A DNA stretch of 64,000 nucleotides from Candidatus Omnitrophota bacterium (lineage in GTDB: Bacteria > Omnitrophota > Gorgyraeia > Duberdicusellales > 4484-171). Positions within the stretch are counted from its first letter, which is position 1. The number at the start of each line of letters is the position of its first letter. Of the stretch, positions 1 to 64,000 are shown piece by piece. A model generated the notes under the pieces. That model saw only the letters and a list, made by a program, of their open reading frames with translations, was not told the origin of the DNA and did not search any database. The position numbers were made by a program, and so were the translations under genes. The stretch covers positions 4,459 through 68,458 of the forward strand of contig JBDRAN010000005.1 in the NCBI GenBank assembly GCA_043823745.1, written 5' to 3'.

Positions 1-1134
1 CCGTGTTTACGAGAAAAAATATAATACGATTCTTTGCCGCCTCCGGAATAAGGCCAGCCGCCACGCAACACATTGTCAAGGTATGTTTGCCCCACGTAAT
101 GGCTCAGTTCGCGTGAGCTTGAAACACACAACGCCTCGGTCTTAATGTCCCTGATAATTTTTTTATTCTCCGCTTCCTTCTGCGCAAGAAAAGCAGCATT
201 GACGTTCGCGACGAACTTCTCGATCAACGTAAGCTTAAATGAGGCACCAAACATACTATAGAAGACTTTTTCCTGGCCGCTCGCCAGATGCCAGGTAAAG
301 TGGCTGAATGCACAGGGGGTTTTCCCGCAATCGATCTGGGGGCACGGGGTTTTGAAATCATCACGGAGAAATTTAACCGGGATCGCATACGATTGATCGT
401 GCCCAAACAATATATCCGGATCAACGATATGATAGGGGTACACGCGAAGGCCATCCTTCTCGTAAAACGAATAATTAAAGTTAGCGCCTTCGATAAGTTT
501 TGTTTGGCTTGCGTCAACCGGATCAACGATAAGCCTGAACAACGCCAAATTATTTTTCACCGAGCAATGCATCCAGGCTTCAAGCGTTCGCGCGAGGTCC
601 TTCAAGAAAAGATTATTGGCGCCAAAAGGGATAATACGCGGAAGGCCATCAACAATTTCAAGGTCTACCGGTTTATCCGAAATATTCCTAATAGAAAACA
701 CGCGCACCAGTCCTCCTACCGGCGCGTTGGGCATCGTAAAGTACCGTATGGTAAAAGCCAGTCCGAGATGATGATTAACCTTGCGAATCGTCAACGAATC
801 GCTTTCAATAATCATTTCCTCGTCGCGCTTATGCCCCGAGACGACGCGAAACGGCTCATGAAATGTCGCACCGTTGATTTTTAAGAACGTGCGAAAGCCG
901 ATACTTGAAACGAGCGCGTAGGCTTTATTGGCAGGAAAGAATTCGCCGATGCAATGATCTTTATCCTGGAGGCCAAAACTAATAACACCCTGGGCACGAT
1001 TAACGTAAAAAACCCACACGGGAACCCCCCAGGCGCCGGCAATACCGGGAAGAAAATTAGAAAACGGAGCGGTTCGATTATAATCTTTAATGTGAAAACT
1101 ACCTTCATGCTCAAGCACGTAATCTCTACTCATT
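1..1134 (-). CDS. large hypothetical protein, N-terminal 378 codons only (gene continues beyond window start); weak resemblance to glycoside hydrolase/phosphorylase N-terminal domains
   Basis: Hand translation gives an uninterrupted minus-strand frame from ATG at 1134-1132 (MSRDYVLEHEGSFHIKDYNRTAPFSNFLPGIAGAWGVPVWV...) to the window edge. It is absent from the ORF track because no stop lies inside the window. Track ORFs 224..526(-), 288..884(+) and 881..1114(-) are other frames of this region. The product guess rests on pattern memory only. Confidence 0.5.
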
Positions 1135-1172
1135 GATCGCCTCGTTCGTTATCGCTGTTAGTATACGTTCAG

Positions 1173-1814
1173 CTACCGATAGATTTTCAGAATCTCCATG
1201 AGCGAAGAAATTACCCTTTTATTTTTATACGTCGCAACTTCCGCTACTCCTGAAGAACCGCCCTTGATAAACACCGCATCAACACCGGCTCTGTGCGCGG
1301 TTTCAAGATCGATACCCATATCCCCGATATACACAGCCTGGGCGCGGGAGGAGCCGAACCGCGCAAGGATCGCGTGCACCATTTTTGGATCGGGCTTGGT
1401 ACCGTTAATTTTATCGGCACACCAGATACCATCAAAATATTTTTTTATGTCCAGGTGCCGGACAATAATATCGGTAAAACGCGCCGGCCGGTTCGACGCA
1501 ACGGCAATTATTTTATTTCTTTTCTTCAAAAGGTAAAGCATTCTTTTTGCGCCTGATTTGGAGCGCGTATACCGGGCAAGTGACCACTCATGGTGCACCC
1601 GATATATACGAAGCGCACGGCGGAATTCATTCTTTTTAAAAAACATCTCCATAAAATGCTTATCACCCGTGCCAACCTTACGCTTTGCTTCCCGATAGCT
1701 GACCGCGCGATACCCAAGTTTGCGTAAGGTAAAATTAAGGCTTTTCTCAATCGCCCGATACGCGTCCACAAGAGTCCCGTCAAGGTCAAAAATAAAAATT
1801 TTCTTCTCAATCAT
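1173..1814 (-). CDS. HAD-superfamily hydrolase (phosphoglycolate phosphatase-like)
   Basis: FIFDLDGTLVD motif I, later K...GDxxxD motifs. The start is moved to the internal Met (MIEKKIFIFDLDG) preceded by GGAAGAG. Confidence 0.8.
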   Translation of the reverse strand: MIEKKIFIFDLDGTLVDAYRAIEKSLNFTLRKLGYRAVSYREAKRKVGTGDKHFMEMFFKKNEFRRALRIYRVHHEWSLARYTRSKSGAKRMLYLLKKRNKIIAVASNRPARFTDIIVRHLDIKKYFDGIWCADKINGTKPDPKMVHAILARFGSSRAQAVYIGDMGIDLETAHRAGVDAVFIKGGSSGVAEVATYKNKRVISSLMEILKIYR

Positions 1815-2000
1815 AGAAACTCTTCCGGGCACCACGCCGCTGCCTGCTACGCAAACCAAGCCCCGATCACGACGCCACCTATACCGATAATGCGAAAAGG
1901 TATTACGGGCAAGATTGGCTACTCAAGAATAAACACGTATGTTCGTATACAAAACGCACGCTGGCGGAAATTGGAATCATGATACAACATCCAGAGTCTT

Positions 2001-2924
2001 TCATGAACCCACACGGTGTTTGCCCCTCAGAAAACTTAAAGAAAAAAACTTCCGGTACCGCTCCCGCTTTAAAGCTTTTAAAATTCGCTCTCCTTCCTCA
2101 AGCGTCTGGCGCTCACCCATCGCCACCAATTCGTTCGCTCGGTCGAAACTACCCCAGGAGAATTTTTCCAAGTTTGGAAAGATAAGATAATCGGCTTCGC
2201 GCACATTATCATCAATTATTTTCTTATAACGGATCTTATCGGTAAGGCATAGCGTTTCCACCGCATTCTTCGGCTCAAAATACACATGCTTCGTTGTTTC
2301 AAGGTTAATGCCGAGGATAAAGCTCGCTTTACCCACAAGGGCTTTCGTTGGTAACGTCTCAATGGCGCCTCCGTCAACGAGCACCTGGTTTTCTAAGGTC
2401 AGTGGTGGAAAAAAACCGGGCAAGGCGGTTGAAGCGATAATGGCGCGATACAACGCCCCGTTTCGCAGATGCACCAGTTTTCCCGCCACAAGGTCGACGC
2501 ACGTCGCTGAAAACGGAATTTTACAATCGGAGAAAGAATGCCCCTCAAACAGCTCTTTAAAAATTTTAAAGAAAGGCTTCGGCTCGATAAGGTACGGCTT
2601 GATAACACAAAGATTCCAGAGATAAAATTGCTGAATCATATTAAATGATTTTTCCAGAACCGCCGTGTCATCACCGAACGTCGCGGAACCAAAATGACGC
2701 TTCAATACGAGGATTTCTTTCTCATGCTTGGTAAATGCCGCAAAAAGTTTTTTTTCAACATGCCGGATATCAGGACAAAGCGCGTAGAGGCCTCCGATAA
2801 CCGCGCCGATAGAAGTTCCGGAGATAATATCGGGCTTAATTTTTAACCGCTCAAACGCACGCAACGCTCCGATGTGAAAAAATCCGCGCGCGCCGCCGCC
2901 ACCAAGCGCCAAACCGAGCACCAT
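2001..2924 (-). CDS. patatin-like phospholipase
   Basis: GGGxRG oxyanion motif (LGLALGGGGARG), GTSIG nucleophile elbow, and a strong SD (GGAGGAGG) before the ATG. Confidence 0.85.
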   Translation of the reverse strand: MVLGLALGGGGARGFFHIGALRAFERLKIKPDIISGTSIGAVIGGLYALCPDIRHVEKKLFAAFTKHEKEILVLKRHFGSATFGDDTAVLEKSFNMIQQFYLWNLCVIKPYLIEPKPFFKIFKELFEGHSFSDCKIPFSATCVDLVAGKLVHLRNGALYRAIIASTALPGFFPPLTLENQVLVDGGAIETLPTKALVGKASFILGINLETTKHVYFEPKNAVETLCLTDKIRYKKIIDDNVREADYLIFPNLEKFSWGSFDRANELVAMGERQTLEEGERILKALKRERYRKFFSLSFLRGKHRVGS

Positions 2925-2952
2925 CCTGCCACCTCCTCCAGGGTCTAAACCT

Positions 2953-2991
2953 AAAGAAAAAAGGCAGACCCGGAATGAGTCTGCCTTTTTT
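2953..2991 (-). terminator. rho-independent terminator (works on both strands)
   Basis: Stem GGCAGAC / GTCTGCC with a 9-nt loop, flanked by an A-run (2953-2962) and a T-run (2986-2991). It lies between the small membrane ORF and the patatin gene. Confidence 0.6.
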
Positions 2992-3006
2992 AGATTATAT
3001 ACATTC

Positions 3007-3243
3007 TTATTCTTTGGCGATCGCGATAAAAATTAATCCTGCCAAAGCTAAAAACAAACCAATGCAACCCTTAATCACCATCAAAAGACTTCCCCACCAA
3101 CCAATAACTGCCCACAACCCAAGGCCGATCAATACAACACCAATGACGACTTTCATCATCATTTTGTTCGAATCGCAACACCCTTTCTGTTCCGATGCGA
3201 CACCTGCTGCTGGCACTTCCACTGGTTTCGTTTGCTCTTCCAT
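3007..3243 (-). CDS. small hydrophobic membrane protein, unknown function
   Basis: 78 aa with two predicted TM helices (VVIGVVLIGLGLWAVIGWW; LFLALAGLIFIAIA). Strong SD (GAAGGAGGG) upstream and the terminator at 2953-2991 downstream. The overlapping plus-strand ORF 2975..3283 is rejected. Confidence 0.55.
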   Translation of the reverse strand: MEEQTKPVEVPAAGVASEQKGCCDSNKMMMKVVIGVVLIGLGLWAVIGWWGSLLMVIKGCIGLFLALAGLIFIAIAKE

Positions 3244-3386
3244 AATAACCCTCCTTCTTTACGTGATACGCAACGTATCGTGATTAATCTTATATATTTT
3301 CTGCCTATTTGTCAACATTAAAGTGATATAAAGAACAAGCCCCTGCGCCAGTAGAGCGCAGGGGCTTGCATCAGGATCATCCAGCG

Positions 3387-4973
3387 TTACTTAAGAATCT
3401 TTTCGGCTTCTTTACGATATGCGTCCATAACATACGGGATGCCGGAAATTTTAGTAGCCTCTTCAGTCAGGCTCATAAGATCTTTCCGGGAAATACTCTG
3501 GAGGCTAAAGTTACGCGAACCAGCCATAAGCTGCTGGAGGCCAACTTTAATTCTCTGAGAGAAAGTGTAAATGGCAACCGCGCCCAGCGGGATCTCATTG
3601 ATATCTTTGCCATATTTTTCTTTCAACTCTTCATAGGAGACAAAGATCTCTTCTGCTTTTTTGCCAAATTCGGAAACGGTGGGCGGAAGCGTGTTGTTCT
3701 TGATCCAATCGCCGATATTTTTACCGACAAAACCGGGGATCATCAACGCTCTTCCCATGCACACCGCTTTAACGTACGGTGCGCCCAACGCTATGACCTT
3801 AAAAATATGGTCTTCAAGAGCGAACCCTCCGGCAATCGCGATATCGGGAATACGCATTTTTTTCTTAGCCAACTTCTCGCAGAACTCATACGTAAGAGCC
3901 TGAAGATAGAAGGTCGGGATTCCCCACTCCTGCATCATGCGCCATGGACTCATCCCGGTTCCGCCCGGAGCGCCGTCAATCGTTAAGAGATCGATTTTGG
4001 CCATTGAAGAAAATTTGAGCGCCTGTGCAAGTTCAACCATGGAGTACGCGCCCGTCTTAAGGGTAATGCGCTTAAAACCCAGATCCCGCAGCCGCTTGAT
4101 CTCCTTCATGAAGCCTCCCTCGGAAACAAACCCCAAACGCGAATGACGCTCAAATTCCTTAATCGCGCCCGCCTTAAAGGCTTCTTCGGTAGCTTTGACT
4201 GTCGGATCGGGCGTTACGATGTATCCGCGCCGTTTCAATTCTTTGGCGCGCGCTAAATCTTTTACTTTAATTTCGCCGCCGATGCATTTTGCTCCCTGAC
4301 CCCACTTTAATTCGATTGTATCAAGTTTATGTTTTTTGCGCACATATTCGGCAACGCCTAAGCGAGTGTCCTCAACGTTCATCTGCACGAGTATCTCGCC
4401 ATAACCGTCATGGAAACGCTTATAAAGCTCAATGCGCCGGTCCATATCGGGGGCGTTGGCAATCTTTCCTTTCGCGTCGAGTTCAAGTTTTGGATCGATA
4501 CCACAAACATTTTCACCGCAGACGATCGTGACGCCGGAGATAGCAGCCCCGACCGCGAAATGCTCCCAGTTTTTACGGGCAATTTCTGTTGAGCCCAGCG
4601 CCCCGGTAAAAATAGGAACTTTCATCTTAACTTTTTTATCCCAGCCATAGTCGGTCTCGGTGTTAACCGAAGGGAATGTTGCCGTGTCGGGATTTGCCTG
4701 GACACCCTTCGGCAAGCCATGTGCGCCGGCGGCATAGCCCTGGATATTCAAATGGGAATAATCGACCGGGTAATCCTTATCTCCCCCTGCGGTCATTTCT
4801 CCGAAAGGTCCCGGATAAATTACTTCGCGTCCGCGGAATGAAGACTTAAAAACTTCGCAATTTCCACGGCATGATTCTAGACAGCGAGAACAGAGCCCCG
4901 AACATGGAACAACGTTTTTTGAGCGATTAAAAGTCCTAGTCGCGTCATTGCCGGCCGGTGAGCGTAAATTCAT
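3387..4973 (-). CDS. glutamate synthase-related protein (GltS FMN-binding domain, archaeal GltB type) with N-terminal Cys cluster
   Basis: A Cys-rich N-terminus (CSGLCSRCLESCRGNCEV) followed by glutamate-synthase central-domain signatures (GAxxxGGxG..., DLLTIDGAPGGTG). SD AAGGAGG. Confidence 0.75.
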   Translation of the reverse strand: MNLRSPAGNDATRTFNRSKNVVPCSGLCSRCLESCRGNCEVFKSSFRGREVIYPGPFGEMTAGGDKDYPVDYSHLNIQGYAAGAHGLPKGVQANPDTATFPSVNTETDYGWDKKVKMKVPIFTGALGSTEIARKNWEHFAVGAAISGVTIVCGENVCGIDPKLELDAKGKIANAPDMDRRIELYKRFHDGYGEILVQMNVEDTRLGVAEYVRKKHKLDTIELKWGQGAKCIGGEIKVKDLARAKELKRRGYIVTPDPTVKATEEAFKAGAIKEFERHSRLGFVSEGGFMKEIKRLRDLGFKRITLKTGAYSMVELAQALKFSSMAKIDLLTIDGAPGGTGMSPWRMMQEWGIPTFYLQALTYEFCEKLAKKKMRIPDIAIAGGFALEDHIFKVIALGAPYVKAVCMGRALMIPGFVGKNIGDWIKNNTLPPTVSEFGKKAEEIFVSYEELKEKYGKDINEIPLGAVAIYTFSQRIKVGLQQLMAGSRNFSLQSISRKDLMSLTEEATKISGIPYVMDAYRKEAEKILK

Positions 4974-5192
4974 AGCCCCTCCTTTTATACAAATTATTTA
5001 TACAAAATATGCCTATTCCTTAAGGCACGCATGGTTAAAAATTAAAGGCTCATCCGGAGCCTAAAATAAAAAAAGCATCCCCCTCTACTTCAATGTAGAA
5101 AAGGACGCCTTTGTCCTTATAATGCGAAGGTATTCTACTTCCCGCGCGTTAGTTGTCAAGAAAAAGATTCGCCTTCAAAATAAGCGATAACC

Positions 5193-5564
5193 TCAACGCG
5201 CACCGCGATGTGCTAAATAATTAAGCAGCATCTGCGCATGCCCTTCGCTCTCGCTGGAAAATTTTATAACCGCCGAATACCATCCATGCCCACCCTGCCG
5301 CCAGCTGCGCAATACTTTCCCGCGCAACAGGAGCTCTTCTGACCTGCCGGATATAGCAATTCGCAACTCAACGAAAATGCCGACGCCGAATTTCTGTTTA
5401 TTCACCGATATCAATGCGCCGCTTTGTGAGGCTTGCGTCACATAGACGAGAAAGCCTTCCTGGCCAAGCTCTTTGCACGAACAGATACCTTTGAGCGGAG
5501 GCACAGGGTCAATCCGCTTTGAAGCGCGTCGCTCGAAAAACCCAAGTTTACGTAAAAAGTTCAT
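5193..5564 (-). CDS. PilZ-domain protein (putative c-di-GMP receptor)
   Basis: RRASKRI (RxxxR) and QASQSGALISV (D/NxSxxG-like) motifs. The start is moved to the internal ATG 9 nt after AGGAGG. Confidence 0.55.
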   Translation of the reverse strand: MNFLRKLGFFERRASKRIDPVPPLKGICSCKELGQEGFLVYVTQASQSGALISVNKQKFGVGIFVELRIAISGRSEELLLRGKVLRSWRQGGHGWYSAVIKFSSESEGHAQMLLNYLAHRGAR

Positions 5565-5580
5565 ACCAAGCACCTCCTAG

Positions 5581-5690
5581 CGCAGTAAGCGCATGTCGGC
5601 TGTTCCAATTAAGCCGGATATTGCGCAGTAAGCGCATATCGGCTGTTCCAATTAAGCCGGATATTGCGCAGTAAGCGCACACCGGCTATT
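5581..5690. repeat. tandem direct repeat, 43-bp unit x2 plus a diverged partial third copy; each unit contains a short hairpin (CGGCTG...AGCCGG)
   Basis: 5581-5623 and 5624-5666 are identical except one base (CGCAGTAAGCGCAT[G/A]TCGGCTGTTCCAATTAAGCCGGATATTG). 5667 onward begins CGCAGTAAGCGCACACCGGCTATTG. Confidence 0.9.
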
Positions 5691-5837
5691 GTAACGCAGA
5701 AGCGTACATACCTCGCCTCAAAGGAATGGCGAGTATGCGCCTTCTGCGCTACCGGCGCAATTTTTGCCTAGAAGGGCAATACTGGCGCTATGCCTCTTAG
5801 CGCCAGGTGCGATTACGCCGGGTATCGTGCAAAAGCG

Positions 5838-6371
5838 TTATTTTATTTTTTTAACGCGGTAACGGTAAATCGTAAGGCGCCCCGCTTCAGAAACGTTTAA
5901 TTCCCAACTATATCGATACTTATAATCAAAATTTTTTCCCGCAACGCCGGTACCTTTATGCCGGGCAACAATCTCGACCCTAAAGCGCTCACGCGGAAGT
6001 TGCTTGATCTTTATCTCGCCGACATCATATTCGTTGCTTAAAATTTCCGCGCGCTGTACCGCATACCAAGCGATAAAATCCTGATGAGTCCTTATCGTGG
6101 CTCCCGGCACTTCCATCTGTAAATCATTTTTAGCAAGATGGTAAAGAAAAAGAAAATCCTCAACCTGATGATCAAGCCAGGCAAACCAACGATAGACGAA
6201 ACTTTTAACATCGTTGTTGGTGGGGACATAGTGGCTGGTTGCGTCTGTTACTTGCGCGCGGGCCTGGATACCTTTCGTTTGGTTTGTGGGTAGCTGCGGT
6301 GTAGCGCCGAGCGAAAGAATCAACATAATAGCTACTATACTATAGCAAAAAAAATAATTTTTCGTTTTCAT
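5838..6371 (-). CDS. secreted hypothetical protein (signal peptide)
   Basis: N-terminal signal-like segment FFCYSIVAIMLILSLGATPQ. No recognised motif. Confidence 0.5.
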   Translation of the reverse strand: MKTKNYFFCYSIVAIMLILSLGATPQLPTNQTKGIQARAQVTDATSHYVPTNNDVKSFVYRWFAWLDHQVEDFLFLYHLAKNDLQMEVPGATIRTHQDFIAWYAVQRAEILSNEYDVGEIKIKQLPRERFRVEIVARHKGTGVAGKNFDYKYRYSWELNVSEAGRLTIYRYRVKKIK

Positions 6372-6386
6372 GGTATCCCCCCCACG

Positions 6387-7046
6387 CTAGGCCGATAGAA
6401 CCGGCGCCCCGGGCTTAACGGACGCATTATCTTGTCGCAACGCATGATATACGTAGGCGAGTGCGACCATCGTTGTCGGAACCGTAGCAAATAACCCCAC
6501 CAGGAGACAAAGCGCGCCGGCAAGATTAAGTAAAAAACAAAGCAGATGAAAACACAATAAGTCCCATTTTACTCCGCCTGTCAAGGCCGAGCTCTTTGAG
6601 AGAGACTCAATAATCCCCACCTTTTCATCGACGAGATAATACCCGTAGAATCCGAATTGTATTGCCCAGATAATCCCCGGAACGATCAGCAACAGAAGGC
6701 CTCCAAACACAATAAGAGCGTACAAAAGAGAAGCAAACAAATATTTAAAAAATAAAGGATAGCAATTTACCAGATCGTTAAAATTGGGTTTTTGGCCCCG
6801 AGCGCACGATAACGCTATTTTAATCATCCCCATGCTGATTAAGATGTTAAGGACAAGAGAAATAATAAAAACTACAAAATTCATTAATCCCGAATGTGCC
6901 TGCTCGGCCATTTTTTGCATAGCATCGAGAATGCCGCCGGTAATACCGCAAATCAAAAGAAGCGCGATGAAAAAGCCGATATTTTTCTTCATGCTCTCCC
7001 AGCCAAAACTGATCGAATCGCTTATGGAAAATCCTTGGTTTGCCAT
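6387..7046 (-). CDS. integral membrane protein, unknown function
   Basis: Multiple hydrophobic segments. ATG at 7046 is preceded by GGGGGA. The end is adjacent to the next gene. Confidence 0.5.
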   Translation of the reverse strand: MANQGFSISDSISFGWESMKKNIGFFIALLLICGITGGILDAMQKMAEQAHSGLMNFVVFIISLVLNILISMGMIKIALSCARGQKPNFNDLVNCYPLFFKYLFASLLYALIVFGGLLLLIVPGIIWAIQFGFYGYYLVDEKVGIIESLSKSSALTGGVKWDLLCFHLLCFLLNLAGALCLLVGLFATVPTTMVALAYVYHALRQDNASVKPGAPVLSA

Positions 7047-8467
7047 CAATCCCCCTTTGCGGCGAAGCGCTTTATGATCGCCGCCGCGGCCCGTTTAGCC
7101 ATACCCATAGCCTCAATAACCGTGCCTTCCCCTCCCACGATATCACCTCCCGCAAAAACATTCTCTATGGACGTTTCCATCGTATCGGGATTAACAATAA
7201 TGTCTCCGTATGCATCAACCGTAAGCATTGCGGTCGCAGCCGTAAGCAGGCGATTCGCACGAAGGCCGATCGCGATGACCGCCACATCGCAGGGTAAAGT
7301 ATATTCGCTACCGGGAACATCAACCGGCGCGCGCCTTCCCGATTGATCCGGCTCGCCACGTTCGCAACGCAATAACGTTATCTCTTTTAAAAATCCATCA
7401 GGGGCTCCACGTAATAAAAGAGGTTTGACGAGAAATGAAAAGATCACCCCTTCCTGTTTGGCATGTTCTATCTCAAGCCTGCGCGCAGGCATTTCAGTCT
7501 CGGTGCGCCGGTACAACAGCGTCGTATCGGGAGAAAACCCACGTATCTTTTGCAGGCGTAACGCGACCCGCGCCGAGTCAATCGCGGTATTTCCGCCACC
7601 GATCACCACTACTTTTTTCCCGATGTTTACCGGCGTATGGAATTGAGGAAATTGCTCCGCACGCATCAGATTAATCCGCGTTAAAAATTCATTGGCAGAA
7701 TACACATTACACAACGTCTCGCCCGGCACCCCCAAGAATGACGGTACGCCCGCGCCCAGACCAAGAAAAACCGCAGAGAATCCTTGCGCGAATAAGTCAC
7801 CAAGTGCACAGGCCCGGCCCACCACAAAATTCGTGACAAACTCAACACCCATTGCTTCCAAGTTCTTAATTTCAACGTCAAGAATTTCGCGGGGCAAACG
7901 AAACGCGGGTATTCCGTATTGCAAGACTCCGCCCAGTTTATGCAAGCTCTCAAAAATAACCACTTTTATGCCGGCACGCGCCAATTCTCCGGCACAACAG
8001 AGCCCTGCCGGCCCCGAACCAACAACGGCAACCCGGGGCGCGCGCGCAGCCGGCGCGCTCACGGTTGAGGCCTGATGAAGCAGGCCCCAATCGCCAATAA
8101 AACGCTCCAAAAAATGAATATTAATTGCGCTGGAAGCAGCAAACGAGAGTCCTTTTTTTGTAAATACGCAGGTCCGACGACACTGGTACTCAGCAGGACA
8201 TACTCGTCCGCACATTGAAGGAAAGTTATTTTTCTGGCGAATAGTCCGGTATGCCGCGGCGTAATCCCGCGCGCAAACCTCTGCGATGAACTTTTTTATG
8301 TCAATACCCACCGGACATCCGGAAGCGCACGAGGCAACAGCACACTGCAGGCATCGTGAAGCCTCACCAATTGCTTCGTCCTCGCTATAGCAAGAAACAA
8401 CTTCATCAAAACTCTGAATACGTTTTGAAACTATCTGCTCTTTTGGTTGTACGGGTTCTTTCTTCAT
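7046..8467 (-). CDS. GltD-family NAD(P)H-dependent FAD/Fe-S oxidoreductase (glutamate synthase small-subunit-like; NfnB/SudA-type)
   Basis: N-terminal Cys clusters (CLQCAVASCASGCP; CGRVCP...C), two Rossmann GxGxxG motifs (VAVVGSGPAGL, VVVIGGGNTA), and the C-terminal GGD motif typical of GltD. Confidence 0.9.
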   Translation of the reverse strand: MKKEPVQPKEQIVSKRIQSFDEVVSCYSEDEAIGEASRCLQCAVASCASGCPVGIDIKKFIAEVCARDYAAAYRTIRQKNNFPSMCGRVCPAEYQCRRTCVFTKKGLSFAASSAINIHFLERFIGDWGLLHQASTVSAPAARAPRVAVVGSGPAGLCCAGELARAGIKVVIFESLHKLGGVLQYGIPAFRLPREILDVEIKNLEAMGVEFVTNFVVGRACALGDLFAQGFSAVFLGLGAGVPSFLGVPGETLCNVYSANEFLTRINLMRAEQFPQFHTPVNIGKKVVVIGGGNTAIDSARVALRLQKIRGFSPDTTLLYRRTETEMPARRLEIEHAKQEGVIFSFLVKPLLLRGAPDGFLKEITLLRCERGEPDQSGRRAPVDVPGSEYTLPCDVAVIAIGLRANRLLTAATAMLTVDAYGDIIVNPDTMETSIENVFAGGDIVGGEGTVIEAMGMAKRAAAAIIKRFAAKGD

Positions 8468-8473
8468 GAAACG

Positions 8474-9337
8474 TTAGAATAATTTTTTAAGTTTACAAAC
8501 ATGCAATTCATCACTGCTATAGATTCTACTGCGCGCGAGAAGTTCCTGCCAGTCGACCTGGTGCGCATCAAACTCCGGGCCATCGATACAACTAAAATAT
8601 ACGCTTCCCGCAACGCTTACCCTGCAGGAACCGCACATACCCGTGGCATCGACCATAAGCGCGTTTAAGGACACAACCGTCTTAATGTTCCGGCTACGCG
8701 TTACCTCACTAACCGCGCGCATCATCGGGATAGGGCCTACCGCATACACGCAACCCGGGGCCTGGTGAGCATACTCTGTGGCAAGTAACGCCTGGAGCGC
8801 CTCGGTCACAAAACCTCTTATTCCTTTACTTCCATCATCAGTGGCGCACTGCAGGCGATCGCAGAACGCTAAAAGCTCCTCTTCAAGAATCAGGAGCTGC
8901 TTGGTGCGGGCGCCGATGAGAGCGGTGACCTTATTCCCTGCCTGTTTAAACGCTCGCGCTACCGGAAGAATTTCAGCGACACCAACACCGCCACCGATCA
9001 CGATTACATTTCCATAATTCTGTATTTCGGTCGCACGCCCGAGAGGGCCGGCAAGGGCAAAAAGTGCCTGGCCAACAGTCATCTGGCCAAGAAGACGGGT
9101 TGTCAAGCCCAACTCTTGAACGATAAGCGTAATGGTCCCCCGCTGCGTGTCCCGATCAACAATGGTCAACGGTATCCGCTCTCCTTCGGACACAACCATA
9201 ACTACCACAAACTGCCCGGCTTCCGATCCTTGCGCAATACCGGGAGCATGCACTTGTATTTTCGTTATCCGCGCAGACTCATCCTGCGACAGAATCTCCC
9301 TGTCAACAATTTTAAAATCCTGCGCTTTCATATCCAT
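8474..9337 (-). CDS. ferredoxin-NADP reductase-like FAD/[2Fe-2S] subunit (NfnA/SudB-type; dihydroorotate dehydrogenase electron-transfer-subunit fold)
   Basis: FAD/NAD-binding fold signatures (VIGGGVGVAEILPVARA) and a C-terminal Cys cluster (CGSCRV...C). It sits directly upstream of the GltD-like gene, as in nfnAB/sudBA operons. The start is moved to MDMKAQ. Confidence 0.75.
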   Translation of the reverse strand: MDMKAQDFKIVDREILSQDESARITKIQVHAPGIAQGSEAGQFVVVMVVSEGERIPLTIVDRDTQRGTITLIVQELGLTTRLLGQMTVGQALFALAGPLGRATEIQNYGNVIVIGGGVGVAEILPVARAFKQAGNKVTALIGARTKQLLILEEELLAFCDRLQCATDDGSKGIRGFVTEALQALLATEYAHQAPGCVYAVGPIPMMRAVSEVTRSRNIKTVVSLNALMVDATGMCGSCRVSVAGSVYFSCIDGPEFDAHQVDWQELLARSRIYSSDELHVCKLKKLF

Positions 9338-9338
9338 A

Positions 9339-9965
9339 TTATTTAAACACGTATTTAAGCACCAGGAACCCTCCGACCAACAGCACCAGAAAAAGAATCG
9401 AGATAATATCAAAATATTTTTCTATTGAATCTTCGATTCTTTTCCCAAAAATCCTCAAAGCTCCGGCTACCAAAAAAAACCTGCCGGCGCGGCCTACGAT
9501 AGACGCGGCCAGGAGCGTGGCGATAGGAATCTTGAAGAGACCTGCGGTAATAGTAATCGCTTTATACGGTATCGGAGTAAACGCCGCGGAGAAAATAGTA
9601 AAAAAAGCGTTGGCCGCGTACATCCGCCCGAGCTTTTCAACCGTTGCCTGCATGTGGTAGGTTTCAACGATAAACTTTCCAACCGTCTCATAAAGACCCC
9701 AGCCAATACAATAGCCAAAAAGCGCACCGACGACTGAGCCGAAGGTGCATATCAATGAATACCGGATCCAACGCTTACGCTGGGCCATAACCATGGCGAT
9801 CAAGAGCACGTCAGGCGGGACCGGGAAAAAAGAACTTTCAATGAATGCAATCCCGAACAGCGCGTAAGGCGCCTGTTTGGTCTTTGCCCAATGTAACGTC
9901 CAATCGTACATCGCTCTAAACCAGCGAACCGGGGTTTTCACAACATACACAATTTTATTCTTCAC
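9339..9965 (-). CDS. DedA/YqaA-family membrane protein
   Basis: 208 aa, 4-5 TM, with an ESSFFPVPPD-type motif characteristic of the DedA/YqaA family. Confidence 0.6.
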   Translation of the reverse strand: MKNKIVYVVKTPVRWFRAMYDWTLHWAKTKQAPYALFGIAFIESSFFPVPPDVLLIAMVMAQRKRWIRYSLICTFGSVVGALFGYCIGWGLYETVGKFIVETYHMQATVEKLGRMYAANAFFTIFSAAFTPIPYKAITITAGLFKIPIATLLAASIVGRAGRFFLVAGALRIFGKRIEDSIEKYFDIISILFLVLLVGGFLVLKYVFK

Positions 9966-9990
9966 GCTCTTTTCTCCTCATAAATCGATA

Positions 9991-10644
9991 TCACGCGTCG
10001 CGGAAACCGTATTTTCCTATCAAAGGAACAAAGACACAACGACAGAGCTCCTGCTGCCTGTTGTGTGTTACAGAAACTTTTTCAACTACCGTAAGCGCCT
10101 GCGTAAACTCATCCCCCACCGGGATAACCATCCTGCCGCCAATGACAAGTTGATCGCTCCAGGCATCGGGTATCATAGGCGCAGCTGCGGTAACAATAAT
10201 TTTATCATACGGCGCCTGAGCCGGCCACCCCAATGTGCCATCGGCCGTTTCTATTATCACTCGATAACCGAGCTCCCCAAGCACCACGGCCGCCGATTGC
10301 GCGAGATGACCGATACGCTCAACGCTGTAAACAACCACCCCAAGCTCTGCCAAGAGCGCCGTCTGATACCCTGAGCCCGTGCCTATTTCAAGCACGCGAT
10401 CGCCGGAGGCGACCGACAACGCCTCGATCATCAATGCAACGATATAAGGCTGCGAAATAGTCTGACCGTGACCGATCGATAACGGATAATCTTCATACGC
10501 CAGAGGCCGCTGGACCTGGGGCACAAAAAGATGCCGCGGAACATGGCGAAATGCCGCACAAACGCGCTCGTCGGTAATCCCGCGCGCGATGATCTGACGC
10601 GCCACCATCTCCTCGCGTAGCCGCTCGTATTGATCAGGTTTCAT
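9991..10644 (-). CDS. pcm: protein-L-isoaspartate O-methyltransferase
   Basis: VLEIGTGSGYQTALLA SAM-binding motif and overall PIMT length and pattern. Confidence 0.9.
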   Translation of the reverse strand: MKPDQYERLREEMVARQIIARGITDERVCAAFRHVPRHLFVPQVQRPLAYEDYPLSIGHGQTISQPYIVALMIEALSVASGDRVLEIGTGSGYQTALLAELGVVVYSVERIGHLAQSAAVVLGELGYRVIIETADGTLGWPAQAPYDKIIVTAAAPMIPDAWSDQLVIGGRMVIPVGDEFTQALTVVEKVSVTHNRQQELCRCVFVPLIGKYGFRDA

Positions 10645-11302
10645 GATTAAGTAAAAAAATAAAACGTAAAAACCTCAACGTATCCACGATCGGCCTGATC
10701 TTTGAACGCTGACCTTTAAAATAAATACTCTCGATTGAAACGCTTGAAATAGCGTAACCCTTGCGCGCGGCCTTGACAAGAATCTCCGACTCTACTTCAA
10801 ACTTGCTGGTTGTTATTTTGATTGCCTCAAGGATCGTACGGCTAATAAGGCGAAATCCACATTGCGTATCCGGGATCTTCTGGCCTGCGAGGCGCGAAAG
10901 AAACCACGACATACATTTATTGGTGATAACGCGTATGCCCGGCATACTGCCATGATTATTCATGCGATTCCCCACAACAAAATTTTCCCCTGCCGCAGCC
11001 CGTGAAAAAAATGCATCAAGGTCACGGGGAGCATGCTGCCCATCCGCATCCATAGTGACCAAATAATCAAAATCTTTTCTCTCCAAAAGATACACAATTC
11101 CTCGTTTAAGCGATAAACCCTTACCGCGATTGACGTCGTTGCGCAGAACCACCGTTGCGTATCGAATGGCAATCTGGTAGGTTGCGTCAACGCTGCCATC
11201 ATCAACGACCACAACGGAAAGTTTTTTTTCCGCTAATTCCTGCAGTAGCCGCGCAAGCGCTGCTGCCTCGTTGTATGCGGGGATTAAGACCCAAATATTC
11301 AT
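10634..11302 (-). CDS. family 2 glycosyltransferase (dolichyl-phosphate/polyprenyl-phosphate sugar transferase-like)
   Basis: IPAYNEA start, DDGSVD, DADGQH (DxD) motifs. Confidence 0.85.
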   Translation of the reverse strand: MNIWVLIPAYNEAAALARLLQELAEKKLSVVVVDDGSVDATYQIAIRYATVVLRNDVNRGKGLSLKRGIVYLLERKDFDYLVTMDADGQHAPRDLDAFFSRAAAGENFVVGNRMNNHGSMPGIRVITNKCMSWFLSRLAGQKIPDTQCGFRLISRTILEAIKITTSKFEVESEILVKAARKGYAISSVSIESIYFKGQRSKIRPIVDTLRFLRFIFLLNHET

Positions 11303-11361
11303 AATGTTAGCTCTCAGCCGTCAGCCATCAGCTTTTCCTATCTGCAATCCTTCCTACGAAC

Positions 11362-12201
11362 CTACTCCTTCCAATACTTCTGAAACACATACCACTGTTC
11401 AGGATATTGCTCGATATATCGCTCAAGGATCTTCGCGTACGCACTCATAATACACGATTCGATATCCGGGCAAACTACATCATAGACGATCGGTTTCTCT
11501 ATGATGAGCCGGTAATAATATTTTTTATCCCGTACAAAAAAACAAGGGATAACGGCGGCGGCGGTCTTACGCGCAAAAAATGCGGCGCCGCGCGGAAGCA
11601 AGCAGGAACGTGAAAAAATCTGCGCCGATGACCCCTCACGAGTAAAATCACGATCACCGAGTACCCCTACAATACCTCCCTGCTTGAGTATTTGGATACA
11701 CCGTTTGACCGTGATGCCGGTAGAAACAACTCGTAACCCGGCCAGCTCCCTCTGCCTGACAAAAAAATGAGTAAGGCGCTCATCGCTATGAGGCAACGCA
11801 ATAACATGACAAGGGTAACCTCGGAGAGCCACAACCGCACCTCCAAGTTCATAATTACCCAGATGTGCGCTTACGACGATAACGCCTTTTTTCTCCTGAA
11901 GAGCTTTGTCTAGATATTCGAGGCCTTCGATGCGTACGTAGCGCTCGATAAACTGCGCATTAAGCTTCGCGTAACGAAAAAAATCAGAAAGATAATACGC
12001 GAAGTTTATAAAAACTTCTCGCGCAGAATGCCGTAAGCAAGGAACCGAGCCAAGAACCGGCGTAAGATTATATATAACGTTATTACGATCCTTGGAAGAA
12101 CAATGAAATTGAATAATCGCAAGAATTCGAGCGACCGCGTAGCAAAGTTTTCGAGGTAATGCCAGTGCGAGCTTTCTTCCGATAATAAATAAATAATACA
12201 T
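11362..12201 (-). CDS. lipid A biosynthesis lauroyl/myristoyl acyltransferase (LpxL/HtrB family)
   Basis: Acyltransferase HX4D-like region (SAHLGNYE) and LpxL-family length and pattern. This implies an outer membrane. Confidence 0.75.
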   Translation of the reverse strand: MYYLFIIGRKLALALPRKLCYAVARILAIIQFHCSSKDRNNVIYNLTPVLGSVPCLRHSAREVFINFAYYLSDFFRYAKLNAQFIERYVRIEGLEYLDKALQEKKGVIVVSAHLGNYELGGAVVALRGYPCHVIALPHSDERLTHFFVRQRELAGLRVVSTGITVKRCIQILKQGGIVGVLGDRDFTREGSSAQIFSRSCLLPRGAAFFARKTAAAVIPCFFVRDKKYYYRLIIEKPIVYDVVCPDIESCIMSAYAKILERYIEQYPEQWYVFQKYWKE

Positions 12202-12243
12202 GTTTTACGTGCACGCCTTTAGGCTATCGGGGTCACCGGACCG

Positions 12244-13353
12244 CTAAAGCCCCAGTACCATATCCGCAATACGCAACGAAGAATCAATAAACGAAACCTT
12301 CCGGGCATTCAACTTCAACACCGAAAGCTTCTGTCGATCGCCAAGGAGGTCCTCGACCGAACGGATAACGGCAGGGATACCATCAGCATGAACGATTGCC
12401 CCGCGCGACGAAAGATATCGTACGTTATGCTCCTCCTGGCCCGGAATAGGCTGGATCGTAACGATCGCAAGGCCTTTCGCTAAGGCCTCCGAAATCGTAA
12501 TGCCGCCCGCTTTCGTAATGATAATGTCAGCGCAATCCATCAGCCGCGCGATCGCATCGGTATAGGCAAGGCACGTGATGGGCTTGGTGAACGTCGATGT
12601 ATGCTTCTTAAACCACGAGTATAACTTTTTATTTTTCCCGCAGACGATAATCATTTGGAACGTCCCCGGTAACGCATCAAGCTGGGAAGCAATTTTCTCC
12701 ATAGGCCCAAGCCCCCAACCTCCACCCATGATAAGCACCGTCGGAACATCCGCGCGTAAACCAAAGTCTGCGGCAGCTTCGATGCGGCTACATGCAGTCA
12801 TAAATTTTACGGAAATCGGTATTCCTAAAAGCTCAATTTTCGAGGCCGCGACCCCCTCCGCAACAAGACTTTCGCGTGCCGCGTCACAGGCAACAATATA
12901 TTTATCGACCGCCGGATGAATCCAAAAACGATGTGGATGATAGTCGGTAACCACCGCGAGTAAGGGGATATCCAGGGAATGGCTGGCTTTAAAGTCAGCG
13001 ACAATACCGCACGGAAATGCCTGTGTAGCAATAAAACAATCGGGCCTAAACTCGTCAATAAGGGCCGACAATTTTGAAAACGTGAGCCGGTTGATACACG
13101 CGCGAAAAGGATTTAAGCGACGCACCAGAGTTTTACGATCATACAACCTTCCCCAAAGCCAAGAAACATGTTTAATGACAAACGCGTACACCGCATCAAC
13201 GAACCGTTCACTCCATGGATAAAAATACCCAAAGCCATTAAGGCTGCGTACGGCCAGGTCCGGTTTTCGATATAAGAGGGCTTCCTTAATGTTTTGCGCG
13301 GCCTTGCTATGACCGCCGAAGTCAGAAATATGAAAAATAAGAACGCGCTTCAT
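12244..13353 (-). CDS. GT28-family glycosyltransferase, MGDG-synthase/UgtP-like (diacylglycerol glycosyltransferase)
   Basis: MGDG-synthase-like N-terminal domain plus a C-terminal GT-B nucleotide-sugar motif (IITKAGGITISEAL). Confidence 0.7.
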   Translation of the reverse strand: MKRVLIFHISDFGGHSKAAQNIKEALLYRKPDLAVRSLNGFGYFYPWSERFVDAVYAFVIKHVSWLWGRLYDRKTLVRRLNPFRACINRLTFSKLSALIDEFRPDCFIATQAFPCGIVADFKASHSLDIPLLAVVTDYHPHRFWIHPAVDKYIVACDAARESLVAEGVAASKIELLGIPISVKFMTACSRIEAAADFGLRADVPTVLIMGGGWGLGPMEKIASQLDALPGTFQMIIVCGKNKKLYSWFKKHTSTFTKPITCLAYTDAIARLMDCADIIITKAGGITISEALAKGLAIVTIQPIPGQEEHNVRYLSSRGAIVHADGIPAVIRSVEDLLGDRQKLSVLKLNARKVSFIDSSLRIADMVLGL

Positions 13354-14621
13354 GGCTCCTTATAACCATCGCGCGCGCGCGAAACATCCCGCGTCCGATC
13401 GCCTCGTGATACAGCCTGACGGGTTTTCCGAACGCGATGAGGGTATATTTTTAAAAACGCATCAACCACGCACGGCGTAAACTGTCTGCCTTTATTTTTC
13501 TTGATTTCGTCGATTGCCGACTGAAGGCTTAACGCTTTCTGGTAAGGCCGGTCAATAGTCATCGCGTCAAAAGAATCGGCGAGGGCGATAATCGAGGCGA
13601 TGAGCGGGATTTGCTGCTTTTTAAGCCCCGCAGGATAGCCGCTACCATCATACCGTTCATGATGGTATCTGACCCCCAACAAGACATCTTTAAATTCCTC
13701 GACCTGCTGCAAAATATTCGCGCCAATAAGCGGATGCTGTTGAATAATAAGGCGCTCTTGGTGATTTAATGACGAGACTTTGCAAAGAATACTTTCCGGA
13801 ACTCCTATTTTTCCGATATCATGCAAGAGAGCCGCGGTGCGCACATCCTGTAAGAACTTCTCACTATTATCAGGACGGAGCCGACCACGCAGATTATTCG
13901 CAATAGCAAGAGCGTGTTTGACGACCCGCTCGGTATGCCCAATGGTATATTTATCTTTTGCTTCGATGCTTGACGCAAGCGCTGCGACCGTCTGAACAAA
14001 AAGACGCTTATTGAGCGCAAGCTGGTGATTAAGGTCCTCGATGAGCCATGCATTCTTAAGCGACATCACCACATCGCTTGACAAGACCGAAAGTACATCT
14101 AACTCTTCAGGATTCAACGCGCGATTGTTCTTCTTTGCTCCCAAAAAAAGAAGGCCAATCAAATCTTTTCTAAAAAAACCCGGTATGCACGCACACGCGC
14201 CATACAAAGAAAGATTAACCTCAAGGCTTTCAAGGAAATTTTTTACGCGCTTATCGCGCTTGGCGCGCGAATGCCGCTTGAGACCCCCGATACGCTCGAG
14301 CAACAAATTATCTTTCGTGAAAGGAAGTGTCTTATCGGTAAAATAGCGAATAAGGGGATTATGGGGCCGTATCTTGGCAAAACCCGCCGGAATCCGCATG
14401 CCGGAAGCACCTCGGGAAAACTGTGCTACATATTCTTTGCGATTCTTATCATAAATGAACATGCCCGCGTGCAAAAGTCCCATATTAGTTACAATCGTGC
14501 GTAAAATCATACGCACAAGAGTATCTGCACGATGATACAGAATCGTCTGACGGGCAGCTTTCTCCAGATACGTTAGGTGTGAAGATCTCATATTGCCATC
14601 GTATGGCTCACCGATACTCAC
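13350..14621 (-). CDS. HD-GYP domain c-di-GMP phosphodiesterase with N-terminal sensory (GAF-like) region
   Basis: LHDIGKIGVPESIL (HD) and HHERYDGSGYP (GYP) motifs. GTG start at 14621, with an alternative ATG 10 codons in. Confidence 0.85.
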   Translation of the reverse strand: MSIGEPYDGNMRSSHLTYLEKAARQTILYHRADTLVRMILRTIVTNMGLLHAGMFIYDKNRKEYVAQFSRGASGMRIPAGFAKIRPHNPLIRYFTDKTLPFTKDNLLLERIGGLKRHSRAKRDKRVKNFLESLEVNLSLYGACACIPGFFRKDLIGLLFLGAKKNNRALNPEELDVLSVLSSDVVMSLKNAWLIEDLNHQLALNKRLFVQTVAALASSIEAKDKYTIGHTERVVKHALAIANNLRGRLRPDNSEKFLQDVRTAALLHDIGKIGVPESILCKVSSLNHQERLIIQQHPLIGANILQQVEEFKDVLLGVRYHHERYDGSGYPAGLKKQQIPLIASIIALADSFDAMTIDRPYQKALSLQSAIDEIKKNKGRQFTPCVVDAFLKIYPHRVRKTRQAVSRGDRTRDVSRARDGYKEP

Positions 14622-14626
14622 CAGTA

Positions 14627-14989
14627 TTACAAAATATACTGCTTAACTTTTCTATCGAGCTCCTCAAGGTCAAGCGGCTTGGTAATATAATCAAACGCTC
14701 CATACTTTTTTGCCCGTTCCTGGTATTCTTTTTCTTCTTTGCCGGTAATCATCATAACGCGCGAAAGTGGGTTTATTCTCTTTATTTCCTTAAGAACCGA
14801 AAGCCCATCTTTATCCGGCATGGTAACGTCAAGAAATGTACAATCGGGATGATGCATATTGTATGACTCAATTGCTGCGGCACCGCTGGTTGCTTTCACA
14901 ACATCAATTCCATGTCTTTGAAGGAACCGCTCCAGAAAATCGACCACCTCCGGCTCATCGTCAACAATCAAAACTTTTTTTCGCATCAT
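14627..14989 (-). CDS. stand-alone response-regulator receiver (CheY-like)
   Basis: VLIVDDE, phospho-acceptor Asp context (FLDVTMPDKDG) and a conserved Lys (YITKP). Confidence 0.9.
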   Translation of the reverse strand: MMRKKVLIVDDEPEVVDFLERFLQRHGIDVVKATSGAAAIESYNMHHPDCTFLDVTMPDKDGLSVLKEIKRINPLSRVMMITGKEEKEYQERAKKYGAFDYITKPLDLEELDRKVKQYIL

Positions 14990-15081
14990 TCCTCCGTTCG
15001 CGATACACCGTGCCTATCAAGGGAGCCTGCCATCCAAGAAAAAAATGATTCTCTGAACAAACACTGTCCACATGAGAAAAC

Positions 15082-16443
15082 TTATATCAAATTAAGATAC
15101 GCCGCGCCTTCGACTAACGGGTTAAGCGCACCTTCTATGGATACGCTATCTTTTAGGAACCAAAGATCTATGAGCTCACGTTGTGACCCTTCAGAAATTA
15201 TCTCGACTTTTGGCAGCCAAATATCACCGGGATTTTGTTCCCGAACGATGCCAATCCGGCCGTCAACAAGCCTTACGATGGTACCCTTAGGCCAGATACC
15301 GAGTGACGCAAAGAAACGTTCCAGAAGGTTAGGATCAAAAAAATCACCTTTCTTTTTCATCATGATATCGTAAATCATATTGGGCGGATAATCACGTTTA
15401 TAGGTGCGCCGCTGAGTAAGGGCATCATACACATCGCAGATCGAGACGATTAAAGAAACCACATGAGGCTTATGAGCAAATCTGGTCTTAGGATATCCCG
15501 ATAAATCATAGCCGCGATGGTGCTCAAGCGCAACCACAAAAGGAAGGATCCCCATCGTATCAACATATTTGAGCAGAAACTCAGCGCCAAAACTAGTGTG
15601 GCTCTGGACTACCCTATATTCCTCGTCGGTAAGCTTTTTCGGCTTTTTGATAATCCGGGAAAGGTATATTTTACCGATATCGTGGAACAGCGCCGCGATA
15701 CCAACATCAAGAACGTCCTCTCTCGTAAACCCCAGTTGCGAAGAAAAGTACATTGAAAGTATCGATGTATTCAACAGGTGGATAAACGTAGCTAAATCAT
15801 ATTTCTTTGCGGCGCTCAACTTTAAAAATTCGCTATACCGACTAAGTAAACCCTCCATCACGTCAACAATATTTGTACGTAATTGCAAATAATCAACACC
15901 TTCGCCGCTGAGCAATGTGTCAATATAGCCCGGAAGCTCCTCAAGCGATCGTTCGTAACGGTAGAATGCCTTATCTGCGGAAGATAAACCGTCACCGGCG
16001 CCCTCGTTTTCCCGAAAGCCTTTGATTTTGCCGATCGAAATATTTTTTACCCCTAAACTCGAAAGATAATCCTGAAGGTCCTTCCCTCCTGCCACATATG
16101 AATCGATTTTTTCTTCAGGAAGTGCTATGAACGCAATAAATTCGATTAATTCCTCTTTGCTGACACCCCGCGAAACAACAAGCCGCTCGATATGGCGACG
16201 AGAAAGATGTTGGATTACTCCTTTTATTTTTTTGCTTAAATCAAAAAATATCTCTTTATCGCAGGCCAATTCATCGCCAACAATCCCCACCACAAACTCA
16301 TCGCGAACCACAAGCACTCGCTCAAAACTATCATGAGCTCTCGTAATCGCTTCAGCAAAAAGAGGGTGCTGTTGCGTGTAGATTTTCATTACCTGCAAGG
16401 CTACCGAGAAGTCCCTCAATGCCTTTTCAATAATTTCATACAT
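15082..16443 (-). CDS. HD-GYP domain c-di-GMP phosphodiesterase with DUF3391-like N-terminal domain
   Basis: FHDIGKIYLS and HHRGYDLSGYP motifs. The N-terminus (ALQVMKIYTQQHPLFAEAI) resembles the N-terminus of the adjacent 641-aa protein. Confidence 0.85.
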   Translation of the reverse strand: MYEIIEKALRDFSVALQVMKIYTQQHPLFAEAITRAHDSFERVLVVRDEFVVGIVGDELACDKEIFFDLSKKIKGVIQHLSRRHIERLVVSRGVSKEELIEFIAFIALPEEKIDSYVAGGKDLQDYLSSLGVKNISIGKIKGFRENEGAGDGLSSADKAFYRYERSLEELPGYIDTLLSGEGVDYLQLRTNIVDVMEGLLSRYSEFLKLSAAKKYDLATFIHLLNTSILSMYFSSQLGFTREDVLDVGIAALFHDIGKIYLSRIIKKPKKLTDEEYRVVQSHTSFGAEFLLKYVDTMGILPFVVALEHHRGYDLSGYPKTRFAHKPHVVSLIVSICDVYDALTQRRTYKRDYPPNMIYDIMMKKKGDFFDPNLLERFFASLGIWPKGTIVRLVDGRIGIVREQNPGDIWLPKVEIISEGSQRELIDLWFLKDSVSIEGALNPLVEGAAYLNLI

Positions 16444-16486
16444 ACGACACTATCCCATCCTCGTTATTACGCGCCTGCCCAAACTC

Positions 16487-18412
16487 TTAACCGTCAACAC
16501 CCGCCTGCCACCGCGCCAGAACTGCTTTAATGTCCCGGCACAACGAAATATTCCAGAACGATTTTTTTGTAAAAGCCAGAAGTATGGAGGCTGCCTCAAC
16601 AAGATTTAACTCCTGTATAATCCGTAAATTTTGGCGTACGCGAGCGTTGCGGATACCGAACGGATTAAAGATATTAAGAAGTGTGCTGATGGCGCGCATC
16701 ATTGCACTGTCGCTGCGGCGAACGATCGTCAATGCTTGCTTTTTTGAAAAAGTATCCCCTGTTCTTAAAATTATATGCATAAAATCCTCATCGAACACGG
16801 AAATATACTGCATCGCATTCAAAATCTCCCGTTTGAGCATCGGTCCCGAAAAAGAATACATAAAGCGTAATACCTGAAGGCTTGCCGGCCGATCAACCTC
16901 ACCGAGAGATTCGATGATTTTTTTCAAATAGACAGTATCAACATACTTCCGGCGCAAAGCGTTACACAACGCCTCGGTCCCGCCAGGAAAGAATATAAAG
17001 AATAATTCGAGGATCTCGGGCTGCGCTTTCGCTTCTTCGACAATTTTCCGCACATAAAAAAAACTATCGTGGTGACTCGTCGTAAACGCCCGTATAAATA
17101 ACTTCTTCTCGGGCAACAGGCCTCCGGATAATACAAAATCTTCAAGCAAAACGGAAAGATGGTTATAAATAGCCTTAAAGTCACGATGCACGCCTTCGCG
17201 CTCCAATTGAAAAAGAAACTCAAGGATAACCTCGATCGCTGCAAAATCGCGCGCATGAACCAGCTCATACAATTCCGCTATAATTTTTTCGCGTGCGCGT
17301 GTAATAACAAACGCTGATGACTCAGTCCCGAATAAATCAAGTAACGCAAAACGATAATTCCGACTTAATTCCACACGGTCAAAAACAACGGTGCTTTCAT
17401 TGAGTGTTGTATCAAGGAGCGGCGCGAAGACGTTTCGGTATACCTCAAGAATGAAAGGGGTAGTTACCTCGGTGAGTAGCTCCCTGACCTTCTTCTTCAT
17501 CCGGGGAGTCGCCTCTTTGCTGCGGGCGGAAACCACACCAGTCAAAATAGACGCAATTTTCCCGTGTCGTTCTCGATCGATAAGGCGGCTAAAGAGATTG
17601 AAACTCGCCGTATCAAAATCCTCAGCGGAAAGCACCTGCTCACCCAGAATATGGGCAAAGTCCTCGTCGCTGATTTTCGCAAATAGTGATTTCAGTTTTT
17701 CAAGTTTTTCTTCCGATGGAACGCTCTTATCCCTCAAGATCGCTTTCCCAAGCTCGCGCGAACAGGCATGGAACTTCTCTTTCTCGACATGTTTCAGATA
17801 ATCGAGAAACATCATTACATTTTCGCGTAAACTGTCGCGGTCGATAAAGTCTTGTATTTTAAATTTTCCAAGAATTTTCGGAAAGTTATCGGCCAGCGCA
17901 TTAATATCTTTTGTGTCGCGCCGCGTGACAGCTGAACCCAACAGGAAAGTCCAGATATCTTTATACTCCTCTCCCTCTCCGACGAGAAGTTGCGAATAAT
18001 CAAGCTCTTCAACCGTGATGGTAGAAATTCCCGCGTGATGGATCATGCGGACAATACCACCCTGCGCAAAGACTTCACGGGGAGACCGAGCGACAATATT
18101 GATAAATGAGGCAAGTTCTCCAGGGGTGGTACACGGAGAAAACTCAACCGTTTTGAGTTTGCGCGAATGAAACATCTCTGCCAATTCGCGATACACACGC
18201 ATACCCTCAAAGGGCATACCTGCAATATGCAAGGAATGAGGAGCGATATCGACACGTAACGGAATTTCCAGCGAAACCGCAGTGGTTATACGGGCATACA
18301 GGTCGTCTATCGCGCGAATAAACATAGGATGCTCAATAAAATAGGTAGCCGCATGGTTGAGTGTAATTCGTAAATTTTTAAGTAATTCCTCTAGGGCTTC
18401 TGCCTTATCCAT
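16487..18412 (-). CDS. 641-aa all-helical protein of unknown function; N-terminus paralogous to HD-GYP N-domain, no catalytic motif seen
   Basis: Long ORF with SD. The N-terminal ~60 aa (LNHAATYFIEHPMFIRAIDDL) parallels the N-terminus of ORF 15082..16443. No HD, GGDEF or EAL motif found. Confidence 0.7.
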   Translation of the reverse strand: MDKAEALEELLKNLRITLNHAATYFIEHPMFIRAIDDLYARITTAVSLEIPLRVDIAPHSLHIAGMPFEGMRVYRELAEMFHSRKLKTVEFSPCTTPGELASFINIVARSPREVFAQGGIVRMIHHAGISTITVEELDYSQLLVGEGEEYKDIWTFLLGSAVTRRDTKDINALADNFPKILGKFKIQDFIDRDSLRENVMMFLDYLKHVEKEKFHACSRELGKAILRDKSVPSEEKLEKLKSLFAKISDEDFAHILGEQVLSAEDFDTASFNLFSRLIDRERHGKIASILTGVVSARSKEATPRMKKKVRELLTEVTTPFILEVYRNVFAPLLDTTLNESTVVFDRVELSRNYRFALLDLFGTESSAFVITRAREKIIAELYELVHARDFAAIEVILEFLFQLEREGVHRDFKAIYNHLSVLLEDFVLSGGLLPEKKLFIRAFTTSHHDSFFYVRKIVEEAKAQPEILELFFIFFPGGTEALCNALRRKYVDTVYLKKIIESLGEVDRPASLQVLRFMYSFSGPMLKREILNAMQYISVFDEDFMHIILRTGDTFSKKQALTIVRRSDSAMMRAISTLLNIFNPFGIRNARVRQNLRIIQELNLVEAASILLAFTKKSFWNISLCRDIKAVLARWQAGVDG

Positions 18413-18458
18413 GACAACACCTTAATCGAGACACGGTAGCATAAACACCTACCGGACG

Positions 18459-19607
18459 TTAAAAATATTCACTATACACGTGCATAATCTTCTGCATCAA
18501 GGAACGAGTGACACAATGGTCGTTCTCAAGAAACCGATGAACGCCATACGAAAGGCATCCGAACGATGCCGATGCAGCGCGCCCATTTGCCGGGATAAGG
18601 GTTTCTTCGCCGGCACAAGTCTTAAAAAATTCAAGAAACCCTTCGTGGGTTGTTAGTTGACTCACGCAACCAACAGCACATGCCATGATTTCCCGTTGCC
18701 TCTTGATATCCGCTAAAATTTCGCGCACCTTACCGCGAACAAACTCGCATACAAAAGCATTAAAAGTCTGCGTGCTGAGGCTGGCATAGGTGTCGCCGTT
18801 TTTAACGCTAATTTCCTTATAATGGGGTGTATCCGTAAATGAAAGATACCGGTCCGCGATCTCTCCGGCAAGACCGGGGGCCAACAAGAATTTTTTCTCG
18901 ATCTCCCGAAAAATATGGTACACGCTGAAACTATCATTACTCACGAATTCCAGAGAACCGCTCCTATATACACTGACATGCATGTCGCGGGCGCCGATCG
19001 TCAGGATAATCTGCGGCAGAACGATGTGTGGCTGTGAATTAAAAACCGAGATGCTGCTTATGCCGGCACTCACAAAGCCTCCGAATTCTCTATCAAGATT
19101 ATCAAAAACATCTTCCGCCTCACGCCGCAGTTTTTCCTTTATATAAAAAAGTAACGAACGAGTATTTATTTTTTTTGCTTGCATCCCAATCGGCGGCCGG
19201 AGGAAATGCTGGCCCTCAATCTCATAATCAAGAATCAAATGGTGTACGCACGTATCATCCCAGTCAAGCGCCAATTCTTGAATATACTTTCGGGCATACC
19301 CGATGTCTCCCGCGGAAACCTTTTTACGACTCTTAAAGGGGACTGTCTCATCGATCTGCGTACGCTGCTGGACGCTCCAGGGAAGGACACAAAAAACCTT
19401 TTCTACCTTGAGAGAATACGCAATCTCTTTTTCCTGTATACGCTGCTCGATCAGATAAGCATTTTTCTTGAGCGTATCAATAAAATCAACGCCGGCATTA
19501 CACGCAATTTCCAGCTCCTCAATAAATCGAACCACTCCCCGCTCATAAGCCGCCAGGGCCACATACGCGCGCGCGCCATCGATATCAATACCGCAAAACC
19601 CTCTCAT
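18459..19607 (-). CDS. ftsA: divergent actin-fold cell division protein FtsA-like
   Basis: Position immediately after ftsQ. Phosphate-1-like GIDIDGARAYVALA and phosphate-2-like LTIGARDMHVSVY motifs of the FtsA/actin fold. Sequence is otherwise divergent. Confidence 0.6.
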   Translation of the reverse strand: MRGFCGIDIDGARAYVALAAYERGVVRFIEELEIACNAGVDFIDTLKKNAYLIEQRIQEKEIAYSLKVEKVFCVLPWSVQQRTQIDETVPFKSRKKVSAGDIGYARKYIQELALDWDDTCVHHLILDYEIEGQHFLRPPIGMQAKKINTRSLLFYIKEKLRREAEDVFDNLDREFGGFVSAGISSISVFNSQPHIVLPQIILTIGARDMHVSVYRSGSLEFVSNDSFSVYHIFREIEKKFLLAPGLAGEIADRYLSFTDTPHYKEISVKNGDTYASLSTQTFNAFVCEFVRGKVREILADIKRQREIMACAVGCVSQLTTHEGFLEFFKTCAGEETLIPANGRAASASFGCLSYGVHRFLENDHCVTRSLMQKIMHVYSEYF

Positions 19608-20356
19608 CGTTTCCTTCCTAAATATACTTTGTCATACCGTAAATCAATATATTCAACGAGTGCCAAATCACCCTTAAGCTCACCGCGCAAGATTGTTTCC
19701 AAAGTTCCAAGTTTACGTTTAAAATCATTTTTCCCGAGAATTATTTTCGTCTGATCAATCATCATACACATGACCTCAGGCTGCGTAGCATTAATCGATT
19801 GCACTGAAAATTTTCGCAGGAACCGCGCTTTATATAATTCCTCAATGAGTACAAAAGCGGTTTCAAGGCGCACGTCAGCCACGCGCTGGCCCGGTTTCAG
19901 GCGCCGGTTATAATCGTCAATCTCAATGAGCACGAAACCCGGCGCCGCGCTTTGATCCTCGGTAATAACAACACCCTCCCGGTCAACAGGATAATTTTTA
20001 TCCCCCTTAAGAAGCGCAAAAGGTTTTCTTATCACGATCGTAATTCGCACCGCGCTGGGAAATTCTTTAGACAGATAAACTTCTTTGTACTCCGGATGCT
20101 GACGGTAAATCTGCGCGCGGATACCCTCGAGATCAACGTCAAACAACGATTCATTTCCGGTAAGCGTTATCGCATTATTATCGATCGCGACATTCGAACG
20201 CAGCTCTTTTACCATAAATATCGATGAGCTGGAAAGCTCTTTGCCCAGATACACCGCAAACAACACAAAGAGCACGCAAAAAAATCCGATCACCGCCGCT
20301 TTGGGAGTCGGGATAAGCTTAACTTTTTTTAACTTCTTGAATTTGGTTTTTGCCAT
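19604..20356 (-). CDS. ftsQ: cell division protein FtsQ (POTRA domain)
   Basis: N-terminal basic segment plus a single TM (VIGFFCVLFVLFAVYL), a POTRA-like region, and position between ddl and ftsA. Confidence 0.75.
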   Translation of the reverse strand: MAKTKFKKLKKVKLIPTPKAAVIGFFCVLFVLFAVYLGKELSSSSIFMVKELRSNVAIDNNAITLTGNESLFDVDLEGIRAQIYRQHPEYKEVYLSKEFPSAVRITIVIRKPFALLKGDKNYPVDREGVVITEDQSAAPGFVLIEIDDYNRRLKPGQRVADVRLETAFVLIEELYKARFLRKFSVQSINATQPEVMCMMIDQTKIILGKNDFKRKLGTLETILRGELKGDLALVEYIDLRYDKVYLGRKR

Positions 20357-21272
20357 AGAAAGCCGCTCTGATCATTTCCATAATTAATTCATTGAACGAT
20401 ATGCCGCATGCAGCCGCTGAAAGCGGAAGAAGACTATGCGAAGTCAGGCCGGGAATCGAATTAACTTCCAGCACATAGGGCACCTCATCCGGGCTAAGAC
20501 GGATGTCTACCCGCGAAAAATGACGACACCCCAGGGACCGGTGCGCTGCTACTGCCGTCTTCTGCACGGCCCGATATACTGCCTGTTTGAGTTTTGCCGG
20601 AGCGATAAGGTCGGCCAGTCCATCGCTATATTTAGTCGTAAAGTCAAAGTAGCCTCCGCGAGGTACGATCTCAACCACCGCAAGCGGCTCTTCCTTAAAA
20701 ATACCGACCGTTAACTCTCTGCCTTCAATATATTGCTCAATCAAAAGCTTATCCTGCACACGAAACGCAACGTCAATGGCTTGACGCAAAGACATATCAT
20801 CGCGGACGATTGAAACCCCGATACTTGAGCCGGCGCAATATGGTTTCACCACTACCGGATACCGAACCATCGTTGACATTACCTGGCCGCGCGCGAGCAT
20901 ACACGAGGGAGCAATGGGAATGCGTTTCTTCGCAAACACCTCTTTAGAAGCGATTTTATCCATCGCCAGACGACTTGCAACAGGACCGGAACCGCTATAC
21001 GGTATATCAATTGACTCAAGAATCCCCTGGATGCTGCCGTCTTCTCCGAACTCACCGTGCAACGCGATAAAAACTACGTCGGGAGCATGAAGTTTAAGCT
21101 GCGCTTTTATAACAACGTCATCACGACTGGTAATATCAATAAAAACAGCCTCCACGCCGCGGGAATCAAGCGTCCGGCAAACCTGCGCTCCTGATTGCAA
21201 CGAAATGTCCCGCTCTGAAGACACTCCGCCGGCCAATACCCCGACTTTAATATTGCTCAAATCGAATGACAT
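20319..21272 (-). CDS. ddl: D-alanine--D-alanine ligase
   Basis: VGVLAGGVSSERDISLQSG N-terminal motif and ATP-grasp signatures (EQYIEGRELTVG, LEVNSIPGLT). Confidence 0.95.
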   Translation of the reverse strand: MSFDLSNIKVGVLAGGVSSERDISLQSGAQVCRTLDSRGVEAVFIDITSRDDVVIKAQLKLHAPDVVFIALHGEFGEDGSIQGILESIDIPYSGSGPVASRLAMDKIASKEVFAKKRIPIAPSCMLARGQVMSTMVRYPVVVKPYCAGSSIGVSIVRDDMSLRQAIDVAFRVQDKLLIEQYIEGRELTVGIFKEEPLAVVEIVPRGGYFDFTTKYSDGLADLIAPAKLKQAVYRAVQKTAVAAHRSLGCRHFSRVDIRLSPDEVPYVLEVNSIPGLTSHSLLPLSAAACGISFNELIMEMIRAAFYGKNQIQEVKKS

Positions 21273-21400
21273 ATGGTTATCGGTTACTTTCTATCCACGC
21301 CTTATGATGTCAAAGTGTCAGACGTCAGGGTGTCAAAATGTCCAGTCATTTTCCCTACTTTGACGCTTTGATACTTTGACACGTTGACGCTTACTGCGCC

Positions 21401-22255
21401 CTACATCCATCGCTCTATTTCTTCTTCCAGTATCACTCCAAACTTTCGATGCACCGTATCTTTAATCCTACCAATAATACAATCAACGTCGGCATACGTT
21501 GCTCTCCCGGTATTGATAATAAAATTGGCGTGTTTAGATGAAACCTGCGCGTCGCCGACGGTAAGCCCCTTTAAACCACAAGAGTCAATAAGAAATCCGG
21601 CAGCGTACCCCGTGGGATTCTTAAAAACAGAACCGCAGCTGGGATAGGTAAAGTCCTGACTCTGGTAGCGCCGGGAAAGAATATTCGCGATTTCCGCTCG
21701 AAGAGCCTGATGCGGAGTGACACGAAACCATGCGCGCGTAATAATCAGGTTTCCAAACGACGAACTCCGGTAACCAAATACCATCTCATCCCGGGATATC
21801 CGCACGCACGTGCCGGTTCTTGTCACCGCTTCAACCGCCACAAGAACAGAACAAATCTCTCGGCCGAACGATGACGCATTCATGCGCACCAAGCCCCCGA
21901 TGGTCGCAGGGATTCCTGCCAGCTCATGCAATCCACCCAAATTATGCTTTACGCAATACTTAAGGACCGCGGCTAACTTCGTTGCGGCGCCGGCCTCAAG
22001 CAAATCTCCGGCGCATCTGGTGTAATCAAATTCTTGCCCAAGCGTAACAACCGACGTACGCAGCGCGCCGTTACGGATTAAAAGATTCGAGCCCCCGCCC
22101 AAACAGTAATATGCGCCGACTGTATCCGCAAGAACTGCCTGAACGTCGTCAAGGCTATGCGCGTGAAAGAAATACTGAGCCGTGCCCCCGATTTTTATCG
22201 TGGTGTAGGGGGCCAACTCAACGCCCTGCGCTAACTCTATTCTTTTTGTACCCAC
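21401..22255 (-). CDS. murB: UDP-N-acetylenolpyruvoylglucosamine reductase
   Basis: FAD-binding GGGSN motif and the C-terminal MurB signature CGSVFKNP. Confidence 0.95.
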   Translation of the reverse strand: MGTKRIELAQGVELAPYTTIKIGGTAQYFFHAHSLDDVQAVLADTVGAYYCLGGGSNLLIRNGALRTSVVTLGQEFDYTRCAGDLLEAGAATKLAAVLKYCVKHNLGGLHELAGIPATIGGLVRMNASSFGREICSVLVAVEAVTRTGTCVRISRDEMVFGYRSSSFGNLIITRAWFRVTPHQALRAEIANILSRRYQSQDFTYPSCGSVFKNPTGYAAGFLIDSCGLKGLTVGDAQVSSKHANFIINTGRATYADVDCIIGRIKDTVHRKFGVILEEEIERWM

Positions 22256-23603
22256 TGATAACTTCCTCCATGATCGTATTGATATCTCCCGCGCCCAAAC
22301 CCATCACTAGATCTCCCTCTTGAAGAAGCATCGGCAATTCTTCAACGATCCGCTCCCGTGCGATATAACGTGCTCCTTGCGGAAAAAACTTTTTTATGTG
22401 GTCCAGAAGAAACAACGCATCAATGCCCTCGATCTTTGTCTCTGACGCGGCGTACACATCCGTAAGGATCACTTCATCCGCATGCGCGAAACACTGCGAA
22501 AACTCAACGCATAACTGCTTGACTCGCGAAAAGCGGTGCGGCTGGAATACTGCCACCAGACGCCGGCATGAAAGCAAACGGGCGGCCTTAAGCACCGCGT
22601 TAATTTCCGTGGGGTGATGCGCGTAATCATCAACAAAGGTGACGCCGGAAACCACCTCTTTAATCTGGAAGCGACGCTTCGTTCCTTTAAACGTACTAAG
22701 TGCCCCAAGCGCTCCCGTAACGTCGAGTCCGTGATAATAAAAAAACCCGAGCACCGCGAGCGTATTTAATGCGTTATGTTCTCCCAGAAGCGGCACCCGC
22801 ACCACTCCGATGCTTTTACCTTCAATGATGACCTCAAACACGCTACACGTTCCATCGAAGGAAAATTGCGTGGCCCGTACCACATTGTGCTCGCCAAATC
22901 CATACGAAATACCTCCCACCTTATCAAGAATAATACGCACACTCGCGTCATCGCCGCATCCAAAAACTTTGCCGCCGGTATTGCGAGCGAAACGCAAGAA
23001 ATTCTCCTTAAGGTGCGCCATTGTTTTATGATAATCAAGATGCTCAGAATCAATATTGGTAATAATAGAAGACCACGGCTTACAATACAGAAAACTTCCA
23101 TCGCTTTCGTCGGTTTCAACCACAAAATAATCCTTTCCCCACCAGGCATTACGGCCGCAATTAAGGGCTACACCCCCCACACATACCGTCGGAAACAGGC
23201 CAAGCGAGGTTAAAAGATGCCCCATGAGCGCGGTAGTCGTGGTTTTACCATGACTTCCGCATATCGCGACCGTTTTTTGGCCCTCACATAAAAGGCCCAG
23301 GAGTTCTCCGCGCTTAAGAATCGCTATCCCGCGGCGCCGAGCCTCGATAAGCTCGGGATTATCTTCTTTGACCGCAGACGAATACACCAAAAGTTGCACC
23401 TCGGGCCCGATATTGTTCGGGGCGTGCCCAATGTCAACGGAAATGCCGGCCGATGTAAGCATCCGGACCGCATACGAATCAGAGACATCGGAACCGCGAA
23501 CCAAAAAACCCCGTTCGCGAAGCAGCAGCGCCAAGCCACTGGTGCCGATCCCCCCGATCCCCGATATATAGATTGCCGTTATTCCAGATAAAACTTTTTC
23601 CAT
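22218..23603 (-). CDS. murC: UDP-N-acetylmuramate--L-alanine ligase
   Basis: N-terminal IYISGIGGIGTSGLA, Mur ligase P-loop GSHGKTTTT, and C-terminal domain motifs. Confidence 0.95.
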   Translation of the reverse strand: MEKVLSGITAIYISGIGGIGTSGLALLLRERGFLVRGSDVSDSYAVRMLTSAGISVDIGHAPNNIGPEVQLLVYSSAVKEDNPELIEARRRGIAILKRGELLGLLCEGQKTVAICGSHGKTTTTALMGHLLTSLGLFPTVCVGGVALNCGRNAWWGKDYFVVETDESDGSFLYCKPWSSIITNIDSEHLDYHKTMAHLKENFLRFARNTGGKVFGCGDDASVRIILDKVGGISYGFGEHNVVRATQFSFDGTCSVFEVIIEGKSIGVVRVPLLGEHNALNTLAVLGFFYYHGLDVTGALGALSTFKGTKRRFQIKEVVSGVTFVDDYAHHPTEINAVLKAARLLSCRRLVAVFQPHRFSRVKQLCVEFSQCFAHADEVILTDVYAASETKIEGIDALFLLDHIKKFFPQGARYIARERIVEELPMLLQEGDLVMGLGAGDINTIMEEVISGYKKNRVSAGR

Positions 23604-24379
23604 TTCTCCTCTAACTCGCTCATTGACCGTATCGATTGAAAGCTTCGTGACAAGGCATCTTCTATCGTAGAGCCGTTACGCAGGAAATATAAAAATTGAG
23701 AAAAATGATCCCTGCCGTACCGCCCCACTAAAAAAGAAATAATAGAATAGGACTCAAGGTAAAAAAGACTAACCGAGCCAGTTCCCGAACTCGACAGGCC
23801 CTCTGGGCGCATCTGATTTAAATCAGAAAATTTGATATACGTATTGTCCTTAATCGCCCGGCGTATCAGATACATGCTTCTGGCGTACGGATTCGAAACA
23901 TGTTTGCTTTCAACATACAACGCTGCCGCCTCATCAAGCCACAGCGGTAATTTTCCGCTACCTACATATTCCCGAAAAATAATGTGCGTTAGCTCATGGG
24001 CAAAAATAGAAGCGCGATTGTGCTGATGAGGGTACGTGTATATAATTTTATCCCGGTAATCAACACACGCTCCTGACCATGACGGGCATTTGAAAGTACT
24101 TACATATTCTTGCTTATCCGCTGCTATAAAAACTTTTGCCCGATTATCCCACAACCACAGGTTGTCTCTCACGAGATTAAATTCCTGGGTAATATCTCGA
24201 TAATAACCCTCAAGCACATCGGCGGTAGAACGAACGTATCCCTCATCAATTGAGGCTGGATAATAAATTAAAAAATGTTCCGAACGCAATTCGCGATAAC
24301 CCTGCGGAATCTGTGCGCACAGCGGTGAAGCACCAAAAAGGATAACGCTAAGCGCACACCGCGCGATAAAATTTTTCAA
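23579..24379 (-). CDS. secreted zincin-like metallopeptidase (HExxH...E, peptidase-MA-like), unknown specificity
   Basis: Signal peptide (ALSVILFGASPLCAQ), HELTHIIF followed by LWLDEAAALY (Glu 19 residues after the second His). It is inserted between murC and murG. Confidence 0.55.
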   Translation of the reverse strand: MKNFIARCALSVILFGASPLCAQIPQGYRELRSEHFLIYYPASIDEGYVRSTADVLEGYYRDITQEFNLVRDNLWLWDNRAKVFIAADKQEYVSTFKCPSWSGACVDYRDKIIYTYPHQHNRASIFAHELTHIIFREYVGSGKLPLWLDEAAALYVESKHVSNPYARSMYLIRRAIKDNTYIKFSDLNQMRPEGLSSSGTGSVSLFYLESYSIISFLVGRYGRDHFSQFLYFLRNGSTIEDALSRSFQSIRSMSELEEKWKKFYLE

Positions 24380-25376
24380 TGCCCACCTCTATGTCCATGG
24401 CGCTCAAGTTCTCTCTAAGCCGTTCCCTCAATTGTGTGTTAAACAGAACCTGCGTCAATACCTCTGCAAATTCATCAAACGAAAAATTTTCCTGCGTAAA
24501 CATAAATGCGGCGCCGCGCTTCCTGAAATATGCCGCATTTGCTTCCTGATGCGCACCCGCAGCTGGATAAGGCACCAGGAGCGCAGGAAGCTTATAGTAG
24601 ATAATCTCCGCAAGCGTCGAAGCGCCACAGCGGGTAATAACCGCATCGGCGGCGCTATATAACAACTCCATGGAATAGTAAAAATCACGTACGAACGTTG
24701 TTTTTTCTATTGTATTATAGAATTGCGTAATTTGGAAGTATTCTCTTTTTCCGGTTAAATGAATTATCTGAAAATCCTCTTTTATCTCACGAGCCAGGCG
24801 CAGGCACGTACTGTTTAAAAACGCTGAACCCTGGCTGCCGCCAAAACAAAAAATGACCGGGGACTCAGTCAAACCAAGCGCCGCACGCGCACGCGTTTTA
24901 TCGATGATCCGAATGGTATCACGCAACGGGATGCCAACGGCCTGCGCGCGCCTCGTCGCTGAACGTAAAGGGAACCCTACGAGAATCTTTCCCGCAAATA
25001 TCGAAAGCACTCTGTTGGCGCGGCCCATCGTGGCATTCGGCTCATAAATATAGGTTTTGCGCATACACAAGGAGCCGAACAATACCAGAAAGAAACTATC
25101 TCTGCCGCCGAATCCTACAATTTTTTGCGGGCGTTCGCGCACGATAAGATATGCTGCCTCCAGCAAACGAAATATCATCTCAACCAGCACGTTTCGGGAA
25201 GGGAAAACTTTTCCGGAAACGCAAAAACCCTCCCGCGCCAGATGCTCCTTCAAAAAAGGAGCCGTGACAAAGAAAGAAACCGTAGCTTCCGGTGAATGTT
25301 CTTTTATTTTTTTTGCCAGCGCCAATGCCGGAAAGACATGACCGCCGCTGCGGTCGCACGCGAGTAAAATACGCAT
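24348..25376 (-). CDS. murG: UDP-N-acetylglucosamine--N-acetylmuramyl-(pentapeptide) pyrophosphoryl-undecaprenol N-acetylglucosamine transferase
   Basis: GGHVFPALA N-terminal motif and GT28 C-terminal region. The start is moved to MRILLACDRSGGH. Confidence 0.9.
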   Translation of the reverse strand: MRILLACDRSGGHVFPALALAKKIKEHSPEATVSFFVTAPFLKEHLAREGFCVSGKVFPSRNVLVEMIFRLLEAAYLIVRERPQKIVGFGGRDSFFLVLFGSLCMRKTYIYEPNATMGRANRVLSIFAGKILVGFPLRSATRRAQAVGIPLRDTIRIIDKTRARAALGLTESPVIFCFGGSQGSAFLNSTCLRLAREIKEDFQIIHLTGKREYFQITQFYNTIEKTTFVRDFYYSMELLYSAADAVITRCGASTLAEIIYYKLPALLVPYPAAGAHQEANAAYFRKRGAAFMFTQENFSFDEFAEVLTQVLFNTQLRERLRENLSAMDIEVGIEKFYRAVCA

Positions 25377-25383
25377 AGCCCTC

Positions 25384-26532
25384 TCACGTTTCCTTTGATG
25401 CATTAAAAAACAATCCCAGCAGAATAAAATGCGTGATCAGATTTGAACCACCGTAACTCATAAAGGGAAGCGGCAGGCCTTTCGTCGGGAAAAGCCCGCA
25501 GGAAACTCCTATATTGATGATCACTTCAAGGAAGAAAATAAAAATAATTCCCCAGAGCAAGCCGCGCCTGAACTCGTCGGTAGAGCGTTGAGCAATGCCG
25601 ACCATCGCATTAATTAAGAAGAAAAATAGCGCGAAAAGAGAAAGCGAGCCCCACAGGCCGAATTCTTCAGCAATAATAGAAAAAATAAAATCGGTATGCG
25701 CGGCGGGGAGAAAAAAAAGTTTCTGGCGGCCCTCCCCTAATCCCACCCCCCATAGGCCTCCCTCGCCAAACGCAATTTGGGATTGTATGATCTGGAACCC
25801 GGTGTTGCGTGGGTCAGCGTACGGGTTAAAGTACGCGGTGATCCGCTTGAAACGGTACGGGTAAAGCGTGATCAAGAAAAAAAGTAATACGACTCCAAAA
25901 ATAACAATCAAGAAAATATGCTGTTTGCGCGCGCGGTGCAGAAAAAGAAAAAACAAAGTCCAGACCACCCAAAAAATCGACGAACCTAAATCAGGTTCAA
26001 GAAGCAACAACAACGACGTCACACCGAGAATGAGGCCCAAAGGAAGCAAACCCTGACGGAAATAGCGGATAAGGTTTCCCTTGCGACGGCAATATTCGGC
26101 GCAATACACCAGAAAGGTTATTTTAAGCATCTCCGAAGGCTGGAAGTTAAAAAACGGGGAATGAAACCAGCGCCGGGCTCCGCCGGCGCGCTTCCCGACA
26201 ATTAAAACGGCAAAGAGCAGAATAATAGTGATAGCAAGAAAAACCTTGTTGTTGCGACGTAAAAAATCCAAGTCAACAAAAAGCATTGCGATAAACAATG
26301 CAACACCTACCGCGCAATAGCTAAGCTGCCGTGAAAAAAAATACATCGGGTCCGAAGAAATTTTATACGCGTAAATACTCGACGACTCATAGACCATGAT
26401 GAGGCCAAAAAGGCTCAAGAACATAACGGTTAAAAATATGAAACGGCGCTGTTTTTTTATATCAAACGTCTTCATCACTAAAAGTGATACGTTCGGAGCA
26501 TGTGTGGGGCCTTGCTCCTTAACTAAAAACAT
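25384..26532 (-). CDS. ftsW: SEDS-family peptidoglycan glycosyltransferase FtsW
   Basis: 10-TM SEDS pattern with conserved HTDFIFSIIAEEFG and PFMSYGGSNL motifs. The true start may be the internal Met (MKTFD). Confidence 0.9.
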   Translation of the reverse strand: MFLVKEQGPTHAPNVSLLVMKTFDIKKQRRFIFLTVMFLSLFGLIMVYESSSIYAYKISSDPMYFFSRQLSYCAVGVALFIAMLFVDLDFLRRNNKVFLAITIILLFAVLIVGKRAGGARRWFHSPFFNFQPSEMLKITFLVYCAEYCRRKGNLIRYFRQGLLPLGLILGVTSLLLLLEPDLGSSIFWVVWTLFFLFLHRARKQHIFLIVIFGVVLLFFLITLYPYRFKRITAYFNPYADPRNTGFQIIQSQIAFGEGGLWGVGLGEGRQKLFFLPAAHTDFIFSIIAEEFGLWGSLSLFALFFFLINAMVGIAQRSTDEFRRGLLWGIIFIFFLEVIINIGVSCGLFPTKGLPLPFMSYGGSNLITHFILLGLFFNASKET

Positions 26533-26652
26533 ATGTCGCAGGCATTGTTTGCCCGGAATACACCCGCGGAAATACCTTCAGAAAATTTCTGGACATGGCG
26601 GAACGCCGAAAAACATGACCTCTTTTACCTTAACGGACAAGAACGCCCGGAG

Positions 26653-27933
26653 TTATGTCATTTGTGACGTTTCAATTGCATTGTCCCGGCTCAGACTGTT
26701 GACTGCTGCCATAAATTTTCTACCCCTATCCATATAATTTAAAAACATGTCAAAACTCGAGCACATAGGAGAAAATACTATGGTATCACGCTTGCGTGCC
26801 TGGCCGAAGGAAGCGCGGACAACGGCTTCCAACGAAGGAAATATCTCAACCGGAACCCGCCCCCCGAGTGCCTGCTTTATTTTCTCGGCAGCCTGGCCGA
26901 TCAGATTAACTTTTTTAACCCTCTTCAGATACGGAATAATAACCGCGTAATCTACTCCTTTATCCTTGCCTCCGGCAATTAAAATAATATCGCCCTTGAG
27001 CGCCTGGAGGGCCCACATTGTCGATGAAGGATTTGTTGATTTTGAATCATTGATAAACCGAACCCCCGCGAGATCTCTAACAAGCTGCAGACGATGCGGA
27101 AGCCCGCGAAACTCTGAAAAAACGCCGACACAATCAGCCTTGCTTAAACCGAAGATGGTGGCGGTACGGTATATACATGAGAAGTTTTCATTGGGAAATT
27201 CGTCAGAAAAGTAAACGATGCGCGATGTAATACGTTTTTCGATATCGCCACGCATAGCGATATTCTTATTAACCACCGCGTAGTCCCGTACGGTCTGATT
27301 CCTGAAAAGATTCATCTTCGCGTTATAATAATCGGTAACGGTCGGGTGCCGGTCAAGGTGATTCGGCTCGAAATTTAAAAGGCAGCCCACAAAGGGACGA
27401 AACTCAATAATAGACTCGAGTTGAAACGAACTTATTTCAAGGACGATTACGTCACCTTTCTTTGTAGCAAGGATAAATGAAGAGACGGGAATACCAATGT
27501 TACCGCCTAAAAAAACCCGCTTACGTCTACTCTTTAAAACTCGATACGTAAGAAACGTGGTCGTTGTCTTCCCATTCGTGCCGGTAATAGCTACAAAATG
27601 AGCCTTGGTTAACCAGAACGAGAACTCGACTTCTCCAACGCACGGTATCGCACATGCACGCGCGATCGATACCGCGGATGACTGCGCCATGTCCACGCCG
27701 GGGCTCACAACAACTAACTGCGACTCTTTAATGAATTGTTCGGTGTGCGCGCCAAACTCAAAACGGACGCCCCGTTGCATAAAAGCATTAATCGGCCCTG
27801 AAGCAAAACGTTCACGCGGCTTCTCATCCGTAAGCAAAACTTCCTTGCCCAGAGTACGCAGGAGCGTACATAACGCGATGCCACTTTTACCCCACCCGAC
27901 AACGCATACTTTTTTTAGAGCGTCAATATTCAC
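26653..27933 (-). CDS. murD: UDP-N-acetylmuramoylalanine--D-glutamate ligase
   Basis: VVGWGKSG N-terminus and GTNGKTTTT P-loop, in dcw order. Confidence 0.9.
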   Translation of the reverse strand: MNIDALKKVCVVGWGKSGIALCTLLRTLGKEVLLTDEKPRERFASGPINAFMQRGVRFEFGAHTEQFIKESQLVVVSPGVDMAQSSAVSIARACAIPCVGEVEFSFWLTKAHFVAITGTNGKTTTTFLTYRVLKSRRKRVFLGGNIGIPVSSFILATKKGDVIVLEISSFQLESIIEFRPFVGCLLNFEPNHLDRHPTVTDYYNAKMNLFRNQTVRDYAVVNKNIAMRGDIEKRITSRIVYFSDEFPNENFSCIYRTATIFGLSKADCVGVFSEFRGLPHRLQLVRDLAGVRFINDSKSTNPSSTMWALQALKGDIILIAGGKDKGVDYAVIIPYLKRVKKVNLIGQAAEKIKQALGGRVPVEIFPSLEAVVRASFGQARKRDTIVFSPMCSSFDMFLNYMDRGRKFMAAVNSLSRDNAIETSQMT

Positions 27934-27943
27934 AATTATACCG

Positions 27944-29026
27944 TCAGCGCAATTTGAGCGTCAAAAGTGTTGCTACAGCGCAAATAATCGAAATGATCCA
28001 AAATCGTACAATAATTTTCGGCTCTTTCCAGCCTAAAAGCTGAAAATGGTGATGGAGCGGCGCGGCGCGAAACAGCCGCTTTCCCCAAATCTTCACCGAA
28101 CATATTTGCAATATCACGCTCAGAGCCTCGGCAACAAAGATCCCGCCGCTTATCAGCAAAAGAAATTCTTTCTTTATCAGAAGTGCGATGGTCCCCAGCA
28201 AGCCACCGAGAGCAAGCGCGCCCACATCACCCATAAATACCTGCGCCGGATAGGCATTAAACCACAAGAACGCCAGCGCCGCGCCCACTAAGGCCAGACA
28301 TAATACCGTCAATTCCCCTGCTTCCCTAACAAAAGGGATAAAAAGATAGTTAGCGAACTTCGCGTGGCCGACAAGATAACTTAAGAATCCAAACATCAAC
28401 GCATTGGTCACCAATGCCCCCGTCGCAAGGCCATCAAGGCCGTCAGTGAAGTTGACCGCGTTAGACGTTGAGATCATGACCAATGCAGCCCAAAAAATGT
28501 AAAAATAGCCAAGATCCTTGATGAGATTCTTAAAAAAAGGAAAATCCAGGGTTGTCGAGAAATTTTTATTAATCAGTATTAAGATACCAAGCAACCCCCC
28601 GATAAGAACCTGGTAGAAAAGTTTTTCCGAACGCGTAAGCCCTTTTCCTTTCTTGATCTTTAAAAGGTCATCGCGTAAACCCACGATGCCCAGCGTCACC
28701 ACTACAACCAGGCAAACCCAAATAAAATAATTATCCCAGCGCGCCCACAACAAGGTGGAAACAATAATGGCTCCGAGGATTAAGATTCCTCCCATGGTCG
28801 GAGTCCCCTTTTTGCTTTCATGAAGAGCCTCCAGACGGAGATGACCATACATATCGATTTTTTCTATAAGCTGCATCCGCCTAAGTTTTTTAAGTGTAAA
28901 CTGCCAAAAAAACATAACCAGAAGGAACGCGGTAATAAACGCGCAGCCACCGCGAAATGTAATATATCGAGTTACATTGAGAAATGAAATAACTTTGGAA
29001 AGGGGGTACAATAGGTGATACAGCAT
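27944..29026 (-). CDS. mraY: phospho-N-acetylmuramoyl-pentapeptide transferase
   Basis: MraY signatures (NAVNFTDGLDGLA, HHHFQL). Confidence 0.95.
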   Translation of the reverse strand: MLYHLLYPLSKVISFLNVTRYITFRGGCAFITAFLLVMFFWQFTLKKLRRMQLIEKIDMYGHLRLEALHESKKGTPTMGGILILGAIIVSTLLWARWDNYFIWVCLVVVVTLGIVGLRDDLLKIKKGKGLTRSEKLFYQVLIGGLLGILILINKNFSTTLDFPFFKNLIKDLGYFYIFWAALVMISTSNAVNFTDGLDGLATGALVTNALMFGFLSYLVGHAKFANYLFIPFVREAGELTVLCLALVGAALAFLWFNAYPAQVFMGDVGALALGGLLGTIALLIKKEFLLLISGGIFVAEALSVILQICSVKIWGKRLFRAAPLHHHFQLLGWKEPKIIVRFWIISIICAVATLLTLKLR

Positions 29027-29029
29027 GAG

Positions 29030-30385
29030 TTATGATTTGTTTTTACAATCCAGATGCGCGAGCACCTTTTCTAGTTGCGTGGCTCGAGAACCCTTCAGAA
29101 AGATCAGCCAACCAGGATGTGCTCGCTGATTAATTGATGCGGCGATCTCCTCATGAGACGCGCAGCAAAAAGCATTTCGATAACCGTGTTTTTTTAGCTC
29201 CTCTACCAGGTACGGCGCGTGCTCGCCCAAGGCAAAACAAGATTCAAATCCCACGCGCAAAATGTGGCGCGCAAGTGCCTGATGATAGGCGACGCTACGG
29301 GAACCTAACTCGCGCATATCCCCTACAACAGCGATTTTTTTGGATGGGTACCTCCGCACAACACGCAATGCCTCAAGAAAAGAATAGGGATTTGCATTAT
29401 AGGCGTCGTTAAAAATAAAAAAACCTTTATCGTGGGTACATTGCGCCCGCTGCGAAGGAAATTCACTAAAATCATTCAGCCGCTCGACGCACTGGGCAAG
29501 CGGCATGCCGGCCTGGTGAGCAGAAAGTATCGCCGCCAAAGCGTTATAGATAAAACCGCCAAAGGGAGTGCGCAGCGTAAGCTTAAATTCATTTTGTACC
29601 AGGAATGTCGAGGAACTCGTATCACAAGAGACCCCTCGCGCGCCAAGATCGCTATTCTTATGTTTCCCGAACCACCGTATCGCGCCGCGTCGCGTAACCT
29701 TACGTAAATACGCATCATCTCTATTCAATATCGCGCGCATACGGGCATTGACATCAAAAAGCGAAATCTTCTCTTCAAAAATACCCCGCATACTACCCAA
29801 CCCCTCAAGATGCACGGGCTTTATAAACGTAATAATGCCCGTGTCGGGCACGACAATATCGGCAAGCATCCTGATCTCTCCGGGGGCGTTCGTGCCTAAT
29901 TCTAACACTACTGTTTTTTCGTCGCGCAAGGAAAAACAGGTTTTTGCGACTCCGAGAATATTATTTTCCGTTTTATAATTTTTTAAGACGGGGCCGTTCG
30001 CCTCGAGTAAAAACGCAAGCATCTCTTTCGTTGTCGTTTTACCGACCGAACCGGTGATCGCGTAGACATACGGTCGCTTTGCCTTGATCGCATAACGGGA
30101 AAGAACCGCAAGCGCGCGATACGAATCCTCTACGAGAAAATAAGGGACTCTCTGCGTACTATGAAATTCCCGCTGGGCGATGACAAACCTCGCCCCTTGC
30201 GCAATAGCATGGGCAATGTATTGATGACCATCATGATGTTTTCCTTGTAACGCGATAAAACCGTTCCCTGCCACGATAGTCCGTGAATCAATCGAAAACC
30301 CGTTCAGAGGCATAAAATGATAAATATTAGCGATCGTATATGGTCGCAACAATTTTTCGAGAATCTTAAAATCAGTTATATACAT
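29030..30385 (-). CDS. murF: UDP-N-acetylmuramoyl-tripeptide--D-alanyl-D-alanine ligase
   Basis: ITGSVGKTTTKE P-loop, in dcw order. Confidence 0.9.
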   Translation of the reverse strand: MYITDFKILEKLLRPYTIANIYHFMPLNGFSIDSRTIVAGNGFIALQGKHHDGHQYIAHAIAQGARFVIAQREFHSTQRVPYFLVEDSYRALAVLSRYAIKAKRPYVYAITGSVGKTTTKEMLAFLLEANGPVLKNYKTENNILGVAKTCFSLRDEKTVVLELGTNAPGEIRMLADIVVPDTGIITFIKPVHLEGLGSMRGIFEEKISLFDVNARMRAILNRDDAYLRKVTRRGAIRWFGKHKNSDLGARGVSCDTSSSTFLVQNEFKLTLRTPFGGFIYNALAAILSAHQAGMPLAQCVERLNDFSEFPSQRAQCTHDKGFFIFNDAYNANPYSFLEALRVVRRYPSKKIAVVGDMRELGSRSVAYHQALARHILRVGFESCFALGEHAPYLVEELKKHGYRNAFCCASHEEIAASINQRAHPGWLIFLKGSRATQLEKVLAHLDCKNKS

Positions 30386-31853
30386 GCGTAAGAATATTTC
30401 GTGCGACGCAGGTGTCGTTAAAGGGAATTTTTTTGGTACCGAAAATCTGGAAGTCTTCGTGGCCTTTTCCGGTTATTAACACGCAACACTTATTATATCC
30501 TTTTTCCCTGGTCTGTGAATATAATTCAAGGGCTTTTTCAATGGCGCGCCGGCGGTCGATAATAACACGCGAACGCCCGGCTGCAATACCCTTTTGTATC
30601 TGCCGGCAAATATCTTGCGGCTTTTCCGTGCGCGGGTTATCCGAAGTGATAAAAATCGCCGCTGCGTAACGCGCGGCAATCGCTCCCATTTGCCGGCGTT
30701 TACCAACATCACGGTTACCACCGCAGCCAAAAACGCAAATAATTCTTTCGTATCCTATATCCCGCAAGGTACGCAACGTTTTCTCGAATGCGTCGGGCGT
30801 ATGCGCATAATCAACAAAAATATGCGAAGAAACTCTCTGGAGCCTCCCCGGAGCGCCGCGAAAAGTCCTTACGCAACGCGCTAACAGACCCAGCGGCAGC
30901 CGGAGCGCGCCGAGCGCCGCCAATGCCGCCAGGATATTTAAAACATTAAACCTTCCCACAAGCAACGAACGTATGTGCTGTTTTCTTTTTCCGATTACCA
31001 TCTCAAATTCAGTACGTGCTGCCGAGAGCGCAATCGCCTGGGCGCGAATACGGGCAGAAGGCGCGATCCCAAAGGAAATCGCGCGGGGAAATAAATGAAG
31101 CAACTTTTTCCCATACGTATCATCGCCATTAATAATCATCGTGGCCTTGCGATTCTTTTGAAACAAGAGCCGTTTTGCGGCAAAGTACTGCCTCATGGTC
31201 ACATGATAATCGAGATGATCGCGAGTCAGATTGGTAAAGATACATACCGCAAAAGGAATACCCTCGACGCGACCCTGCGTCAGGGCATGGGATGAGACCT
31301 CCATTACGATATATTTCACCTGTTTATTTTTTGCGATGGCAAAAAACTTACGCAATGCCAGATAATCGGGTGTTGTGTGGGTTGCGGCAAATTTTTTTCC
31401 CCCAATGTCATAGCACACGGTTCCAAAAAGCGCTACGCGAGCACCGTGTTTTTGTAATACATAATGGAGTAGCGTGGCAACGGTCGTTTTACCATTCGTA
31501 CCGGTTACGCCGATAAAAATAAAATCGTCTGCCGAAAATCCGTAGAAGCAGTCTACGACCCGGCGAAATTCCTGTTCAATGTCATCGACCACAATAAGCG
31601 TTGCGCGCGTAATAATACGCCTTATTTTTTCCTGATGAGCGCGCTCCACCACAAAGGCGCACGCGTCTTTTTCCAGCGACGCAAGCACGGAAAAAATATC
31701 GAACGAAGACCGCTCTTTAACAAAAAAAACGTCGCCGCGTTTAAGAAGACGGGAATCATCTGCAATGCCGTGCACCGGCAGCCGGTGCGCCGAAGGAGCA
31801 AGTGCGTAGCGCGGGAAAAGTCTTCCAAGCGTTATTGCTGAATGATCTTTCAT
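30372..31853 (-). CDS. murE: UDP-N-acetylmuramoyl-L-alanyl-D-glutamate--2,6-diaminopimelate ligase
   Basis: GVTGTNGKTT P-loop and a DNPR-type motif (TSDNPRTE) suggesting meso-DAP specificity. Confidence 0.9.
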   Translation of the reverse strand: MKDHSAITLGRLFPRYALAPSAHRLPVHGIADDSRLLKRGDVFFVKERSSFDIFSVLASLEKDACAFVVERAHQEKIRRIITRATLIVVDDIEQEFRRVVDCFYGFSADDFIFIGVTGTNGKTTVATLLHYVLQKHGARVALFGTVCYDIGGKKFAATHTTPDYLALRKFFAIAKNKQVKYIVMEVSSHALTQGRVEGIPFAVCIFTNLTRDHLDYHVTMRQYFAAKRLLFQKNRKATMIINGDDTYGKKLLHLFPRAISFGIAPSARIRAQAIALSAARTEFEMVIGKRKQHIRSLLVGRFNVLNILAALAALGALRLPLGLLARCVRTFRGAPGRLQRVSSHIFVDYAHTPDAFEKTLRTLRDIGYERIICVFGCGGNRDVGKRRQMGAIAARYAAAIFITSDNPRTEKPQDICRQIQKGIAAGRSRVIIDRRRAIEKALELYSQTREKGYNKCCVLITGKGHEDFQIFGTKKIPFNDTCVARNILTHVYN

Positions 31854-31856
31854 ATT

Positions 31857-33557
31857 CTACTCATCACGCGGCGCTATGCGGTCGCGGTTAAACATTCGTT
31901 CACTCTCAAGATACCGAGCGGTTTTCTCGGCAATCTTTTTAAAGAGTGGCGCTGCCACCACGCCGCCAAAATGCGACTTTTTCGGTTCATACACCGTAAC
32001 GGCAATTACAATCGGCGGTTGAGTGTTGCTTACAAAACCGACAAACGATGCCCGGTAATCGGTCGCTGAATATCTGCCAATTTTAGGATCAAACTGCTGC
32101 GCAGTCCCGGTTTTACCTCCGATAGTCAGTCCCTCGACGCGCGCACGCACCCCTGTTCCGTCTTCAACAACCGCGATCAAGATATTTTTCGCGCGCGACG
32201 CTACCGCCTCGGATACTACTCGTCTGCGCTCCACAACGGCATTTTTGGAAAAAAACGGAGAATTGATACTCTTAACAATATGGGGTTTGACGAGATACCC
32301 TCCGTTGGCGACAACAGCAAATGATCGTGCCAGCTGCAAAAGATTAACGCCTACTTCCTGGCCTATCGGCATAATAAAACTTGAGGTTTTCGACCAGGCT
32401 GACGGCGGTTTAATATTGCCGGTAACTTCACCCGGAAGATCGATGCCGGTCTTCTCGCCAAAACCAAGCTTCCGCATACAACGATACATTGCATCCTTAC
32501 CAAGGCTACTTGCAATCTTCGCAATACCGATATTGCTTGATTTCTTAAAAACTTCTTTAAAGGTCAGGTTTCCGTAAGGCTTCCAATCGTGCAGCGTGCT
32601 TCCCGGTATTTTAAAGCTGCCGTTTTCGCAAAAAATTATTTGTTCATCAGAGAACTTATTGCTTTCGATGGCCGCAAGGAGGGTAACCTCCTTAAAAACG
32701 CTGCCGGGCTCGAACATATCACACACCGCCCTGTTTCGACGAGCATCAACGGAATAACCGCTCAGATCGTTGGGATTATAAAAAGGGTAATTTGCTAAAG
32801 CCAATATCTCGCCGTTCTCGGCGTTCATTACCACCGCGCCCCCTTCCGTGGCGCCAAATTTCTTGATTATCTCATCAAGATAATTTTCTACTCCGTATTG
32901 AATTTGAGCGTCAATCGTGAGGGTTACATCCGCACCCGCTTTCGGAGCGATAATTTGAGGACTGATAAGCACCTCGCGAGCGCGCGAATCCTGCAACACC
33001 CGCGCCAGGCCGTTTTTACCACATAAATATTTATCATAATAGAGCTCGAGGCCGTCAAGACCCTTGTTGTCAATGTCAACCAGGCCAAGGAGAGAAGCCG
33101 CAAGCGCCTCCTGCGGATAAAAACGTTTGCCCTCTCGCAGGAAACCAACGCCTTTTATTTTTAACGCTTTTATCTTTTCTTTCTCGGACCACGATACTTT
33201 ACGCTTTATCCATACGAATCGTTTTTTCTTACTCACGCGTTGCTGGATGGGCGCATACGGAAGTTTCAGGCTCACAGATAAAATCCTAGCCACCTCATCG
33301 GGGTTCTTGATCAGGGATGGATCGGCGAAGATTGAATAACTGTTGATTGTGGTAGCGATAACTCGGTTACGACCATCAAAGATTTTCCCGCGCTTCCCTT
33401 CAAGAGGGATGAGCCGGTAATATTGACTATGCGCTAAATTCTGGAGGAATTTCTGCCGAAATACCTGAAGATAGATGATGCGTGCCGAAATAATCAAGAA
33501 GGAAAAAATAAAGAGGAAATAAACATAGCGGATTCGTAAGCGATCACTTGCTTTCAC
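31857..33557 (-). CDS. ftsI: peptidoglycan D,D-transpeptidase FtsI (class B PBP)
   Basis: N-terminal TM, SxxK (PGSVFK), SxN (SSN) and KTGT (GKTGTAQ) motifs. Confidence 0.9.
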   Translation of the reverse strand: MKASDRLRIRYVYFLFIFSFLIISARIIYLQVFRQKFLQNLAHSQYYRLIPLEGKRGKIFDGRNRVIATTINSYSIFADPSLIKNPDEVARILSVSLKLPYAPIQQRVSKKKRFVWIKRKVSWSEKEKIKALKIKGVGFLREGKRFYPQEALAASLLGLVDIDNKGLDGLELYYDKYLCGKNGLARVLQDSRAREVLISPQIIAPKAGADVTLTIDAQIQYGVENYLDEIIKKFGATEGGAVVMNAENGEILALANYPFYNPNDLSGYSVDARRNRAVCDMFEPGSVFKEVTLLAAIESNKFSDEQIIFCENGSFKIPGSTLHDWKPYGNLTFKEVFKKSSNIGIAKIASSLGKDAMYRCMRKLGFGEKTGIDLPGEVTGNIKPPSAWSKTSSFIMPIGQEVGVNLLQLARSFAVVANGGYLVKPHIVKSINSPFFSKNAVVERRRVVSEAVASRAKNILIAVVEDGTGVRARVEGLTIGGKTGTAQQFDPKIGRYSATDYRASFVGFVSNTQPPIVIAVTVYEPKKSHFGGVVAAPLFKKIAEKTARYLESERMFNRDRIAPRDE

Positions 33558-33638
33558 TGTTTGTGGAATCTATTTGAACCTCACCCAACGCTGCGGATAC
33601 TCCCAAAAAATCTTACGATGCATGCTCGGCTTGCCGCT

Positions 33639-34010
33639 CTATTGCGATCGCTCCTGCGCCAATACGGTTGAAGAACCGCTTGAAAACCCAACTGCTTTTT
33701 GTAGTAACGACGCGAATGCGTGTTTAGAGACAGGCACTTTCTTGCTTCCCCGGTTAAGCGCTAACATTTTCCCCTTTTGGACCGGAGAAAATTCATTTTT
33801 ATCAACCCAGGCATTAAGCCGCACCAATGATACTTCTTTCATAAAATTATACATCAAGTGATCGCGCTTATCAACACATTCGTTATAAATCTGATAATTC
33901 TTGCTCAAACGATACGCTTCGACGTAAATCTGCACTTTTTGATGAAGATATAAAAACGTTCCCATAAAAATACATCCTGCGCACGCAAAAAAAATACCCT
34001 GTTTTCTCAT
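33639..34010 (-). CDS. ftsL: cell division protein FtsL-like (bitopic membrane protein)
   Basis: ~120 aa with a single N-terminal TM (IFFACAGCIFMGTFLYL), located between rsmH and ftsI. Confidence 0.5.
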   Translation of the reverse strand: MRKQGIFFACAGCIFMGTFLYLHQKVQIYVEAYRLSKNYQIYNECVDKRDHLMYNFMKEVSLVRLNAWVDKNEFSPVQKGKMLALNRGSKKVPVSKHAFASLLQKAVGFSSGSSTVLAQERSQ

Positions 34011-34936
34011 TGTTCGTTCTTCTCCGCAACTCTTAGTTTTGCAGACCGCGAAGCCACGTTCTCTGCGAGTTCCCCCTCGCCGGGAACAAGCGGCTTCTTT
34101 GTTAGAATTTTTACTACTCCTTCGCGCGCGTACGATCTCAATGAATGCTTAACAATTCTATCCTCAAGTGAATGGAATGAAATTACGGCAATTCTACCGC
34201 CGTTATTTAAACGCTTGACGGCAGCGTCAATACCGGCAGCGAGCGCGTCAAGCTCACGGTTAACGGCAATACGCAGAGCCTGGAAAACCCGTGTTGCCGG
34301 ATGAATCCTCTGGTTACGCCCCAGAAACGGAACGACGCGCGCTATCACCTGGACTAACTGTGTCGTGCGCGTAAGCGGCTCTTTTCTACGGACCTCGATA
34401 ATCGCCCGCGCAATGCGCATGGCATATCGCTCTTCGCCAAATTTTCTAAAGATGCTTACAAGCTCCGGTTCGCTCAAGTTATTCACCAGATCGGCCGCAC
34501 ACACATAAGCATCAGAATCCATGCGCATATCAAGAGGGCCTTCTTTTAAGAAACTAAAACCACGCTGCGCGCGCGCTAACTGATACGTTGAAATACCCAG
34601 ATCAAAAAGAAACGCGTCGGCATAATCGATTCCCTGGCCATCGAGAACGCTCTCAAGATGCGAAAAATCCTCTTTCACCAATATCGCCCGCGAACCAAAC
34701 GGCGCAAGGGTGGCGGACGCCAGCGCCAGCGACTCTGAATCCTTATCGATTCCGACAAGCACTCCCTGAGGGCCCATCGCCGCAAGAAACCGAGCGGCAT
34801 GCGCGCCCATACCCACGGTACAATCAACAAGCACCCGTCGTGATCCAACATTTAAATACTCCATAACCTCCCGGTACATGACAGGATAATGGCTAATTTC
34901 GCGCATAGGTAAGACCGCTCGTTCTACGACACTCAT
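34007..34936 (-). CDS. rsmH: 16S rRNA (cytosine1402-N4)-methyltransferase
   Basis: HYPVMYREV start and DCTVGMGAH SAM motif of MraW/RsmH. Confidence 0.95.
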   Translation of the reverse strand: MSVVERAVLPMREISHYPVMYREVMEYLNVGSRRVLVDCTVGMGAHAARFLAAMGPQGVLVGIDKDSESLALASATLAPFGSRAILVKEDFSHLESVLDGQGIDYADAFLFDLGISTYQLARAQRGFSFLKEGPLDMRMDSDAYVCAADLVNNLSEPELVSIFRKFGEERYAMRIARAIIEVRRKEPLTRTTQLVQVIARVVPFLGRNQRIHPATRVFQALRIAVNRELDALAAGIDAAVKRLNNGGRIAVISFHSLEDRIVKHSLRSYAREGVVKILTKKPLVPGEGELAENVASRSAKLRVAEKNEQ

Positions 34937-35373
34937 TGATTTTCAAAAATATTTTCCGCAACTTCTTCGAACTTTACTTTGTTCTGCTGATAAAAATCAT
35001 TCCAGCGTAGCTTATCCCAGATCTCAACGCGATCGGCAACTCCGATAATAACGATCTCTTTTTTTATCTGAGCAAATTCCTTGAGGTATCCGGGAATAGC
35101 AACGCGCCCCTGCGTATCAATGTCAACTTCCTGAGCTCCGGAAAAATACAAACGGTTAAACGACCGTGACTGTTGTTTCGCGAATGAAATGCCTTTAAGC
35201 TTCTCCTCCAGGTTTTGCCAGACGTCCTGTGAAAAAAAGAAGAGACATCCGTCAAGACCCCGCGTGAGAAAAAATTTCTGCTTTCGCGAACTCTTTATCC
35301 TTGCCCGGAATTTCGCAGGAAGTATAAACCTATCTTTATCATCCAATGTGTGTTGATACTCTCCGTACCACAT
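34933..35373 (-). CDS. mraZ: transcriptional regulator MraZ
   Basis: Two DxxxR-containing half-domains (LDDKDRFILPAKFR; IDTQGRVAIPGYL). The start is moved to MWYGEYQH. Confidence 0.9.
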   Translation of the reverse strand: MWYGEYQHTLDDKDRFILPAKFRARIKSSRKQKFFLTRGLDGCLFFFSQDVWQNLEEKLKGISFAKQQSRSFNRLYFSGAQEVDIDTQGRVAIPGYLKEFAQIKKEIVIIGVADRVEIWDKLRWNDFYQQNKVKFEEVAENIFENQ

Positions 35374-35494
35374 CCCACTTTCCTCCATTTTATTCCACAA
35401 TGTAAATATAAACCTCCACCATTACATTGTCAAGAGGTTTCCGGGAATAAATGCTTATGCCACAATAAGTTGTGGGTGGGTAGGAACGACAACA

Positions 35495-36481
35495 CTATAT
35501 TTTGAGGCAGGAGGAAAATACTTTTTTACCGCGAAAAGAGTAATTTCTTTTGATTTTCTCTACATCCTTATTGATCGCCTGGACTAATCGCGCACGTGAA
35601 GGAAATTTTCTTTCATCGCGCATACGCTTTATAAACAGTATCTCAATAGTATGACCCGTAAGCGAACCGTGGAAATCGAGACAGTGAGCTTCAACGATCC
35701 TGCGCGATAAGGGAACCACGGTCGGATGCGTGCCAATATTGACTGCGGCACGATACAGGCGTCCGTTCGCTCGAACAACAGCCGCATATACGCCCGTCTT
35801 TGGAATAACATAATCCTCACAGATAATATTGGCTGTCGGGAAACCAAGGGTTCTGCCGATACCTCTTCCGCGAACCACGCGTCCGGCCACTATATAGTCT
35901 CTACCCAAAAACCGCCGTGCCGTAGAAAAATTTCCCGCTTCTATGGCGCGACGTATCAAAGAGCTGCTAACCACGCGGCCTCTCATGGTACGCTTCTTGA
36001 TAACCTCAAGTGCAAAACCGTACCGACGAGCAAGCCGGTCAAGCGTGACACTATCGGCATGGCTTCCCCGGCCGAAACGAAACCCCTCCCCTACACACAA
36101 AAGCTTGATTGAAAAATGACGCAGAAGATGGATAAGAAAATTCTGGGCGGAAAGCCCAAGCAAGCGGTCCGTCGTACGCAGGAACCATACATAATCGATA
36201 CCTGTCCGAGTAAGGCAGGTTTTCTTCTGATCGAAATTCATGATCGTGCCCGCAAACTCCTTTTTAAGCAACCGCTGCGGCGGCACGTCAAACGTAACCA
36301 TCAAAGAAGCAATACCGCGCCCGCGGGCTTGAGTGACGACTTCTTTGAGAATATGCTGATGACCACGATGGATACCGTCAAAAACCCCGATCGTGGCCAC
36401 GCACGGTATTTTTTTATGGGGAAAATCTGAATGCAGAATGTGAGGTTCTTTAAGCGGAAGATGTTCCAGAATAATTTTCAT
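35495..36481 (-). CDS. ribF: bifunctional riboflavin kinase/FAD synthetase
   Basis: IGVFDGIHRGHQ FAD-synthetase motif and a C-terminal riboflavin-kinase region. Confidence 0.9.
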   Translation of the reverse strand: MKIILEHLPLKEPHILHSDFPHKKIPCVATIGVFDGIHRGHQHILKEVVTQARGRGIASLMVTFDVPPQRLLKKEFAGTIMNFDQKKTCLTRTGIDYVWFLRTTDRLLGLSAQNFLIHLLRHFSIKLLCVGEGFRFGRGSHADSVTLDRLARRYGFALEVIKKRTMRGRVVSSSLIRRAIEAGNFSTARRFLGRDYIVAGRVVRGRGIGRTLGFPTANIICEDYVIPKTGVYAAVVRANGRLYRAAVNIGTHPTVVPLSRRIVEAHCLDFHGSLTGHTIEILFIKRMRDERKFPSRARLVQAINKDVEKIKRNYSFRGKKVFSSCLKI

Positions 36482-36512
36482 CTATTGATCCCGGAATTAT
36501 TATATACGCCCG

Positions 36513-37202
36513 TTATGCCCGGATAAAGGGACGAAGATATTTCTCGTCTATCACATCGACATTGATCGCGTCATCGAGTTTAAACGGCCCGATGCTTAAA
36601 CGTTTAATTTTAATCACATGCGCGCCGCAACCGAGCAATTCTCCAATATCCTCGGCAAGTTTACGCACATAGGTCCCCTTGGAGCAATGGACATAAAATT
36701 CAACGAGCGGTAAATCAACGGTCTTGATTTGTAAAGAGTAAATTTTTATTTTACGTGCTGGCCGATCAATCGTAATTCCTTTCCGCGCAAGGCTGTAGAG
36801 ACGCTTTCCTCCCATACGAAGAGCGCTCACCATAGGGGGTATCTGCTCCATTTCACCGCTGAATCGAGAAAACGCTTCATCGATCTGCGCCAGGCTAATT
36901 CCCTGGTAATCAGTGTGTTTGATCACCGGACCCTGCGAATCACCGGTAGTTGTTATTTGGCCAAGTTTAAGAACCCCGATGTATTCCTTGTCGAAATTCA
37001 CGAATGACGCAAAAAGCTTGGTAGCCTTACCGACCAAAATAACAAGCAAACCTTCGGCAAGCGGGTCGAGCGTTCCGGCGTGGCCAACAGCCTTCATTTT
37101 GAACGTCCCGCGCACTATATCGACAACATCGTGCGAAGTGATGCCAATGGGCTTGTTAACCAAAAGTATTCCTTCTTTTTTTGCCACCGAATGAGTTTCC
37201 AT
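36513..37202 (-). CDS. truB: tRNA pseudouridine(55) synthase
   Basis: GILLVNKPIGITSHDVV and HAGTLDPLAEGLL catalytic-Asp motif. Confidence 0.95.
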   Translation of the reverse strand: METHSVAKKEGILLVNKPIGITSHDVVDIVRGTFKMKAVGHAGTLDPLAEGLLVILVGKATKLFASFVNFDKEYIGVLKLGQITTTGDSQGPVIKHTDYQGISLAQIDEAFSRFSGEMEQIPPMVSALRMGGKRLYSLARKGITIDRPARKIKIYSLQIKTVDLPLVEFYVHCSKGTYVRKLAEDIGELLGCGAHVIKIKRLSIGPFKLDDAINVDVIDEKYLRPFIRA

Positions 37203-37215
37203 TAATTATCGTTTA

Positions 37216-38172
37216 TTATCTCGATTGTGCGCGATGCACGTAGCTCCTGACAAAAGAAATTACTTTTTTCTGAGCGGCGGCGAGCGTCTCTTCAATGGTT
37301 GTACCGCTTGCCCGCTTGTGCCCGCCTCCTCCGAAGAACTGCGCTACCTCATTAACATCGACACGCGAGCGAGAACGAAAATTAACTCTAATTCTGTTTT
37401 TCCCGATAGTCTTGAAAAGAATAAAAACTTCAAAACCTCGAAGCAACCGCATCATGCTAAAAATAACTTCGGTGAGGTCGTAATCCTTCTCTTCCCATTT
37501 CTCGATACGGGCCCAACAGATCTTCTTCTCAACATCGTAGCGCAGCGAAGCAATAATATCGTTAATAAGCCTTAGATCCTGGGGCTGACAAAGGCTATGA
37601 AGCCGCTCATCGATACGATGAGGCTCGAGCTTGTATCGTAAAAGATTATACACAACCCGGTGCGTTTCCGGAGTAGTATTTGCGTAGGTAAAATTCCCCG
37701 TATCGGTAGAAATACCGGTATAAAGGCACAACGCAATATTTTTATCCATAATCCGGTAATGCTCGCACAATACATAAAGCATCTGGCAGGTTGAGCCGGC
37801 AGACGCATCAACCCAGTTTAAGTCGCCAAACATGGTGTTGCTGATATGATGATCAATATTAATAATATAGGGAACGTCATCCAACGCGTCTTTAACGCGC
37901 CCGGCGCGCGAAGAGTCGGAACAATCAAGCACCATTGCGACATTAAAACGCTTTCCCGCAACATCATTTTTTATAGAGCGCACATGCGGTAGAAAACGAT
38001 ACGGAGAAGGCGTGTGGTCTTGGTTGCAAATCATCACCTGCTTCCCGAGCCTTTTTAACAAAAGATAAACGGCAAGCTCTGAACCAAGCGCATCTCCTTC
38101 AAGACCCACGTGCGCGGTAATTAAAAAGCTTTTACTGCTGTTTATCTTCTTGATGATTCTCTTGATGCTCAT
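37216..38172 (-). CDS. nrnA: DHH-family phosphoesterase (NrnA-like oligoribonuclease/pAp phosphatase)
   Basis: ITAHVGLEGDALGS, DHH (INIDHH), and C-terminal DHHA1 GGGH motif (FGGGGHKRASG). Confidence 0.85.
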   Translation of the reverse strand: MSIKRIIKKINSSKSFLITAHVGLEGDALGSELAVYLLLKRLGKQVMICNQDHTPSPYRFLPHVRSIKNDVAGKRFNVAMVLDCSDSSRAGRVKDALDDVPYIINIDHHISNTMFGDLNWVDASAGSTCQMLYVLCEHYRIMDKNIALCLYTGISTDTGNFTYANTTPETHRVVYNLLRYKLEPHRIDERLHSLCQPQDLRLINDIIASLRYDVEKKICWARIEKWEEKDYDLTEVIFSMMRLLRGFEVFILFKTIGKNRIRVNFRSRSRVDVNEVAQFFGGGGHKRASGTTIEETLAAAQKKVISFVRSYVHRAQSR

Positions 38173-38524
38173 TGTTCCGCGTTTCCTCTTCCTTTTTTAT
38201 CTCCTCTATTCGCGTATAAATATCGACGCTATAACGAATCGTGTCATCGGGAATAAAGCGCAATTCAGGAAGAATCTTGAGATGAGTACGCTTGCCAAGA
38301 CTGACCCGAAGAAATTTATTCATCTTATCGAGTATATTTTGCACCCGAGCTATTTGGGTTTCATCAAGCAAGCTGAAATATACTTTCGCTTCGCGAAGAT
38401 CGTTGGTGGTGTCGACCCTGGTGATCGAAAGAACACCGACGTTTGGATCATCCACTTCCTGCTGAATTATCTCCATGAGTTGCCGACGCAACTCGCTGTT
38501 GACCTTTTGCATTCGCAGGGACAT
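38132..38524 (-). CDS. rbfA: ribosome-binding factor A
   Basis: RbfA pattern RVNSELRR...LSITRVD...DLREAKVYFS. It overlaps the nrnA start by 41 nt. Confidence 0.9.
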   Translation of the reverse strand: MSLRMQKVNSELRRQLMEIIQQEVDDPNVGVLSITRVDTTNDLREAKVYFSLLDETQIARVQNILDKMNKFLRVSLGKRTHLKILPELRFIPDDTIRYSVDIYTRIEEIKKEEETRNNEHQENHQEDKQQ

Positions 38525-38719
38525 ACTGTAATCTCCTTAAGCTTCAAGGCCCAAGCCCCGTTATGTTTGATATTTATATTGAGGTTCGGGGCGTCCCGCA
38601 CCTTATTAAATAGTATAAGAAACGGGACAGGCTGCAAGCCATAAACGTGTGCACTGATGGTGTCTACGCATATATAAAAGAGGGTAATTATAACGTAAAG
38701 AAGGACGATTAGCAACACT

Positions 38720-40018
38720 TTACTTATGCGCAGCGGGTGCCACCAAGCCGCGCCGCCGGGCGAGGACGCAAAGCGCTCGTATCTCTTCTTCCTTCGTCGC
38801 GAGCCCCTGATCGAGAACTACATCAAGAAGTTTTTCAAGAAGCCCGCCGTAGGCAGTATGCGGTTTAATACCGATGCGTTTTAAATCTTCACCGCGGACT
38901 TTAAGACGCACATGAGCGAGCGAATTCAAAAAATAACGAATGTTCGCGCGCAGGCGCGCGTTCGTATGGAAAGAATAGAGAAATACGATTGCTTCAAAAC
39001 TCAAAGGATTAAGCAGCCGGTAGATACGGTGCGTCGTAACAGGACGCGCCAGTATTTTTACTTTCGTAATATATTTTTTTATCGAAAGTACGCGGACACG
39101 CTCCCCTCTCCTAAAATCGAACGTCGAAAAAAACATATCAACCGCTCTCACCGAAGGTCTCATCAGCACCGCACTCAAGTACAGGAGCCAGATATCGAGC
39201 GGACGATGTTGCGAAAAATTCTTCTGGTATACACCAAGCGCCTGCCTGATGCGTCCGAAAAGCTTACGGCTTTCTTGAGTAAGACGGACGTTGGCAATAA
39301 AGGACAGTCCGTACATCTTTTCGATAGAGACTAAACACTTCCACGGATCGGGTTCCTTCAAAAGAAGCACGATCTCATCCCGAAGCCGATGCGGATGTAC
39401 AAGGGCCAGCGCGTGTTCCTGACGAGCGCGCGCGGCAAGCACCCTGGTACGTGGCTCGATGCGAAAACCGAAACGGTTCATAAAACGCACCGCGCGTATA
39501 ATGCGTGTGGGGTCATCACGGAAACTATTTGCGTGTAAAACTCTTATCAAACCTTTTTTAAGATCGTGTTGTCCGCCATAAAAATCGATACGTAATCCAT
39601 AATCTTCCCTATTAAGACTGATTGCCATCGCGTTAATCGTAAAATCTCGACGCAAGAGATCATCACGCAATGCTGCCGGCGTAACGCGAGGCAAGACTGC
39701 CTGTGATGCGTATGTTTCCTTACGCGCCGTGGCAAAATCAATTTTATGCGCACCGTAATAAACTGTTGCGGTACCAAAGGCATGGTGTCGTCTTAATTCT
39801 TTGTGCGCGACACGCGCAAATTCGCTCGCAAGCTTGATCGCGTCACCTTCAACAACCAGATCAAGATCGATAATTTCCTTCGCAAGGAGCAAATCCCGGA
39901 CTACACCGCCCACCAGGTATATCTTAAACCCAAGACGCTCAGATATAATACTTAAGGACTCGAGTATTTTTTTGAAATCATGATGTATGGTTGCAAGCTT
40001 AGAAATCATAATTCTCAT
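38720..40018 (-). CDS. tRNA nucleotidyltransferase/poly(A) polymerase family protein (CCA-adding enzyme-like)
   Basis: Pol-beta-type motif GGVVRDLLL...DLDLVV and RRDFTINA. Confidence 0.85.
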   Translation of the reverse strand: MRIMISKLATIHHDFKKILESLSIISERLGFKIYLVGGVVRDLLLAKEIIDLDLVVEGDAIKLASEFARVAHKELRRHHAFGTATVYYGAHKIDFATARKETYASQAVLPRVTPAALRDDLLRRDFTINAMAISLNREDYGLRIDFYGGQHDLKKGLIRVLHANSFRDDPTRIIRAVRFMNRFGFRIEPRTRVLAARARQEHALALVHPHRLRDEIVLLLKEPDPWKCLVSIEKMYGLSFIANVRLTQESRKLFGRIRQALGVYQKNFSQHRPLDIWLLYLSAVLMRPSVRAVDMFFSTFDFRRGERVRVLSIKKYITKVKILARPVTTHRIYRLLNPLSFEAIVFLYSFHTNARLRANIRYFLNSLAHVRLKVRGEDLKRIGIKPHTAYGGLLEKLLDVVLDQGLATKEEEIRALCVLARRRGLVAPAAHK

Positions 40019-40902
40019 TTTGCGCGAGGATGAAACTGCGCGTGAATCGCCTTAATCCTGCTCTTATTAACATGCGTATATATCTGGGTCGTTGTAATGC
40101 TGGCGTGCCCTAACATCTCCTGCACGCTGCGCAGGTCAGCTCCGTGCTCAAGAAGATGGGTCGCAAAAGAATGCCGAAACGTATGCGGGCTCACCCGCTT
40201 CTTAATGCCTACCTCTTTAACGGCACGTTTGATCATCTTCCAGATACTCTGACGGGATAAATGTCTCCCGCCCTGCGCCAAAAAAAGATACAACGAGGTT
40301 TTTTTGGCAAGGAGCGCGGGCCGCGCCTCGGTACAATACTTCTGGAGAAACTCCCGCGCAATACGGCCAAGCGGCACGATCCGCTCTTTTGAGCCTTTCC
40401 CCTTACATTTAATAAAACCAACTTCTAAATTAATATCGGCCACCTTAAGGTTTGACGCTTCTGAAACGCGCAAGCCACTGGCATACATCACTTCCAGTAT
40501 CGCCCTATCTCGTTTACCGTGCATATCGCGCAGATCAGGCACTTTCAAGATCCGCATTACATCATCGAAATCAAGACAATCGGGAATTTTCTTCTCGGTC
40601 TTTGGAGATTCAATGAGCTCGGTAGGATCGCTCGTCGAAACCTTTTCCCGCAACAAAAATTTATGAAAACTCTTAAGGGTCGACAGGACACGGGCGATGC
40701 TTATCGCCGACAAATTCTTGCGCAATGAAAAAAGAAAGTCAGTGATGTCTTTGCGGGTAATGGTAAGAGGGCTGGTTATCCCCCTTTGCTTCAAATGCTT
40801 TACGTAACAATCGAGATCATGCCCATAGGCATACAGAGAATTACCGGCAAGGCCTTTTTCAACCCGAAGGTAATCAAAGAATGCTTCGCGGTAGGCGTCC
40901 AT
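40015..40902 (-). CDS. xerD: site-specific tyrosine recombinase XerD-like
   Basis: 295 aa, C-terminal HTFRHSFATHLLEHGADLRSVQEMLGHASITTTQIYTHV with catalytic Tyr, and an N-terminal core-binding domain. It has no IntI-specific extra domain by length. Confidence 0.85.
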   Translation of the reverse strand: MDAYREAFFDYLRVEKGLAGNSLYAYGHDLDCYVKHLKQRGITSPLTITRKDITDFLFSLRKNLSAISIARVLSTLKSFHKFLLREKVSTSDPTELIESPKTEKKIPDCLDFDDVMRILKVPDLRDMHGKRDRAILEVMYASGLRVSEASNLKVADINLEVGFIKCKGKGSKERIVPLGRIAREFLQKYCTEARPALLAKKTSLYLFLAQGGRHLSRQSIWKMIKRAVKEVGIKKRVSPHTFRHSFATHLLEHGADLRSVQEMLGHASITTTQIYTHVNKSRIKAIHAQFHPRAK

Positions 40903-40912
40903 AATCCCATCC

Positions 40913-41533
40913 TTAAACGTGCGTCAGAAACGGGTTGTGATCCCTCTCGTGCGCGACTGTCGTGGACGACCCATGCCCGGGATAGATCAGTGTCTCACCC
41001 GGTAAGGTCAACACCCGGTTTTTAATCGAATGCAGTAATGTTTTTTGTGAAGCTAACGGAATATCAGTTCTTCCGATAGCATCGCAAAATATGGCATCGC
41101 CGCTAAAAAGCCATGCGCCGAGTTTAAGCGACACCGAACCCGGGGTATGTCCCGGCGTAGGAATAATTTCTAGGGTATGTTTTCCGAACACTATCGGTTT
41201 ATTAGAATACAGGAGAGGTTTTTTTGTTATGGTTACCAGCTCATCGAAATACAAAGAGCCGTTCAGCCGCTCATCCATTAAAAATGGCACATCGAGAGGA
41301 TGCATAGAGAAAGGGTATTTGAGACTATCCAGGCCGGCGATATGATCAAAATGGCCATGAGTGATAGCAACAAAAAGAATATCGATCTCGCGTTGCCGGG
41401 AAAACCGGCTCACTTCCTCGACACCACAGGGAGCATCGACAATAAATCCTTTTTTCTGAGTGGGGTCAAAAACAAGATAAGAATTGGTGCAGAGGTTTCC
41501 GAGGGAAAAAACTTCGAGCTTTAATTCATCCAT
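40913..41533 (-). CDS. MBL-fold metallo-hydrolase (glyoxalase II-like)
   Basis: THGHFDHIAG zinc-binding motif. Confidence 0.85.
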   Translation of the reverse strand: MDELKLEVFSLGNLCTNSYLVFDPTQKKGFIVDAPCGVEEVSRFSRQREIDILFVAITHGHFDHIAGLDSLKYPFSMHPLDVPFLMDERLNGSLYFDELVTITKKPLLYSNKPIVFGKHTLEIIPTPGHTPGSVSLKLGAWLFSGDAIFCDAIGRTDIPLASQKTLLHSIKNRVLTLPGETLIYPGHGSSTTVAHERDHNPFLTHV

Positions 41534-42006
41534 TGCTCGGCATCGCTGTATTTAAAATCTGCTTCGAACTGCCTGCGAAACTTCTCTATTTTCGCGACAA
41601 TGGAATTACGCTTCATGTCACTGGGGTTGGGGTTGGTCTCAATATCCTGTTTAATGATACGCAAATCCTCATACAACGGATACGCGTTCTCTTTACCCTC
41701 GGCGTTAAAAAAAGAGATGATCTGCTCAAAATTCATAAGGGCTTCATTCACGCCACGCTTGGCCCGCTTAAAGCTCTCTCCATGTTTTAAGGTTTCACCA
41801 AGCTCTCCGAGCCACCCTTTCACAAAAAGAAAATAATCGTTATACGCTTCCCTTGAAGGCTTTGTCGGATAGCTCTTAAAATCAACATATACCGGCGTTT
41901 CCTCTACATACTTTTTCTTACGGATAAACTTCTTACGCAATGCATAGCACCCTTGGGTGCTCATCAATGCCGCCAATAGTAGGAAAATCGTAATTTTTCG
42001 TATCAT
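41521..42006 (-). CDS. putative lipoprotein, unknown function
   Basis: Signal peptide with a Cys at +20 (LMSTQGC) and a hydrophilic remainder. Confidence 0.5.
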   Translation of the reverse strand: MIRKITIFLLLAALMSTQGCYALRKKFIRKKKYVEETPVYVDFKSYPTKPSREAYNDYFLFVKGWLGELGETLKHGESFKRAKRGVNEALMNFEQIISFFNAEGKENAYPLYEDLRIIKQDIETNPNPSDMKRNSIVAKIEKFRRQFEADFKYSDAEQWMN

Positions 42007-42055
42007 AGGATACTCTTCTCCTTTAAGAATTGAAATATTATTATACCACGCATCA

Positions 42056-42086
42056 GCAAAAAAGCTATATCTATTATAGCTTTATA
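42056..42086 (-). terminator. rho-independent terminator downstream of truA
   Basis: AGCTATA / TATAGCT stem with A-run before and T-rich after on the plus strand. On the minus strand the hairpin is followed by TTTTTTG. Confidence 0.55.
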
Positions 42087-42131
42087 TTTACCAGATGCCA
42101 TACATCAACTTCTCAAAAACGGTTAGAAAAC

Positions 42132-42908
42132 TTAACCTTTATATCCGCGATAATTAACCTTCACCAGGTACAATCCTCCTGCGGGCGCGGGCTCATTCCG
42201 ATATGGAACCGTACGCGCAAGGATCGCCTCGGCTTGCTCCAGACTTAAGATACCGGAGCCGACCTTCACTAAAAATCCAACAATATTACGCACCATAAAA
42301 CGCAGGAAACCATTCGCTTCGATATCAACATACAGAAAGCTGCCCCTCTTGATAACGCGCACCCCTTTCACCTCTCTTGCGCAATCATGATAGGTATGCG
42401 CCTCCTTCGCAAAGAGCGAAAAATCATGTTTGCCGATAAGACGTTTTGCCACATCCGCCATCGCGCGGCGGTTAAGTGGTTTTACTGTATGCCAGGCACG
42501 ATCAACCCAAAACACCGAAGGCTCTTTACCGTTTAAAATAATATACCGGTATATTTTCGAATGCGCGGCAAACCGCGCGTGGAAATCAAGCGGCATAAAA
42601 CGGGCACTTTTGACCCTGATATCCGCCGGCAGGAAAGTATTAAGCGCCCTCTTAATGTTAGACAAAGGGATTTTTGTATCAACAATAAAATTTGCCGCCT
42701 GAGCCTGAGCATGCACCCCTCTATCGGTGCGCGAGGCAGAGGTAAGCGCAACGCGCTTTTTAAAAAGCTTTTTGAGCGCCTGCTCCAGCTTCTGTTGAAC
42801 GGCAATCTCGCGCTTTCCCGACTTATTCTGGATTTGAAAGCCAAAATAGCGCGTTCCAACGTATTCAATAGTAAGAAGAATGTTTTTTTGCATAGTAATC
42901 GCTCTCAA
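42132..42908 (-). CDS. truA: tRNA pseudouridine(38-40) synthase
   Basis: LTIEYVGTRYFGFQ N-terminus and a catalytic RTDRGVHA motif. Confidence 0.9.
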   Translation of the reverse strand: MRAITMQKNILLTIEYVGTRYFGFQIQNKSGKREIAVQQKLEQALKKLFKKRVALTSASRTDRGVHAQAQAANFIVDTKIPLSNIKRALNTFLPADIRVKSARFMPLDFHARFAAHSKIYRYIILNGKEPSVFWVDRAWHTVKPLNRRAMADVAKRLIGKHDFSLFAKEAHTYHDCAREVKGVRVIKRGSFLYVDIEANGFLRFMVRNIVGFLVKVGSGILSLEQAEAILARTVPYRNEPAPAGGLYLVKVNYRGYKG

Positions 42909-43098
42909 TTGCCAGATTCTCTATATTCCATGTATTCCGTATTTTGTGATATTATAGGGTAAATATGGTGCGATTCAAGAATTTTCATTGTTTCCAAGCA
43001 GAAACTTCAGTATAATTAACATGAATAGTTTTAGGCTTAAAGCAAACACGGATTCCGTATATTAATTGTTAGGTTAATAAGCAGAAATAAAAAATGCT

Positions 43099-43428
43099 AT
43101 GAAAAAATCAGGTTTCAATCGGAGACAGAAAATTACCATAGGCATAATTATAGCTCTTCTATTGCTCGTTATTATTTTTCCACCTCAAGTAATTGTGAAC
43201 GCCGGAAAAAAATGGTCGGGACCGTCATGGAGACCAATTTTCTACGTGGGACAAGTTTTTCACGATTTAGATAGACTTGATGGGCAAGAGGCACGGGGAT
43301 TTAAAGTCTCTGAAGATAGGGAATTTCGCGTTGAATTAGCCTGGTCGGTACTTTTTCTTGAATTATTTAGCATCCTTTTGATTGGTGGAATATTGACTCG
43401 TAGTTTTAAATCAAAGAATAAAACCTAA
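43099..43428 (+). CDS. cassette ORF: small 2-TM membrane protein, unknown function
   Basis: 109 aa. The TAA stop (43426-43428) lies inside the ACCTAAC box of the downstream attC-like site. Confidence 0.6.
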   Translation: MKKSGFNRRQKITIGIIIALLLLVIIFPPQVIVNAGKKWSGPSWRPIFYVGQVFHDLDRLDGQEARGFKVSEDREFRVELAWSVLFLELFSILLIGGILTRSFKSKNKT

Positions 43429-43497
43429 CAACTTCATCCAGCCGACCCAACTCGCCCCTATCGGGGCTTCGTCGTGCGGCTGATGTCGGTGTTATGT
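43423..43497 (+). repeat. attC-like site 1 (75 bp)
   Basis: ACCTAAC...ATCCAGCCGACC...GCGGCTGAT...GTTATGT. The L'' and L' arms pair with one bulged C. Confidence 0.65.
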
Positions 43498-43525
43498 GAA
43501 AATAAAAATAAATAAGGAGGTGCGT

Positions 43526-43903
43526 ATGCGTATCTTGGGGAATATCGTATGGATGATACTCGGTGGAATATTAATATTTTTATACTATTGTCTTGGATGT
43601 ATTGTTCTCTGTATAACAATTATCGGAATACCATTTGGTATTCAATGTTTTAAAATGGCGACTCTAGCTCTGATGCCTTTCGGAAAAGAAGTAAAAAATG
43701 AAGAGAAAAGCACAGGCGCTATACCAACTATAATGAATGTTCTCTGGTTGCTCTTTTTTGGAGTTGAAATAGCAATTGTTCACTTATTTTTTGCCTTAAT
43801 ATTCGTCATTACAATAATTGGGATACCATTTGCTAAACAACATATGAAACTTGCAGCATTAGCGTTAACGCCCTTCGGGAAAGAAATAATAAAAATCACA
43901 TAA
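43526..43903 (+). CDS. cassette ORF: YccF-like (DUF307) inner membrane protein with internal duplication
   Basis: ATG 5 nt after AAGGAGG. Two repeats of ITIIGIPFG...K(M/L)A.LAL.PFGKE, characteristic of the YccF family. The track's GTG start at 43496 lies inside the attC and is rejected. Confidence 0.7.
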   Translation: MRILGNIVWMILGGILIFLYYCLGCIVLCITIIGIPFGIQCFKMATLALMPFGKEVKNEEKSTGAIPTIMNVLWLLFFGVEIAIVHLFFALIFVITIIGIPFAKQHMKLAALALTPFGKEIIKIT

Positions 43904-43974
43904 CAAAGCAATCCAGCCGACCTTACCTCCGCCCTATCGGGCTTCGGCAAGGCGGCTGATTTCGAGTGTTATAT
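43898..43974 (+). repeat. attC-like site 2 (77 bp)
   Basis: ACATAAC (contains the ORF stop)...ATCCAGCCGACC...GGCGGCTGAT...GTTATAT. Confidence 0.65.
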
Positions 43975-43997
43975 GAGAAAAATAAAAAGGAAAATCA

Positions 43998-44444
43998 ATG
44001 AAAAAGACCTTTATTTTATGTTTAACAATATTATTTTTTACAAATTTTTCTTACGCTGAAACAGAATATGAAAAAGGAGGTATCATTGTTGGTATTATTA
44101 GCAAAAAACAGCCAATCGCAATCGGTGAACAAATCTGTTCGGATACGGTAACGTGGGGAATAATTAAAAATGGGGAATTTATAGGAAACAATAGCGAAGA
44201 GAATGTTGAGATATATACATATGAGGGAATAGAAGATAATGAGGTAATAATGTCTACTAGAGGAAGATCATATGGTTATCTTAAATTACCATTAAATAAA
44301 GATAATCAAGCAATATGGCATGTTTCCTCTGAGGCGGACTTTATCATTTCTGTTATAGATAAAGAAAAAAACATAACAGTTAAATTGACAAATGGTTTGG
44401 ACAGCTGGAAAAGCATATTCTATGAAAAGGATTTAGGGAGCTAA
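43998..44444 (+). CDS. cassette ORF: secreted protein, unknown function
   Basis: 148 aa with signal peptide MKKTFILCLTILFFTNFSYA. Low GC. Confidence 0.6.
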   Translation: MKKTFILCLTILFFTNFSYAETEYEKGGIIVGIISKKQPIAIGEQICSDTVTWGIIKNGEFIGNNSEENVEIYTYEGIEDNEVIMSTRGRSYGYLKLPLNKDNQAIWHVSSEADFIISVIDKEKNITVKLTNGLDSWKSIFYEKDLGS

Positions 44445-44499
44445 TACAAAACAACCAATCCCAAAGTAAAAGAACAATTTAAAGAATGAATAAAAAACC

Positions 44500-44574
44500 A
44501 TATAACAAGTCAATCCACCTGACCCTCGAAGCGCGTTAAGCGCGCCTCTCGGGCAGGTGATTTTTATGTTAGAT
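44500..44574 (+). repeat. attC-like site 3 (75 bp)
   Basis: ATATAAC...ATCCACCTGACC...GCAGGTGAT...GTTAGAT. Stem bases covary with sites 1 and 2. The central hairpin is GCGCGTTAAGCGCGC. Confidence 0.65.
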
Positions 44575-44848
44575 GGAAAAAATAAAAATATAAATGAAAT
44601 CAATTAATACTATTTTAAAAATTGCCAGTGTTATTGTAATCGGTTTTCTATCTGAAATGCTTAGTAAATTTATTATTCTTTACTGCTCCTACCATTTATA
44701 GCTATAATTCAGTAGGCAGGCTAAGCGGGATGGGTTCGATATATCTGCTTCTGTTAGTTTTTCTTTACAGCAGTTTCACCTGTGCCATTTTTTTATTTAG
44801 GAAGGAAAAAATAAAACTTACTCTCCTATCCTAATTGTTGGCGGGTTT

Positions 44849-45247
44849 TTGTTGTCTGGTATGATATTTTTAGCTATGCCTGGCAAATCCTTAAAATTTC
44901 CTCATAATGCACCCATGGATGAACGTAATAATTGGGCTTTACACAACCTTAACCCATATTATTCGATAGCCGTTGAAAAAATAAAAAGCCGAGAGGCTAT
45001 ATTGAACGATGTGGGAGAAAATATAAAAATTGCTCCTAGCCCGTATTCCAATAATGGCATGTATGATGGCATAGTAGAATTTACCTTTGACATTGAAGGA
45101 AACAAAGGGCGGGGACAATGCGAAATAGCATATAGACACTATGGTTCAAAACCACACCATTGGTATAAAATAAAATGGAATTTTAATGGAGAAAGCAAAT
45201 TTTTAATAGGTCAAAATAATTATATTTTTAATCCTGTCGAACAGTAA
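44849..45247 (+). CDS. cassette ORF: hypothetical protein (start uncertain: TTG 44849 or ATG 44861)
   Basis: 132 aa. The frame is open from 44801 after a GGAAGGA SD-like sequence. No motif recognised. Confidence 0.5.
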   Translation: MLSGMIFLAMPGKSLKFPHNAPMDERNNWALHNLNPYYSIAVEKIKSREAILNDVGENIKIAPSPYSNNGMYDGIVEFTFDIEGNKGRGQCEIAYRHYGSKPHHWYKIKWNFNGESKFLIGQNNYIFNPVEQ

Positions 45248-45277
45248 TATTGAAAATTATTTGTATGCAACAAAAAC

Positions 45278-45352
45278 ATCTAACAACTCACTCCACCGGA
45301 TCCAATGAGCGGCTTTTCAAGCGTTCATCGTGCCGCTGATACGGTGTTAGAT
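45278..45352 (+). repeat. attC-like site 4 (75 bp)
   Basis: ATCTAAC...CTCCACCGGATCC...GCCGCTGAT...GTTAGAT. The terminal boxes are near-perfect reverse complements (ATCTAACA / TGTTAGAT). Confidence 0.6.
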
Positions 45353-45361
45353 TATAAGGAA

Positions 45362-45967
45362 ATGAAAGCATTGGATTTAAAAAAATTCCTGGAAGATGCC
45401 CCTTTCCCAAAAAGAGAGATATTCCTCCACGGACTACACTGGCAACCCTCAAGTGATAGCTTGCCAATGGAATTAAAGATAAACAATGCAGCGCAAACAA
45501 CCGTTGGGCTATTTTTTCTACCTTTATCTTTGGCTCTTTTTCTCTTGGGAATACCCCTTATATTTTGGGCTAACGAAATGGGTTTTATAGCTATTATAAT
45601 ATCTTTAGTGCTTATGGCCCTTGGCGCTATGGGCATAAAATACTCAATAGAACAAATTTTCAAAAGGGAAAAATTAATTATATCGCACAGTTATGTAGAG
45701 CTTATAAGTACAATGTTTCGATCAAACAAGAGCTGGAAAGAACCTCTTGAAAAATACAAAGGTGTTCTGGGATACAAACAGCGCTCCTGTACGGTGCAAG
45801 GAATCTATATGCCGGGGGTCTGGTGCATTATACTTTTACACCCCGAGCATGATAAGTCTGTATTACTGTACTTACACAATTCTGAAGAAAAAGACTCTAC
45901 ATTCGAGACTAAGCTTCAACGTTTCTCAAAATTATTAAAGAAAGGAATTATCCGGGAGGGTGCATGA
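45362..45967 (+). CDS. cassette ORF: 2-TM membrane protein with cytoplasmic N- and C-terminal regions, unknown function
   Basis: The ATG at 45362 follows ATAAGGAA. The track's longer version (45305) begins inside the attC and is rejected. It overlaps the next ORF by ATGA. Confidence 0.6.
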   Translation: MKALDLKKFLEDAPFPKREIFLHGLHWQPSSDSLPMELKINNAAQTTVGLFFLPLSLALFLLGIPLIFWANEMGFIAIIISLVLMALGAMGIKYSIEQIFKREKLIISHSYVELISTMFRSNKSWKEPLEKYKGVLGYKQRSCTVQGIYMPGVWCIILLHPEHDKSVLLYLHNSEEKDSTFETKLQRFSKLLKKGIIREGA

Positions 45968-46695
45968 AAAAATTATATTTCTTGCTTGGGGTCATTGTCG
46001 TGGGTATTTTTTTTAATGTTCCTACAACGTACGGCGAAGGCTTCCTTGATAAAACAATCGATTACCTTAAAAATAAAAGAATTGATGCTCTGGAACAACA
46101 AGCACGCAGTGTGGTACGAATAATTATCCGTGGCATAGAAGGCTATACCGATGATCATGGTGGTGCCTGCCCTCAAAGCGTAGAAGAGCTCACGAAAGGA
46201 AATCCACCCTACCTTACTCCCGGGATCCTTAGCCTCGCAACCGAAAAATATATATATTCGATCGAATCCGGACAAAATAGTTGTAAGGTTTTGAGGGTAC
46301 CAAAAGAATGCGGCAAGACAGGCAATTTGATTTTTTCAATGGAAATCATGAAAGGTGAGAATCCGTGTGGGGCGGGTATACAGCCCCTAAAAAGAAGTGA
46401 GATGATGGCTCAAATGGATCTAAGCATGTTCAGCTCTGTAATTGACGAGTACATTTCAAATAATAATGGTGCCTATCCGTTAGAAGAAAATAATCTTAAG
46501 CAGGCACTTGATGTTTCGAAGTTTCCGGGGTCGGATAGGATTTTTGATGATAATGGTAAAGGTGGGTACACGTATACAGTCGAGTATAGATCAAACGGAT
46601 ATAAAATAACCGCATTGCCTACGGAGTGTGGCAAAACCGGTACCAGGATATTTACAGAGGAAATCGTTGAATTAATACAGCAGTGTAAACAATAA
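45964..46695 (+). CDS. cassette ORF: secreted protein with two tandem pseudopilin-like (GspG-like) repeats
   Basis: Sec signal peptide, then two repeats each with helix + Y..D(D/N).G(G/A).P + ...ECGKTG(N/T).IF..EI. Translationally coupled to the upstream ORF. Confidence 0.6.
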   Translation: MKKLYFLLGVIVVGIFFNVPTTYGEGFLDKTIDYLKNKRIDALEQQARSVVRIIIRGIEGYTDDHGGACPQSVEELTKGNPPYLTPGILSLATEKYIYSIESGQNSCKVLRVPKECGKTGNLIFSMEIMKGENPCGAGIQPLKRSEMMAQMDLSMFSSVIDEYISNNNGAYPLEENNLKQALDVSKFPGSDRIFDDNGKGGYTYTVEYRSNGYKITALPTECGKTGTRIFTEEIVELIQQCKQ

Positions 46696-46999
46696 TTGGT
46701 TAAGACGACACCCTCTGACAACGATACCCAGCGGGCCTAAAACCGCCGGCTGATTGAGCATATCAAAGTATTGGGCCGTCGAATCCTTGTAATGACAAGA
46801 AAATGTTCCACATTTTCGATAATGTATGGATTCGACATAATTCAACCGGCTATTCTTTGTGCCCCTGCGGCTGCAAAGAATGAGGTTTCATTAACTGATT
46901 TTTTGCATTAAACTAAAAAAAATGAAAAAAAATAAAACTATCGTAACAGTAATCTTGCTGCCAATACTCAATACTATTTATTTGTAATAAAGGAGAAAT

Positions 47000-47884
47000 G
47001 TGTTCAGCCTCATTGCGCTTGTTAAGGAACGCCCTCGCTTATACATCTTTTTAAAGATCACCGGATTACTATATATTCATAGGTATCTCCGAGATTTCTA
47101 TCATCTTTTAAGATACGGCAGAAAAAAGGAAATTATTATCAATGGGATGTCATTTATGTTTCCCATTATGGATAACGCTACACGAAATTTCTTTTTTGAT
47201 CCTTGTTGGCTTGGGGAAATTTGGGAAAAGGATGTTGTCCACCATTTCATTAAAAACTTAGAGGGATGCTCGTGCTTTATCGATATTGGAGCTCATGTTG
47301 GCTTTTATTCTCTTATCGCCGCAAAGATAATTGCCCCGCGAGGCGGGGTAGTACATGCTGTAGAAATGGATCTTGATAATATTACCCGGCTAAAATCGGC
47401 TATTCGGCTTAACAACCTGAATAATATCACCGTTCACCATGCAGCTATCGGAGATCACCAAGGGGAAGTGGAGTATTCTTGTTGCGGTGCCGAATGTAAT
47501 ACATTAAACATAGGAAGTGATAAGAGGGTTTATACTAAACGATCCGTTCAAATGATAACCTTGGATAATCTTGTCGCTACAGAACGGCTCAATCCAGATA
47601 TAATAAAAATTGACGTAGAAGGTGCTGAATATTTAGTCTTACTCGGAATGAGAAAAGCACTCCGCTTAAACAACCTTAAAATCTATTGTGAGGCTCATCT
47701 ACATCAAGACAGAGGAAGTTTATCCTCTTTCGGGCATTCTCCGAAAGATGTAGTGCAGGTATTAAAAGAATATAGTTACACAATTGAGCAAATAGGCCTA
47801 AAACAAGGCAGTAAGATAAAACAAGGCATTATCCATGATCTTCAGGACACAAAAGAAAATGTAATGCTTTTTATACATAGGTAA
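47000..47884 (+). CDS. FkbM-family SAM-dependent methyltransferase
   Basis: IDIGAHVGFYS and IKIDVEGAE motifs. GTG at 47000 follows AAAGGAGAAAT. An internal ATG start is possible. Confidence 0.75.
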   Translation: MFSLIALVKERPRLYIFLKITGLLYIHRYLRDFYHLLRYGRKKEIIINGMSFMFPIMDNATRNFFFDPCWLGEIWEKDVVHHFIKNLEGCSCFIDIGAHVGFYSLIAAKIIAPRGGVVHAVEMDLDNITRLKSAIRLNNLNNITVHHAAIGDHQGEVEYSCCGAECNTLNIGSDKRVYTKRSVQMITLDNLVATERLNPDIIKIDVEGAEYLVLLGMRKALRLNNLKIYCEAHLHQDRGSLSSFGHSPKDVVQVLKEYSYTIEQIGLKQGSKIKQGIIHDLQDTKENVMLFIHR

Positions 47885-47922
47885 GTTGAGACGAAGCTTA
47901 TAGAGCAAAAGTTGGTTTTTAA

Positions 47923-49002
47923 CTATCGAGCGATGAGACACTCGGCAATCTGCACCGCGTTAAGTGCCGCGCCCTTTAGGAGATTATCCGCCACCACCCA
48001 CAGCCACATTCCGTTTTTAACAAACGGGTCTCTCCTGATACGCCCCACAAAAACCTCACCCTTACCCTCGACATCCTTAGGCATCGGATAAAGGTTCTTT
48101 GCCGGATCGTCAACGAGAATGATGCCGGGCGCGCGGGCCAGGAGGGCCTTAACTTTGGCGGGCTCCATGGGCTTTTTGGTTTCAATATAAATCGATTCAG
48201 AATGCCCGGTACGCACCGGAACACGCACCGTGGTAGCGGAAATCTTAATTTTGTTATCATGCATTATCTTATGTGTCTCGTTAACCAGCTTCCACTCCTC
48301 CGAGGTATAATCACAATCGCTAAACCCACCGATCTGAGGAAAAACATTATAGGCCAGCTGCTGGGGCATGGAGCGCTCGGCCACTGCTTGGATACTCTTG
48401 TATCCGCCGGCGGTAATCGAGGATGTTTCCTCGTTTAGCTGCTCAACCGCTGATTTTCCCGCGCCGCTTGAAGCCTGCAGGGTTGTCACAATAACGCGCT
48501 TAATACCCGCTTTTTTATATATAGGCCAGAGCGCGACTACCATCTGAATCGTTGAACAATTAGGGTTAGCGATAATTCCTTTATGCTTCTTTACCCCGTT
48601 AGAAATACCCGATGAACGGTGAAGGAACCAATTTCTAACGGGGTTAATATCCGAAGCATTTACTTCAGGAACGACCAACGGAACACCGGGCTGCATACGA
48701 AAATCAGCACCATTGTCAATAACAACCGCGCCCCGCTTGACCGCTTCATGCGCATAGGTTGCGGCTGCGCCCTTTTCCCCTTCGGTGCCGGCGAAAAGCG
48801 CTATATCGATACCATTAAAGCCTTGGGCTGATATAGCCTCGACCTTATATGATCGTCCGTCAACTTCTATCGCACGCGCCGAACGCGCGAAAACGCGCAA
48901 CGTCTCTACCGGAAAGTTAGATGCCCGCAGGCACCGCAACATCTCAATACCGACAACGCCCACACCCACCACACACACATTGTATTTAGTTTTTTTCTTC
49001 AT
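47923..49002 (-). CDS. asd: aspartate-semialdehyde dehydrogenase
   Basis: VCVVGVGVVG NAD motif, active-site Cys context (IANPNCSTI), and a C-terminal dimerisation domain. Confidence 0.95.
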   Translation of the reverse strand: MKKKTKYNVCVVGVGVVGIEMLRCLRASNFPVETLRVFARSARAIEVDGRSYKVEAISAQGFNGIDIALFAGTEGEKGAAATYAHEAVKRGAVVIDNGADFRMQPGVPLVVPEVNASDINPVRNWFLHRSSGISNGVKKHKGIIANPNCSTIQMVVALWPIYKKAGIKRVIVTTLQASSGAGKSAVEQLNEETSSITAGGYKSIQAVAERSMPQQLAYNVFPQIGGFSDCDYTSEEWKLVNETHKIMHDNKIKISATTVRVPVRTGHSESIYIETKKPMEPAKVKALLARAPGIILVDDPAKNLYPMPKDVEGKGEVFVGRIRRDPFVKNGMWLWVVADNLLKGAALNAVQIAECLIAR

Positions 49003-49051
49003 CGCGCTCCTTACCGTAATACCATTATCGCGGTTGTATGACGCCTTTACT

Positions 49052-49726
49052 TTACCGCACGCTCATCTTAAATTTCTCAGCATCAGCGAACATAGAGTTT
49101 GCAAAGAGAGTACGCATCTCCTCCTTATTAAAACGGGAAATAAAGAGCTTAAAAGTCTCGATCAACTCTTTAGCGCCAAACCCATACTCGATAAACTCGA
49201 GTTGCAACCCCGCAACGTGCCTGGTGTCCAACGTATTATTACGAACAAGGTCTTCTATGCGACCGCGAACATCCGCGGCGTTACCTTCTTTATCAAAAAT
49301 AAAAAAGCAGCGGGTATTTTCGCTATCGATACGATCAAGGATGTCAGGAATGGTGCGTAACTTCGCGTCAATAAACGGCCAAAACGTAATCGCACTGCCT
49401 TTATGAAAACCAAAAAGCTTTTTGGCTGGCTTCTCGTAGTGCAATGTACTTGAGGCCGGGATATACTGGCGCGCGCGCTCCAATTTCTCTTCCGGTATGC
49501 CGTCAAGGGTGGTTATCGGAAACGATGAAACCATAAAACACATATCACCCTCGCCCTTGGCATTCTTGATCAACTCAGCAAGATACCCTTCACGATAAAA
49601 GGTGCGCAGGTCGAAAGTAATATTAATGACCCCCATCACCGATTCTTCAAATGTGATATCAAAAATCAGATATTCCCACCACGGAACTCTACTCTTGATA
49701 ATATTAAGAGAATATTTCGTCGCCAT
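49052..49726 (-). CDS. hypothetical protein
   Basis: 224 aa ORF with no recognised motif. It is preceded by a ~315-nt structured leader. Confidence 0.5.
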   Translation of the reverse strand: MATKYSLNIIKSRVPWWEYLIFDITFEESVMGVINITFDLRTFYREGYLAELIKNAKGEGDMCFMVSSFPITTLDGIPEEKLERARQYIPASSTLHYEKPAKKLFGFHKGSAITFWPFIDAKLRTIPDILDRIDSENTRCFFIFDKEGNAADVRGRIEDLVRNNTLDTRHVAGLQLEFIEYGFGAKELIETFKLFISRFNKEEMRTLFANSMFADAEKFKMSVR

Positions 49727-50042
49727 AGTTTTTACGTAAGTGGGTACCCACGGATGCGCCGTGACATTTTTTGCATATACCCCGACTCAGCTAAAAATAC
49801 GCTAAAATTCTCTACGACCCTCTGGAATTTCCTATCCTCATGACGCACTAGTTGTGCTACCAAAGTAGGAAATTCCGAGGACTAAGCCCCGGAAATCCTC
49901 CGGATTTCTCGGGGTAATTTTAGCGACTTTGCCGGGGTTATTCGTTTTACGCATTCACCCACGGCCAAGACCGTGGCATCACGCAAAACGAATAAAAAAA
50001 AGAGGCAACGCATGACGCATGCCCCTTTTTATACGATACTGA

Positions 50043-51107
50043 TTATGCGCCGATAGCGCTTACCACCAAATCGCCTACCTCTTCGGTGGAATAACCCATT
50101 TTTCCGGCGGCAAGGTTCGTCAGTTTATTTGTAACGATGTCAATGACGGCTGCCTCAATCGCCTGCGCCGCATGCGCCTGACCGAGCGTATCAAGCATCA
50201 TCCCCGCGGCGCAAACCGCAGCCAAAGGATTAATTACATGTTTACCCGTATATTTAGGCGCGCTTCCGCCAATCGGCTCAAACATCGAAACACCACCCGG
50301 ATTAATATTACCTCCGGCCGCGATACCCATACCACCCTGGATCATGGCGCCCAAATCGGTAATAATATCACCAAACATATTGTCAGTCACGATAACATCG
50401 AACCATTCAGGGTTTTTAACGAACCACATGGTTGTTGCGTCAACATGAGCATAATCGGTGGTAATATCGGGGTATTCTTTGGCAACCTCGTTAAACGTCC
50501 GCTGCCAGAGATCCCAGGCGTACGTTAAAACATTGGTTTTTCCGCATAGCGTTAGTTTCTTTCTCTTGTTACGTTTCCTGCAATACTCAAACGCGTAACG
50601 AATACAGCGTTCGACGCCGTACCGTGTATTGTAGGAAAGTTGAATCGCCACTTCGTTCGGCGTACCCTTATCCTTAAACTCTCCCATCCCCTTATACAAG
50701 CCTTCGGAATTCTCACGCACCACCACGAAATCAATGTCCTGGGGCAATTTACCCTTCAGCGGACAAAACGCTTCATTATAAAGTTTGACGGGACGCAAAT
50801 TAATATATTGGTCGAGGGCGAACCTTAGTTTAAGCAATATCCCGGTCTCTAAAATTCCCGGCTTCACATCAGGGTGCCCGATCGCACCCAGATAAATTGC
50901 GTTATAGTTAAGCAACTCCCTAATATCAGCTTCATCAAGCGTTTTTCCGGTTTTTAGATAGCGCTCGCCGCCAAATTCAAACGACGTCGTTTCATACGAA
51001 AACTCGAACTTCCTTCCGGCAGCCGCTAAGACTTTCAGGCCTTGGGCGACGACTTCCGGGCCCGTCCCGTCACCGGGGATAACCGCGATTTTATATTTCT
51101 GTTCCAC
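50043..51107 (-). CDS. leuB: 3-isopropylmalate dehydrogenase
   Basis: KIAVIPGDGTGPEV start and the NMFGDIITD motif. Confidence 0.95.
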   Translation of the reverse strand: MEQKYKIAVIPGDGTGPEVVAQGLKVLAAAGRKFEFSYETTSFEFGGERYLKTGKTLDEADIRELLNYNAIYLGAIGHPDVKPGILETGILLKLRFALDQYINLRPVKLYNEAFCPLKGKLPQDIDFVVVRENSEGLYKGMGEFKDKGTPNEVAIQLSYNTRYGVERCIRYAFEYCRKRNKRKKLTLCGKTNVLTYAWDLWQRTFNEVAKEYPDITTDYAHVDATTMWFVKNPEWFDVIVTDNMFGDIITDLGAMIQGGMGIAAGGNINPGGVSMFEPIGGSAPKYTGKHVINPLAAVCAAGMMLDTLGQAHAAQAIEAAVIDIVTNKLTNLAAGKMGYSTEEVGDLVVSAIGA

Positions 51108-51110
51108 AGA

Positions 51111-51371
51111 TCAAACCTCCTCCACCCATTTGATTGATTCTTTGCTCAAAAGAATAACTTCCTTCCTCTTTGCCATTTCACTGACCAGCTTAAACGAATG
51201 AACCGCATGCAAGTTCTGAAAAGAAGCATCCGTCACGGCAATAAAATTTCCTTTGATGTCGTTAAAAAATTCAAGCACGCGCAGGCCCTCTGCCACGTGG
51301 ACAAACCCAATGATGAAAGAACCATCGGTGCAAATGATCTTTACCTTATGTTTTTCACGCGGTATTTTCAT
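51111..51371 (-). CDS. small hypothetical protein embedded in the leu operon
   Basis: 86 aa ORF tightly packed between leuD (17-nt overlap) and leuB (3-nt gap). No motif recognised. Confidence 0.45.
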   Translation of the reverse strand: MKIPREKHKVKIICTDGSFIIGFVHVAEGLRVLEFFNDIKGNFIAVTDASFQNLHAVHSFKLVSEMAKRKEVILLSKESIKWVEEV

Positions 51372-51864
51372 GGCTCACCTCTTTTTTTGCCTTTATCCAT
51401 TTTATAAGCCCACCCCTATCGATTATCTCCTGCATGAAGGCGGGAAACTTTTCACAATGAAATACTCTCGTATTAACCGTATCGGTAATAATACCGCGTT
51501 CCAGGTCAACAACGAGCGTACTACCCGCAGGTATCGCTCCGGCATCCTGACAAACTAAAATCGGCAAACCCACGTTAATGCAGTTACGATAAAAAATACG
51601 GGCAAAACTTTTTGCTATCACCAGCGAGATCCCGCACCCCTTAAGCGCGACCGGGGCATGTTCCCTGCTTGAACCACAGCCGAAGTTAGCCCCTCCTACA
51701 AGAATGTCGCCGCGTGCGACTTTCGCAGAGAATCCCGGATCGATATTTTCCATGCATTTCGACCCAAGAAATCTTTCATCCTGCGAATCAAGATATTGTG
51801 CGGCAATAATATCATCGGTATTAATATTATCCCCAAACACATGCACCGTGCCTTTCACTATCAT
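51355..51864 (-). CDS. leuD: 3-isopropylmalate dehydratase small subunit
   Basis: LeuD pattern (VFGDNINTDDIIAAQYL, GANFGCGSSREHAP). Confidence 0.95.
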   Translation of the reverse strand: MIVKGTVHVFGDNINTDDIIAAQYLDSQDERFLGSKCMENIDPGFSAKVARGDILVGGANFGCGSSREHAPVALKGCGISLVIAKSFARIFYRNCINVGLPILVCQDAGAIPAGSTLVVDLERGIITDTVNTRVFHCEKFPAFMQEIIDRGGLIKWIKAKKEVSHENTA

Positions 51865-51868
51865 TCTA

Positions 51869-53179
51869 TTATACCTTTATTTTTGCAGGATGGGTAATTT
51901 TTCCGGTTATCGCACTTGCCGCGGCGACGACCGGGGAGCTTAAATATACAAAACTCTCCGGATGCCCCATTCTACCGATAAAATTCCTGTTCGTTGTGGC
52001 GAGTGCCACTTCCCCTTTATCAAGAATACCCATGTGTCCGCCCAAACACGGACCGCAGGTAGGCGGTGACACGATGCAGCCTGCCTCGTGGAACGCCGTA
52101 AGCAACCCCTCGCGCTCGGCCGCCGCATAAACCGTAGGAGTTGCCGGAATTATAATAACGCGTAATCCCGATTTTATCTTTTTGCCTTTAATGATCTTTG
52201 CCGCGGCGCGCAAATCAGAAAGCCGGCCGTTTGTGCAAGAACCAATGACTACCTGGGTAAGTGAAACATCACGCAATTCTTCAACAGGCTTAACGTTACT
52301 GGGCAAATGCGGACAGGCAACCTGAGGCGATAGCTTCGTCACATCTATTTCTATTATCTCCTCATAGTGCGCGTCGGCATCACTTTTTAATTTAGTCCAT
52401 AGTCGATAGTCAGCAGCCGACGTTTTCCTGCCCCCTGTATGGACCATGGACCCTGGACCATGGACTTTCTTTAAGTATTCAATAGTGACCGCATCCGGCT
52501 CAATAAGACCGGTCTTTGCGCCGGCCTCAACTGCCATATTGGTCATGCTCAAGCGCTCATCAAGATTCATCGCACGAATTACCGGGCCGGCAAACTCCAT
52601 CACCTTATAGAGCGCGCCGTCGACACCGATTTTTCCGATCGTATGAAGGATCAGATCTTTTCCGCTTAGATATTTCCCCGCTTTTCCTTTATATACAAAC
52701 TTAATTGTTTTTGGCACACGCAGCCAAACACACCCTTCCTTCATCGCCACGGCCAAATCGGTAGAGCCGACGCCGAAACCCGCAGCGCCGATGGCACCAG
52801 CGGTACAGGTATGAGAATCAGCCCCGATGACAAGATTGCCCGGCTTAATCAGGCCCCGTTCAATCAAAAAGATATGTTCTATTCCGCACTTATCAATATC
52901 GTAAAAATGCTTTATTTTAAAACGCCGGGCGAACTCGCGTAAAAGCTTAATATTATTGGCGGCTTTAAAATCACGAGCAGGTAAAAAATGATCGCAGATA
53001 AAACCGATTTTTTTGGGATTAAACACCGAATCAAATTGAGCGTTTAGAAATTCTTTAACGGCAAGAGGCGCCGTGATATCGTTACCGAAGCAGAAATCAA
53101 CCTTGGCGTAAACAAAATCGCTTAAGCCTCGCTTGTCCGATGCTTTCAGTAAGATTTTTTCGATTAACGTCAATCCCAT
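51869..53179 (-). CDS. leuC: 3-isopropylmalate dehydratase large subunit
   Basis: Aconitase-family Fe-S ligand motifs (GSCTNGR; CGPCLG). Confidence 0.95.
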   Translation of the reverse strand: MGLTLIEKILLKASDKRGLSDFVYAKVDFCFGNDITAPLAVKEFLNAQFDSVFNPKKIGFICDHFLPARDFKAANNIKLLREFARRFKIKHFYDIDKCGIEHIFLIERGLIKPGNLVIGADSHTCTAGAIGAAGFGVGSTDLAVAMKEGCVWLRVPKTIKFVYKGKAGKYLSGKDLILHTIGKIGVDGALYKVMEFAGPVIRAMNLDERLSMTNMAVEAGAKTGLIEPDAVTIEYLKKVHGPGSMVHTGGRKTSAADYRLWTKLKSDADAHYEEIIEIDVTKLSPQVACPHLPSNVKPVEELRDVSLTQVVIGSCTNGRLSDLRAAAKIIKGKKIKSGLRVIIIPATPTVYAAAEREGLLTAFHEAGCIVSPPTCGPCLGGHMGILDKGEVALATTNRNFIGRMGHPESFVYLSSPVVAAASAITGKITHPAKIKV

Positions 53180-53262
53180 AATACCCTTTCATGCTTCAGG
53201 CTGCAGGCTGCATGATCCAGGCTTCAAAATCCTGTAACCTGTAGCTTGCAGCTTATAATATA

Positions 53263-54504
53263 TTATTTGAATTCTTTTATAAGAAGCGTTGCGTTGTGGC
53301 CCCCAAAACCTAAAGAATTTGAAAGCGCAACCTTTACATCGCATTGAACGGCCGTATTCGGCGTATAGTTGAGGTCGCATTCAGGATCGGGATTTTCATA
53401 GTTGGTCGTCGGATGTATCACTTTATTCTTAATCGTTAAACAGGAAACGACAAACTCAACCGCTCCGGCAGCTCCCAGGGTGTGCCCCGTCATCGATTTG
53501 GTCGAACTGATATAGAGATCGCGCGCGTGAGCCTTAAAGACTTTTTTTACCGCCTTTGTCTCCATCTTATCATTCAGCTCGGTCGACGTCCCATGAGCAT
53601 TAATATAGATCTTCTCTTGAAACGGGACCTTTGCTTCCTCCATAGCGTCCGCGATTGCGCGCGCCGCAGCCCCACCCTCAGGGTCAGGCGCCGTTATGTG
53701 GTGCGCGTCACAGGTTGCCCCATACCCTGCCATTTCAGCGTAAATCACAGCGCCTCGCCGACGCGCATGTTCCAGTTCCTCAAGTACGATCACCGCCCCG
53801 CCCTCCGCAATAACAAAACCGTCTCTGTCCCGCTCAAAAGGCCTGGAGGCGCGCTCTGGTTCGCTGTTACGTTTAGAAAGAGCGCGCAGGGCGCAAAAGC
53901 CGCCCACGCCAAGATGCGTAATGCATGCTTCGGAGCCGCCGCAAACCATAATGTCTGCACGATTATGCTGGATCGCCCGATACGCTTCACCGATGGCATG
54001 CGCACCGGATGCGCATGCGGTCACCGTACAATAATTGATACCTTTAAGCTTAAACTGTATCGCAATACAGCCCGCTGCTTCATTGGTAATAAGCATCGGG
54101 ATCATAAAAGGAGAAAACCTGCTCGGACCTTTTTGCAAATAAACGTCATGCTCCTTCTCGACCGTTTCAAGGCTCCCGATACCGGATCCGAAAATTACGC
54201 CAACCCGGTACGGATCGAAAGGCTGTCGCGTAAAACCGCTCTCTTCCATTGCCTCTTCGGCAGCCTTAAGGGCAAATTGCACAAAACGAGGGGTTCTCCG
54301 TATATCTTTAGGAACAATAAAGGAAGGTGGGACAAAATCTTTCACCTCGCCGGCAATTCGAGAGTCAAACGCACTCGCATCGAACTGGGTAATCATCCCC
54401 AGGCCGCTCTTACCTTGCGTAAGGGCGCTCCAGAAAGAACTCTTACCTATGCCGACAGGAGAGACTACTCCACATCCTGTAACGACAACTCGCCTCTCCA
54501 TCAA
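53263..54504 (-). CDS. fabF: 3-oxoacyl-[ACP] synthase II
   Basis: RVVVTGCGVVSPVG start, active-site Cys (VTACASG), and HGTST/GHTLGAAG motifs. Confidence 0.95.
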   Translation of the reverse strand: MMERRVVVTGCGVVSPVGIGKSSFWSALTQGKSGLGMITQFDASAFDSRIAGEVKDFVPPSFIVPKDIRRTPRFVQFALKAAEEAMEESGFTRQPFDPYRVGVIFGSGIGSLETVEKEHDVYLQKGPSRFSPFMIPMLITNEAAGCIAIQFKLKGINYCTVTACASGAHAIGEAYRAIQHNRADIMVCGGSEACITHLGVGGFCALRALSKRNSEPERASRPFERDRDGFVIAEGGAVIVLEELEHARRRGAVIYAEMAGYGATCDAHHITAPDPEGGAAARAIADAMEEAKVPFQEKIYINAHGTSTELNDKMETKAVKKVFKAHARDLYISSTKSMTGHTLGAAGAVEFVVSCLTIKNKVIHPTTNYENPDPECDLNYTPNTAVQCDVKVALSNSLGFGGHNATLLIKEFK

Positions 54505-54509
54505 AAGAA

Positions 54510-54755
54510 CTATTTATCCTTCTTTGCTGACTTATCGTCGATATATTTAATTGCTTCTCCGACGGTTGTAATTTTTTCAGCATCCTCGTCGGGAATCTCT
54601 ATACCAAACTCTTCTTCAAGCGCCATAACAACCTCAACCGTATCTAAAGAATCAGCGCCCAGATCATCAATGAAAGAACTTTCCGGCTTGATCTCTTCTT
54701 TCTTAACTCCCAGCTGTTCCGCGATAATTTCCTTTACTCTTTCGTCAACACTCAT
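54510..54755 (-). CDS. acpP: acyl carrier protein
   Basis: [10 protein letters not shown] phosphopantetheine-attachment motif. Confidence 0.95.
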
Positions 54756-54819
54756 TATTCCCTCCTTTTCTTGAAATCCTTATTTTCCTCATGACGTCGA
54801 ACATCTCTAATCGAAACGG

Positions 54820-55554
54820 CTATACCAATCCGCCGTCTATAACTAAAACCTGGCCGGTAATATACTCGGCGTCCGAAGATGCCAGAAAAAGCACACCGCG
54901 TGCGACATCGAGGGGCTCGCCAAACCGTGCCAAGGGGATGCGTTCAAACATCGCTTCTTTCACTTTATCGGAAAGTTGCTCGGTCATCACCGTCCGAATG
55001 TACCCGGGCGCGACGGCATTAACATTGATGTTACGCGACCCAACCTCTTTAGCCAAAGACTTTGTTATACCGATAAGACCTGCTTTAGAGGCCGCATAAT
55101 TGATCTGACCCGCGTTACCCATGATACCGATAACTGAAGAAATATTGACTATTTTCCCGGAGCGCTGCTTGACCATATACTTAATAACTGCCTTACAGCA
55201 ATTAAATGCGCCCTTAAGGTTCACCGCCAACACCCGGTCCCAGTCATTTTCAGAGAGCCGCAACAACAAATTATCGCGGGTAATCCCCGCATTGTTAACT
55301 AATATATCAACTCTCCCAAAGTTGTCAATAATTTTGTTGACATTTATCTCGGTTTCCCCCAGGTTAGTCACATCAACCTTAAAGCCAATGGTTTGGGAAT
55401 AGCGCGAAAGTTCGGAAACGGTTTCTGCCAGCACCTGATCATTAATGTCAAAAACAACCACCCGGGCTTGCAGGCGCGCAAACTGGAGCGAAATCTCTTT
55501 GCCAATCCCTTGAGCTCCTCCGGTTACGATAACAACTTTATTTTTGAACTCCAT
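54820..55554 (-). CDS. fabG: 3-oxoacyl-[ACP] reductase
   Basis: VVIVTGGAQGIG and YAASKAG SDR motifs. The start is moved to MEFKNKV. Confidence 0.95.
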   Translation of the reverse strand: MEFKNKVVIVTGGAQGIGKEISLQFARLQARVVVFDINDQVLAETVSELSRYSQTIGFKVDVTNLGETEINVNKIIDNFGRVDILVNNAGITRDNLLLRLSENDWDRVLAVNLKGAFNCCKAVIKYMVKQRSGKIVNISSVIGIMGNAGQINYAASKAGLIGITKSLAKEVGSRNINVNAVAPGYIRTVMTEQLSDKVKEAMFERIPLARFGEPLDVARGVLFLASSDAEYITGQVLVIDGGLV

Positions 55555-55621
55555 ACACCCTCCGTTATTCGAATACACCGGTCATTCGCACCAGGCCTGA
55601 CCGATACTATGCCAGGTTCTG

Positions 55622-56548
55622 TTACGTCGATTGCTTCATATTCGCAGCAAGGCTATCGAGATCTTCCTTTTTCTCGACGTTGGTAACCTTAAGGACCGGA
55701 TTAATCTTTCGGATAAGCCCGCGCAGCACGCGTGAAGGGCCAACTTCGTAAAACGCGTTTACTCCGCGTTTAACCAGAAACTCAATACAATTCTTCCATA
55801 ATACCGGCGACGTAAGTTGTTCGGCAAGATTAAAACGTATCTCGCGACTACTCGTATGCGCGCGAGCCGTAAAATTACTTACCATGGGGATCTTCGCATC
55901 ATTAAAGGGGATACTTTCAAGAACTTTCTTAAGATGGTCTTTGGCTTGCGCCATAAACGGGGAGTGAAATCCTCCGCTCACCTCAAGCTCAACGGTGCGC
56001 GCGCCCATCTCAAGAAACATATTAAGAAGCCGGGTGCGGTCTTCCCGTTTCAAGGAAATAACCACCTGGCCGGGAGCATTGACGTTAGCAACATAAAAAT
56101 GCTCCTGGAGCGCTTTCTGCTCCAGGACCGCATGATCAAGGCCGAGCACCGCAAGCATTGTTGCCGGATGAGCACGAGCTGCCTCTTCCATCGCCTGCGC
56201 GCGTTCTTTCACCAGATAAACCAAGCTTTCCAAATCGAGCACGCCGGCGGGATATAAACACGTATATTCGCCAAGACTAAGCCCCGACACGTAAGAAATC
56301 TCGGGCATCTTTTCGCGGAAAACTTCATACGTAACCAGGGAAGTCGCCAGAATCGTCAGCTGTTGATAATAGGTGCTCTTTAAGTCCTCGTCACTTCCCG
56401 AAAAACACAATTCAGAGATTTTAATACCAAGCGCCTTATCAATGCGCTCAAAGAGCGCGCGCGCAACCGGGAATGCATCGTACATTTCCTTACCCATCCC
56501 CTTGTATTGAGCGCCTTGACCCGGAAACACAATCGCATTCATTGTCAT
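55622..56548 (-). CDS. fabD: malonyl CoA-ACP transacylase
   Basis: FPGQGAQYKGMG and GLSLGEY active-site motifs. The start is moved to MTMNAIVF. Confidence 0.9.
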   Translation of the reverse strand: MTMNAIVFPGQGAQYKGMGKEMYDAFPVARALFERIDKALGIKISELCFSGSDEDLKSTYYQQLTILATSLVTYEVFREKMPEISYVSGLSLGEYTCLYPAGVLDLESLVYLVKERAQAMEEAARAHPATMLAVLGLDHAVLEQKALQEHFYVANVNAPGQVVISLKREDRTRLLNMFLEMGARTVELEVSGGFHSPFMAQAKDHLKKVLESIPFNDAKIPMVSNFTARAHTSSREIRFNLAEQLTSPVLWKNCIEFLVKRGVNAFYEVGPSRVLRGLIRKINPVLKVTNVEKKEDLDSLAANMKQST

Positions 56549-56549
56549 A

Positions 56550-57530
56550 TCACACCCATTTAATAACGGTGCTGCCCCAGACAAGGCCTCCGCCAAAAGC
56601 GTCGAGCAGCACGATGTCGCCTTTCTTGACTCTCTTTTCCTCCCAGGCTTCGCAGAGCGCTACGGCGCTGGAAGCGCTGGACATGTTGCCGTAACGAGAA
56701 ATATTAATATACATACGTTCCTCATGAATATGCAGCCGCTTGGCAACCGCGCTGATAATGCGCTCATTTGCTTGATGCGGAATTAAAAGATCGATATCGC
56801 CGGTTTTAAGATGCGCTTTCGCGAGCGCTTTCTTTGCCGCCTCAACCATAACCCTGACCGCGATACGAAACAATTCATTACCCTGCATCTTAATATAATG
56901 CAACCGCCCGTCAATCGTCTCTTTTGACGTTGGATTTCGAGAGCCGCCGCCGGGTAGAATCAATAAATTCGCATTCGCGCCGTCAGCTCCCAGGTAAGAA
57001 CTCAAGAAACTCTTCTGCGCTCCAGCGGCTAATACGGCGGCGCCGGCGCCATCGCCGAACAAAACACACGTGGAACGATCGCGCCAATCGGTTATGGAAG
57101 AGAGCACCTCGCTCCCGACAACTAAAACGTTTTCATAGAGGCCGCCGGAAATAAATTGCCAGGCGGTCGTCAACGCGTACACAAAACCAGCGCAGGCAGC
57201 GGAAACATCAAGACAAGCCGCGTGGCGCGCTTTAAGGAGGTTCTGCAAGTAACAGGCTGAGGAAGGAAATTGTGTATCGGGGGTGATCGTCGCAACAATG
57301 ATAAGGTCGATATCGTTCGCTTTAAGGCCCGCGCGCTTTAAGGCGATGACGGATGCTTCATGCGCAAGATGAGAAACCCCAGTCCCTTTTTCGGCGATTC
57401 GACGCTCTTTAATACCCGTACGCGTGGTTATCCAGTCGTCCGAGGTATCGACCATTCTCTCCAGATCACTATTCGTTAAAACTTTCGGGGGTAAATATTT
57501 ACCCAAACCTACAATTTTAGGATATTTCAT
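56550..57530 (-). CDS. fabH: 3-oxoacyl-[ACP] synthase III
   Basis: IVGLGKYLP start and AACAGF active-site Cys. The start is moved to MKYPKIV. The longer version overlaps plsX. Confidence 0.9.
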   Translation of the reverse strand: MKYPKIVGLGKYLPPKVLTNSDLERMVDTSDDWITTRTGIKERRIAEKGTGVSHLAHEASVIALKRAGLKANDIDLIIVATITPDTQFPSSACYLQNLLKARHAACLDVSAACAGFVYALTTAWQFISGGLYENVLVVGSEVLSSITDWRDRSTCVLFGDGAGAAVLAAGAQKSFLSSYLGADGANANLLILPGGGSRNPTSKETIDGRLHYIKMQGNELFRIAVRVMVEAAKKALAKAHLKTGDIDLLIPHQANERIISAVAKRLHIHEERMYINISRYGNMSSASSAVALCEAWEEKRVKKGDIVLLDAFGGGLVWGSTVIKWV

Positions 57531-57553
57531 AGCATGCAAGCGATACCGGTTAT

Positions 57554-58594
57554 TTATGCCCCTAAAGCACCTAAGGTTTGCTGTACTTTGGGGCTGGAGC
57601 AAATTGCGTTGATGCTGGTTTTCATTTGCAGGTTAACATCGTGCGTTAGCTCCTGTATCGCAACACGAACTGCGTTTTTAACCGCCAGAGCGTTGGACCG
57701 GCCGTGCCCGATGATCACAATACCGTCAACGCCCAGAAGCATTGCGCCCCCATGTTCGGAATAGTCCATCAGACGCTTGACGCGCTTTAAGCTATTCATA
57801 ATTAAAAGAAGACCTATCTTACCGATAAAACCCTTCTTGATTTCATCAAGAAGAAATTTCCCCATCGTCTCGGCGACACCTTCGGAAACCTTAAGCGCAA
57901 CGTTACCGACGAAACCATCACACACGATACAATCGCAAAGCCCCGAAAAAATATCTTTCGCTTCAAGATTGCCGATAAAATTAACATTCGTTTCAGCAAA
58001 AAGCTTATGTACGCTGCGAATATATTCGGGACCTTTGGACTCTTCTTCTCCGATATTAAGAAGCCCGACCTTGGGATTGTTTTTCCCGAGCACCAGATTC
58101 GCATATACTGAAGCCATGATCCCGTATTGGAACAAATGAATCGGTTTAGGGTCAATATTAGCTCCCACGTCAACGATCATCGAGATTCCCTTCTTCGTAG
58201 GAATTACCAGGCCTATCCCGGGCCGCTCCACGCCTTCCATAAGGCCTACCTGCAACGTCGCACCGCAGACTGCGGCTCCGGTATTGCCGCAGGAAACAAA
58301 AGCATCGATCTTCTTATCCCTCAACATCTTCATGCCGATCGTAATCGAAGAATTCCTCTTTTTGCGGATGCTTGTTGCCGGAGACTCTCCCATCCCGATT
58401 TTTTCGGGAGCATCAACAATCGTAAAACGGCCGGCGTCAACGTTGTGCTTACGTATTTGCTCTTCAATCTCGGACTGAACGCCAATAAGTACGATGTCGT
58501 CTTTAAACTGCTTTCGCGCCAGGAGCGCTCCCTTAAAAATTTCCTCAGGGGCGTGATCTCCGCCGGAAATATCAAGCCCTATCTTATATTTCAT
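57554..58594 (-). CDS. plsX: phosphate acyltransferase
   Basis: KIGLDISGGDHAP start and the PlsX family pattern. Confidence 0.95.
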   Translation of the reverse strand: MKYKIGLDISGGDHAPEEIFKGALLARKQFKDDIVLIGVQSEIEEQIRKHNVDAGRFTIVDAPEKIGMGESPATSIRKKRNSSITIGMKMLRDKKIDAFVSCGNTGAAVCGATLQVGLMEGVERPGIGLVIPTKKGISMIVDVGANIDPKPIHLFQYGIMASVYANLVLGKNNPKVGLLNIGEEESKGPEYIRSVHKLFAETNVNFIGNLEAKDIFSGLCDCIVCDGFVGNVALKVSEGVAETMGKFLLDEIKKGFIGKIGLLLIMNSLKRVKRLMDYSEHGGAMLLGVDGIVIIGHGRSNALAVKNAVRVAIQELTHDVNLQMKTSINAICSSPKVQQTLGALGA

Positions 58595-58791
58595 CGTTTC
58601 CTTTTTTTCTCTTTAAGCTCAATTTTGACTACTTCCCGGCCTGCATAGTACCCGCAGAACGGACAAACCACATGCGTGAGTTTCATCTTCCGGCATTGCG
58701 TACACTCAACGAGAGCCGGAATCGATAACCTTTGATGCGTTTGTTTCTTTTTCTTTCGTGAAGGCGAGTGTCGCCGTTTTGGATGTGCCAT
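58591..58791 (-). CDS. rpmF: 50S ribosomal protein L32
   Basis: MAHPKRRHSPSRKKKK N-terminus and a Cys4 zinc ribbon. Confidence 0.9.
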   Translation of the reverse strand: MAHPKRRHSPSRKKKKQTHQRLSIPALVECTQCRKMKLTHVVCPFCGYYAGREVVKIELKEKKRKR

Positions 58792-58886
58792 ACGTAACCT
58801 CCGATTATTTCCTTCTTTCCTTTATTGTTTTATTTCCTCTTCTGCCTGTATCCTGATAGGGAATAGGTAGTTACCGGGGAATGGTA

Positions 58887-59324
58887 CTATTGTTCTTTTT
58901 TACGCGTTCCTGCATCGCGAGCGCATACGCACTGCTGGTGATTTAAATTGACGCCGCAGCCGGCGCACAACCCCTTACATTCTTCCTGACAGAGCACGTG
59001 CATAGGAAAATTAAGCACCAGCTCTTGCCGGATATCGCTATCCATCTCGAGAAATTCACCGAGCGTGGTGCTGTCGTAAGTAAACTGAAATTTCAGGCTT
59101 TCTGACCGCGGCACCTCATCGAGGCAACGGCCGCAAGTTACTATCATACGGGTTACAACTGCCGCGTCAACAACAATTTCTTTTCCGAAGCGCACAAACG
59201 TACAGGCAAGCTCAATCGTGTCGATAAACTTGATTTCAGAGCTATCCAGATCCCACTGAACCGCGGGAATTGTTTCTTCAGCCTTAAATTCTTTATCGGT
59301 TATTTTTTCTACCGCAACTCGCAT
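58887..59324 (-). CDS. YceD/DUF177-family protein (23S rRNA accumulation protein)
   Basis: C-terminal Cys cluster CxxC...CxxC (CQEECKGLCAGCG) and conserved synteny upstream of rpmF-plsX. Confidence 0.8.
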   Translation of the reverse strand: MRVAVEKITDKEFKAEETIPAVQWDLDSSEIKFIDTIELACTFVRFGKEIVVDAAVVTRMIVTCGRCLDEVPRSESLKFQFTYDSTTLGEFLEMDSDIRQELVLNFPMHVLCQEECKGLCAGCGVNLNHQQCVCARDAGTRKKEQ

Positions 59325-59796
59325 TGATTTTATTCCGTAATGCCCGCGCTACGCTGCCGGGCAAGAACTGCTTCAGGTTCGCTCCAAGCGAAGCTGCTTC
59401 TTTGATGAGGCGGGAGGAAATATATGAATATTGAGGATGCGGCATAAGGAAAATGGTCTCAACGGTGCTGGCAAGATTACGGTTGGTAAGGGCCATCTGA
59501 AACTCATATTCAAAGTCAGAGATCATGCGCAAACCACGCACGATAACACGTACCCCTTTCTTGCGGGCATAGTCCACGACCAAGCCGTCAAATCCCTCTA
59601 CGGTAATACCCGCTATCCCCCGTAAGGCACCCTTCACTAAGCCGAGGCGCTCCTTGTAATTAAAAAGGGGATTTTTTGAGGGGTTTTTCACGACCGCAAC
59701 GGTTACCGCGCCAAAGATAAGCACAGCGCGCTTGATAATATCGATGTGGCCGTTCGTAATGGGGTCAAAGGTACCTGGACAAATCGCTCGTTTCAT
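59293..59796 (-). CDS. coaD: phosphopantetheine adenylyltransferase
   Basis: AICPGTFDPITNGHIDII motif. Confidence 0.95.
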   Translation of the reverse strand: MKRAICPGTFDPITNGHIDIIKRAVLIFGAVTVAVVKNPSKNPLFNYKERLGLVKGALRGIAGITVEGFDGLVVDYARKKGVRVIVRGLRMISDFEYEFQMALTNRNLASTVETIFLMPHPQYSYISSRLIKEAASLGANLKQFLPGSVARALRNKINASCGRKNNR

Positions 59797-60337
59797 TCTT
59801 CCTGTATATTAAAAGCAACGTCTGGCCGTATTGCTTACGGGTAATCAGAGAAAAAGCCTTGCTCTCCTTAAGAAAATCGTCTTTATAGTAACAAAACCCT
59901 ACCAGATAACCAAAGGGGGTTACTATATCATACTCCTCCAGGCTTTGCAAGATTTTTCTCAAAAGCCCTTGATAGTACGGGGGATCAAGAAAAATAAGGT
60001 CAAAATGCTGACCTGCCGCGGCAAAATCCTTTACTGCGCTTGCCGCATCCTTTATAAACACGCTCGCCTGGCCGATGATTGAAAGGATCTTAAGATTGCG
60101 CCGCAGGGCTTCAATGGAAGGCCTTTGCACGTCCACAAATACGGCGGATTGCGCTCCTGACGATAACGCTTCAATGCCCAGGGCACCGCTTCCTGCGAAA
60201 AGATCAAGCACCCGTCTGCCGGATACCTCCTGACTTAAAATATCAAAGCAGGCCTTCCTAACAAGAACGGACACCGGCCGGATATCACGCGGCGCAACCA
60301 GATTCCTACCCTTGTATTCTCCTCGAAGGATCCTCAT
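59765..60337 (-). CDS. rsmD: 16S rRNA (guanine966-N2)-methyltransferase
   Basis: VLDLFAGSGALGIEALSSGA SAM motif and DPPY motif. Confidence 0.9.
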   Translation of the reverse strand: MRILRGEYKGRNLVAPRDIRPVSVLVRKACFDILSQEVSGRRVLDLFAGSGALGIEALSSGAQSAVFVDVQRPSIEALRRNLKILSIIGQASVFIKDAASAVKDFAAAGQHFDLIFLDPPYYQGLLRKILQSLEEYDIVTPFGYLVGFCYYKDDFLKESKAFSLITRKQYGQTLLLIYRKNETSDLSRYL

Positions 60338-60621
60338 AATAGTATATACGACTGCCCGCTCAACTCTACTCGGGATATTCTGAACGTTATACGTCTAACG
60401 GTTGCGCAACTCGTTACGTCATTGACACAAAAGGTTGCGTCAAAAAATGCCTTAAAAATAAAGCTGGTTGACGCTTAGCATAACCCCTGTCTGCGACAGA
60501 CAAAAACACGAGCCTCGCAACCCCAACCGATAGACGTAGCTCGATACAAGCTATTGTAAAAACAAAGGGCGTGACCCCTATGTTGTACCAATATCATGGC
60601 AAGCGTTAGGATGACTCTCAA

Positions 60622-62706
60622 TTAATGCCTGCTTTTTAAAGCCTCTTCTTCCTGCTGGGCTTTAAACCAAAAATCAAGATGTTCGCGTATCATCCGGTGC
60701 CCCGCTTCGCGTAAATCCGGATCACGCTTTATTATGTTGTAAGCATTGACGCGCGCGGCGGCAAGCAATTCCATATCCCGTAAGGGATTGGCAATTTTAA
60801 GTGCCGGGAGGCCATGCTGGAGCTGCCCAAAGAAATCACCCGGCCCGCGTAGCTTTAGGTCCTCCTCGGCAATGACAAAACCGTCGCTGGTCTTCACGAT
60901 AATCGAGAGGCGCGTCTCTATTTCTTCAGACAGTTGGTCCGCGCTGATCAGAATAAAATACGGCTTGAAACTCGAGCGCCTGATCCTGCCGCGTAATTGG
61001 TGTAACTGAGCAAGGCCGAAACGTTCGGGGTTCTCGACAATCATCACGGTAGCATTTTCCACGTTGACGCCGACCTCGACCACGGTCGTAGAAACTAACA
61101 TATCAATTTTTTTTGCGCGAAAACGTTCGATGACCGCAAGTTTCTCTTCTGCTTTCAGACGGCCATGGAACATACCCAGACGATACGAAGAAAATTTCTT
61201 CTTAAGTTTGACAAACATCTCTTCAAGTGATTTCACCTCATCAAGCTCACTTTCCTCGATCACCGGATAAATAATATAAGCCTGTCTTCCTTCGGCGAGC
61301 CTGCTCGCTAAAAACGCATACATCCAGGAACGTTTTTTCTCGCGCAACCAGAGCGTCTCGGGGCTTTGCCGCGCCTGAGGAAGAGCATCGATCACCGAAA
61401 GGTCAAGGTCACCATACAGCGAAAGCGCCAGGCTGCGGGGAATCGGCGTTGCGCTCATAACAAGATAATGCGGATTTTTTCCTTTTTGGGGAAGCATCGC
61501 CCGCTGGGCGACGCCGAACTTATGCTGTTCGTCAATAACGACAAGGCCAAGTTTAGAAAACCTGACTTCTTCCTGAATAAGCGCGTGCGTTCCCACCACA
61601 ATACTAATCGCCCCGCTCTTTATTCCAGCCTGAACCTCGGCAATGCGCGTATTTTTAAGCGAAGAAACAAGCAACCCGGCCCGATAGGGCATACCTTTAA
61701 AAATCTCTGAAAGCGTTTGGACATGCTGATAGGCAAGCACCTCAGTCGGCACCATGAAAGCAGCCTGAAACCCCGCGTCCACGCACGCAGCGAGCGCAAA
61801 TGCCGCAACCACGGTTTTACCTGAACCGACATCACCCTGCAGGAGCCTGTGCATAGGATATGGCTTTGCCAGGTCCGCGAAGATCTGGGTAAGAACCGTA
61901 TCCTGAGCAGCCGTTAACGTAAACGGGAAATTCCTTTTGATCTGCACAAAGGACCGGGGCGCAAGCTTAAGCACAGCTGCCTCCTGCATCCGCGTTTTTG
62001 CCTTGCGTAGATACACAAGGATTTGTGAAAAAAACAACTCCTCAAAAATAAAACGCTCGCGGGCACGCTCGGCATCGGCAAGGGCCCCCGGAAAATGAAT
62101 CGCCTCAAGGCTCTGGGCAATATTGGAAAGATTACGCTCCCGGCGAATGTCAAACGGCAAAGGGTCGGCCACCTTTGTTTTGTATTGGCCAAGGACGTCA
62201 AAGATGATTTTACGCAAAAACTTCTGCGTTAGGGGTGGGCTTGTGTGATACACCCCTACGATGCGCCCGATATTAAGCGAACCTTCACCTTCTTCGATCA
62301 TCTCAAATTCAGGCGCGATAAATTTTAGATTTCCGTCGTAACGACGGGGTTTTCCGTAAATGATAAGCTCGCTATCCGCCTTGATGATATCCGCAAGATA
62401 GCCCTGGTTAAACCAGGTGCAACGTATCGTGGCGCTGGCGTCACTGACTGCAATTTCGTATATGTTTTTCACACGCGAGCGCCTGAAGTAAGGCATTTTT
62501 TTAAGATGCCGCGCCATAACGCGTGCCCTGATAACCGCGTACTCTCCTTCGATAAGGTCCTTGATTGTTTTAAAATTCGTTCTATCTTCATATCGGAACG
62601 GGTAATAACGCAAGAAGTCAGCCGGACCATTAATACCCAGACGCTTGAACACTTCTTCTTTTCTTGGCCCAACGCCTTTTAAATAACGTAATGATTGAAC
62701 TTCCAT
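60622..62706 (-). CDS. recG: ATP-dependent DNA helicase RecG
   Basis: N-terminal wedge domain, Walker A GDVGSGKT, DEQHKFG, and helicase C motifs. Confidence 0.9.
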   Translation of the reverse strand: MEVQSLRYLKGVGPRKEEVFKRLGINGPADFLRYYPFRYEDRTNFKTIKDLIEGEYAVIRARVMARHLKKMPYFRRSRVKNIYEIAVSDASATIRCTWFNQGYLADIIKADSELIIYGKPRRYDGNLKFIAPEFEMIEEGEGSLNIGRIVGVYHTSPPLTQKFLRKIIFDVLGQYKTKVADPLPFDIRRERNLSNIAQSLEAIHFPGALADAERARERFIFEELFFSQILVYLRKAKTRMQEAAVLKLAPRSFVQIKRNFPFTLTAAQDTVLTQIFADLAKPYPMHRLLQGDVGSGKTVVAAFALAACVDAGFQAAFMVPTEVLAYQHVQTLSEIFKGMPYRAGLLVSSLKNTRIAEVQAGIKSGAISIVVGTHALIQEEVRFSKLGLVVIDEQHKFGVAQRAMLPQKGKNPHYLVMSATPIPRSLALSLYGDLDLSVIDALPQARQSPETLWLREKKRSWMYAFLASRLAEGRQAYIIYPVIEESELDEVKSLEEMFVKLKKKFSSYRLGMFHGRLKAEEKLAVIERFRAKKIDMLVSTTVVEVGVNVENATVMIVENPERFGLAQLHQLRGRIRRSSFKPYFILISADQLSEEIETRLSIIVKTSDGFVIAEEDLKLRGPGDFFGQLQHGLPALKIANPLRDMELLAAARVNAYNIIKRDPDLREAGHRMIREHLDFWFKAQQEEEALKSRH

Positions 62707-62782
62707 GGTATGTCTTTAATATTTATTTTAGCTCTTAAGCTGATGAGCTCATGAGCTGACGAGCTTCTACTATTTGCTATCT

Positions 62783-63796
62783 CTATATGTTTGTCTTTAT
62801 CGTGGTGCCGTTCACCTCAAAGATCTCACCCAAGAATTGTTCACAAACCCAAATGTTGGTCAGTATGTGCTCGCTTATTGCCGATGTTGTGATCTGGCCG
62901 CCGACAAAGGCAAGATAAGGTATAAGATTGTCCGCGGCGTGAACGTCGCAACAGGCAGTGCTCTGGAACGTAGCCAGCAACGCGACTGCGGCATCTTTGC
63001 CGACATCCTCTGCTTTTTTTGAAATCTCGCCCAACCCGTCAGCCCACAGCCGGCTTCCATCAACAAAAGTAGCGCACAATTGGATTTCCGAACCAACGGA
63101 AAGTGTATCGCAATAATGCTCCTCCTCTTCCAGGATAAGCGGGACTTTCATATTATCTTTTAAAAAATCACTGGCAGCAAGCGATTGGCGCTCGGCAACC
63201 CTGCGATCTTTAAGTGTTTCGGAAGCAAAACTTGTAATTTTTATCTCTTCAAGAGCTTGACGCTCAAGCAGCTCAATACGGGTAAGTGCGAATTTCTTAA
63301 ACGACACCGAGACGCTGCCTCCTCCTTGCGGGTAGTAACCGCGGCGGGTAACCTGCACGTCGGCTTTTATAGAGGCAAACGGAAAGATTATCTGCGGATA
63401 AAATTCAACGGGCGGCGCCCATTTTCCGGCTGTACCTCCATGTATCTGGAGCGTTATCGGCGCATGAAGAAAACAGAGCGCCGGCGCAAGTGCCTGTATG
63501 ATCAAACCGATAGATGCCGCGGTCTTGCCGGCGATAACGACGTGTTCGCAGGTTACCTCCTGGCGCGGATAAAAGATAATCTGGCAAGAGCCAAGCCTGT
63601 CACCTTCGCAGGTTGCGCCAAAAATATTCTTAAACGCCTCGATGCCGCGCAGGTGCTGTTCGGCAAGGCCGGGATTTTTTCGGGCTTTACGGATATTGGT
63701 GATCATAACCGGTTGGCTGAGAATCGTTGAAAGCGCCAGCGTTGTCCGTACGATTTGCCCCCCGCCCTCACCGTAACTGCCGTCAATGGTAAGCAT
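62783..63796 (-). CDS. rtcA: RNA 3'-terminal phosphate cyclase
   Basis: LTIDGSYGEGGGQIVRTTLALS start and an RtcA-family adenylation His region. Confidence 0.9.
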   Translation of the reverse strand: MLTIDGSYGEGGGQIVRTTLALSTILSQPVMITNIRKARKNPGLAEQHLRGIEAFKNIFGATCEGDRLGSCQIIFYPRQEVTCEHVVIAGKTAASIGLIIQALAPALCFLHAPITLQIHGGTAGKWAPPVEFYPQIIFPFASIKADVQVTRRGYYPQGGGSVSVSFKKFALTRIELLERQALEEIKITSFASETLKDRRVAERQSLAASDFLKDNMKVPLILEEEEHYCDTLSVGSEIQLCATFVDGSRLWADGLGEISKKAEDVGKDAAVALLATFQSTACCDVHAADNLIPYLAFVGGQITTSAISEHILTNIWVCEQFLGEIFEVNGTTIKTNI

Positions 63797-64000
63797 AATA
63801 AAATATATTGTAATCGATATTGCTTATTTGGCGAGAGTTTTTTGCAGCATCATGAGCATATTCAACAAAACCCGCACCCAGAGGCTACGTTGGCGATAAC
63901 CGGTTTACACGAGCTTCTATCGCTATCGAAAATGACTACTAGCATATCTCCTTAAAAAATCCGAGCAGCGCCTCCCAGGATCTCTTGTCAGCTTTTTCGT

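Follow-up and report, generated by a model that had tools for sequence, protein, structure and literature searches.

The question raised by this locus is what follows ftsQ at the 3' end of a dcw cluster when ftsZ is missing from its usual place, and whether the gene found there instead, which encodes a protein of 641 aa, has anything to do with cell division. The window, a 64-kb stretch of DNA, comes from a metagenome-assembled genome (MAG) of Candidatus Omnitrophota, a member of the PVC superphylum. This placement, which the preliminary description had proposed to obtain, was given by the named homologue matches, all of them to Candidatus Omnitrophota or Omnitrophica. The reading favoured here, which is considered fairly probable as a whole, has three parts: the gene after ftsQ encodes a descendant of FtsA that is probably nucleotide-blind, ftsZ is unlinked from the cluster in a lineage that is probably FtsZ-less, and the 641-aa protein forms a separate module with an HD-GYP phosphodiesterase. 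According to this explanation, the window is the typical dcw 3' end of one Candidatus Omnitrophota clade.

Every gene discussed is carried by the minus strand. The assignment of the dcw genes with Pfam and NCBIfam has revealed an order that starts with mraZ (34933..35400; Pfam MraZ, E 9e-35) and rsmH/mraW (34007..34936; Methyltransf_5, E 1.4e-104), followed by a 123-aa ORF that has no Pfam match and is assigned to the ftsL position by its location (33639..34010), and by ftsI, which encodes a class B penicillin-binding protein (31857..33557; Transpeptidase, E 6e-77, and PBP_dimer). The genes murE, murF, mraY, murD, ftsW and murG come next (24348..31853; Mur_ligase domains, Glycos_transf_4/MraY_sig1, FTSW_RODA_SPOVE with E 1e-102, and Glyco_transf_28). 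After an additional gene coding for a Peptidase_MA_2 protein (23579..24379; E 8.7e-15), the cluster continues with murC, murB and ddl (20319..23603; Pfam and NCBIfam matches above curated cutoffs), ftsQ (19604..20356; FtsQ_DivIB_C, E 1.6e-7, and POTRA_1) and the FtsA-like gene. The cluster had been described as canonical from mraZ to ftsQ, which is correct for the gene order except for the single insertion of the Peptidase_MA_2 gene in the murG/murC interval, an insertion that was also found in the related loci L002, L006 and L099.

The FtsA-like gene (18459..19607), which shares its first 4 nt with the end of ftsQ, encodes a protein of 382 aa; in all related loci it is also located directly after ftsQ. 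The divergence claimed for it in the preliminary description was borne out by scores below the curated cutoffs, since the NCBIfam model TIGR01174 (ftsA) matched residues 43-304 with 35.1 bits (E 7.9e-9), five-fold below the cutoff of 175.85, and the Pfam domain SHS2_FTSA (PF02491) reached 23.6 bits, with a cutoff of 25.4. When a profile of 13 family sequences was compared with the PDB, the six best matches were FtsA structures, the first of them 7q6f (E 2.3e-8), aligned over residues 45-255 including the 1C region. The structure prediction suggested earlier was carried out with AF2 and the model was poor (pLDDT 53.9, below 50 in the 1C region), yet its best 19 Foldseek matches in the PDB were all FtsA, with PilM and MreB behind them. 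Because of the quality of this model, the fold assignment is based for the most part on profile alignments, with an identity of about 15%, among them a global hhalign alignment of residues 1-382 to residues 7-420 of E. coli FtsA. Like canonical FtsA (E. coli, T. maritima; TIGR01174, PDB 7q6d and 4a2a), the protein is encoded after ftsQ, aligns over its full length including 1C/SHS2, contains a conserved S(S/T)xxG(C/L)LxYG segment and ends in an amphipathic helix; it differs from it in the low identity, in the replacement of all three nucleotide motifs and in the lack of an adjoining ftsZ. The profile and model comparisons thus identify the gene after ftsQ as a true descendant of ftsA whose product has kept the FtsA-specific domain layout, with the 1C/SHS2 insert.

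The nucleotide-binding motifs were compared in 19 sequences of the FtsA-like family, each counted where it covers the region concerned. In every covering sequence the phosphate-1 motif GLEIGTAK is replaced by GIDIDxDK, the phosphate-2 motif VVDIGGGTMD by xIGYxxS and the adenosine motif LTGGAA by fxGRLN, and the FtsA signatures DxGT/S, DxGGGT and GG were absent from all of them. The divergence is therefore deeper than had been noted. Because the three motifs are replaced across the family, the protein has probably lost the ability to bind ATP, a loss of which motif replacement by itself is no proof. By contrast with these motifs, the C-terminal amphipathic helix is kept: hhalign aligned the conserved end IYKEYF of the family to the end WLRKEF of E. 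coli FtsA, and the hydrophobic moment of the tail ranges from 0.42 to 0.64 across the family. The values are 0.57 for the membrane-targeting sequence of E. coli and 0.46 for the protein of the window, the latter reached by 5% of shuffled tails. The protein would most likely act as a nucleotide-free, membrane-tethered scaffold that recruits the late divisome (FtsQ, FtsW and FtsI), a role that would take the place of that of an ATP-dependent anchor for FtsZ.

No ftsZ was found in the window. A six-frame scan for GGGTG[STA]G and for the looser pattern G[GAS]G[TS]G[STA]G gave no occurrence in the 64 kb, in agreement with the earlier statement that GGGTGTG does not occur there, and tblastn with E. 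coli FtsZ as the query gave no match in the window, nor in about 1.3 Mb of related loci made up of small pieces of many genomes. The companion statement that NxDxxD is nowhere in the window was wrong: it occurs five times, once inside TruB, and is too degenerate a motif to matter. The absence of ftsZ after the ftsA-like gene was also seen in the relatives, with no ftsZ beside the FtsA-like gene in 13 distinct related loci searched over up to 8-10 kb where the contig allows, one of which is on the closed 1.52-Mb chromosome CP070797.1 (locus L010; 21 kb examined).

The absence of FtsZ in Omnitrophica is already in the literature, where only the legend of a figure and one supplementary table mention it. 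In the HMM survey of Pende 2021, FtsZ was found in one of five Omnitrophica genomes and not in the other four, FtsA was found in four of the five, and Omnitrophica is among the phyla listed as FtsZ-less (PMC8178401). The FtsZ-less reading is plausible because of these counts, and the lineage probably lacks FtsZ, a conclusion drawn from the published survey and to be read with the caveat that MAGs are incomplete and that the window covers 64 kb of one. The profile search for homologues of the FtsA-like protein retrieved 10 proteins, with no tie to the genomes in the table of that survey. A later paper appears to contradict the absence, Omnitrophota having been grouped in 2025 with phyla of highly conserved dcw genes (PMC12283558), and a preprint of 2026 that covers 176 complete Omnitrophota genomes does not address it.

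These reports bear on the main alternative, a simple relocation of ftsZ: a normal copy would be present at some other place in the genome, the cell would divide in the conventional way, and the FtsA-like protein would be an FtsA that evolves fast and continues to anchor FtsZ. Such a relocation would be consistent with the description of the dcw genes of Omnitrophota as highly conserved, with the adjacent FtsA and FtsZ of OLB16, an Omnitrophica-labelled genome, with the 64 kb visible of a MAG and with the overall architecture and membrane tail kept in the FtsA-like protein. It is nevertheless judged unlikely in view of the survey counts, of the 13 distinct loci devoid of a neighbouring ftsZ and of the absence here of ATP-site motifs kept by every characterised FtsA. 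The degree of conservation also argues against it. FtsA is usually better conserved than FtsQ. Between relatives of the window this order is reversed, for example with 33% for the FtsA-like protein and 38% for FtsQ in L002, as would be expected if a partner that constrained FtsA had been lost.

The gene next to the FtsA-like gene (16487..18412), which had been described as occupying the ftsZ position, lies 46 nt downstream on the same strand and encodes a 641-aa protein that has no Pfam or NCBIfam match. Its AF2 model (pLDDT 85.9) shows an alpha/beta domain at residues 1-140, approximately, and an alpha-solenoid of stacked helical hairpins from about residue 160 to 640, with a conserved EELDYSQLL...D(I/V)W motif between them; the protein is thus mostly helical, as had been noted, but not all-helical. 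The homologues found at E<1e-30 fall into at least 338 clusters when grouped at 50% identity, and among the 150 listed almost all are of about 640 aa. The view that the protein has no tubulin or FtsZ signature (PF00091, PF12327) was supported by the lack of any Pfam match or motif and by Foldseek, which returned only weak HEAT/ARM matches, and an identity as FtsZ or tubulin was rejected. A membrane-embedded protein was discarded as well, with no predicted membrane segment. The HEAT/ARM scaffolds importin-alpha, SF3b155 and the PP2A A subunit, the sole structural matches, have similar stacked hairpins, whereas the best TM score is about 0.3 (listed matches, 0.06-0.31), the identity is 9-13% and no repeat-family Pfam domain was matched; in the model, this resemblance is one of general architecture and no sign of common descent.

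The 641-aa gene is the first of a two-gene module, the second being a gene for a 453-aa HD-GYP phosphodiesterase (15082..16443; Pfam HD_5 and HD) that scored 53 bits with HD_5 (cutoff 27) and has PmGH (4mcw, E 1.7e-24) as its closest PDB structure. The HD, HH and GYP residues are intact in 69-71 of 71 orthologues. In all 74 informative metagenome loci the gene that comes right after the 641-aa gene is an HD-GYP orthologue, with gaps from -13 to +70 nt, and the same order was observed in L002, L005, L006, L007, L099 and L101. The N-terminal domains of the two proteins, of about 135 aa, are homologous by hhalign (probability 98.5%, E 2.5e-15, 133 columns), had no sequence match in Pfam or the PDB and are paralogous as judged from this alignment. 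The partner is similar to known HD-GYP cyclic-dinucleotide phosphodiesterases (PmGH 4mcw, V-cGAP3 5z7c, PA4781 4r8z) in its domain and in all its catalytic residues, whereas the 641-aa protein lacks the HD-GYP domain and shares only the N-terminal domain of its partner; a degenerate HD-GYP enzyme was ruled out for it by profile-profile comparison, in which only residues 7-157 aligned and the HD-GYP domain was left unmatched. In this protein the place of the catalytic domain is taken by the alpha-solenoid, whose fold is weakly HEAT/ARM-like. Considering the gene pairing and the common domain, the N-terminal domains would most likely bring the two proteins together, and the solenoid, with no catalysis of its own, would most likely serve as a scaffold or regulator by which the phosphodiesterase is localised or gated.

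Downstream of the pair there are genes for a stand-alone response-regulator receiver (14627..14989; Response_reg, E 1.7e-31) and for a second HD-GYP protein, whose N-terminus is weakly GAF-like (13350..14621; HD_5, E 3e-36, GAF below cutoff). The flank beyond them encodes an MGDG-synthase-like glycosyltransferase and an LpxL-like acyltransferase (11362..13353; MGDG_synth and Lip_A_acyltrans), in the same order in L006, L099 and L010. From ftsQ to the acyltransferase gene neither intergenic terminator-like sites nor an excess of promoter-like sites was detected, and the tight spacing suggests that the module is probably co-transcribed with the dcw cluster.

The distribution of the pair differs from that expected for a gene in the ftsZ position, since the 641-aa gene is accompanied by the HD-GYP gene in all 74 informative loci, lies elsewhere in most of the loci sampled and is missing, together with its partner, from the dcw end of L010. 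Among the 59 metagenome loci with sufficient upstream sequence, the FtsA-like gene was beside the pair in two, and neither this gene nor ftsQ or ddl was nearby in the other 57. Free-standing pairs were found at L005 and L007, and at the dcw ends of L009 and of the closed chromosome L010 the receiver and second HD-GYP genes directly follow the FtsA-like gene. Diverse genes flank the pair, which rules out a fixed wider neighbourhood. The 641-aa protein is thus a member of a separate two-gene signalling pair and no stand-in for FtsZ. In the clade of the window, the module would have come to sit after the FtsA-like gene and ahead of the genes for the receiver and the second HD-GYP protein. Within the clade that has this FtsA variant, a functional tie of the pair to division may exist, because 11 of 13 distinct loci have the pair right after the FtsA-like gene, among them L101, where the block ddl-ftsQ-ftsA-like-606aa-HD-GYP is intact though his genes replace the upstream dcw genes.

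A stronger version of this tie, in which the solenoid protein and its HD-GYP partner are a lineage-specific division factor that cooperates with the FtsA-like protein and makes up functionally for the missing FtsZ, could also draw on the strand, the short distance and the lack of a terminator-like site between the two genes, and on the FtsA-like gene being the single most frequent upstream neighbour of the 641-aa gene (8 of 79). It is considered very improbable, given the 57 loci away from division genes, the free-standing pairs, the two dcw ends that lack the pair, the absence of tubulin or actin features and of a predicted membrane segment in the 641-aa protein, and a phosphodiesterase as its sole invariant partner. 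A related proposal, that division in this clade is independent of FtsZ and is organised by a non-nucleotide FtsA derivative with the solenoid/HD-GYP pair, as a scaffold under cyclic-dinucleotide control that is recruited through FtsA/FtsQ and replaces the Z-ring organiser, is regarded as improbable. Finally, the idea that the 382-aa protein is not derived from FtsA and is another actin-fold protein (e.g. PilM-like) placed by chance after ftsQ, to which the scores below the curated FtsA cutoffs and the presence of PilM among the weaker PDB and Foldseek matches might point, was ruled out for PilM and is of negligible probability, since FtsA accounts for all of the top matches by sequence and by structure, the profile match to PilM is weaker by about seven orders of magnitude, the FtsA-specific SHS2/1C region is part of the alignment, no pilN, pilO or pilQ genes are found downstream, the overlap with ftsQ is usual for ftsQ-ftsA, and the protein ends in the amphipathic tail.

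With the FtsA descendant and the separate signalling module as the preferred reading, a close comparison is with the FtsZ-less Planctomycetota and Chlamydiota, which likewise belong to PVC and have dcw genes with ftsZ missing (PMC5147048, PMC8178401). These two phyla have lost ftsA as well, unlike the organism of the window, which keeps the FtsA derivative together with ftsQ, ftsW, ftsI and the full mur set in one intact collinear cluster. How peptidoglycan-walled bacteria divide when FtsZ is missing has yet to be explained in Planctomycetota and Chlamydiota. Omnitrophota would add a third and different case, with a complete collinear dcw cluster and an FtsA that has its membrane tail and 1C domain but lacks the ATP site and has apparently no FtsZ to anchor. 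The 641-aa/HD-GYP pair represents in turn a large, uniformly built and uncharacterised signalling family. If the absence of FtsZ is true in closed genomes, the scaffold role of FtsA would be separable from FtsZ tethering and from ATP-dependent polymerisation, and these bacteria would offer a natural 'orphan FtsA' for study.

Nearly all genes of the window are located in the minus strand, including a dcw cluster that runs from 35400 down to 19604 (-) and was assigned by Pfam/NCBIfam in the order mraZ, rsmH, a 123-aa ORF, ftsI, murE, murF, mraY, murD, ftsW, murG, Peptidase_MA_2, murC, murB, ddl and ftsQ. The canonical order from mraZ to ftsQ given in the preliminary description holds, except for the insertion of one peptidase gene. 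This Peptidase_MA_2 gene (23579-24379, -) lies between murG and murC; the same insertion recurs in the related Omnitrophota loci L002, L006 and L099, which makes the gene a conserved and lineage-specific component of the dcw cluster. The 123-aa ORF (33639-34010, -), which occupies the ftsL position and has no Pfam match at E<=0.001, may be a divergent FtsL. Directly after ftsQ is found an ORF encoding an FtsA-like protein of 382 aa (18459-19607, -), with a start codon that overlaps the ftsQ stop by 4 nt, and the next gene is an ORF of 641 aa (16487-18412, -) without any match in Pfam or NCBIfam. The genes located 3' of this ORF code, in this order, for an HD-GYP protein, a stand-alone receiver, a second HD-GYP protein, an MGDG-synthase-like glycosyltransferase and an LpxL-like acyltransferase.

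The sole plus-strand block of the window (~42900-47900, +) shows a low G+C content (0.35-0.40 vs about 0.47), and most of its ORFs have no Pfam match, with the exceptions of YccF and an FkbM-type methyltransferase. A gene for a XerC/D-type tyrosine recombinase (40015-40902) adjoins this block, with no tRNA gene, and the block may have been acquired as an island. The 64 kb contain neither tRNA nor tmRNA genes. GC skew is negative throughout the window and the genes are almost all on the minus strand, in keeping with a location within one replichore arm in which genes strongly favour one strand.

The 641-aa protein is on record from a Candidatus Omnitrophota MAG, and all named relatives of this protein and of the FtsA-like protein are from Omnitrophota/Omnitrophica, in agreement with the initial guess of a PVC-superphylum lineage, to which Omnitrophota belongs. 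The lack of ftsZ at the 3' end of the dcw cluster, as first described, has been confirmed: the tubulin signature is absent in all frames of the window, and a tblastn search of the window with E. coli FtsZ as query gave no match. The NxDxxD motif, previously considered to be missing from the window, does occur in it by chance. Moreover, adjacent ftsZ was found neither in the window nor in the 13 distinct loci with the FtsA variant, including the closed 1.52-Mb Omnitrophota chromosome CP070797.1, so that on these loci and the published surveys an FtsZ-less lineage is likely. The lack of ftsZ in Omnitrophota has been reported before, yet the published accounts disagree. Pende et al. 2021 counted Omnitrophica, together with Planctomycetes and Chlamydiae, among the groups without FtsZ, with a table of five Omnitrophica genomes that lists FtsZ in one (OLB16) and FtsA in four (PMC8178401), and Rivas-Marin et al. 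2016 also found FtsZ in OLB16 alone. A 2025 paper placed Omnitrophota among the phyla with highly conserved dcw genes (PMC12283558), and in a 2026 preprint, which covers 176 complete genomes of Omnitrophota, peptidoglycan synthesis is described as intact and neither FtsZ nor FtsA is mentioned (bioRxiv 10.64898/2026.06.07.730766).

The FtsA-like protein is a true descendant of FtsA. When a profile of 13 family sequences was compared with solved structures, the six best matches were FtsA, the first of them 7q6f (E 2.3e-8, residues 45-255, spanning the FtsA-specific 1C region), whereas the match to PilM was weaker by about seven orders of magnitude. Although the AF2 model is of poor quality (pLDDT 53.9), a Foldseek search of the PDB with it gave FtsA as all top 19 matches, followed by PilM and MreB. 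When a profile of 19 family members was aligned globally to E. coli FtsA, residues 1-382 were placed against 7-420. The divergence already noticed in the preliminary description is borne out by a score of 35.1 bits on TIGR01174 ftsA (cutoff 175.85) and by the loss of all three nucleotide-binding motifs; the score on SHS2_FTSA was also below the cutoff (23.6 vs 25.4 bits), and identity to relatives is lower than that of FtsQ (33% vs 38% in L002, for example). Among the defining features of FtsA, the family score threshold is not reached, the ATP-site motifs are missing and the FtsZ neighbour is also absent.

In the alignment of the 19 family sequences to E. coli FtsA, phosphate-1 has changed from GLEIGTAK to GIDIDxDK, phosphate-2 from VVDIGGGTMD to xIGYxxS and the adenosine motif from LTGGAA to fxGRLN, and none of the three is kept in any of the 19 sequences (those covering the region). 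Since these motifs are lost, the FtsA-like protein has probably lost nucleotide binding, as judged from its sequence. At the adenosine-motif position (residues 308-320) the protein of the window has SQLT, whereas G(R/K)L(N/T) is present in 17 of the 18 others and GRLA in one, the window's protein being more derived than its relatives at this position. The family has a conserved C-terminus, ...IYKEYF, with ...WLRKEF as the E. coli counterpart, and this tail is amphipathic, with a hydrophobic moment of 0.42-0.64, the membrane-targeting helix of E. coli having 0.57.

The 641-aa protein fits no described family. Its relatives make up a large, uniform family of 338 clusters at 50% identity (E<1e-30), and the best 150 of these 338 are nearly all close to 640 aa in length. 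The good AF2 model (pLDDT 85.9) consists of an alpha/beta domain (residues 1-140), a near-invariant EELDYSQLL...D(I/V)W segment and stacked helices up to the C-terminus; the protein described initially as all-helical and devoid of FtsZ signatures does lack the tubulin signature, but residues 1-140 are alpha/beta. Foldseek matches were limited to weak HEAT/ARM solenoids, with a TM of about 0.3 at best.

An HD-GYP gene orthologous to 15082-16443 is located directly 3' of the 641-aa gene, often overlapping it, in all 74 metagenome loci with enough sequence to judge, and the same order was observed on every longer contig inspected. The HD-GYP partner keeps all catalytic residues and its closest structure is the c-di-GMP phosphodiesterase PmGH. 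About 135 N-terminal residues are homologous between both proteins (hhalign probability 98.5%, E 2.5e-15), and the remainder of the 641-aa protein has no match to the HD-GYP domain. A degenerate HD-GYP enzyme was ruled out, as only the N-terminal domain aligns. Judging by the constant pairing, the shared N-terminal domain and the lack of an HD-GYP domain, the 641-aa gene is predicted to be the non-catalytic member of a signalling module made up of two genes. What was first described as an unknown protein at the ftsZ position is explained as part of a neighbouring signalling pair. Just 3' of the 641-aa/HD-GYP pair of locus L026 there are two further apparent paralogues, a 621-aa protein (12060-13925) whose start resembles the shared domain by eye and an HD-GYP protein (13843-15396) that is 28% identical (blastp), which suggests that the shared N-terminal domain has expanded in Omnitrophota.

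The FtsA-like gene was found upstream in only 2 of 59 loci sampled through the 641-aa family, the other upstream neighbours being diverse and the pair free-standing in L005 and L007, whereas the module directly follows the FtsA variant in 11 of 13 distinct loci sampled through this variant; both figures must be weighed jointly. The strict partner of the 641-aa gene is the phosphodiesterase, not FtsA, and the linkage of the module to ftsQ-ftsA is stable within the clade with the FtsA variant. In L101, one of the 11 loci with the module, the dcw cluster is broken, with histidine-biosynthesis genes immediately 5' of ddl in place of the other dcw genes, and the ddl-ftsQ-ftsA-like-606aa-HD-GYP segment is intact; this five-gene block from ddl to HD-GYP is kept together in L101 and L102 (4202-12243), with the mur genes elsewhere. 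The exceptions are L009 and the closed chromosome L010, in which the FtsA-like gene is followed directly by the receiver and the second HD-GYP, without ftsZ. This pair, whose HD-GYP protein has an N-terminus weakly similar to GAF, corresponds to 13350-14989 (-) in the window and 11331-12986 in L010. Because L009 and L010 have neither the module nor ftsZ next to the FtsA-like gene, and the module is located elsewhere in most of the loci sampled, it did not displace ftsZ. As the receiver/HD-GYP pair follows the FtsA-like gene in these two loci, cyclic-dinucleotide signalling genes recur at the dcw 3' end in this clade, also where the 641-aa module is absent. Co-transcription of the module with the cluster is plausible, because the window genes lie close together and no terminator-like sites separate them. 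A functional tie of the module to division is possible, as a minority reading.

Neither a putatively nucleotide-blind orphan FtsA nor the 641-aa/HD-GYP pair was found to be described in the literature searched. The Omnitrophota cluster resembles the FtsZ-less dcw clusters of Planctomycetota and Chlamydiota; unlike these, it keeps an FtsA derivative and is intact and collinear. This FtsA-like protein would still reach the membrane, and late division proteins would probably still be scaffolded by it.

Follow-up and report, generated by a model that had tools for sequence, protein, structure and literature searches.

Gene organization of the locus

The analysed window is a 64 kb stretch from the genome of an uncultured Candidatus Omnitrophota bacterium, in which two housekeeping genes on the minus strand, truA at the left (42132..42893; PF01416, E 1.3e-36) and asd at the right (47923..49002; PF01118 and PF02774), enclose a 5 kb AT-rich island. 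The GC content of the island (42909-47922) amounts to 36.7% versus 46.8% and 48.0% in the flanks, and the island represents the sole clear plus-strand gene block of the window, both as described in the initial annotation, which had also named truA and asd correctly. Elsewhere in the window, one other plus-strand ORF (288-884) is found, which has no family match. Short co-oriented ORFs, each followed by an attC site, occupy the left part of the island. At its right end lies a gene for an FkbM-family methyltransferase (47000..47884, plus strand; PF05050, E 1.6e-17; TIGR01444, 104 bits), which is situated inside the AT-rich inserted island, yet is not followed by an attC site.

The intergenic region left of the array (42909..43067) contains no attC site, no recognisable attI site and no intI remnant. 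It gives no covariance-model match on the array strand, shows no IntI similarity and does not resemble the equivalent region of the related loci L122 or L125. A sigma-70-like match on its minus strand (42978-42951) could, as judged from sequence, now serve truA; promoter-like matches are not in excess in this region, with 18 found and 18.1 expected from shuffles.

Among 80 related metagenome loci, about 70 have truA directly after asd on the same strand, with the two genes abutting or overlapping. The initial annotation had proposed such a comparison with relatives; no homologues of the cassette ORFs are found at asd-truA in the 80 loci, and the FkbM homologue is absent from all 80. Within this sample the nearest loci are only 76-78% identical in Asd, and no strain-level empty site is among them. 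The adjacency of asd and truA in relatives identifies the island as a lineage-specific insertion at the asd|truA junction, and not as the tail of a large chromosomal integron.

Structure of the attC sites

The four elements between the ORFs are attC recombination sites of the classical type. They are located on the plus strand at 43423-43497 (attC1, 75 nt), 43898-43974 (attC2, 77 nt), 44500-44574 (attC3, 75 nt) and 45278-45352 (attC4, 75 nt), with a spacing of 475-778 bp. All eight terminal boxes listed in the initial annotation are present at their positions. The match to RYYYAAC and GTTRRRY is strict in four of them (ACCTAAC, ATCTAAC and, twice, GTTAGAT), whereas ACATAAC, ATATAAC, GTTATGT and GTTATAT are each one position off. 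These mismatches are explained by the cassette boundaries, since every R'' box fully complements the start box of its own cassette. Similarity among the sites is moderate (54-70% pairwise). The shared 5' arm pattern TAACAANNNANTCCASCNGAY occurs four times in the 64 kb, always within the array; with 0.13 occurrences expected and none of 100 shuffles reaching four, chance is excluded.

Folding of the elements as single-stranded DNA, suggested at the outset, reveals paired R and L boxes in the bottom strands. The R stem is followed by an unpaired spacer of 4-5 nt, a 3 bp stem, an extrahelical G, a 6 bp stem, an extrahelical T and a variable stem-loop. The extrahelical bases G16 and T23, present in all four sites, occupy positions identical to those in attC_aadA1 of R100, with 6 bp in between; in attC sites, G16 and T23/24 have been described along with the 6 bp that must separate them (Nivina et al. 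2016, PMC5027507). In three of the four elements the fold is clearly more stable than expected, with z values from -3.8 (attC1, -17.6 kcal/mol) through -4.7 (attC3) to -5.2 (attC2). The weakest site is attC4, which displays a mismatch in the L stem and a poor bottom-strand fold (z only -1.5).

Two covariance models were used as surrogates for the attC model of IntegronFinder: R1, derived from the four elements of the window, and R2, derived from 17 attC sites of nine loci, none of them in the window. Eight of these nine loci encode a verified integron integrase (TIGR02249, 387-478 bits versus a cutoff of 265), and the ninth (L087) an unscanned truncated integrase-like ORF. Although partly circular, because its training sites were themselves found with the window-derived pattern and model, the search of the 64 kb with R2 returns precisely the four elements, all in the correct orientation: attC1 with 50.7 bits (E 5e-10), attC2 with 57.9 bits (E 7e-12), attC3 with 51.9 bits (E 2.5e-10) and attC4 with 32.6 bits (E 2e-5), the next unrelated match scoring 11.6 bits. 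The IntI adjacency of the training sites is independent evidence. Reciprocally, R1 recognizes, at 32.7-33.2 bits and E about 5e-5, both attC_aadA1 of R100/In2 (32.7 bits) and an attC nearly identical to it (98% to the aadA1 query) from a class 1 integron of P. aeruginosa. A pattern of the attC type retrieved 120 loci, in which R1 detects 158 sites, often arrayed; in 833 kb of related control loci R1 gives no match at E<=1. Pairing holds in 91% of cells across the 125 members of the family, versus 31-44% when the partner is slid, and double changes are found in 12 of 14 L/VTS pairs. Neither model locates further attC sites in the 64 kb.

Cassette boundaries

In all four cassettes, the 5' box and the R'' box of the cassette's own attC are perfect reverse complements, whereas physically adjacent boxes match perfectly in only one case out of four. 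Complementarity to the own R'' box is the signature of crossover at G|TT via circular cassette intermediates. The cassettes were joined one by one, with crossover at G|TT.

The left recombination junction of the array, G|TTAGGT (43068..43074, plus strand), is perfectly reverse-complementary to ACCTAAC at 43423, the R'' box in the attC of cassette 1. The G stems from the target, while TTAGGT forms the 5' end of cassette 1. Due to this own-box complementarity, GTTAGGT at 43068 is a true recombination junction and not part of a degraded attC, as which the initial annotation had tentatively interpreted it together with AATTAAC at 43014. The interval between these two boxes has no match on the array strand, scores only 11 bits (E 6) on the other one and folds weakly.

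Cassettes and their cargo

Cassette 1 (43069..43491, 423 bp, plus strand like all cassettes) carries an ORF at 43099-43428 for a 109-aa membrane protein without family assignment. Cassette 2 (43492..43968, 477 bp) encodes an inner-membrane protein of the YccF family (ORF 43523-43903; PF03733, E 2.6e-39; NF008740, 152.6 bits versus a cutoff of 123). The ORF of cassette 3 (43969..44568, 600 bp; ORF 43998-44444) specifies a 148-aa protein with a signal peptide, which has no Pfam family and belongs to a rare family: a word-indexed search returns only the protein itself, and seven remote relatives are found among 1.84 billion representatives. Cassette 4 (44569..45346, 778 bp) is probably a pseudogene, as its reading frame is broken up (44596-44700 and 44849-45247), with in-frame stops and shifts between frames in the three-frame translation. 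The stop codon TAA lies within the 5' box in ORF1 (43426-43428) and ORF2 (43901-43903), and the gaps from a 3' box to the start of the next ORF are 25, 23, 21 and 9 nt, both in line with what had first been noticed. Ribosome-binding sites are present in the cassettes; promoters are not evident.

The initial annotation extended the cassette array over 43014-46790. Four cassettes stand, while the remainder (45353-46790) is not clean, with two ORFs that overlap and then a weak remnant of an attC. This segment probably represents a fifth, decayed cassette (45347..46770, plus strand). Its first bases, TTAGAT, immediately follow the G of attC4, and it contains ORFs for a 201-aa membrane protein (45362-45967) and a 243-aa protein with a signal peptide (45964-46695). 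Neither has a family, and homologues of the 243-aa protein elsewhere (51-58% identical) do not adjoin attC sites. The candidate attC remnant (46711..46770, plus strand) is weak (R1 16.5 bits, E 0.67; R2 11.1 bits, E 6.3; fold z -0.6), although its R1 score is the best non-self match in the window on the correct strand and in the correct place. Its R'' box CTCTGAC (46713) differs by two substitutions from ATCTAAC, the box predicted from the cassette start; the L boxes are recognisable and the GTT triplet of R' is lost.

The view of the cargo as small membrane or secreted proteins of unknown function holds broadly, with the exceptions of YccF in one cassette and of the pseudogene. Nothing in the cargo points to defence: PADLOC gave no match to any cassette protein, and its single weak match (17.9 bits) is the FkbM methyltransferase.

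Absence of an integron integrase from the window

A tblastn search with eight IntI proteins (E<=10) detected only xerD and no intI gene or pseudogene in the 64 kb window, that is, in 43 kb upstream and 16 kb downstream of the array, as the initial annotation had maintained. The gene at 40015..40902 (minus strand) encodes XerD, in accordance with its first naming (TIGR02225, 368.7 bits versus a cutoff of 329.6). As an integron integrase it reaches 153 bits with TIGR02249, below the cutoff of 265 and in two stretches, and the alignment lacks the IntI-specific insertion.

Clusters of attC sites lacking integrase (CALINs) are defined by two or more attC sites that lie within less than 4 kb of each other on a single strand and by the lack of an intI in the vicinity (Cury et al. 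2016, PMC4889954). The locus corresponds to this definition, the absence of an integrase holding for the 64 kb. The CALIN-like array proposed initially between truA and asd is thus borne out, as structure, covariance models, junction complementarity, the IntI-adjacent context of the family and synteny agree. In conclusion, the locus comprises four integron gene cassettes of intact structure, a probable further cassette in decay and the FkbM methyltransferase gene, and constitutes a CALIN with a probability of about 90%.

Comparison with other integron systems

The CALINs described with IntegronFinder (Cury et al. 2016) share the attC array on one strand, the ORF-attC units and the lack of intI, here within IntegronFinder distance and in the 64 kb. 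Nothing essential differs; the present array resides in Candidatus Omnitrophota and splits the conserved asd-truA pair. The attC sites of class 1 mobile integrons (attC_aadA1 of R100/In2 and attC_aadA7) show the same box order, a near-identical 5' arm, CTAACAAnnnnnTC(A/C)AGCCGAC, extrahelical G16 and T23 on either side of a 6 bp stem, and a central spacer in which about 5 nt are unpaired. At 75-77 nt versus 60 nt, however, the sites of the window are longer because of a longer variable terminal stem-loop. In contrast to class 1 integrons, the window lacks IntI1, attI1, Pc and the 3' conserved segment, and its cargo is not antibiotic resistance. The same attC subtype adjoins TIGR02249 integrases in complete integrons of Omnitrophota, Aminicenantales, Syntrophaceae and others (L070, L094, L020, L024, L045, L076, L015, L117), which encode IntI within 8 kb, whereas the window does not. 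Like attG insertions or SALINs (Loot et al., bioRxiv 10.1101/2022.09.11.507474), the cassettes occupy a non-integron chromosomal position beside a resident intergenic or promoter region, and the G|TT junction fits the GWT target reported for attG. Those experiments involved single cassettes, whereas this locus holds four or five and an attG origin of its junction is putative.

Origin and dynamics of the array

A history in which IntI inserted cassettes into a genomic site other than attI (secondary or attG-type, G|TT) and more were added later is slightly favoured over deletion of a former intI-attI platform. In the latter case, a complete integron would once have had its platform between truA and cassette 1; the locus would still be a CALIN and its history alone would differ. 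Such a loss is possible, if less probable: it is listed among the routes to CALINs (Cury et al. 2016, PMC4889954), the array shows decay in cassette 4 and the degenerate fifth attC, integron integrases are common in Omnitrophota MAGs, and the 159 bp left of the junction could hold attI remains. The missing intI trace speaks against it, but discriminates poorly, since an intI pseudogene is missing from the vicinity of 95% of CALINs (Cury et al. 2016, PMC4889954). Moreover, with an intact G|TTAGGT junction only 160 bp away from the start of truA, a platform deletion would have to have been almost exact.

It is very improbable that the array forms the distal part of a large sedentary chromosomal integron with the integrase further along, as had been considered initially. 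Cargo of unknown function is typical of chromosomal integrons, and the moderate similarity of the attC sites would fit as well. However, housekeeping genes that abut in relatives bound the array on both sides within 5 kb, and neither further attC sites nor intI accompany it in 43 kb upstream and 16 kb downstream. Least probable of all is a REP-like or terminator-like hairpin family, or hairpins within a vertically inherited operon: the elements are GC-rich hairpins after ORFs, attC3 overlaps a terminator-like match (44543-44559) and Rfam holds no family for them, but conserved AAC/GTT triplets, G16/T23 bulges confined to a single strand, box complementarity within each cassette and a location beside IntI in other genomes are attC-specific, no copies occur elsewhere in the 64 kb or in the 833 kb of related loci, and the ORFs are missing from relatives.

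Based on established integron biology, an IntI provided in trans, whether by another part of the genome or by an element entering the cell, would act on the attC bottom strands (here the minus strand) folded into hairpins, to which it would bind through the R and L boxes as well as the extrahelical bases G and T. Recombination between two attC sites would excise a cassette as a circle able to re-insert elsewhere. An array lacking its integrase would be static and decaying, a state with which the pseudogene of cassette 4 beside the weakest attC and the fifth site without R' box are consistent, and cassette expression would rely on read-through from the truA-proximal intergenic region. No mention of Omnitrophota integrons was found in the integron literature searched. 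CALINs are a well-known kind of element, which is present here in clean form in a little-studied phylum.

Architecture of the inter-ORF elements

Four elements of 75–77 nt, each located directly 3′ of an ORF on the + strand, punctuate the AT-rich island: attC1 (43423–43497), attC2 (43898–43974), attC3 (44500–44574) and attC4 (45278–45352). All four are attC sites, as the initial annotation had proposed on the basis of their boxes. Single-strand folding, the positions of extrahelical bases, covariance models and the complementarity of the cassette junctions agree on this point. The elements share a 5′ arm (TAACAAnnnAnTCCAsCnGAy) and a 3′ arm (GsTGAT-n(4–6)-TGTTA). The 5′ arm pattern occurs four times in 64 kb, always within the array, where 0.13 copies are expected, and none of 100 shuffled sequences reached four. 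The outer boxes had been described as matching RYYYAAC and GTTRRRY. All four elements have the AAC and GTT triplets, but the strict heptamer is found in only four of the eight boxes, the other four being off by one position. In agreement with the initial annotation, two ORF stop codons lie inside the 5′ box, and the next ORF, preceded by a Shine-Dalgarno sequence, begins 9–25 nt past the 3′ box.

Folded as single-stranded DNA, the bottom (−) strand of the elements forms an R-box stem of 5–8 bp, followed by an unpaired spacer of 4–5 nt on each side. Further in, an extrahelical G separates a 3 bp stem from a 6 bp stem of the sequence CAGCCG/CGGCTG or a variant of it, and an extrahelical T separates the latter from a variable stem-loop. 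Fold energies range from −17.6 to −18.6 kcal/mol, with z-scores of −3.8 (attC1), −5.2 (attC2) and −4.7 (attC3). The expected pairing of R and L boxes with extrahelical bases was thus observed, most weakly in attC4, which displays one L-stem mismatch and a z-score of −1.5. With numbering from the bottom-strand 3′ end, the extrahelical bases are G16 and T23, six nt apart, in all four elements. The bulged G16 and T23 of attC_aadA1, retrieved from plasmid R100, occupy the same positions. Nivina et al. 2016 (PMC5027507) described G16, a conserved T23/24, a required 6 bp stem between the two, an unpaired central spacer and a variable terminal structure. A search of the whole window with Rfam at gathering thresholds gave no match, attC-like or other.

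Covariance models and related attC sites

Two covariance models were used, R1 built from the four elements of the window and R2 from attC sites outside it. The 17 training sites of R2 came from nine loci: eight carry a verified IntI and the ninth (L087) a truncated integrase-like ORF. R2 served as a surrogate for the attC model of IntegronFinder, with a partly circular choice of training sites. Within the window, R2 detected exactly the four elements on the correct strand, with 57.9, 51.9, 50.7 and 32.6 bits (E 7e-12 to 2e-5), while its best unrelated match reached 11.6 bits; recognition by an attC model, suggested at the outset as a check, was therefore obtained, if with a partly circular surrogate. 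Conversely, attC_aadA1 (R100/In2) was recognized by R1 with about 33 bits (E ~5e-5), as was an almost identical attC site from a class 1 integron of P. aeruginosa. In related control loci totalling 833 kb, R1 gave no match at E≤1.

At least 120 public genome stretches match a two-arm pattern based on the window elements, compared with about 6 expected by chance on a rough estimate. The genomes among the matches listed include Endozoicomonas, Marinomonas, Vibrio, Syntrophaceae, Planctomycetota and many Candidatus Omnitrophota. Applied to these pattern-retrieved stretches, R1 gave 158 sites among the matches listed, often in arrays (15 in locus L002 and 8 in L105). Proteins of eight 8 kb blocks, which had been cut arbitrarily, passed the integron-integrase model TIGR02249 with 387–478 bits (cutoff 265), and one of these blocks (L070) belongs to an Omnitrophota MAG. 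Across 125 family members, 91% of cells are paired as opposed to 31–44% with the partner slid, in an alignment that was fitted to the model, and in 12 of 14 L/VTS pairs both sides have changed.

The attC sites most similar to those of the window (70 and 76 bits with R1) are located in the complete Omnitrophota chromosome CP070807.1 (L054:358–436 and 1732–1828) and in a Planctomycetia MAG (L006:1499–1576). The former locus, which carries two near-identical attC sites and an xerD fragment beside a masked stretch, was rejected as a counterpart because it is not syntenic with the window.

Retrieved integrases of the Omnitrophota/deltaproteobacterial type mostly comprise 415–445 residues (L070:3854–5062, L020:2459–3793, L024:4529–5854, P0005–P0124) and exceed the 315-position TIGR02249 model by about 100 residues at the N-terminus. 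The orientation of attC relative to intI in L070, L094 and L087 differs from the classical divergent arrangement.

Cassette boundaries

The array can be divided into four + strand cassettes of 423–778 bp that contain a single co-oriented ORF each, with a ribosome-binding site, and the attC sites are spaced 475–778 bp apart. Each unit shows the TTRRRY…ORF…attC…G organization of an integron gene cassette. The box at the start of each cassette is the reverse complement of the cassette's own R″ box: GTTAGGT (43068) and ACCTAAC (43423) in cassette 1 (43069–43491), GTTATGT (43491) and ACATAAC (43898) in cassette 2 (43492–43968), GTTATAT (43968) and ATATAAC (44500) in cassette 3 (43969–44568), and GTTAGAT (44568) and ATCTAAC (45278) in cassette 4 (44569–45346). 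This complementarity is perfect in all four cassettes, whereas physically adjacent R″ and R′ boxes are perfectly complementary in only one of four. Precisely this relation is predicted by integrase-mediated recombination between G and TT with circular cassettes. Judged from the junction sequences, the cassettes were evidently assembled by G|TT crossover via circular intermediates, a mechanism that also explains the apparent deviation of half the boxes from consensus in the linear array.

It follows from the same complementarity that GTTAGGT at 43068 is a real recombination junction. The initial annotation had combined it with AATTAAC at 43014 into a degraded proximal site; this assignment was abandoned, as the upstream box is superfluous and has no model support. 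For the region 43014–43074, R1 gave no match, R2 gave 11.1 bits on the wrong strand (E 6.3), and the fold reaches −5.5 kcal/mol (z −1.9).

Downstream of cassette 4, a fifth + strand unit (45347–46770) starts with TTAGAT and contains two overlapping ORFs of 201 and 243 amino acids. At its end lies a candidate attC remnant (46711–46770, + strand), in which the L boxes are recognizable and the GTT triplet of R′ is gone. Its R″ box, CTCTGAC, is two substitutions away from the ATCTAAC predicted by the start box of the unit. The remnant is the best non-self match of R1 in the window (16.5 bits, E 0.67); R2 scores it at noise level (11.1 bits), and its fold has a z-score of −0.6. The unit 45347–46770 is probably a decayed fifth cassette.

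The tyrosine recombinase of the window

A tblastn search of the whole window with eight integron integrases (E≤10) yielded a single match at 40015–40902 and revealed neither an intI gene nor a pseudogene. The product of this ORF scores 368.7 bits with the XerD model TIGR02225 (cutoff 329.6) and only 153 bits, in two stretches, with TIGR02249 (cutoff 265), and its alignment lacks the IntI-specific insertion. The sole tyrosine recombinase of the window, three genes away from the array, is accordingly assigned as XerD and not IntI, in line with the initial annotation. An intI with the additional domain adjoining the array, which would mark a complete integron, is absent from the window. Many Omnitrophota proteins are present among the IntI homologues, and integrases are already annotated in Omnitrophota MAGs; a search for literature on integrons in Candidatus Omnitrophota returned none.

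The asd–truA junction in relatives

The island is flanked by the housekeeping genes truA (42132–42893, − strand) on the left and asd (47923–49002, − strand) on the right. Its AT-richness was confirmed: the 5.0 kb block of + strand ORFs has a GC content of 36.7%, compared with 46.8% and 48.0% in the flanks. The array itself covers about 3.7 kb, and neither R1 nor R2 found a further attC in the window. The AT-rich insertion also contains an FkbM methyltransferase gene (47000–47884, + strand) without an attC. Nearly all genes of the window lie on the − strand and the flanks show negative + strand GC skew, which suggests that the window is replicated from right to left.

For comparison, 80 metagenome loci encoding Asd at 67–78% identity were sampled. 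In these, a leuB-like gene, asd and truA are co-directional, with asd and truA overlapping or less than 100 bp apart in about 70 of the 80. Neither attC sites nor homologues of island genes are present in any of the 80. The array is thus a lineage-specific insertion bounded by housekeeping genes. Since truA is co-transcribed with asd in relatives, the insertion would have left it in need of its own promoter.

In the two closest relatives (L122 and L125, TruA 58% identical), the gap between asd and truA measures 0.6–0.7 kb and holds one unrelated small membrane-protein ORF each on the opposite strand (L122:8273–8500(−) and L125:11185–11538(−)). Together with the array of the window, these unrelated ORFs mark the asd–truA junction as a variable spot in the clade, at which small genes seem to have landed repeatedly. 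No RYYYAAC…GTTRRRY pairs were found in the asd–truA gaps of L122, L125, L182, L191, L127, L136 and L159.

The small gap ORFs of L122 and L125 are each preceded by a TGCTATAAT motif. In L122, about 75 bp from the 3′ end of asd are duplicated at 8140–8220, beside the opposite-strand membrane ORF of 75 amino acids, the stop codon of which is followed by GTTAGAT. The copy suggests an old insertion event at the asd–truA junction. Unlike L122, the window contains no duplication of the asd 3′ end, and no flanking direct repeats were found.

A contig from a second MAG (L001; GCA_018827245.1, JAHJZK010000109.1) matches the window with 99.97% identity along 3802 nt (50810–47009). Its last 27 nt (L001:3803–3829, TCAAAAATTGAGGCGGGGCAAAGACGA, as compared with 46982–47009 of the window) match neither the window nor any fetched locus. 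The two sequences part where the FkbM gene has its 5′ end, owing either to polymorphism of the island between strains or to an artefact of the contig end.

Promoters and cassette products

In a promoter and terminator scan, promoter-like matches equalled the shuffle expectation, and no promoter was therefore assigned. A sigma-70-like match at 42951–42978 on the − strand (TTGAAT, 16 nt spacer, TATAAT), a match to consensus only, is directed toward truA. Upstream of the first cassette, where the G|TT junction at 43068 is present, no + strand promoter match was found; expression of the + strand cassettes would require an external promoter.

The initial annotation had described the cargo as exclusively small membrane or secreted proteins of unassigned function. 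This holds for most of it, several products being rare or orphan proteins of this kind, with the exception of one YccF protein and one pseudogene. Cassette 1 encodes a 109-residue membrane protein without a family, and cassette 2 a YccF protein (PF03733; NF008740, 152.6 bits). A direct repeat in cassette 2 (43613–43698 and 43808–43893, 86 nt, 71% identical) was rejected as a mobile repeat, as it matches the two YccF domains of the protein. The 148-residue product of cassette 3 carries a signal peptide, and 1.84 billion representatives included only seven remote relatives of it; the reading frame of cassette 4 is disrupted. Two cassette proteins carry the locus tags ABH865_01690 and ABH865_01705. 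PADLOC matched no cassette protein to a known defence family and gave one weak match for FkbM (17.9 bits); the cargo offers no lead to a new function.

The 243-residue secreted protein of the fifth unit (45964–46695) comprises two halves that resemble each other, and an (E)CGKTG motif occurs in both. Three homologues with 38–58% identity were retrieved. Neither of the two closest (P0002 and P0003, 51–58% identical) adjoins an attC site, and hence they give no evidence of mobility of this unit elsewhere. The gene for P0002 (58% identical) directly follows a PilW_C/N_methyl pseudopilin-like gene (L204:194–1579), which hints at a pilus- or secretion-associated role.

Classification and origin of the array

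The locus is a CALIN-type integron cassette array. With four attC sites 475–778 bp apart and neither intI nor an intI pseudogene in 64 kb, it falls within the definition of Cury et al. 2016 (PMC4889954), i.e. at least two attC sites less than 4 kb apart on one strand without a nearby intI, and the CALIN-like reading of the initial annotation is thus upheld. From established integron biology, the cassettes could be excised and moved via their folded bottom strands if IntI were provided in trans, and without IntI the array would be static and decaying.

Regarding its origin, insertion at a secondary, attG-type G|TT site (Loot et al., bioRxiv 10.1101/2022.09.11.507474) is slightly favoured over loss of a former intI–attI platform, because no trace of intI was found and only 160 bp separate the intact junction from truA. 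For an attG-type insertion, the bare target would read …ATTAATTG|TT…. Loss of the platform, which would derive the array from an integron that once adjoined truA, is less favoured on the same grounds. attI sequences are integrase-specific. The other alternative raised initially, that the array is the distal part of a large sedentary chromosomal integron, is excluded, since the array, confined to about 3.7 kb within a lineage-specific insertion, is bounded by truA and asd, with no other attC in the window and no contiguous intI.

Building on insertion at a secondary site, a more specific scenario is conceivable, to which we assign rather less than an even chance: an IntI encoded elsewhere or passing through might have inserted cassettes at a non-attI, attG-type G|TT site in the asd–truA junction and gone on to add others, leaving an array that may still be polymorphic between near-identical strains.

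As a known kind of element the array would not surprise an integron specialist. It adds a textbook-clean CALIN to Candidatus Omnitrophota, with the phylum and the insertion site being mildly notable. In genome annotation, attC is the appropriate label for the four inter-ORF hairpins, and XerD rather than IntI for the recombinase three genes from the array. Since the conserved asd–truA pair of the relatives defines the ancestral state, the locus could help to discriminate between secondary-site insertion and integrase loss as origins of CALINs. If stepwise assembly at a non-attI site were true, dissemination by the attG route would have a natural example with several cassettes, from a candidate phylum in which relatives allow a clear comparison with the ancestral state.

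Follow-up and report, generated by a model that had tools for sequence, protein, structure and literature searches.

Probable integron attC sites form a cassette array without an integron integrase between truA and asd in an Omnitrophota genome

Genomic setting of the array

The window, i.e. the whole stretch of DNA analysed here (64 kb of an Omnitrophota genome), contains a 5.0-kb block of low GC content (36.7% vs. 47-48% in the flanks) that lies between truA and asd and is coded on the strand opposite to its neighbours. Among 80 relatives, nearly all have asd next to truA or overlapping it, with a few gaps of at most ~1.6 kb, and the block is a horizontally acquired segment that splits this conserved pair. 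Core genes are found on both sides, with the cell-division/cell-wall (dcw) cluster, truB, xerD and truA on the left and asd, leuBCD, fab genes and recG on the right, and the order of the flanking genes is kept in relatives. Inspection covered ~43 kb on the left of the block and 16 kb on its right, and a scan of the ~30 larger ORFs flanking it gave no match to a transposase or IS family. Within the block, four plus-strand ORFs each have a palindromic site 3' of their end. The features other than these sites are as follows.

40015-40902, minus strand: xerD, the sole tyrosine recombinase in the window (TIGR02225, 368.7 bits; cut-off 329.6)
42132-42893, minus strand: truA, left flank of the block, directly adjoining asd in relatives
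42909-47922, unstranded: the low-GC block
43068-43074, plus strand: GTTAGGT, fitting GTTRRRY, 24 nt upstream of the start of the first ORF
43099-43428, plus strand: ORF of cassette 1, 109 aa, with a hydrophobic N-terminal stretch and no family matches
43526-43903, plus strand: ORF of cassette 2, a YccF-domain inner-membrane protein (PF03733, one family, E 3.5e-39)
43998-44444, plus strand: ORF of cassette 3, 148 aa, an ORFan
44849-45247, plus strand: main ORF of cassette 4, 132 aa, TTG start
45362-45967 and 45964-46695, plus strand: two ORFs that overlap each other, downstream of the last significant attC site, no family match
46710-46771, plus strand: possible decayed attC remnant, 15 nt after the ORF stop, resembling the consensus in places (TCTGACAA..CCCAGCGG..CCGGCTGAT)
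47923-49002, minus strand: asd, right flank of the block

Among 5.8 billion proteins, the only match to the product of cassette 3 is an identical protein from an Omnitrophota MAG, and the main ORF of cassette 4 may represent the 3' portion of a membrane-protein gene broken by a frameshift. Exact-sequence look-ups of the cassette and left-flank proteins gave no match, and only asd was recovered, in a 3.8-kb MAG contig. No homologues of the cassette proteins were found in the 66 loci of other genomes that carry related sites (see below).

Anatomy and folding of the four sites

The four sites lie on one strand, are 75-77 nt long and have start-to-start spacings of 475, 602 and 778 nt. Bit scores are those of a covariance model built from foreign sites only.

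43423-43497, plus strand: putative attC site 1, R'' = ACCTAAC, R' = GTTATGT, 74.7 bits
43898-43974, plus strand: putative attC site 2, R'' = ACATAAC, R' = GTTATAT, 74.9 bits
44500-44574, plus strand: putative attC site 3, R'' = ATATAAC, R' = GTTAGAT, 72.7 bits
45278-45352, plus strand: putative attC site 4, R'' = ATCTAAC, R' = GTTAGAT, 44.4 bits, degraded

All four show the canonical attC architecture of an AAC/GTT core stem, a central spacer, an L stem and a variable terminal hairpin. The AAC and GTT triplets are intact and paired in every site; the full RYYYAAC heptamer is present in R'' of sites 1 and 4 and the full GTTRRRY in R' of sites 3 and 4, the remaining R''/R' heptamers (sites 1-3) being off consensus at one R/Y position. 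The stop codon of the first ORF (TAA, 43426-43428) lies within R'' of site 1, and that of the YccF cassette ORF within R'' of site 2.

The strings quoted in the original prediction, which was made from the letters of the window, are all present where it placed them, and the pairing that it described between the outer boxes TAACA and TGTTA is seen in all four sites. The inner arms of sites 1 and 2 pair ATC[C]AGCCG with CGGCTGAT, the bracketed C being bulged, whereas in site 3 (ATC[C]ACCTG with CAGGTGAT) two pairs differ from those of sites 1 and 2 in both partners. That such double substitutions restore pairing in the stems of sites 1-3 was borne out by the sequence and by folding: as single-stranded DNA, the bottom strands of these sites adopt the canonical structure at -17.9, -20.6 and -20.7 kcal/mol (z -4.5 to -5.9), and none of 200 shuffles folds equally well. 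The L box (L''/L') of sites 1-3 is fully paired outside the bulges.

Site 4 pairs TCCACCGG with CCGCTGAT and has the further flipped pair and the C.C mismatch that were claimed for it, but this mismatch is not the only one, the L stem containing three non-standard pairs. Its minimum-energy fold is not canonical (z -2.0), and it scores 44-47 bits vs. 70-75 bits for sites 1-3. Its termini ATCTAACA and TGTTAGAT had been called near-perfect reverse complements and are in fact perfect ones. Site 4 and its cassette appear to be decaying.

A single conserved bulge had been proposed for the stems. The bulged C on the 5' arm of the top strand, corresponding to G on the bottom strand, is indeed present in all four sites, but a second bulge on the same arm was overlooked; this is a top-strand A (bottom-strand T), also present in all four, that lies just inward of the six-pair run following the C bulge and is the better conserved of the two in the wider family. 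The L stem thus has both bulged bases, G and T on the bottom strand, on one arm. In the folds the central spacer appears as an internal loop of 4-5 nt per side, and the middle 30-31 nt, which make up the variable terminal structure, differ among the four sites, each forming its own GC-rich hairpin. The sites have 48-57% GC within cassettes of 30-36% GC, and identity among them is 62-78% within the array and 76-83% to the nearest foreign site. Model scores are strongly asymmetric between the strands (70-75 bits on the plus strand vs. 12-22 bits on the minus strand).

Covariation in a wider family of sites

The original prediction read covariation from the four sequences alone, which are insufficient for this; the signal is significant owing to 128 additional copies from other genomes. 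A search pattern that left the variable stem positions free was applied to other genomes and matched at 66 loci, vs. ~2 expected by arithmetic from base counts. At the two stem positions left unconstrained, pairing is seen in 57 and 59, respectively, of 70 sites from other genomes, with switching of pair types at these free positions (G:C 37 and C:G 18; T:A 24, G:C 22, C:G 8 and A:T 2), and none of 20000 permutations reached the observed pairing. In the window, a loose version of the pattern with 3 mismatches gave 70 matches vs. 53 expected and was uninformative beyond the four exact sites.

With a covariance model, 128 sites were found in 441 kb of the 66 foreign loci. A structure-aware alignment with additional copies had been proposed as a check on the compensatory changes, and in these 128 sites 94.9% of cells are paired vs. 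81.8% in shuffles, while 262 cells are doubly changed vs. 82 expected, statistics that are drawn from related sequences in an alignment partly fitted to structure. Both the stems and the compensation therefore hold in a larger sample, where they might have dissolved. When partners were slid by 1-3 columns as a control, only 22-53% of cells paired. The pattern had not selected 58 of the 128 sites, and in these pairing is 88-98% at all but one of the 16 modelled pairs (the exception, 11:162, has 74%) and new pair types are present. Across the family, TAACA/TGTTA is paired in 97% of cells and the L stem in 93.9%, with nine of its 12 pairs changed on both sides, and the terminal part ranges from ~27 to at least 50 nt.

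Among the 58 unselected sites the A bulge is kept in 55 and the C/G bulge in 36. The first bulged base is a bottom-strand G in 62% of them, so that its identity is not strictly conserved, in agreement with published mutagenesis in which the nature of the first extrahelical base was not essential (PMC2727003). A covarying pair was also found inside the spacer (13:158, paired in 89 of 128 sites; 0 of 20000 shuffles), which matches the description of the VCR spacer as partly paired (PMC2727003). Wobble-pair counts were discarded as a guide to the selected strand: at 13:158, for example, G:T on the top strand makes up 24 of the 89 standard pairs and corresponds to A.C on the bottom strand.

A covariance model (R2) built from the 128 sites of other genomes, without window sequence, recovered exactly the four sites in the 64 kb, on the plus strand only (44-75 bits, E 3e-16 to 2e-8). 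As a negative control, 832 kb of related genomes gave no site matches. An Rfam scan of the whole 64-kb window gave no match; Rfam has no attC family.

Integron integrases in the window and at related loci

In tblastn searches of the whole 64 kb, for which IntI1 and five IntI proteins of related loci served as queries, only xerD was matched, and no intI pseudogene was found in the window. XerD was rejected as the recombinase of the array: it passes the XerD equivalog cut-off but fails that for integron integrases (TIGR02249, 153 bits; cut-off 265), and it occupies the same position in two relatives (L068 and L071) that are without attC sites. The complete integron, with intI, attI and an adjacent Pc promoter, was not found in the window. 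The 190 bp that separate truA from the first ORF gave no plus-strand promoter-like site in the scan and contain only a weak R-box-like palindrome.

Full-length IntI homologues with 41-52% identity to IntI1 were found at eight of the 66 foreign loci carrying the site family. In six of these eight loci intI is divergent from the first attC site, and in most of those it is ~1-2 kb away. The integrase of locus L015, the only one scored against NCBIfam, reached 478.9 bits on TIGR02249. No IntI was found in the 832-kb control of related genomes, and the co-occurrence of IntI with the site family is thus well in excess of background (8 of 66 loci vs. 0 in 832 kb).

Boundaries of the array

The GTTAGGT heptamer at 43068-43074 is, from its sequence and position, likely to be the 5' boundary of the first cassette, with the crossover point at G|TT. 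A palindromic R-box match upstream of cassette 1 (43011-43077) was insignificant (14 and 11 bits, E 1.3). After site 4, no significant attC site was found in 45353-47922; the candidate fifth site at 46710-46771 (6.5 bits, E 1.7 in 1.4 kb, fold z -0.6) was not accepted. The empty site is predicted to have read TATATTAATTG|TTAGATTATAAGGAAATG, i.e. 43058-43068 joined to 45347-45364. Comparison of the window with a contig of the sister MAG (GCA_018827245.1) gave a breakpoint at 47008/47009, which fits neither a G|TT crossover nor an attC site.

The array as a CALIN

We consider it very probable that the four hairpins are integron attC sites of gene cassettes, each closing a short, promoterless ORF on the same strand. 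The identification as attC, with structure conserved over sequence, had been made in the original prediction and is upheld by the occurrence of the same site type near IntI elsewhere and by the preserved strand asymmetry, the feature that marks out the recombinogenic strand. In characterised integrons the integrase recognises shape, not sequence, and makes its cut within the R box of the bottom strand. Once single-stranded, the bottom (minus) strand of the window's sites would fold each of them into a four-part hairpin: the R box (TAACA/TGTTA), which holds the AAC/GTT crossover triplet; a central spacer that is for the most part unpaired; the L box, with two extrahelical bases (G, then T) on its 3' arm; and a variable terminal stem-loop at the tip. 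Selection on such a fold would lead to compensatory changes in the stems and leave the loop free to diverge.

The sites resemble attC sites (59-base elements such as attCaadA7 and VCR) in the inverted R''/R' cores with AAC and GTT, the imperfect inverted repeat L''/L', the largely unpaired spacer with one covarying pair, and the first extrahelical base, a G in L'', after which comes, on the bottom strand, an extrahelical T. They are also alike in the variable terminal structure, the length of 75-77 nt, the position at the 3' end of promoterless ORFs and the conservation of structure over sequence (PMC2727003). Here, in contrast to the three extrahelical bases of VCR (G16, T20 and T24), there are two (G and T), with six paired between them. 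The subtype, TAACAA-N5-TCCAGCNGAC...GCNGCTGAT, is found mainly in Omnitrophota, Planctomycetia and Aegiribacteria MAGs and not in clinical class 1-5 cassettes.

A CALIN, or cluster of attC sites lacking an integron integrase, requires two or more attC sites that share a strand and are separated by less than 4 kb (Cury et al. 2016, IntegronFinder; PMC4889954). With four sites on one strand, less than 4 kb apart, and with no intI, whether as a gene or a pseudogene, within 10 kb, the array qualifies as a CALIN, given that an integron integrase is missing from the window. It is small, its cassettes are of unknown function, and nothing essential differs from known cases; the Omnitrophota host and the insertion inside the asd-truA pair are what is particular to it. 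It is a routine case of a familiar kind of element. With sedentary chromosomal integrons it shares the chromosomal location and the ORFan or unknown-function cassettes, but it lacks integrase and attI and has four sites only, which are no more alike within the array than they are to foreign sites.

Origin of the array

The cassettes may have arrived by the action of an integrase in trans, either as one multi-cassette circle or as successive cassettes at G|TT, or the remainder of an integron may have been lost. It is quite possible, although on the whole we doubt it, that the array is a dead relic of true attC sites with no acting integrase, its pairing being a legacy of ancestral sites that were active and no longer upheld in this genome. 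Against a relic stand sites 1-3, which are practically perfect (70-75 bits), and the stop codons of the first two ORFs, still embedded in R''. In its favour are the three mismatches in the stem of site 4 and the poor folding of that site, a possible frameshift in cassette 4 and a possible fifth site decayed past detection. The absence of intI and of an intI pseudogene from the 64 kb would also fit a relic, but about half of CALINs lie in replicons encoding IntI (PMC4889954), and the analysis here covers a 64-kb window of the genome. Sites 1-3 may still be usable by an integrase encoded elsewhere.

A fresh product of an integrase acting in trans, namely a multi-cassette circle from a cross-phylum attC pool inserted at G|TT in the asd-truA junction, can be suggested only tentatively. 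Like the genome-inserted cassettes attributed to attC x attG recombination (SALIN and small CALIN; Loot et al., bioRxiv 10.1101/2022.09.11.507474), the array is small, integrase-less and placed within core genes, with no transposable element nearby and a left boundary, G|TTAGGT, as expected for G|TT; the mechanism of insertion in the window would then be the same, as judged from these likenesses.

We regard it as unlikely that the array is a detached part of a complete integron whose integrase and attI lie beyond the 64 kb after a rearrangement. This is a known route to CALINs (PMC4889954), and the sequence inspected reaches only ~43 kb leftwards and 16 kb rightwards from the block; however, there are core housekeeping genes on both flanks in an order conserved in relatives, and the ~30 larger flanking ORFs scanned include no transposase or IS-family match.

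It is highly improbable that the sites are non-integron palindromes (REP/BIME-like elements, MITEs or intrinsic terminators) whose covariation would stem from selection for such a role on a hairpin of RNA or DNA: they do lie directly 3' of ORFs, site 3 was flagged as terminator-like in the scan and the family consensus has a T run after a GC-rich stem, but this T run is absent from sites 1, 2 and 4, only site 3 fits the terminator scan, the conserved AAC/GTT cores and one-sided bulges are not terminator features, neither Rfam nor a general (not RAYT-specific) family scan of the ~30 larger flanking ORFs for transposases gave a match, and the association of the family with integron integrases largely refutes this reading.

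Significance

As an attC cassette array, the locus leaves the known workings of integrons unchanged. It adds a case of a cassette array that has no integrase and lies among core housekeeping genes in an Omnitrophota genome, and it gives statistical support (two covariance models, 128 sites) to an attC subtype of poorly studied phyla; a literature search found no paper describing integrons in Omnitrophota. Conservation at the level of structure was correctly recognised from raw sequence alone in the original prediction. If insertion in trans were true, the array would show the attC x attG route as it occurs in nature, and in a phylum with integrons essentially undescribed, and it would also be a marker of cassette exchange across phyla, possibly domains, in sediment and groundwater microbes. 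The MAG labels of the attC-type pool comprise Omnitrophota, Planctomycetia, Aegiribacteria and Paceibacterota together with the archaeal Nanoarchaeota, Woesearchaeota and Thermoplasmata, and this presence of related attC sites in several bacterial phyla and in archaeal MAGs fits the cross-domain sharing of cassettes that has been reported (PMC9668308).

Four attC-like sites and their cassettes

All strings quoted in the original prediction were found exactly in four + strand elements of 75-77 nt, and each element is preceded by a short + strand ORF.

attC-like sites and cassette ORFs of the array (a cassette is an ORF with its closing site)
Cassette 1 ORF, + strand: 109 aa, without family match
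43423-43497, + strand: attC site 1
Cassette 2 ORF, + strand: YccF-domain protein
43898-43974, + strand: attC site 2
43998-44444, + strand: cassette 3 ORF, 148 aa, without family match
44500-44574, + strand: attC site 3
Cassette 4 ORF, + strand: 132 aa
45278-45352, + strand: attC site 4

The outer box YTAAC supplies the TAA stop codon of cassette ORFs 1 and 2, and the sites are richer in GC than the surrounding cassettes (48-57% vs. 30-36%). The cassette 3 protein has a single match among 5.8 billion (clustered) proteins, an identical protein from a metagenome-assembled genome (MAG) named Candidatus Omnitrophota at NCBI; this sole match gives the taxon, and the gene is therefore an ORFan. In cassette 4 (44595-45247) hydrophobic ORF pieces are split over two reading frames, and a single-base shift at the T7/A6 runs around 44790-44812 could connect them. 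A frameshifted gene and a homopolymer assembly error are both possible explanations. This putatively frameshifted cassette adjoins the most degraded site, site 4. The leaders at 43075-43098, 43498-43525, 43975-43997 and 44575-44594 have a common A-rich motif (GAAAAATAAAAA-like; repeat families D3, D4 and D7) located after the R' box and before the start codon, which may be a translation-initiation region shared by the cassettes or may belong to the cassette boundary.

Folding and attC anatomy

The observation of hairpins is confirmed, and their interpretation as attC sites is supported by covariation, by anatomy and by the presence of the same type of site beside integron integrases elsewhere. 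Folded as single-stranded DNA, the bottom strands of sites 1-3 (z -4.5 to -5.9) form a TAACA/TGTTA outer stem (R box), a 4-5 nt internal loop, an inner stem (L box) whose 3' arm carries a bulged G and, further in, a bulged T, and a GC-rich terminal hairpin private to each site. This matches the published anatomy of R box, unpaired central spacer, L box and variable terminal structure, where an extrahelical G likewise comes first in L'', followed by a T (PMC2727003). Site 4 folds more weakly (z -2.0) into a non-canonical minimum-energy structure, and its inner stem contains three non-standard pairs, not the single C.C mismatch originally proposed.

The predicted conservation of the extrahelical G is borne out by the window fold but is not strict in the wider family, where 36 of 58 sites not selected by the search pattern have a bottom-strand G; the second bulge is near-invariant (55/58). 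The loose identity of the first bulged base agrees with mutagenesis, in which its nature was found to be non-essential (PMC2727003).

In the family consensus (alignment A1) TTTTT is the commonest 3' spacer and directly follows the GC-rich stem, so that many family members resemble intrinsic terminators in the cassette transcript. Among the window sites only site 3 has this form (44543-44570).

Covariation in the wider family

Since four sequences cannot distinguish covariation from chance, more copies were sought in a collection of species-representative genomes, using a pattern with the invariant letters fixed and the two switching stem positions left free. The pattern matched 66 loci, compared with roughly two expected by chance from base counts. 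In 70 foreign sites the first free pair was G:C in 37, C:G in 18 and G:T in 2 (57/70 paired), and the second was T:A in 24, G:C in 22, C:G in 8, T:G in 3 and A:T in 2 (59/70 paired). None of 20000 permutations attained the observed pairing, and mis-registered controls were paired in just 24/74 and 33/74.

Scanning the 441 kb of foreign loci with a covariance model built on the pattern-derived sites (R1) yielded 128 sites. In these copies the compensatory changes and the stems hold, with standard pairs in 94.9% of cells vs. 81.8% in shuffles over 17 pairs (the model's 16 plus one added), although the sequences are interrelated and the alignment is partly fitted to the model. Sliding the partners by 1-3 columns reduced pairing to 22-53%. 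Cells altered on both sides numbered 262, compared with 82 expected, and double changes were present at 10 of the 17 pairs. The 58 pattern-unselected sites were 88-98% paired at 15 of the 16 original pairs and 74% at the innermost R-box pair (columns 11:162), and they bring new pair types at pattern-fixed positions (A:T/C:G at 17:154, C:G/A:T at 20:152 and G:C/A:T at 25:147).

Model R2, trained on foreign sites alone without any window sequence, found exactly sites 1-4 in the window, all on the + strand (74.9 bits for site 2, 74.7 for site 1, 72.7 for site 3 and 44.4 for site 4; E 3e-16 to 2e-8). It found no further sites across the 64 kb, with reverse strands at 12-18 bits, and R1 gave no matches in 832 kb of related genomes.

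Columns 13 and 158 of alignment A2, which lie on opposite sides of the central spacer, also covary (0/20000 shuffles; C:G 26, A:T 25, G:T 24, T:A 10). The G:T cases would read as A.C on the bottom strand, and the pair concerns window sites 1, 3 and 4. Some foreign sites mix subtypes, a GCGG L'' arm with a CAGG L' arm giving G.G or G.A mismatches (e.g. L024 7180-7259, L046 4528-4607 and L050 1727-1807); these may be recombinant sites or metagenome assembly chimeras across repeats.

Association with integron integrases

Full-length integron-integrase homologues, 41-52% identical to IntI1, occur in eight foreign loci, and the one scored, from locus L015, reached 478.9 bits on TIGR02249 "integron integrase" (cut-off 265). 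Six of the eight loci have the classical integron layout, intI and the first site being divergent and, in most of the six, about 1-2 kb apart. No integron integrase was found in the 832-kb control of related genomes. Two loci have intI and attC on the same strand, with attC downstream of intI in L015 (977-2702; an inverted-integrase layout) and upstream of it in L053 (587-4636).

The array belongs to a well-known kind of element; clusters of attC sites lacking an integron integrase (CALINs) are common in MAGs (PMC9668308). No paper on integrons in Omnitrophota was found in the literature searched.

Genomic setting at the asd-truA junction

The genes around the array all lie on the - strand and have core functions:

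truA side, - strand: dcw cluster, ribF, truB, rbfA, CCA-adding enzyme, xerD, truA
asd side, - strand: asd, leuBCD, fab genes, plsX, recG

Across 80 metagenomic relatives, asd and truA nearly always sit next to each other or share a few bases; a few relatives have a gap of up to ~1.6 kb. In the window (42132-49002) they are split by 5.0 kb of opposite-strand coding DNA (36.7% GC), so that truA must now rely on its own promoter. A promoter-like TTGAAT-16-TATAAT lies by truA on the - strand (42978-42951).

The closest relatives, L068 and L071, have a gap of 0.6-0.7 kb containing a small opposite-strand membrane ORF (L068 8273-8500, - strand; L071 11185-11538, - strand), which is cassette-like by position; no attC was detectable in this gap. 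A contig of the sister MAG GCA_018827245.1 (JAHJZK010000109.1) matches window 47009-50810 at 99.97% identity, and its final 27 bases (3803-3829; window 46982-47009) diverge within the 5' end of an FkbM-type methyltransferase gene. The divergence is a hint, though a weak one with only 27 bases at the end of a contig, of strain variation left of 47009, at the array edge; a contig-end artefact could also account for it.

Absence of an integron integrase from the window and proposed origin of the array

The sole tyrosine recombinase in the window is xerD (40015-40902), whose product passes the XerD equivalog (368.7 bits, cut-off 329.6) and whose position is unchanged in relatives without attC sites. 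As an integron integrase the same product fails the model (153 bits vs. cut-off 265). When IntI1 and five IntI proteins of related loci were searched against the 64 kb, no other gene or pseudogene emerged.

An integrase provided in trans would use the sites as its substrates. The left boundary (43068-43074) reads G|TTAGGT, and the last good site ends in G|TTAGAT with the next ORF starting directly after it, the leftover expected of a circle inserted at G|TT. A four-cassette circle may thus have entered a genomic G|TT site by the attC x attG route (Loot et al., bioRxiv 10.1101/2022.09.11.507474). It is also possible that the integrase of a former integron was lost, or that the array was parted from its integrase by rearrangement. 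Identity among the window sites (62-78%) does not exceed that to their nearest foreign sites (76-83%), which favours cassettes taken from a shared pool over cassettes made locally.

Judged from GC skew and gene-strand bias, the lagging strand is probably templated by the - strand. Going by skew alone, the bottom strands would then lie in the position that favours their folding, an orientation that has been reported for smaller arrays (PMC5371416).

Near-identical attC subtypes were seen in MAGs labelled Paceibacterota, Nanoarchaeota, Thermoplasmata and Woesearchaeota, as well as Omnitrophota and Planctomycetia (loci L019, L021, L031, L038, L054 and L062), which could reflect cross-domain cassette sharing or mis-binned contigs.
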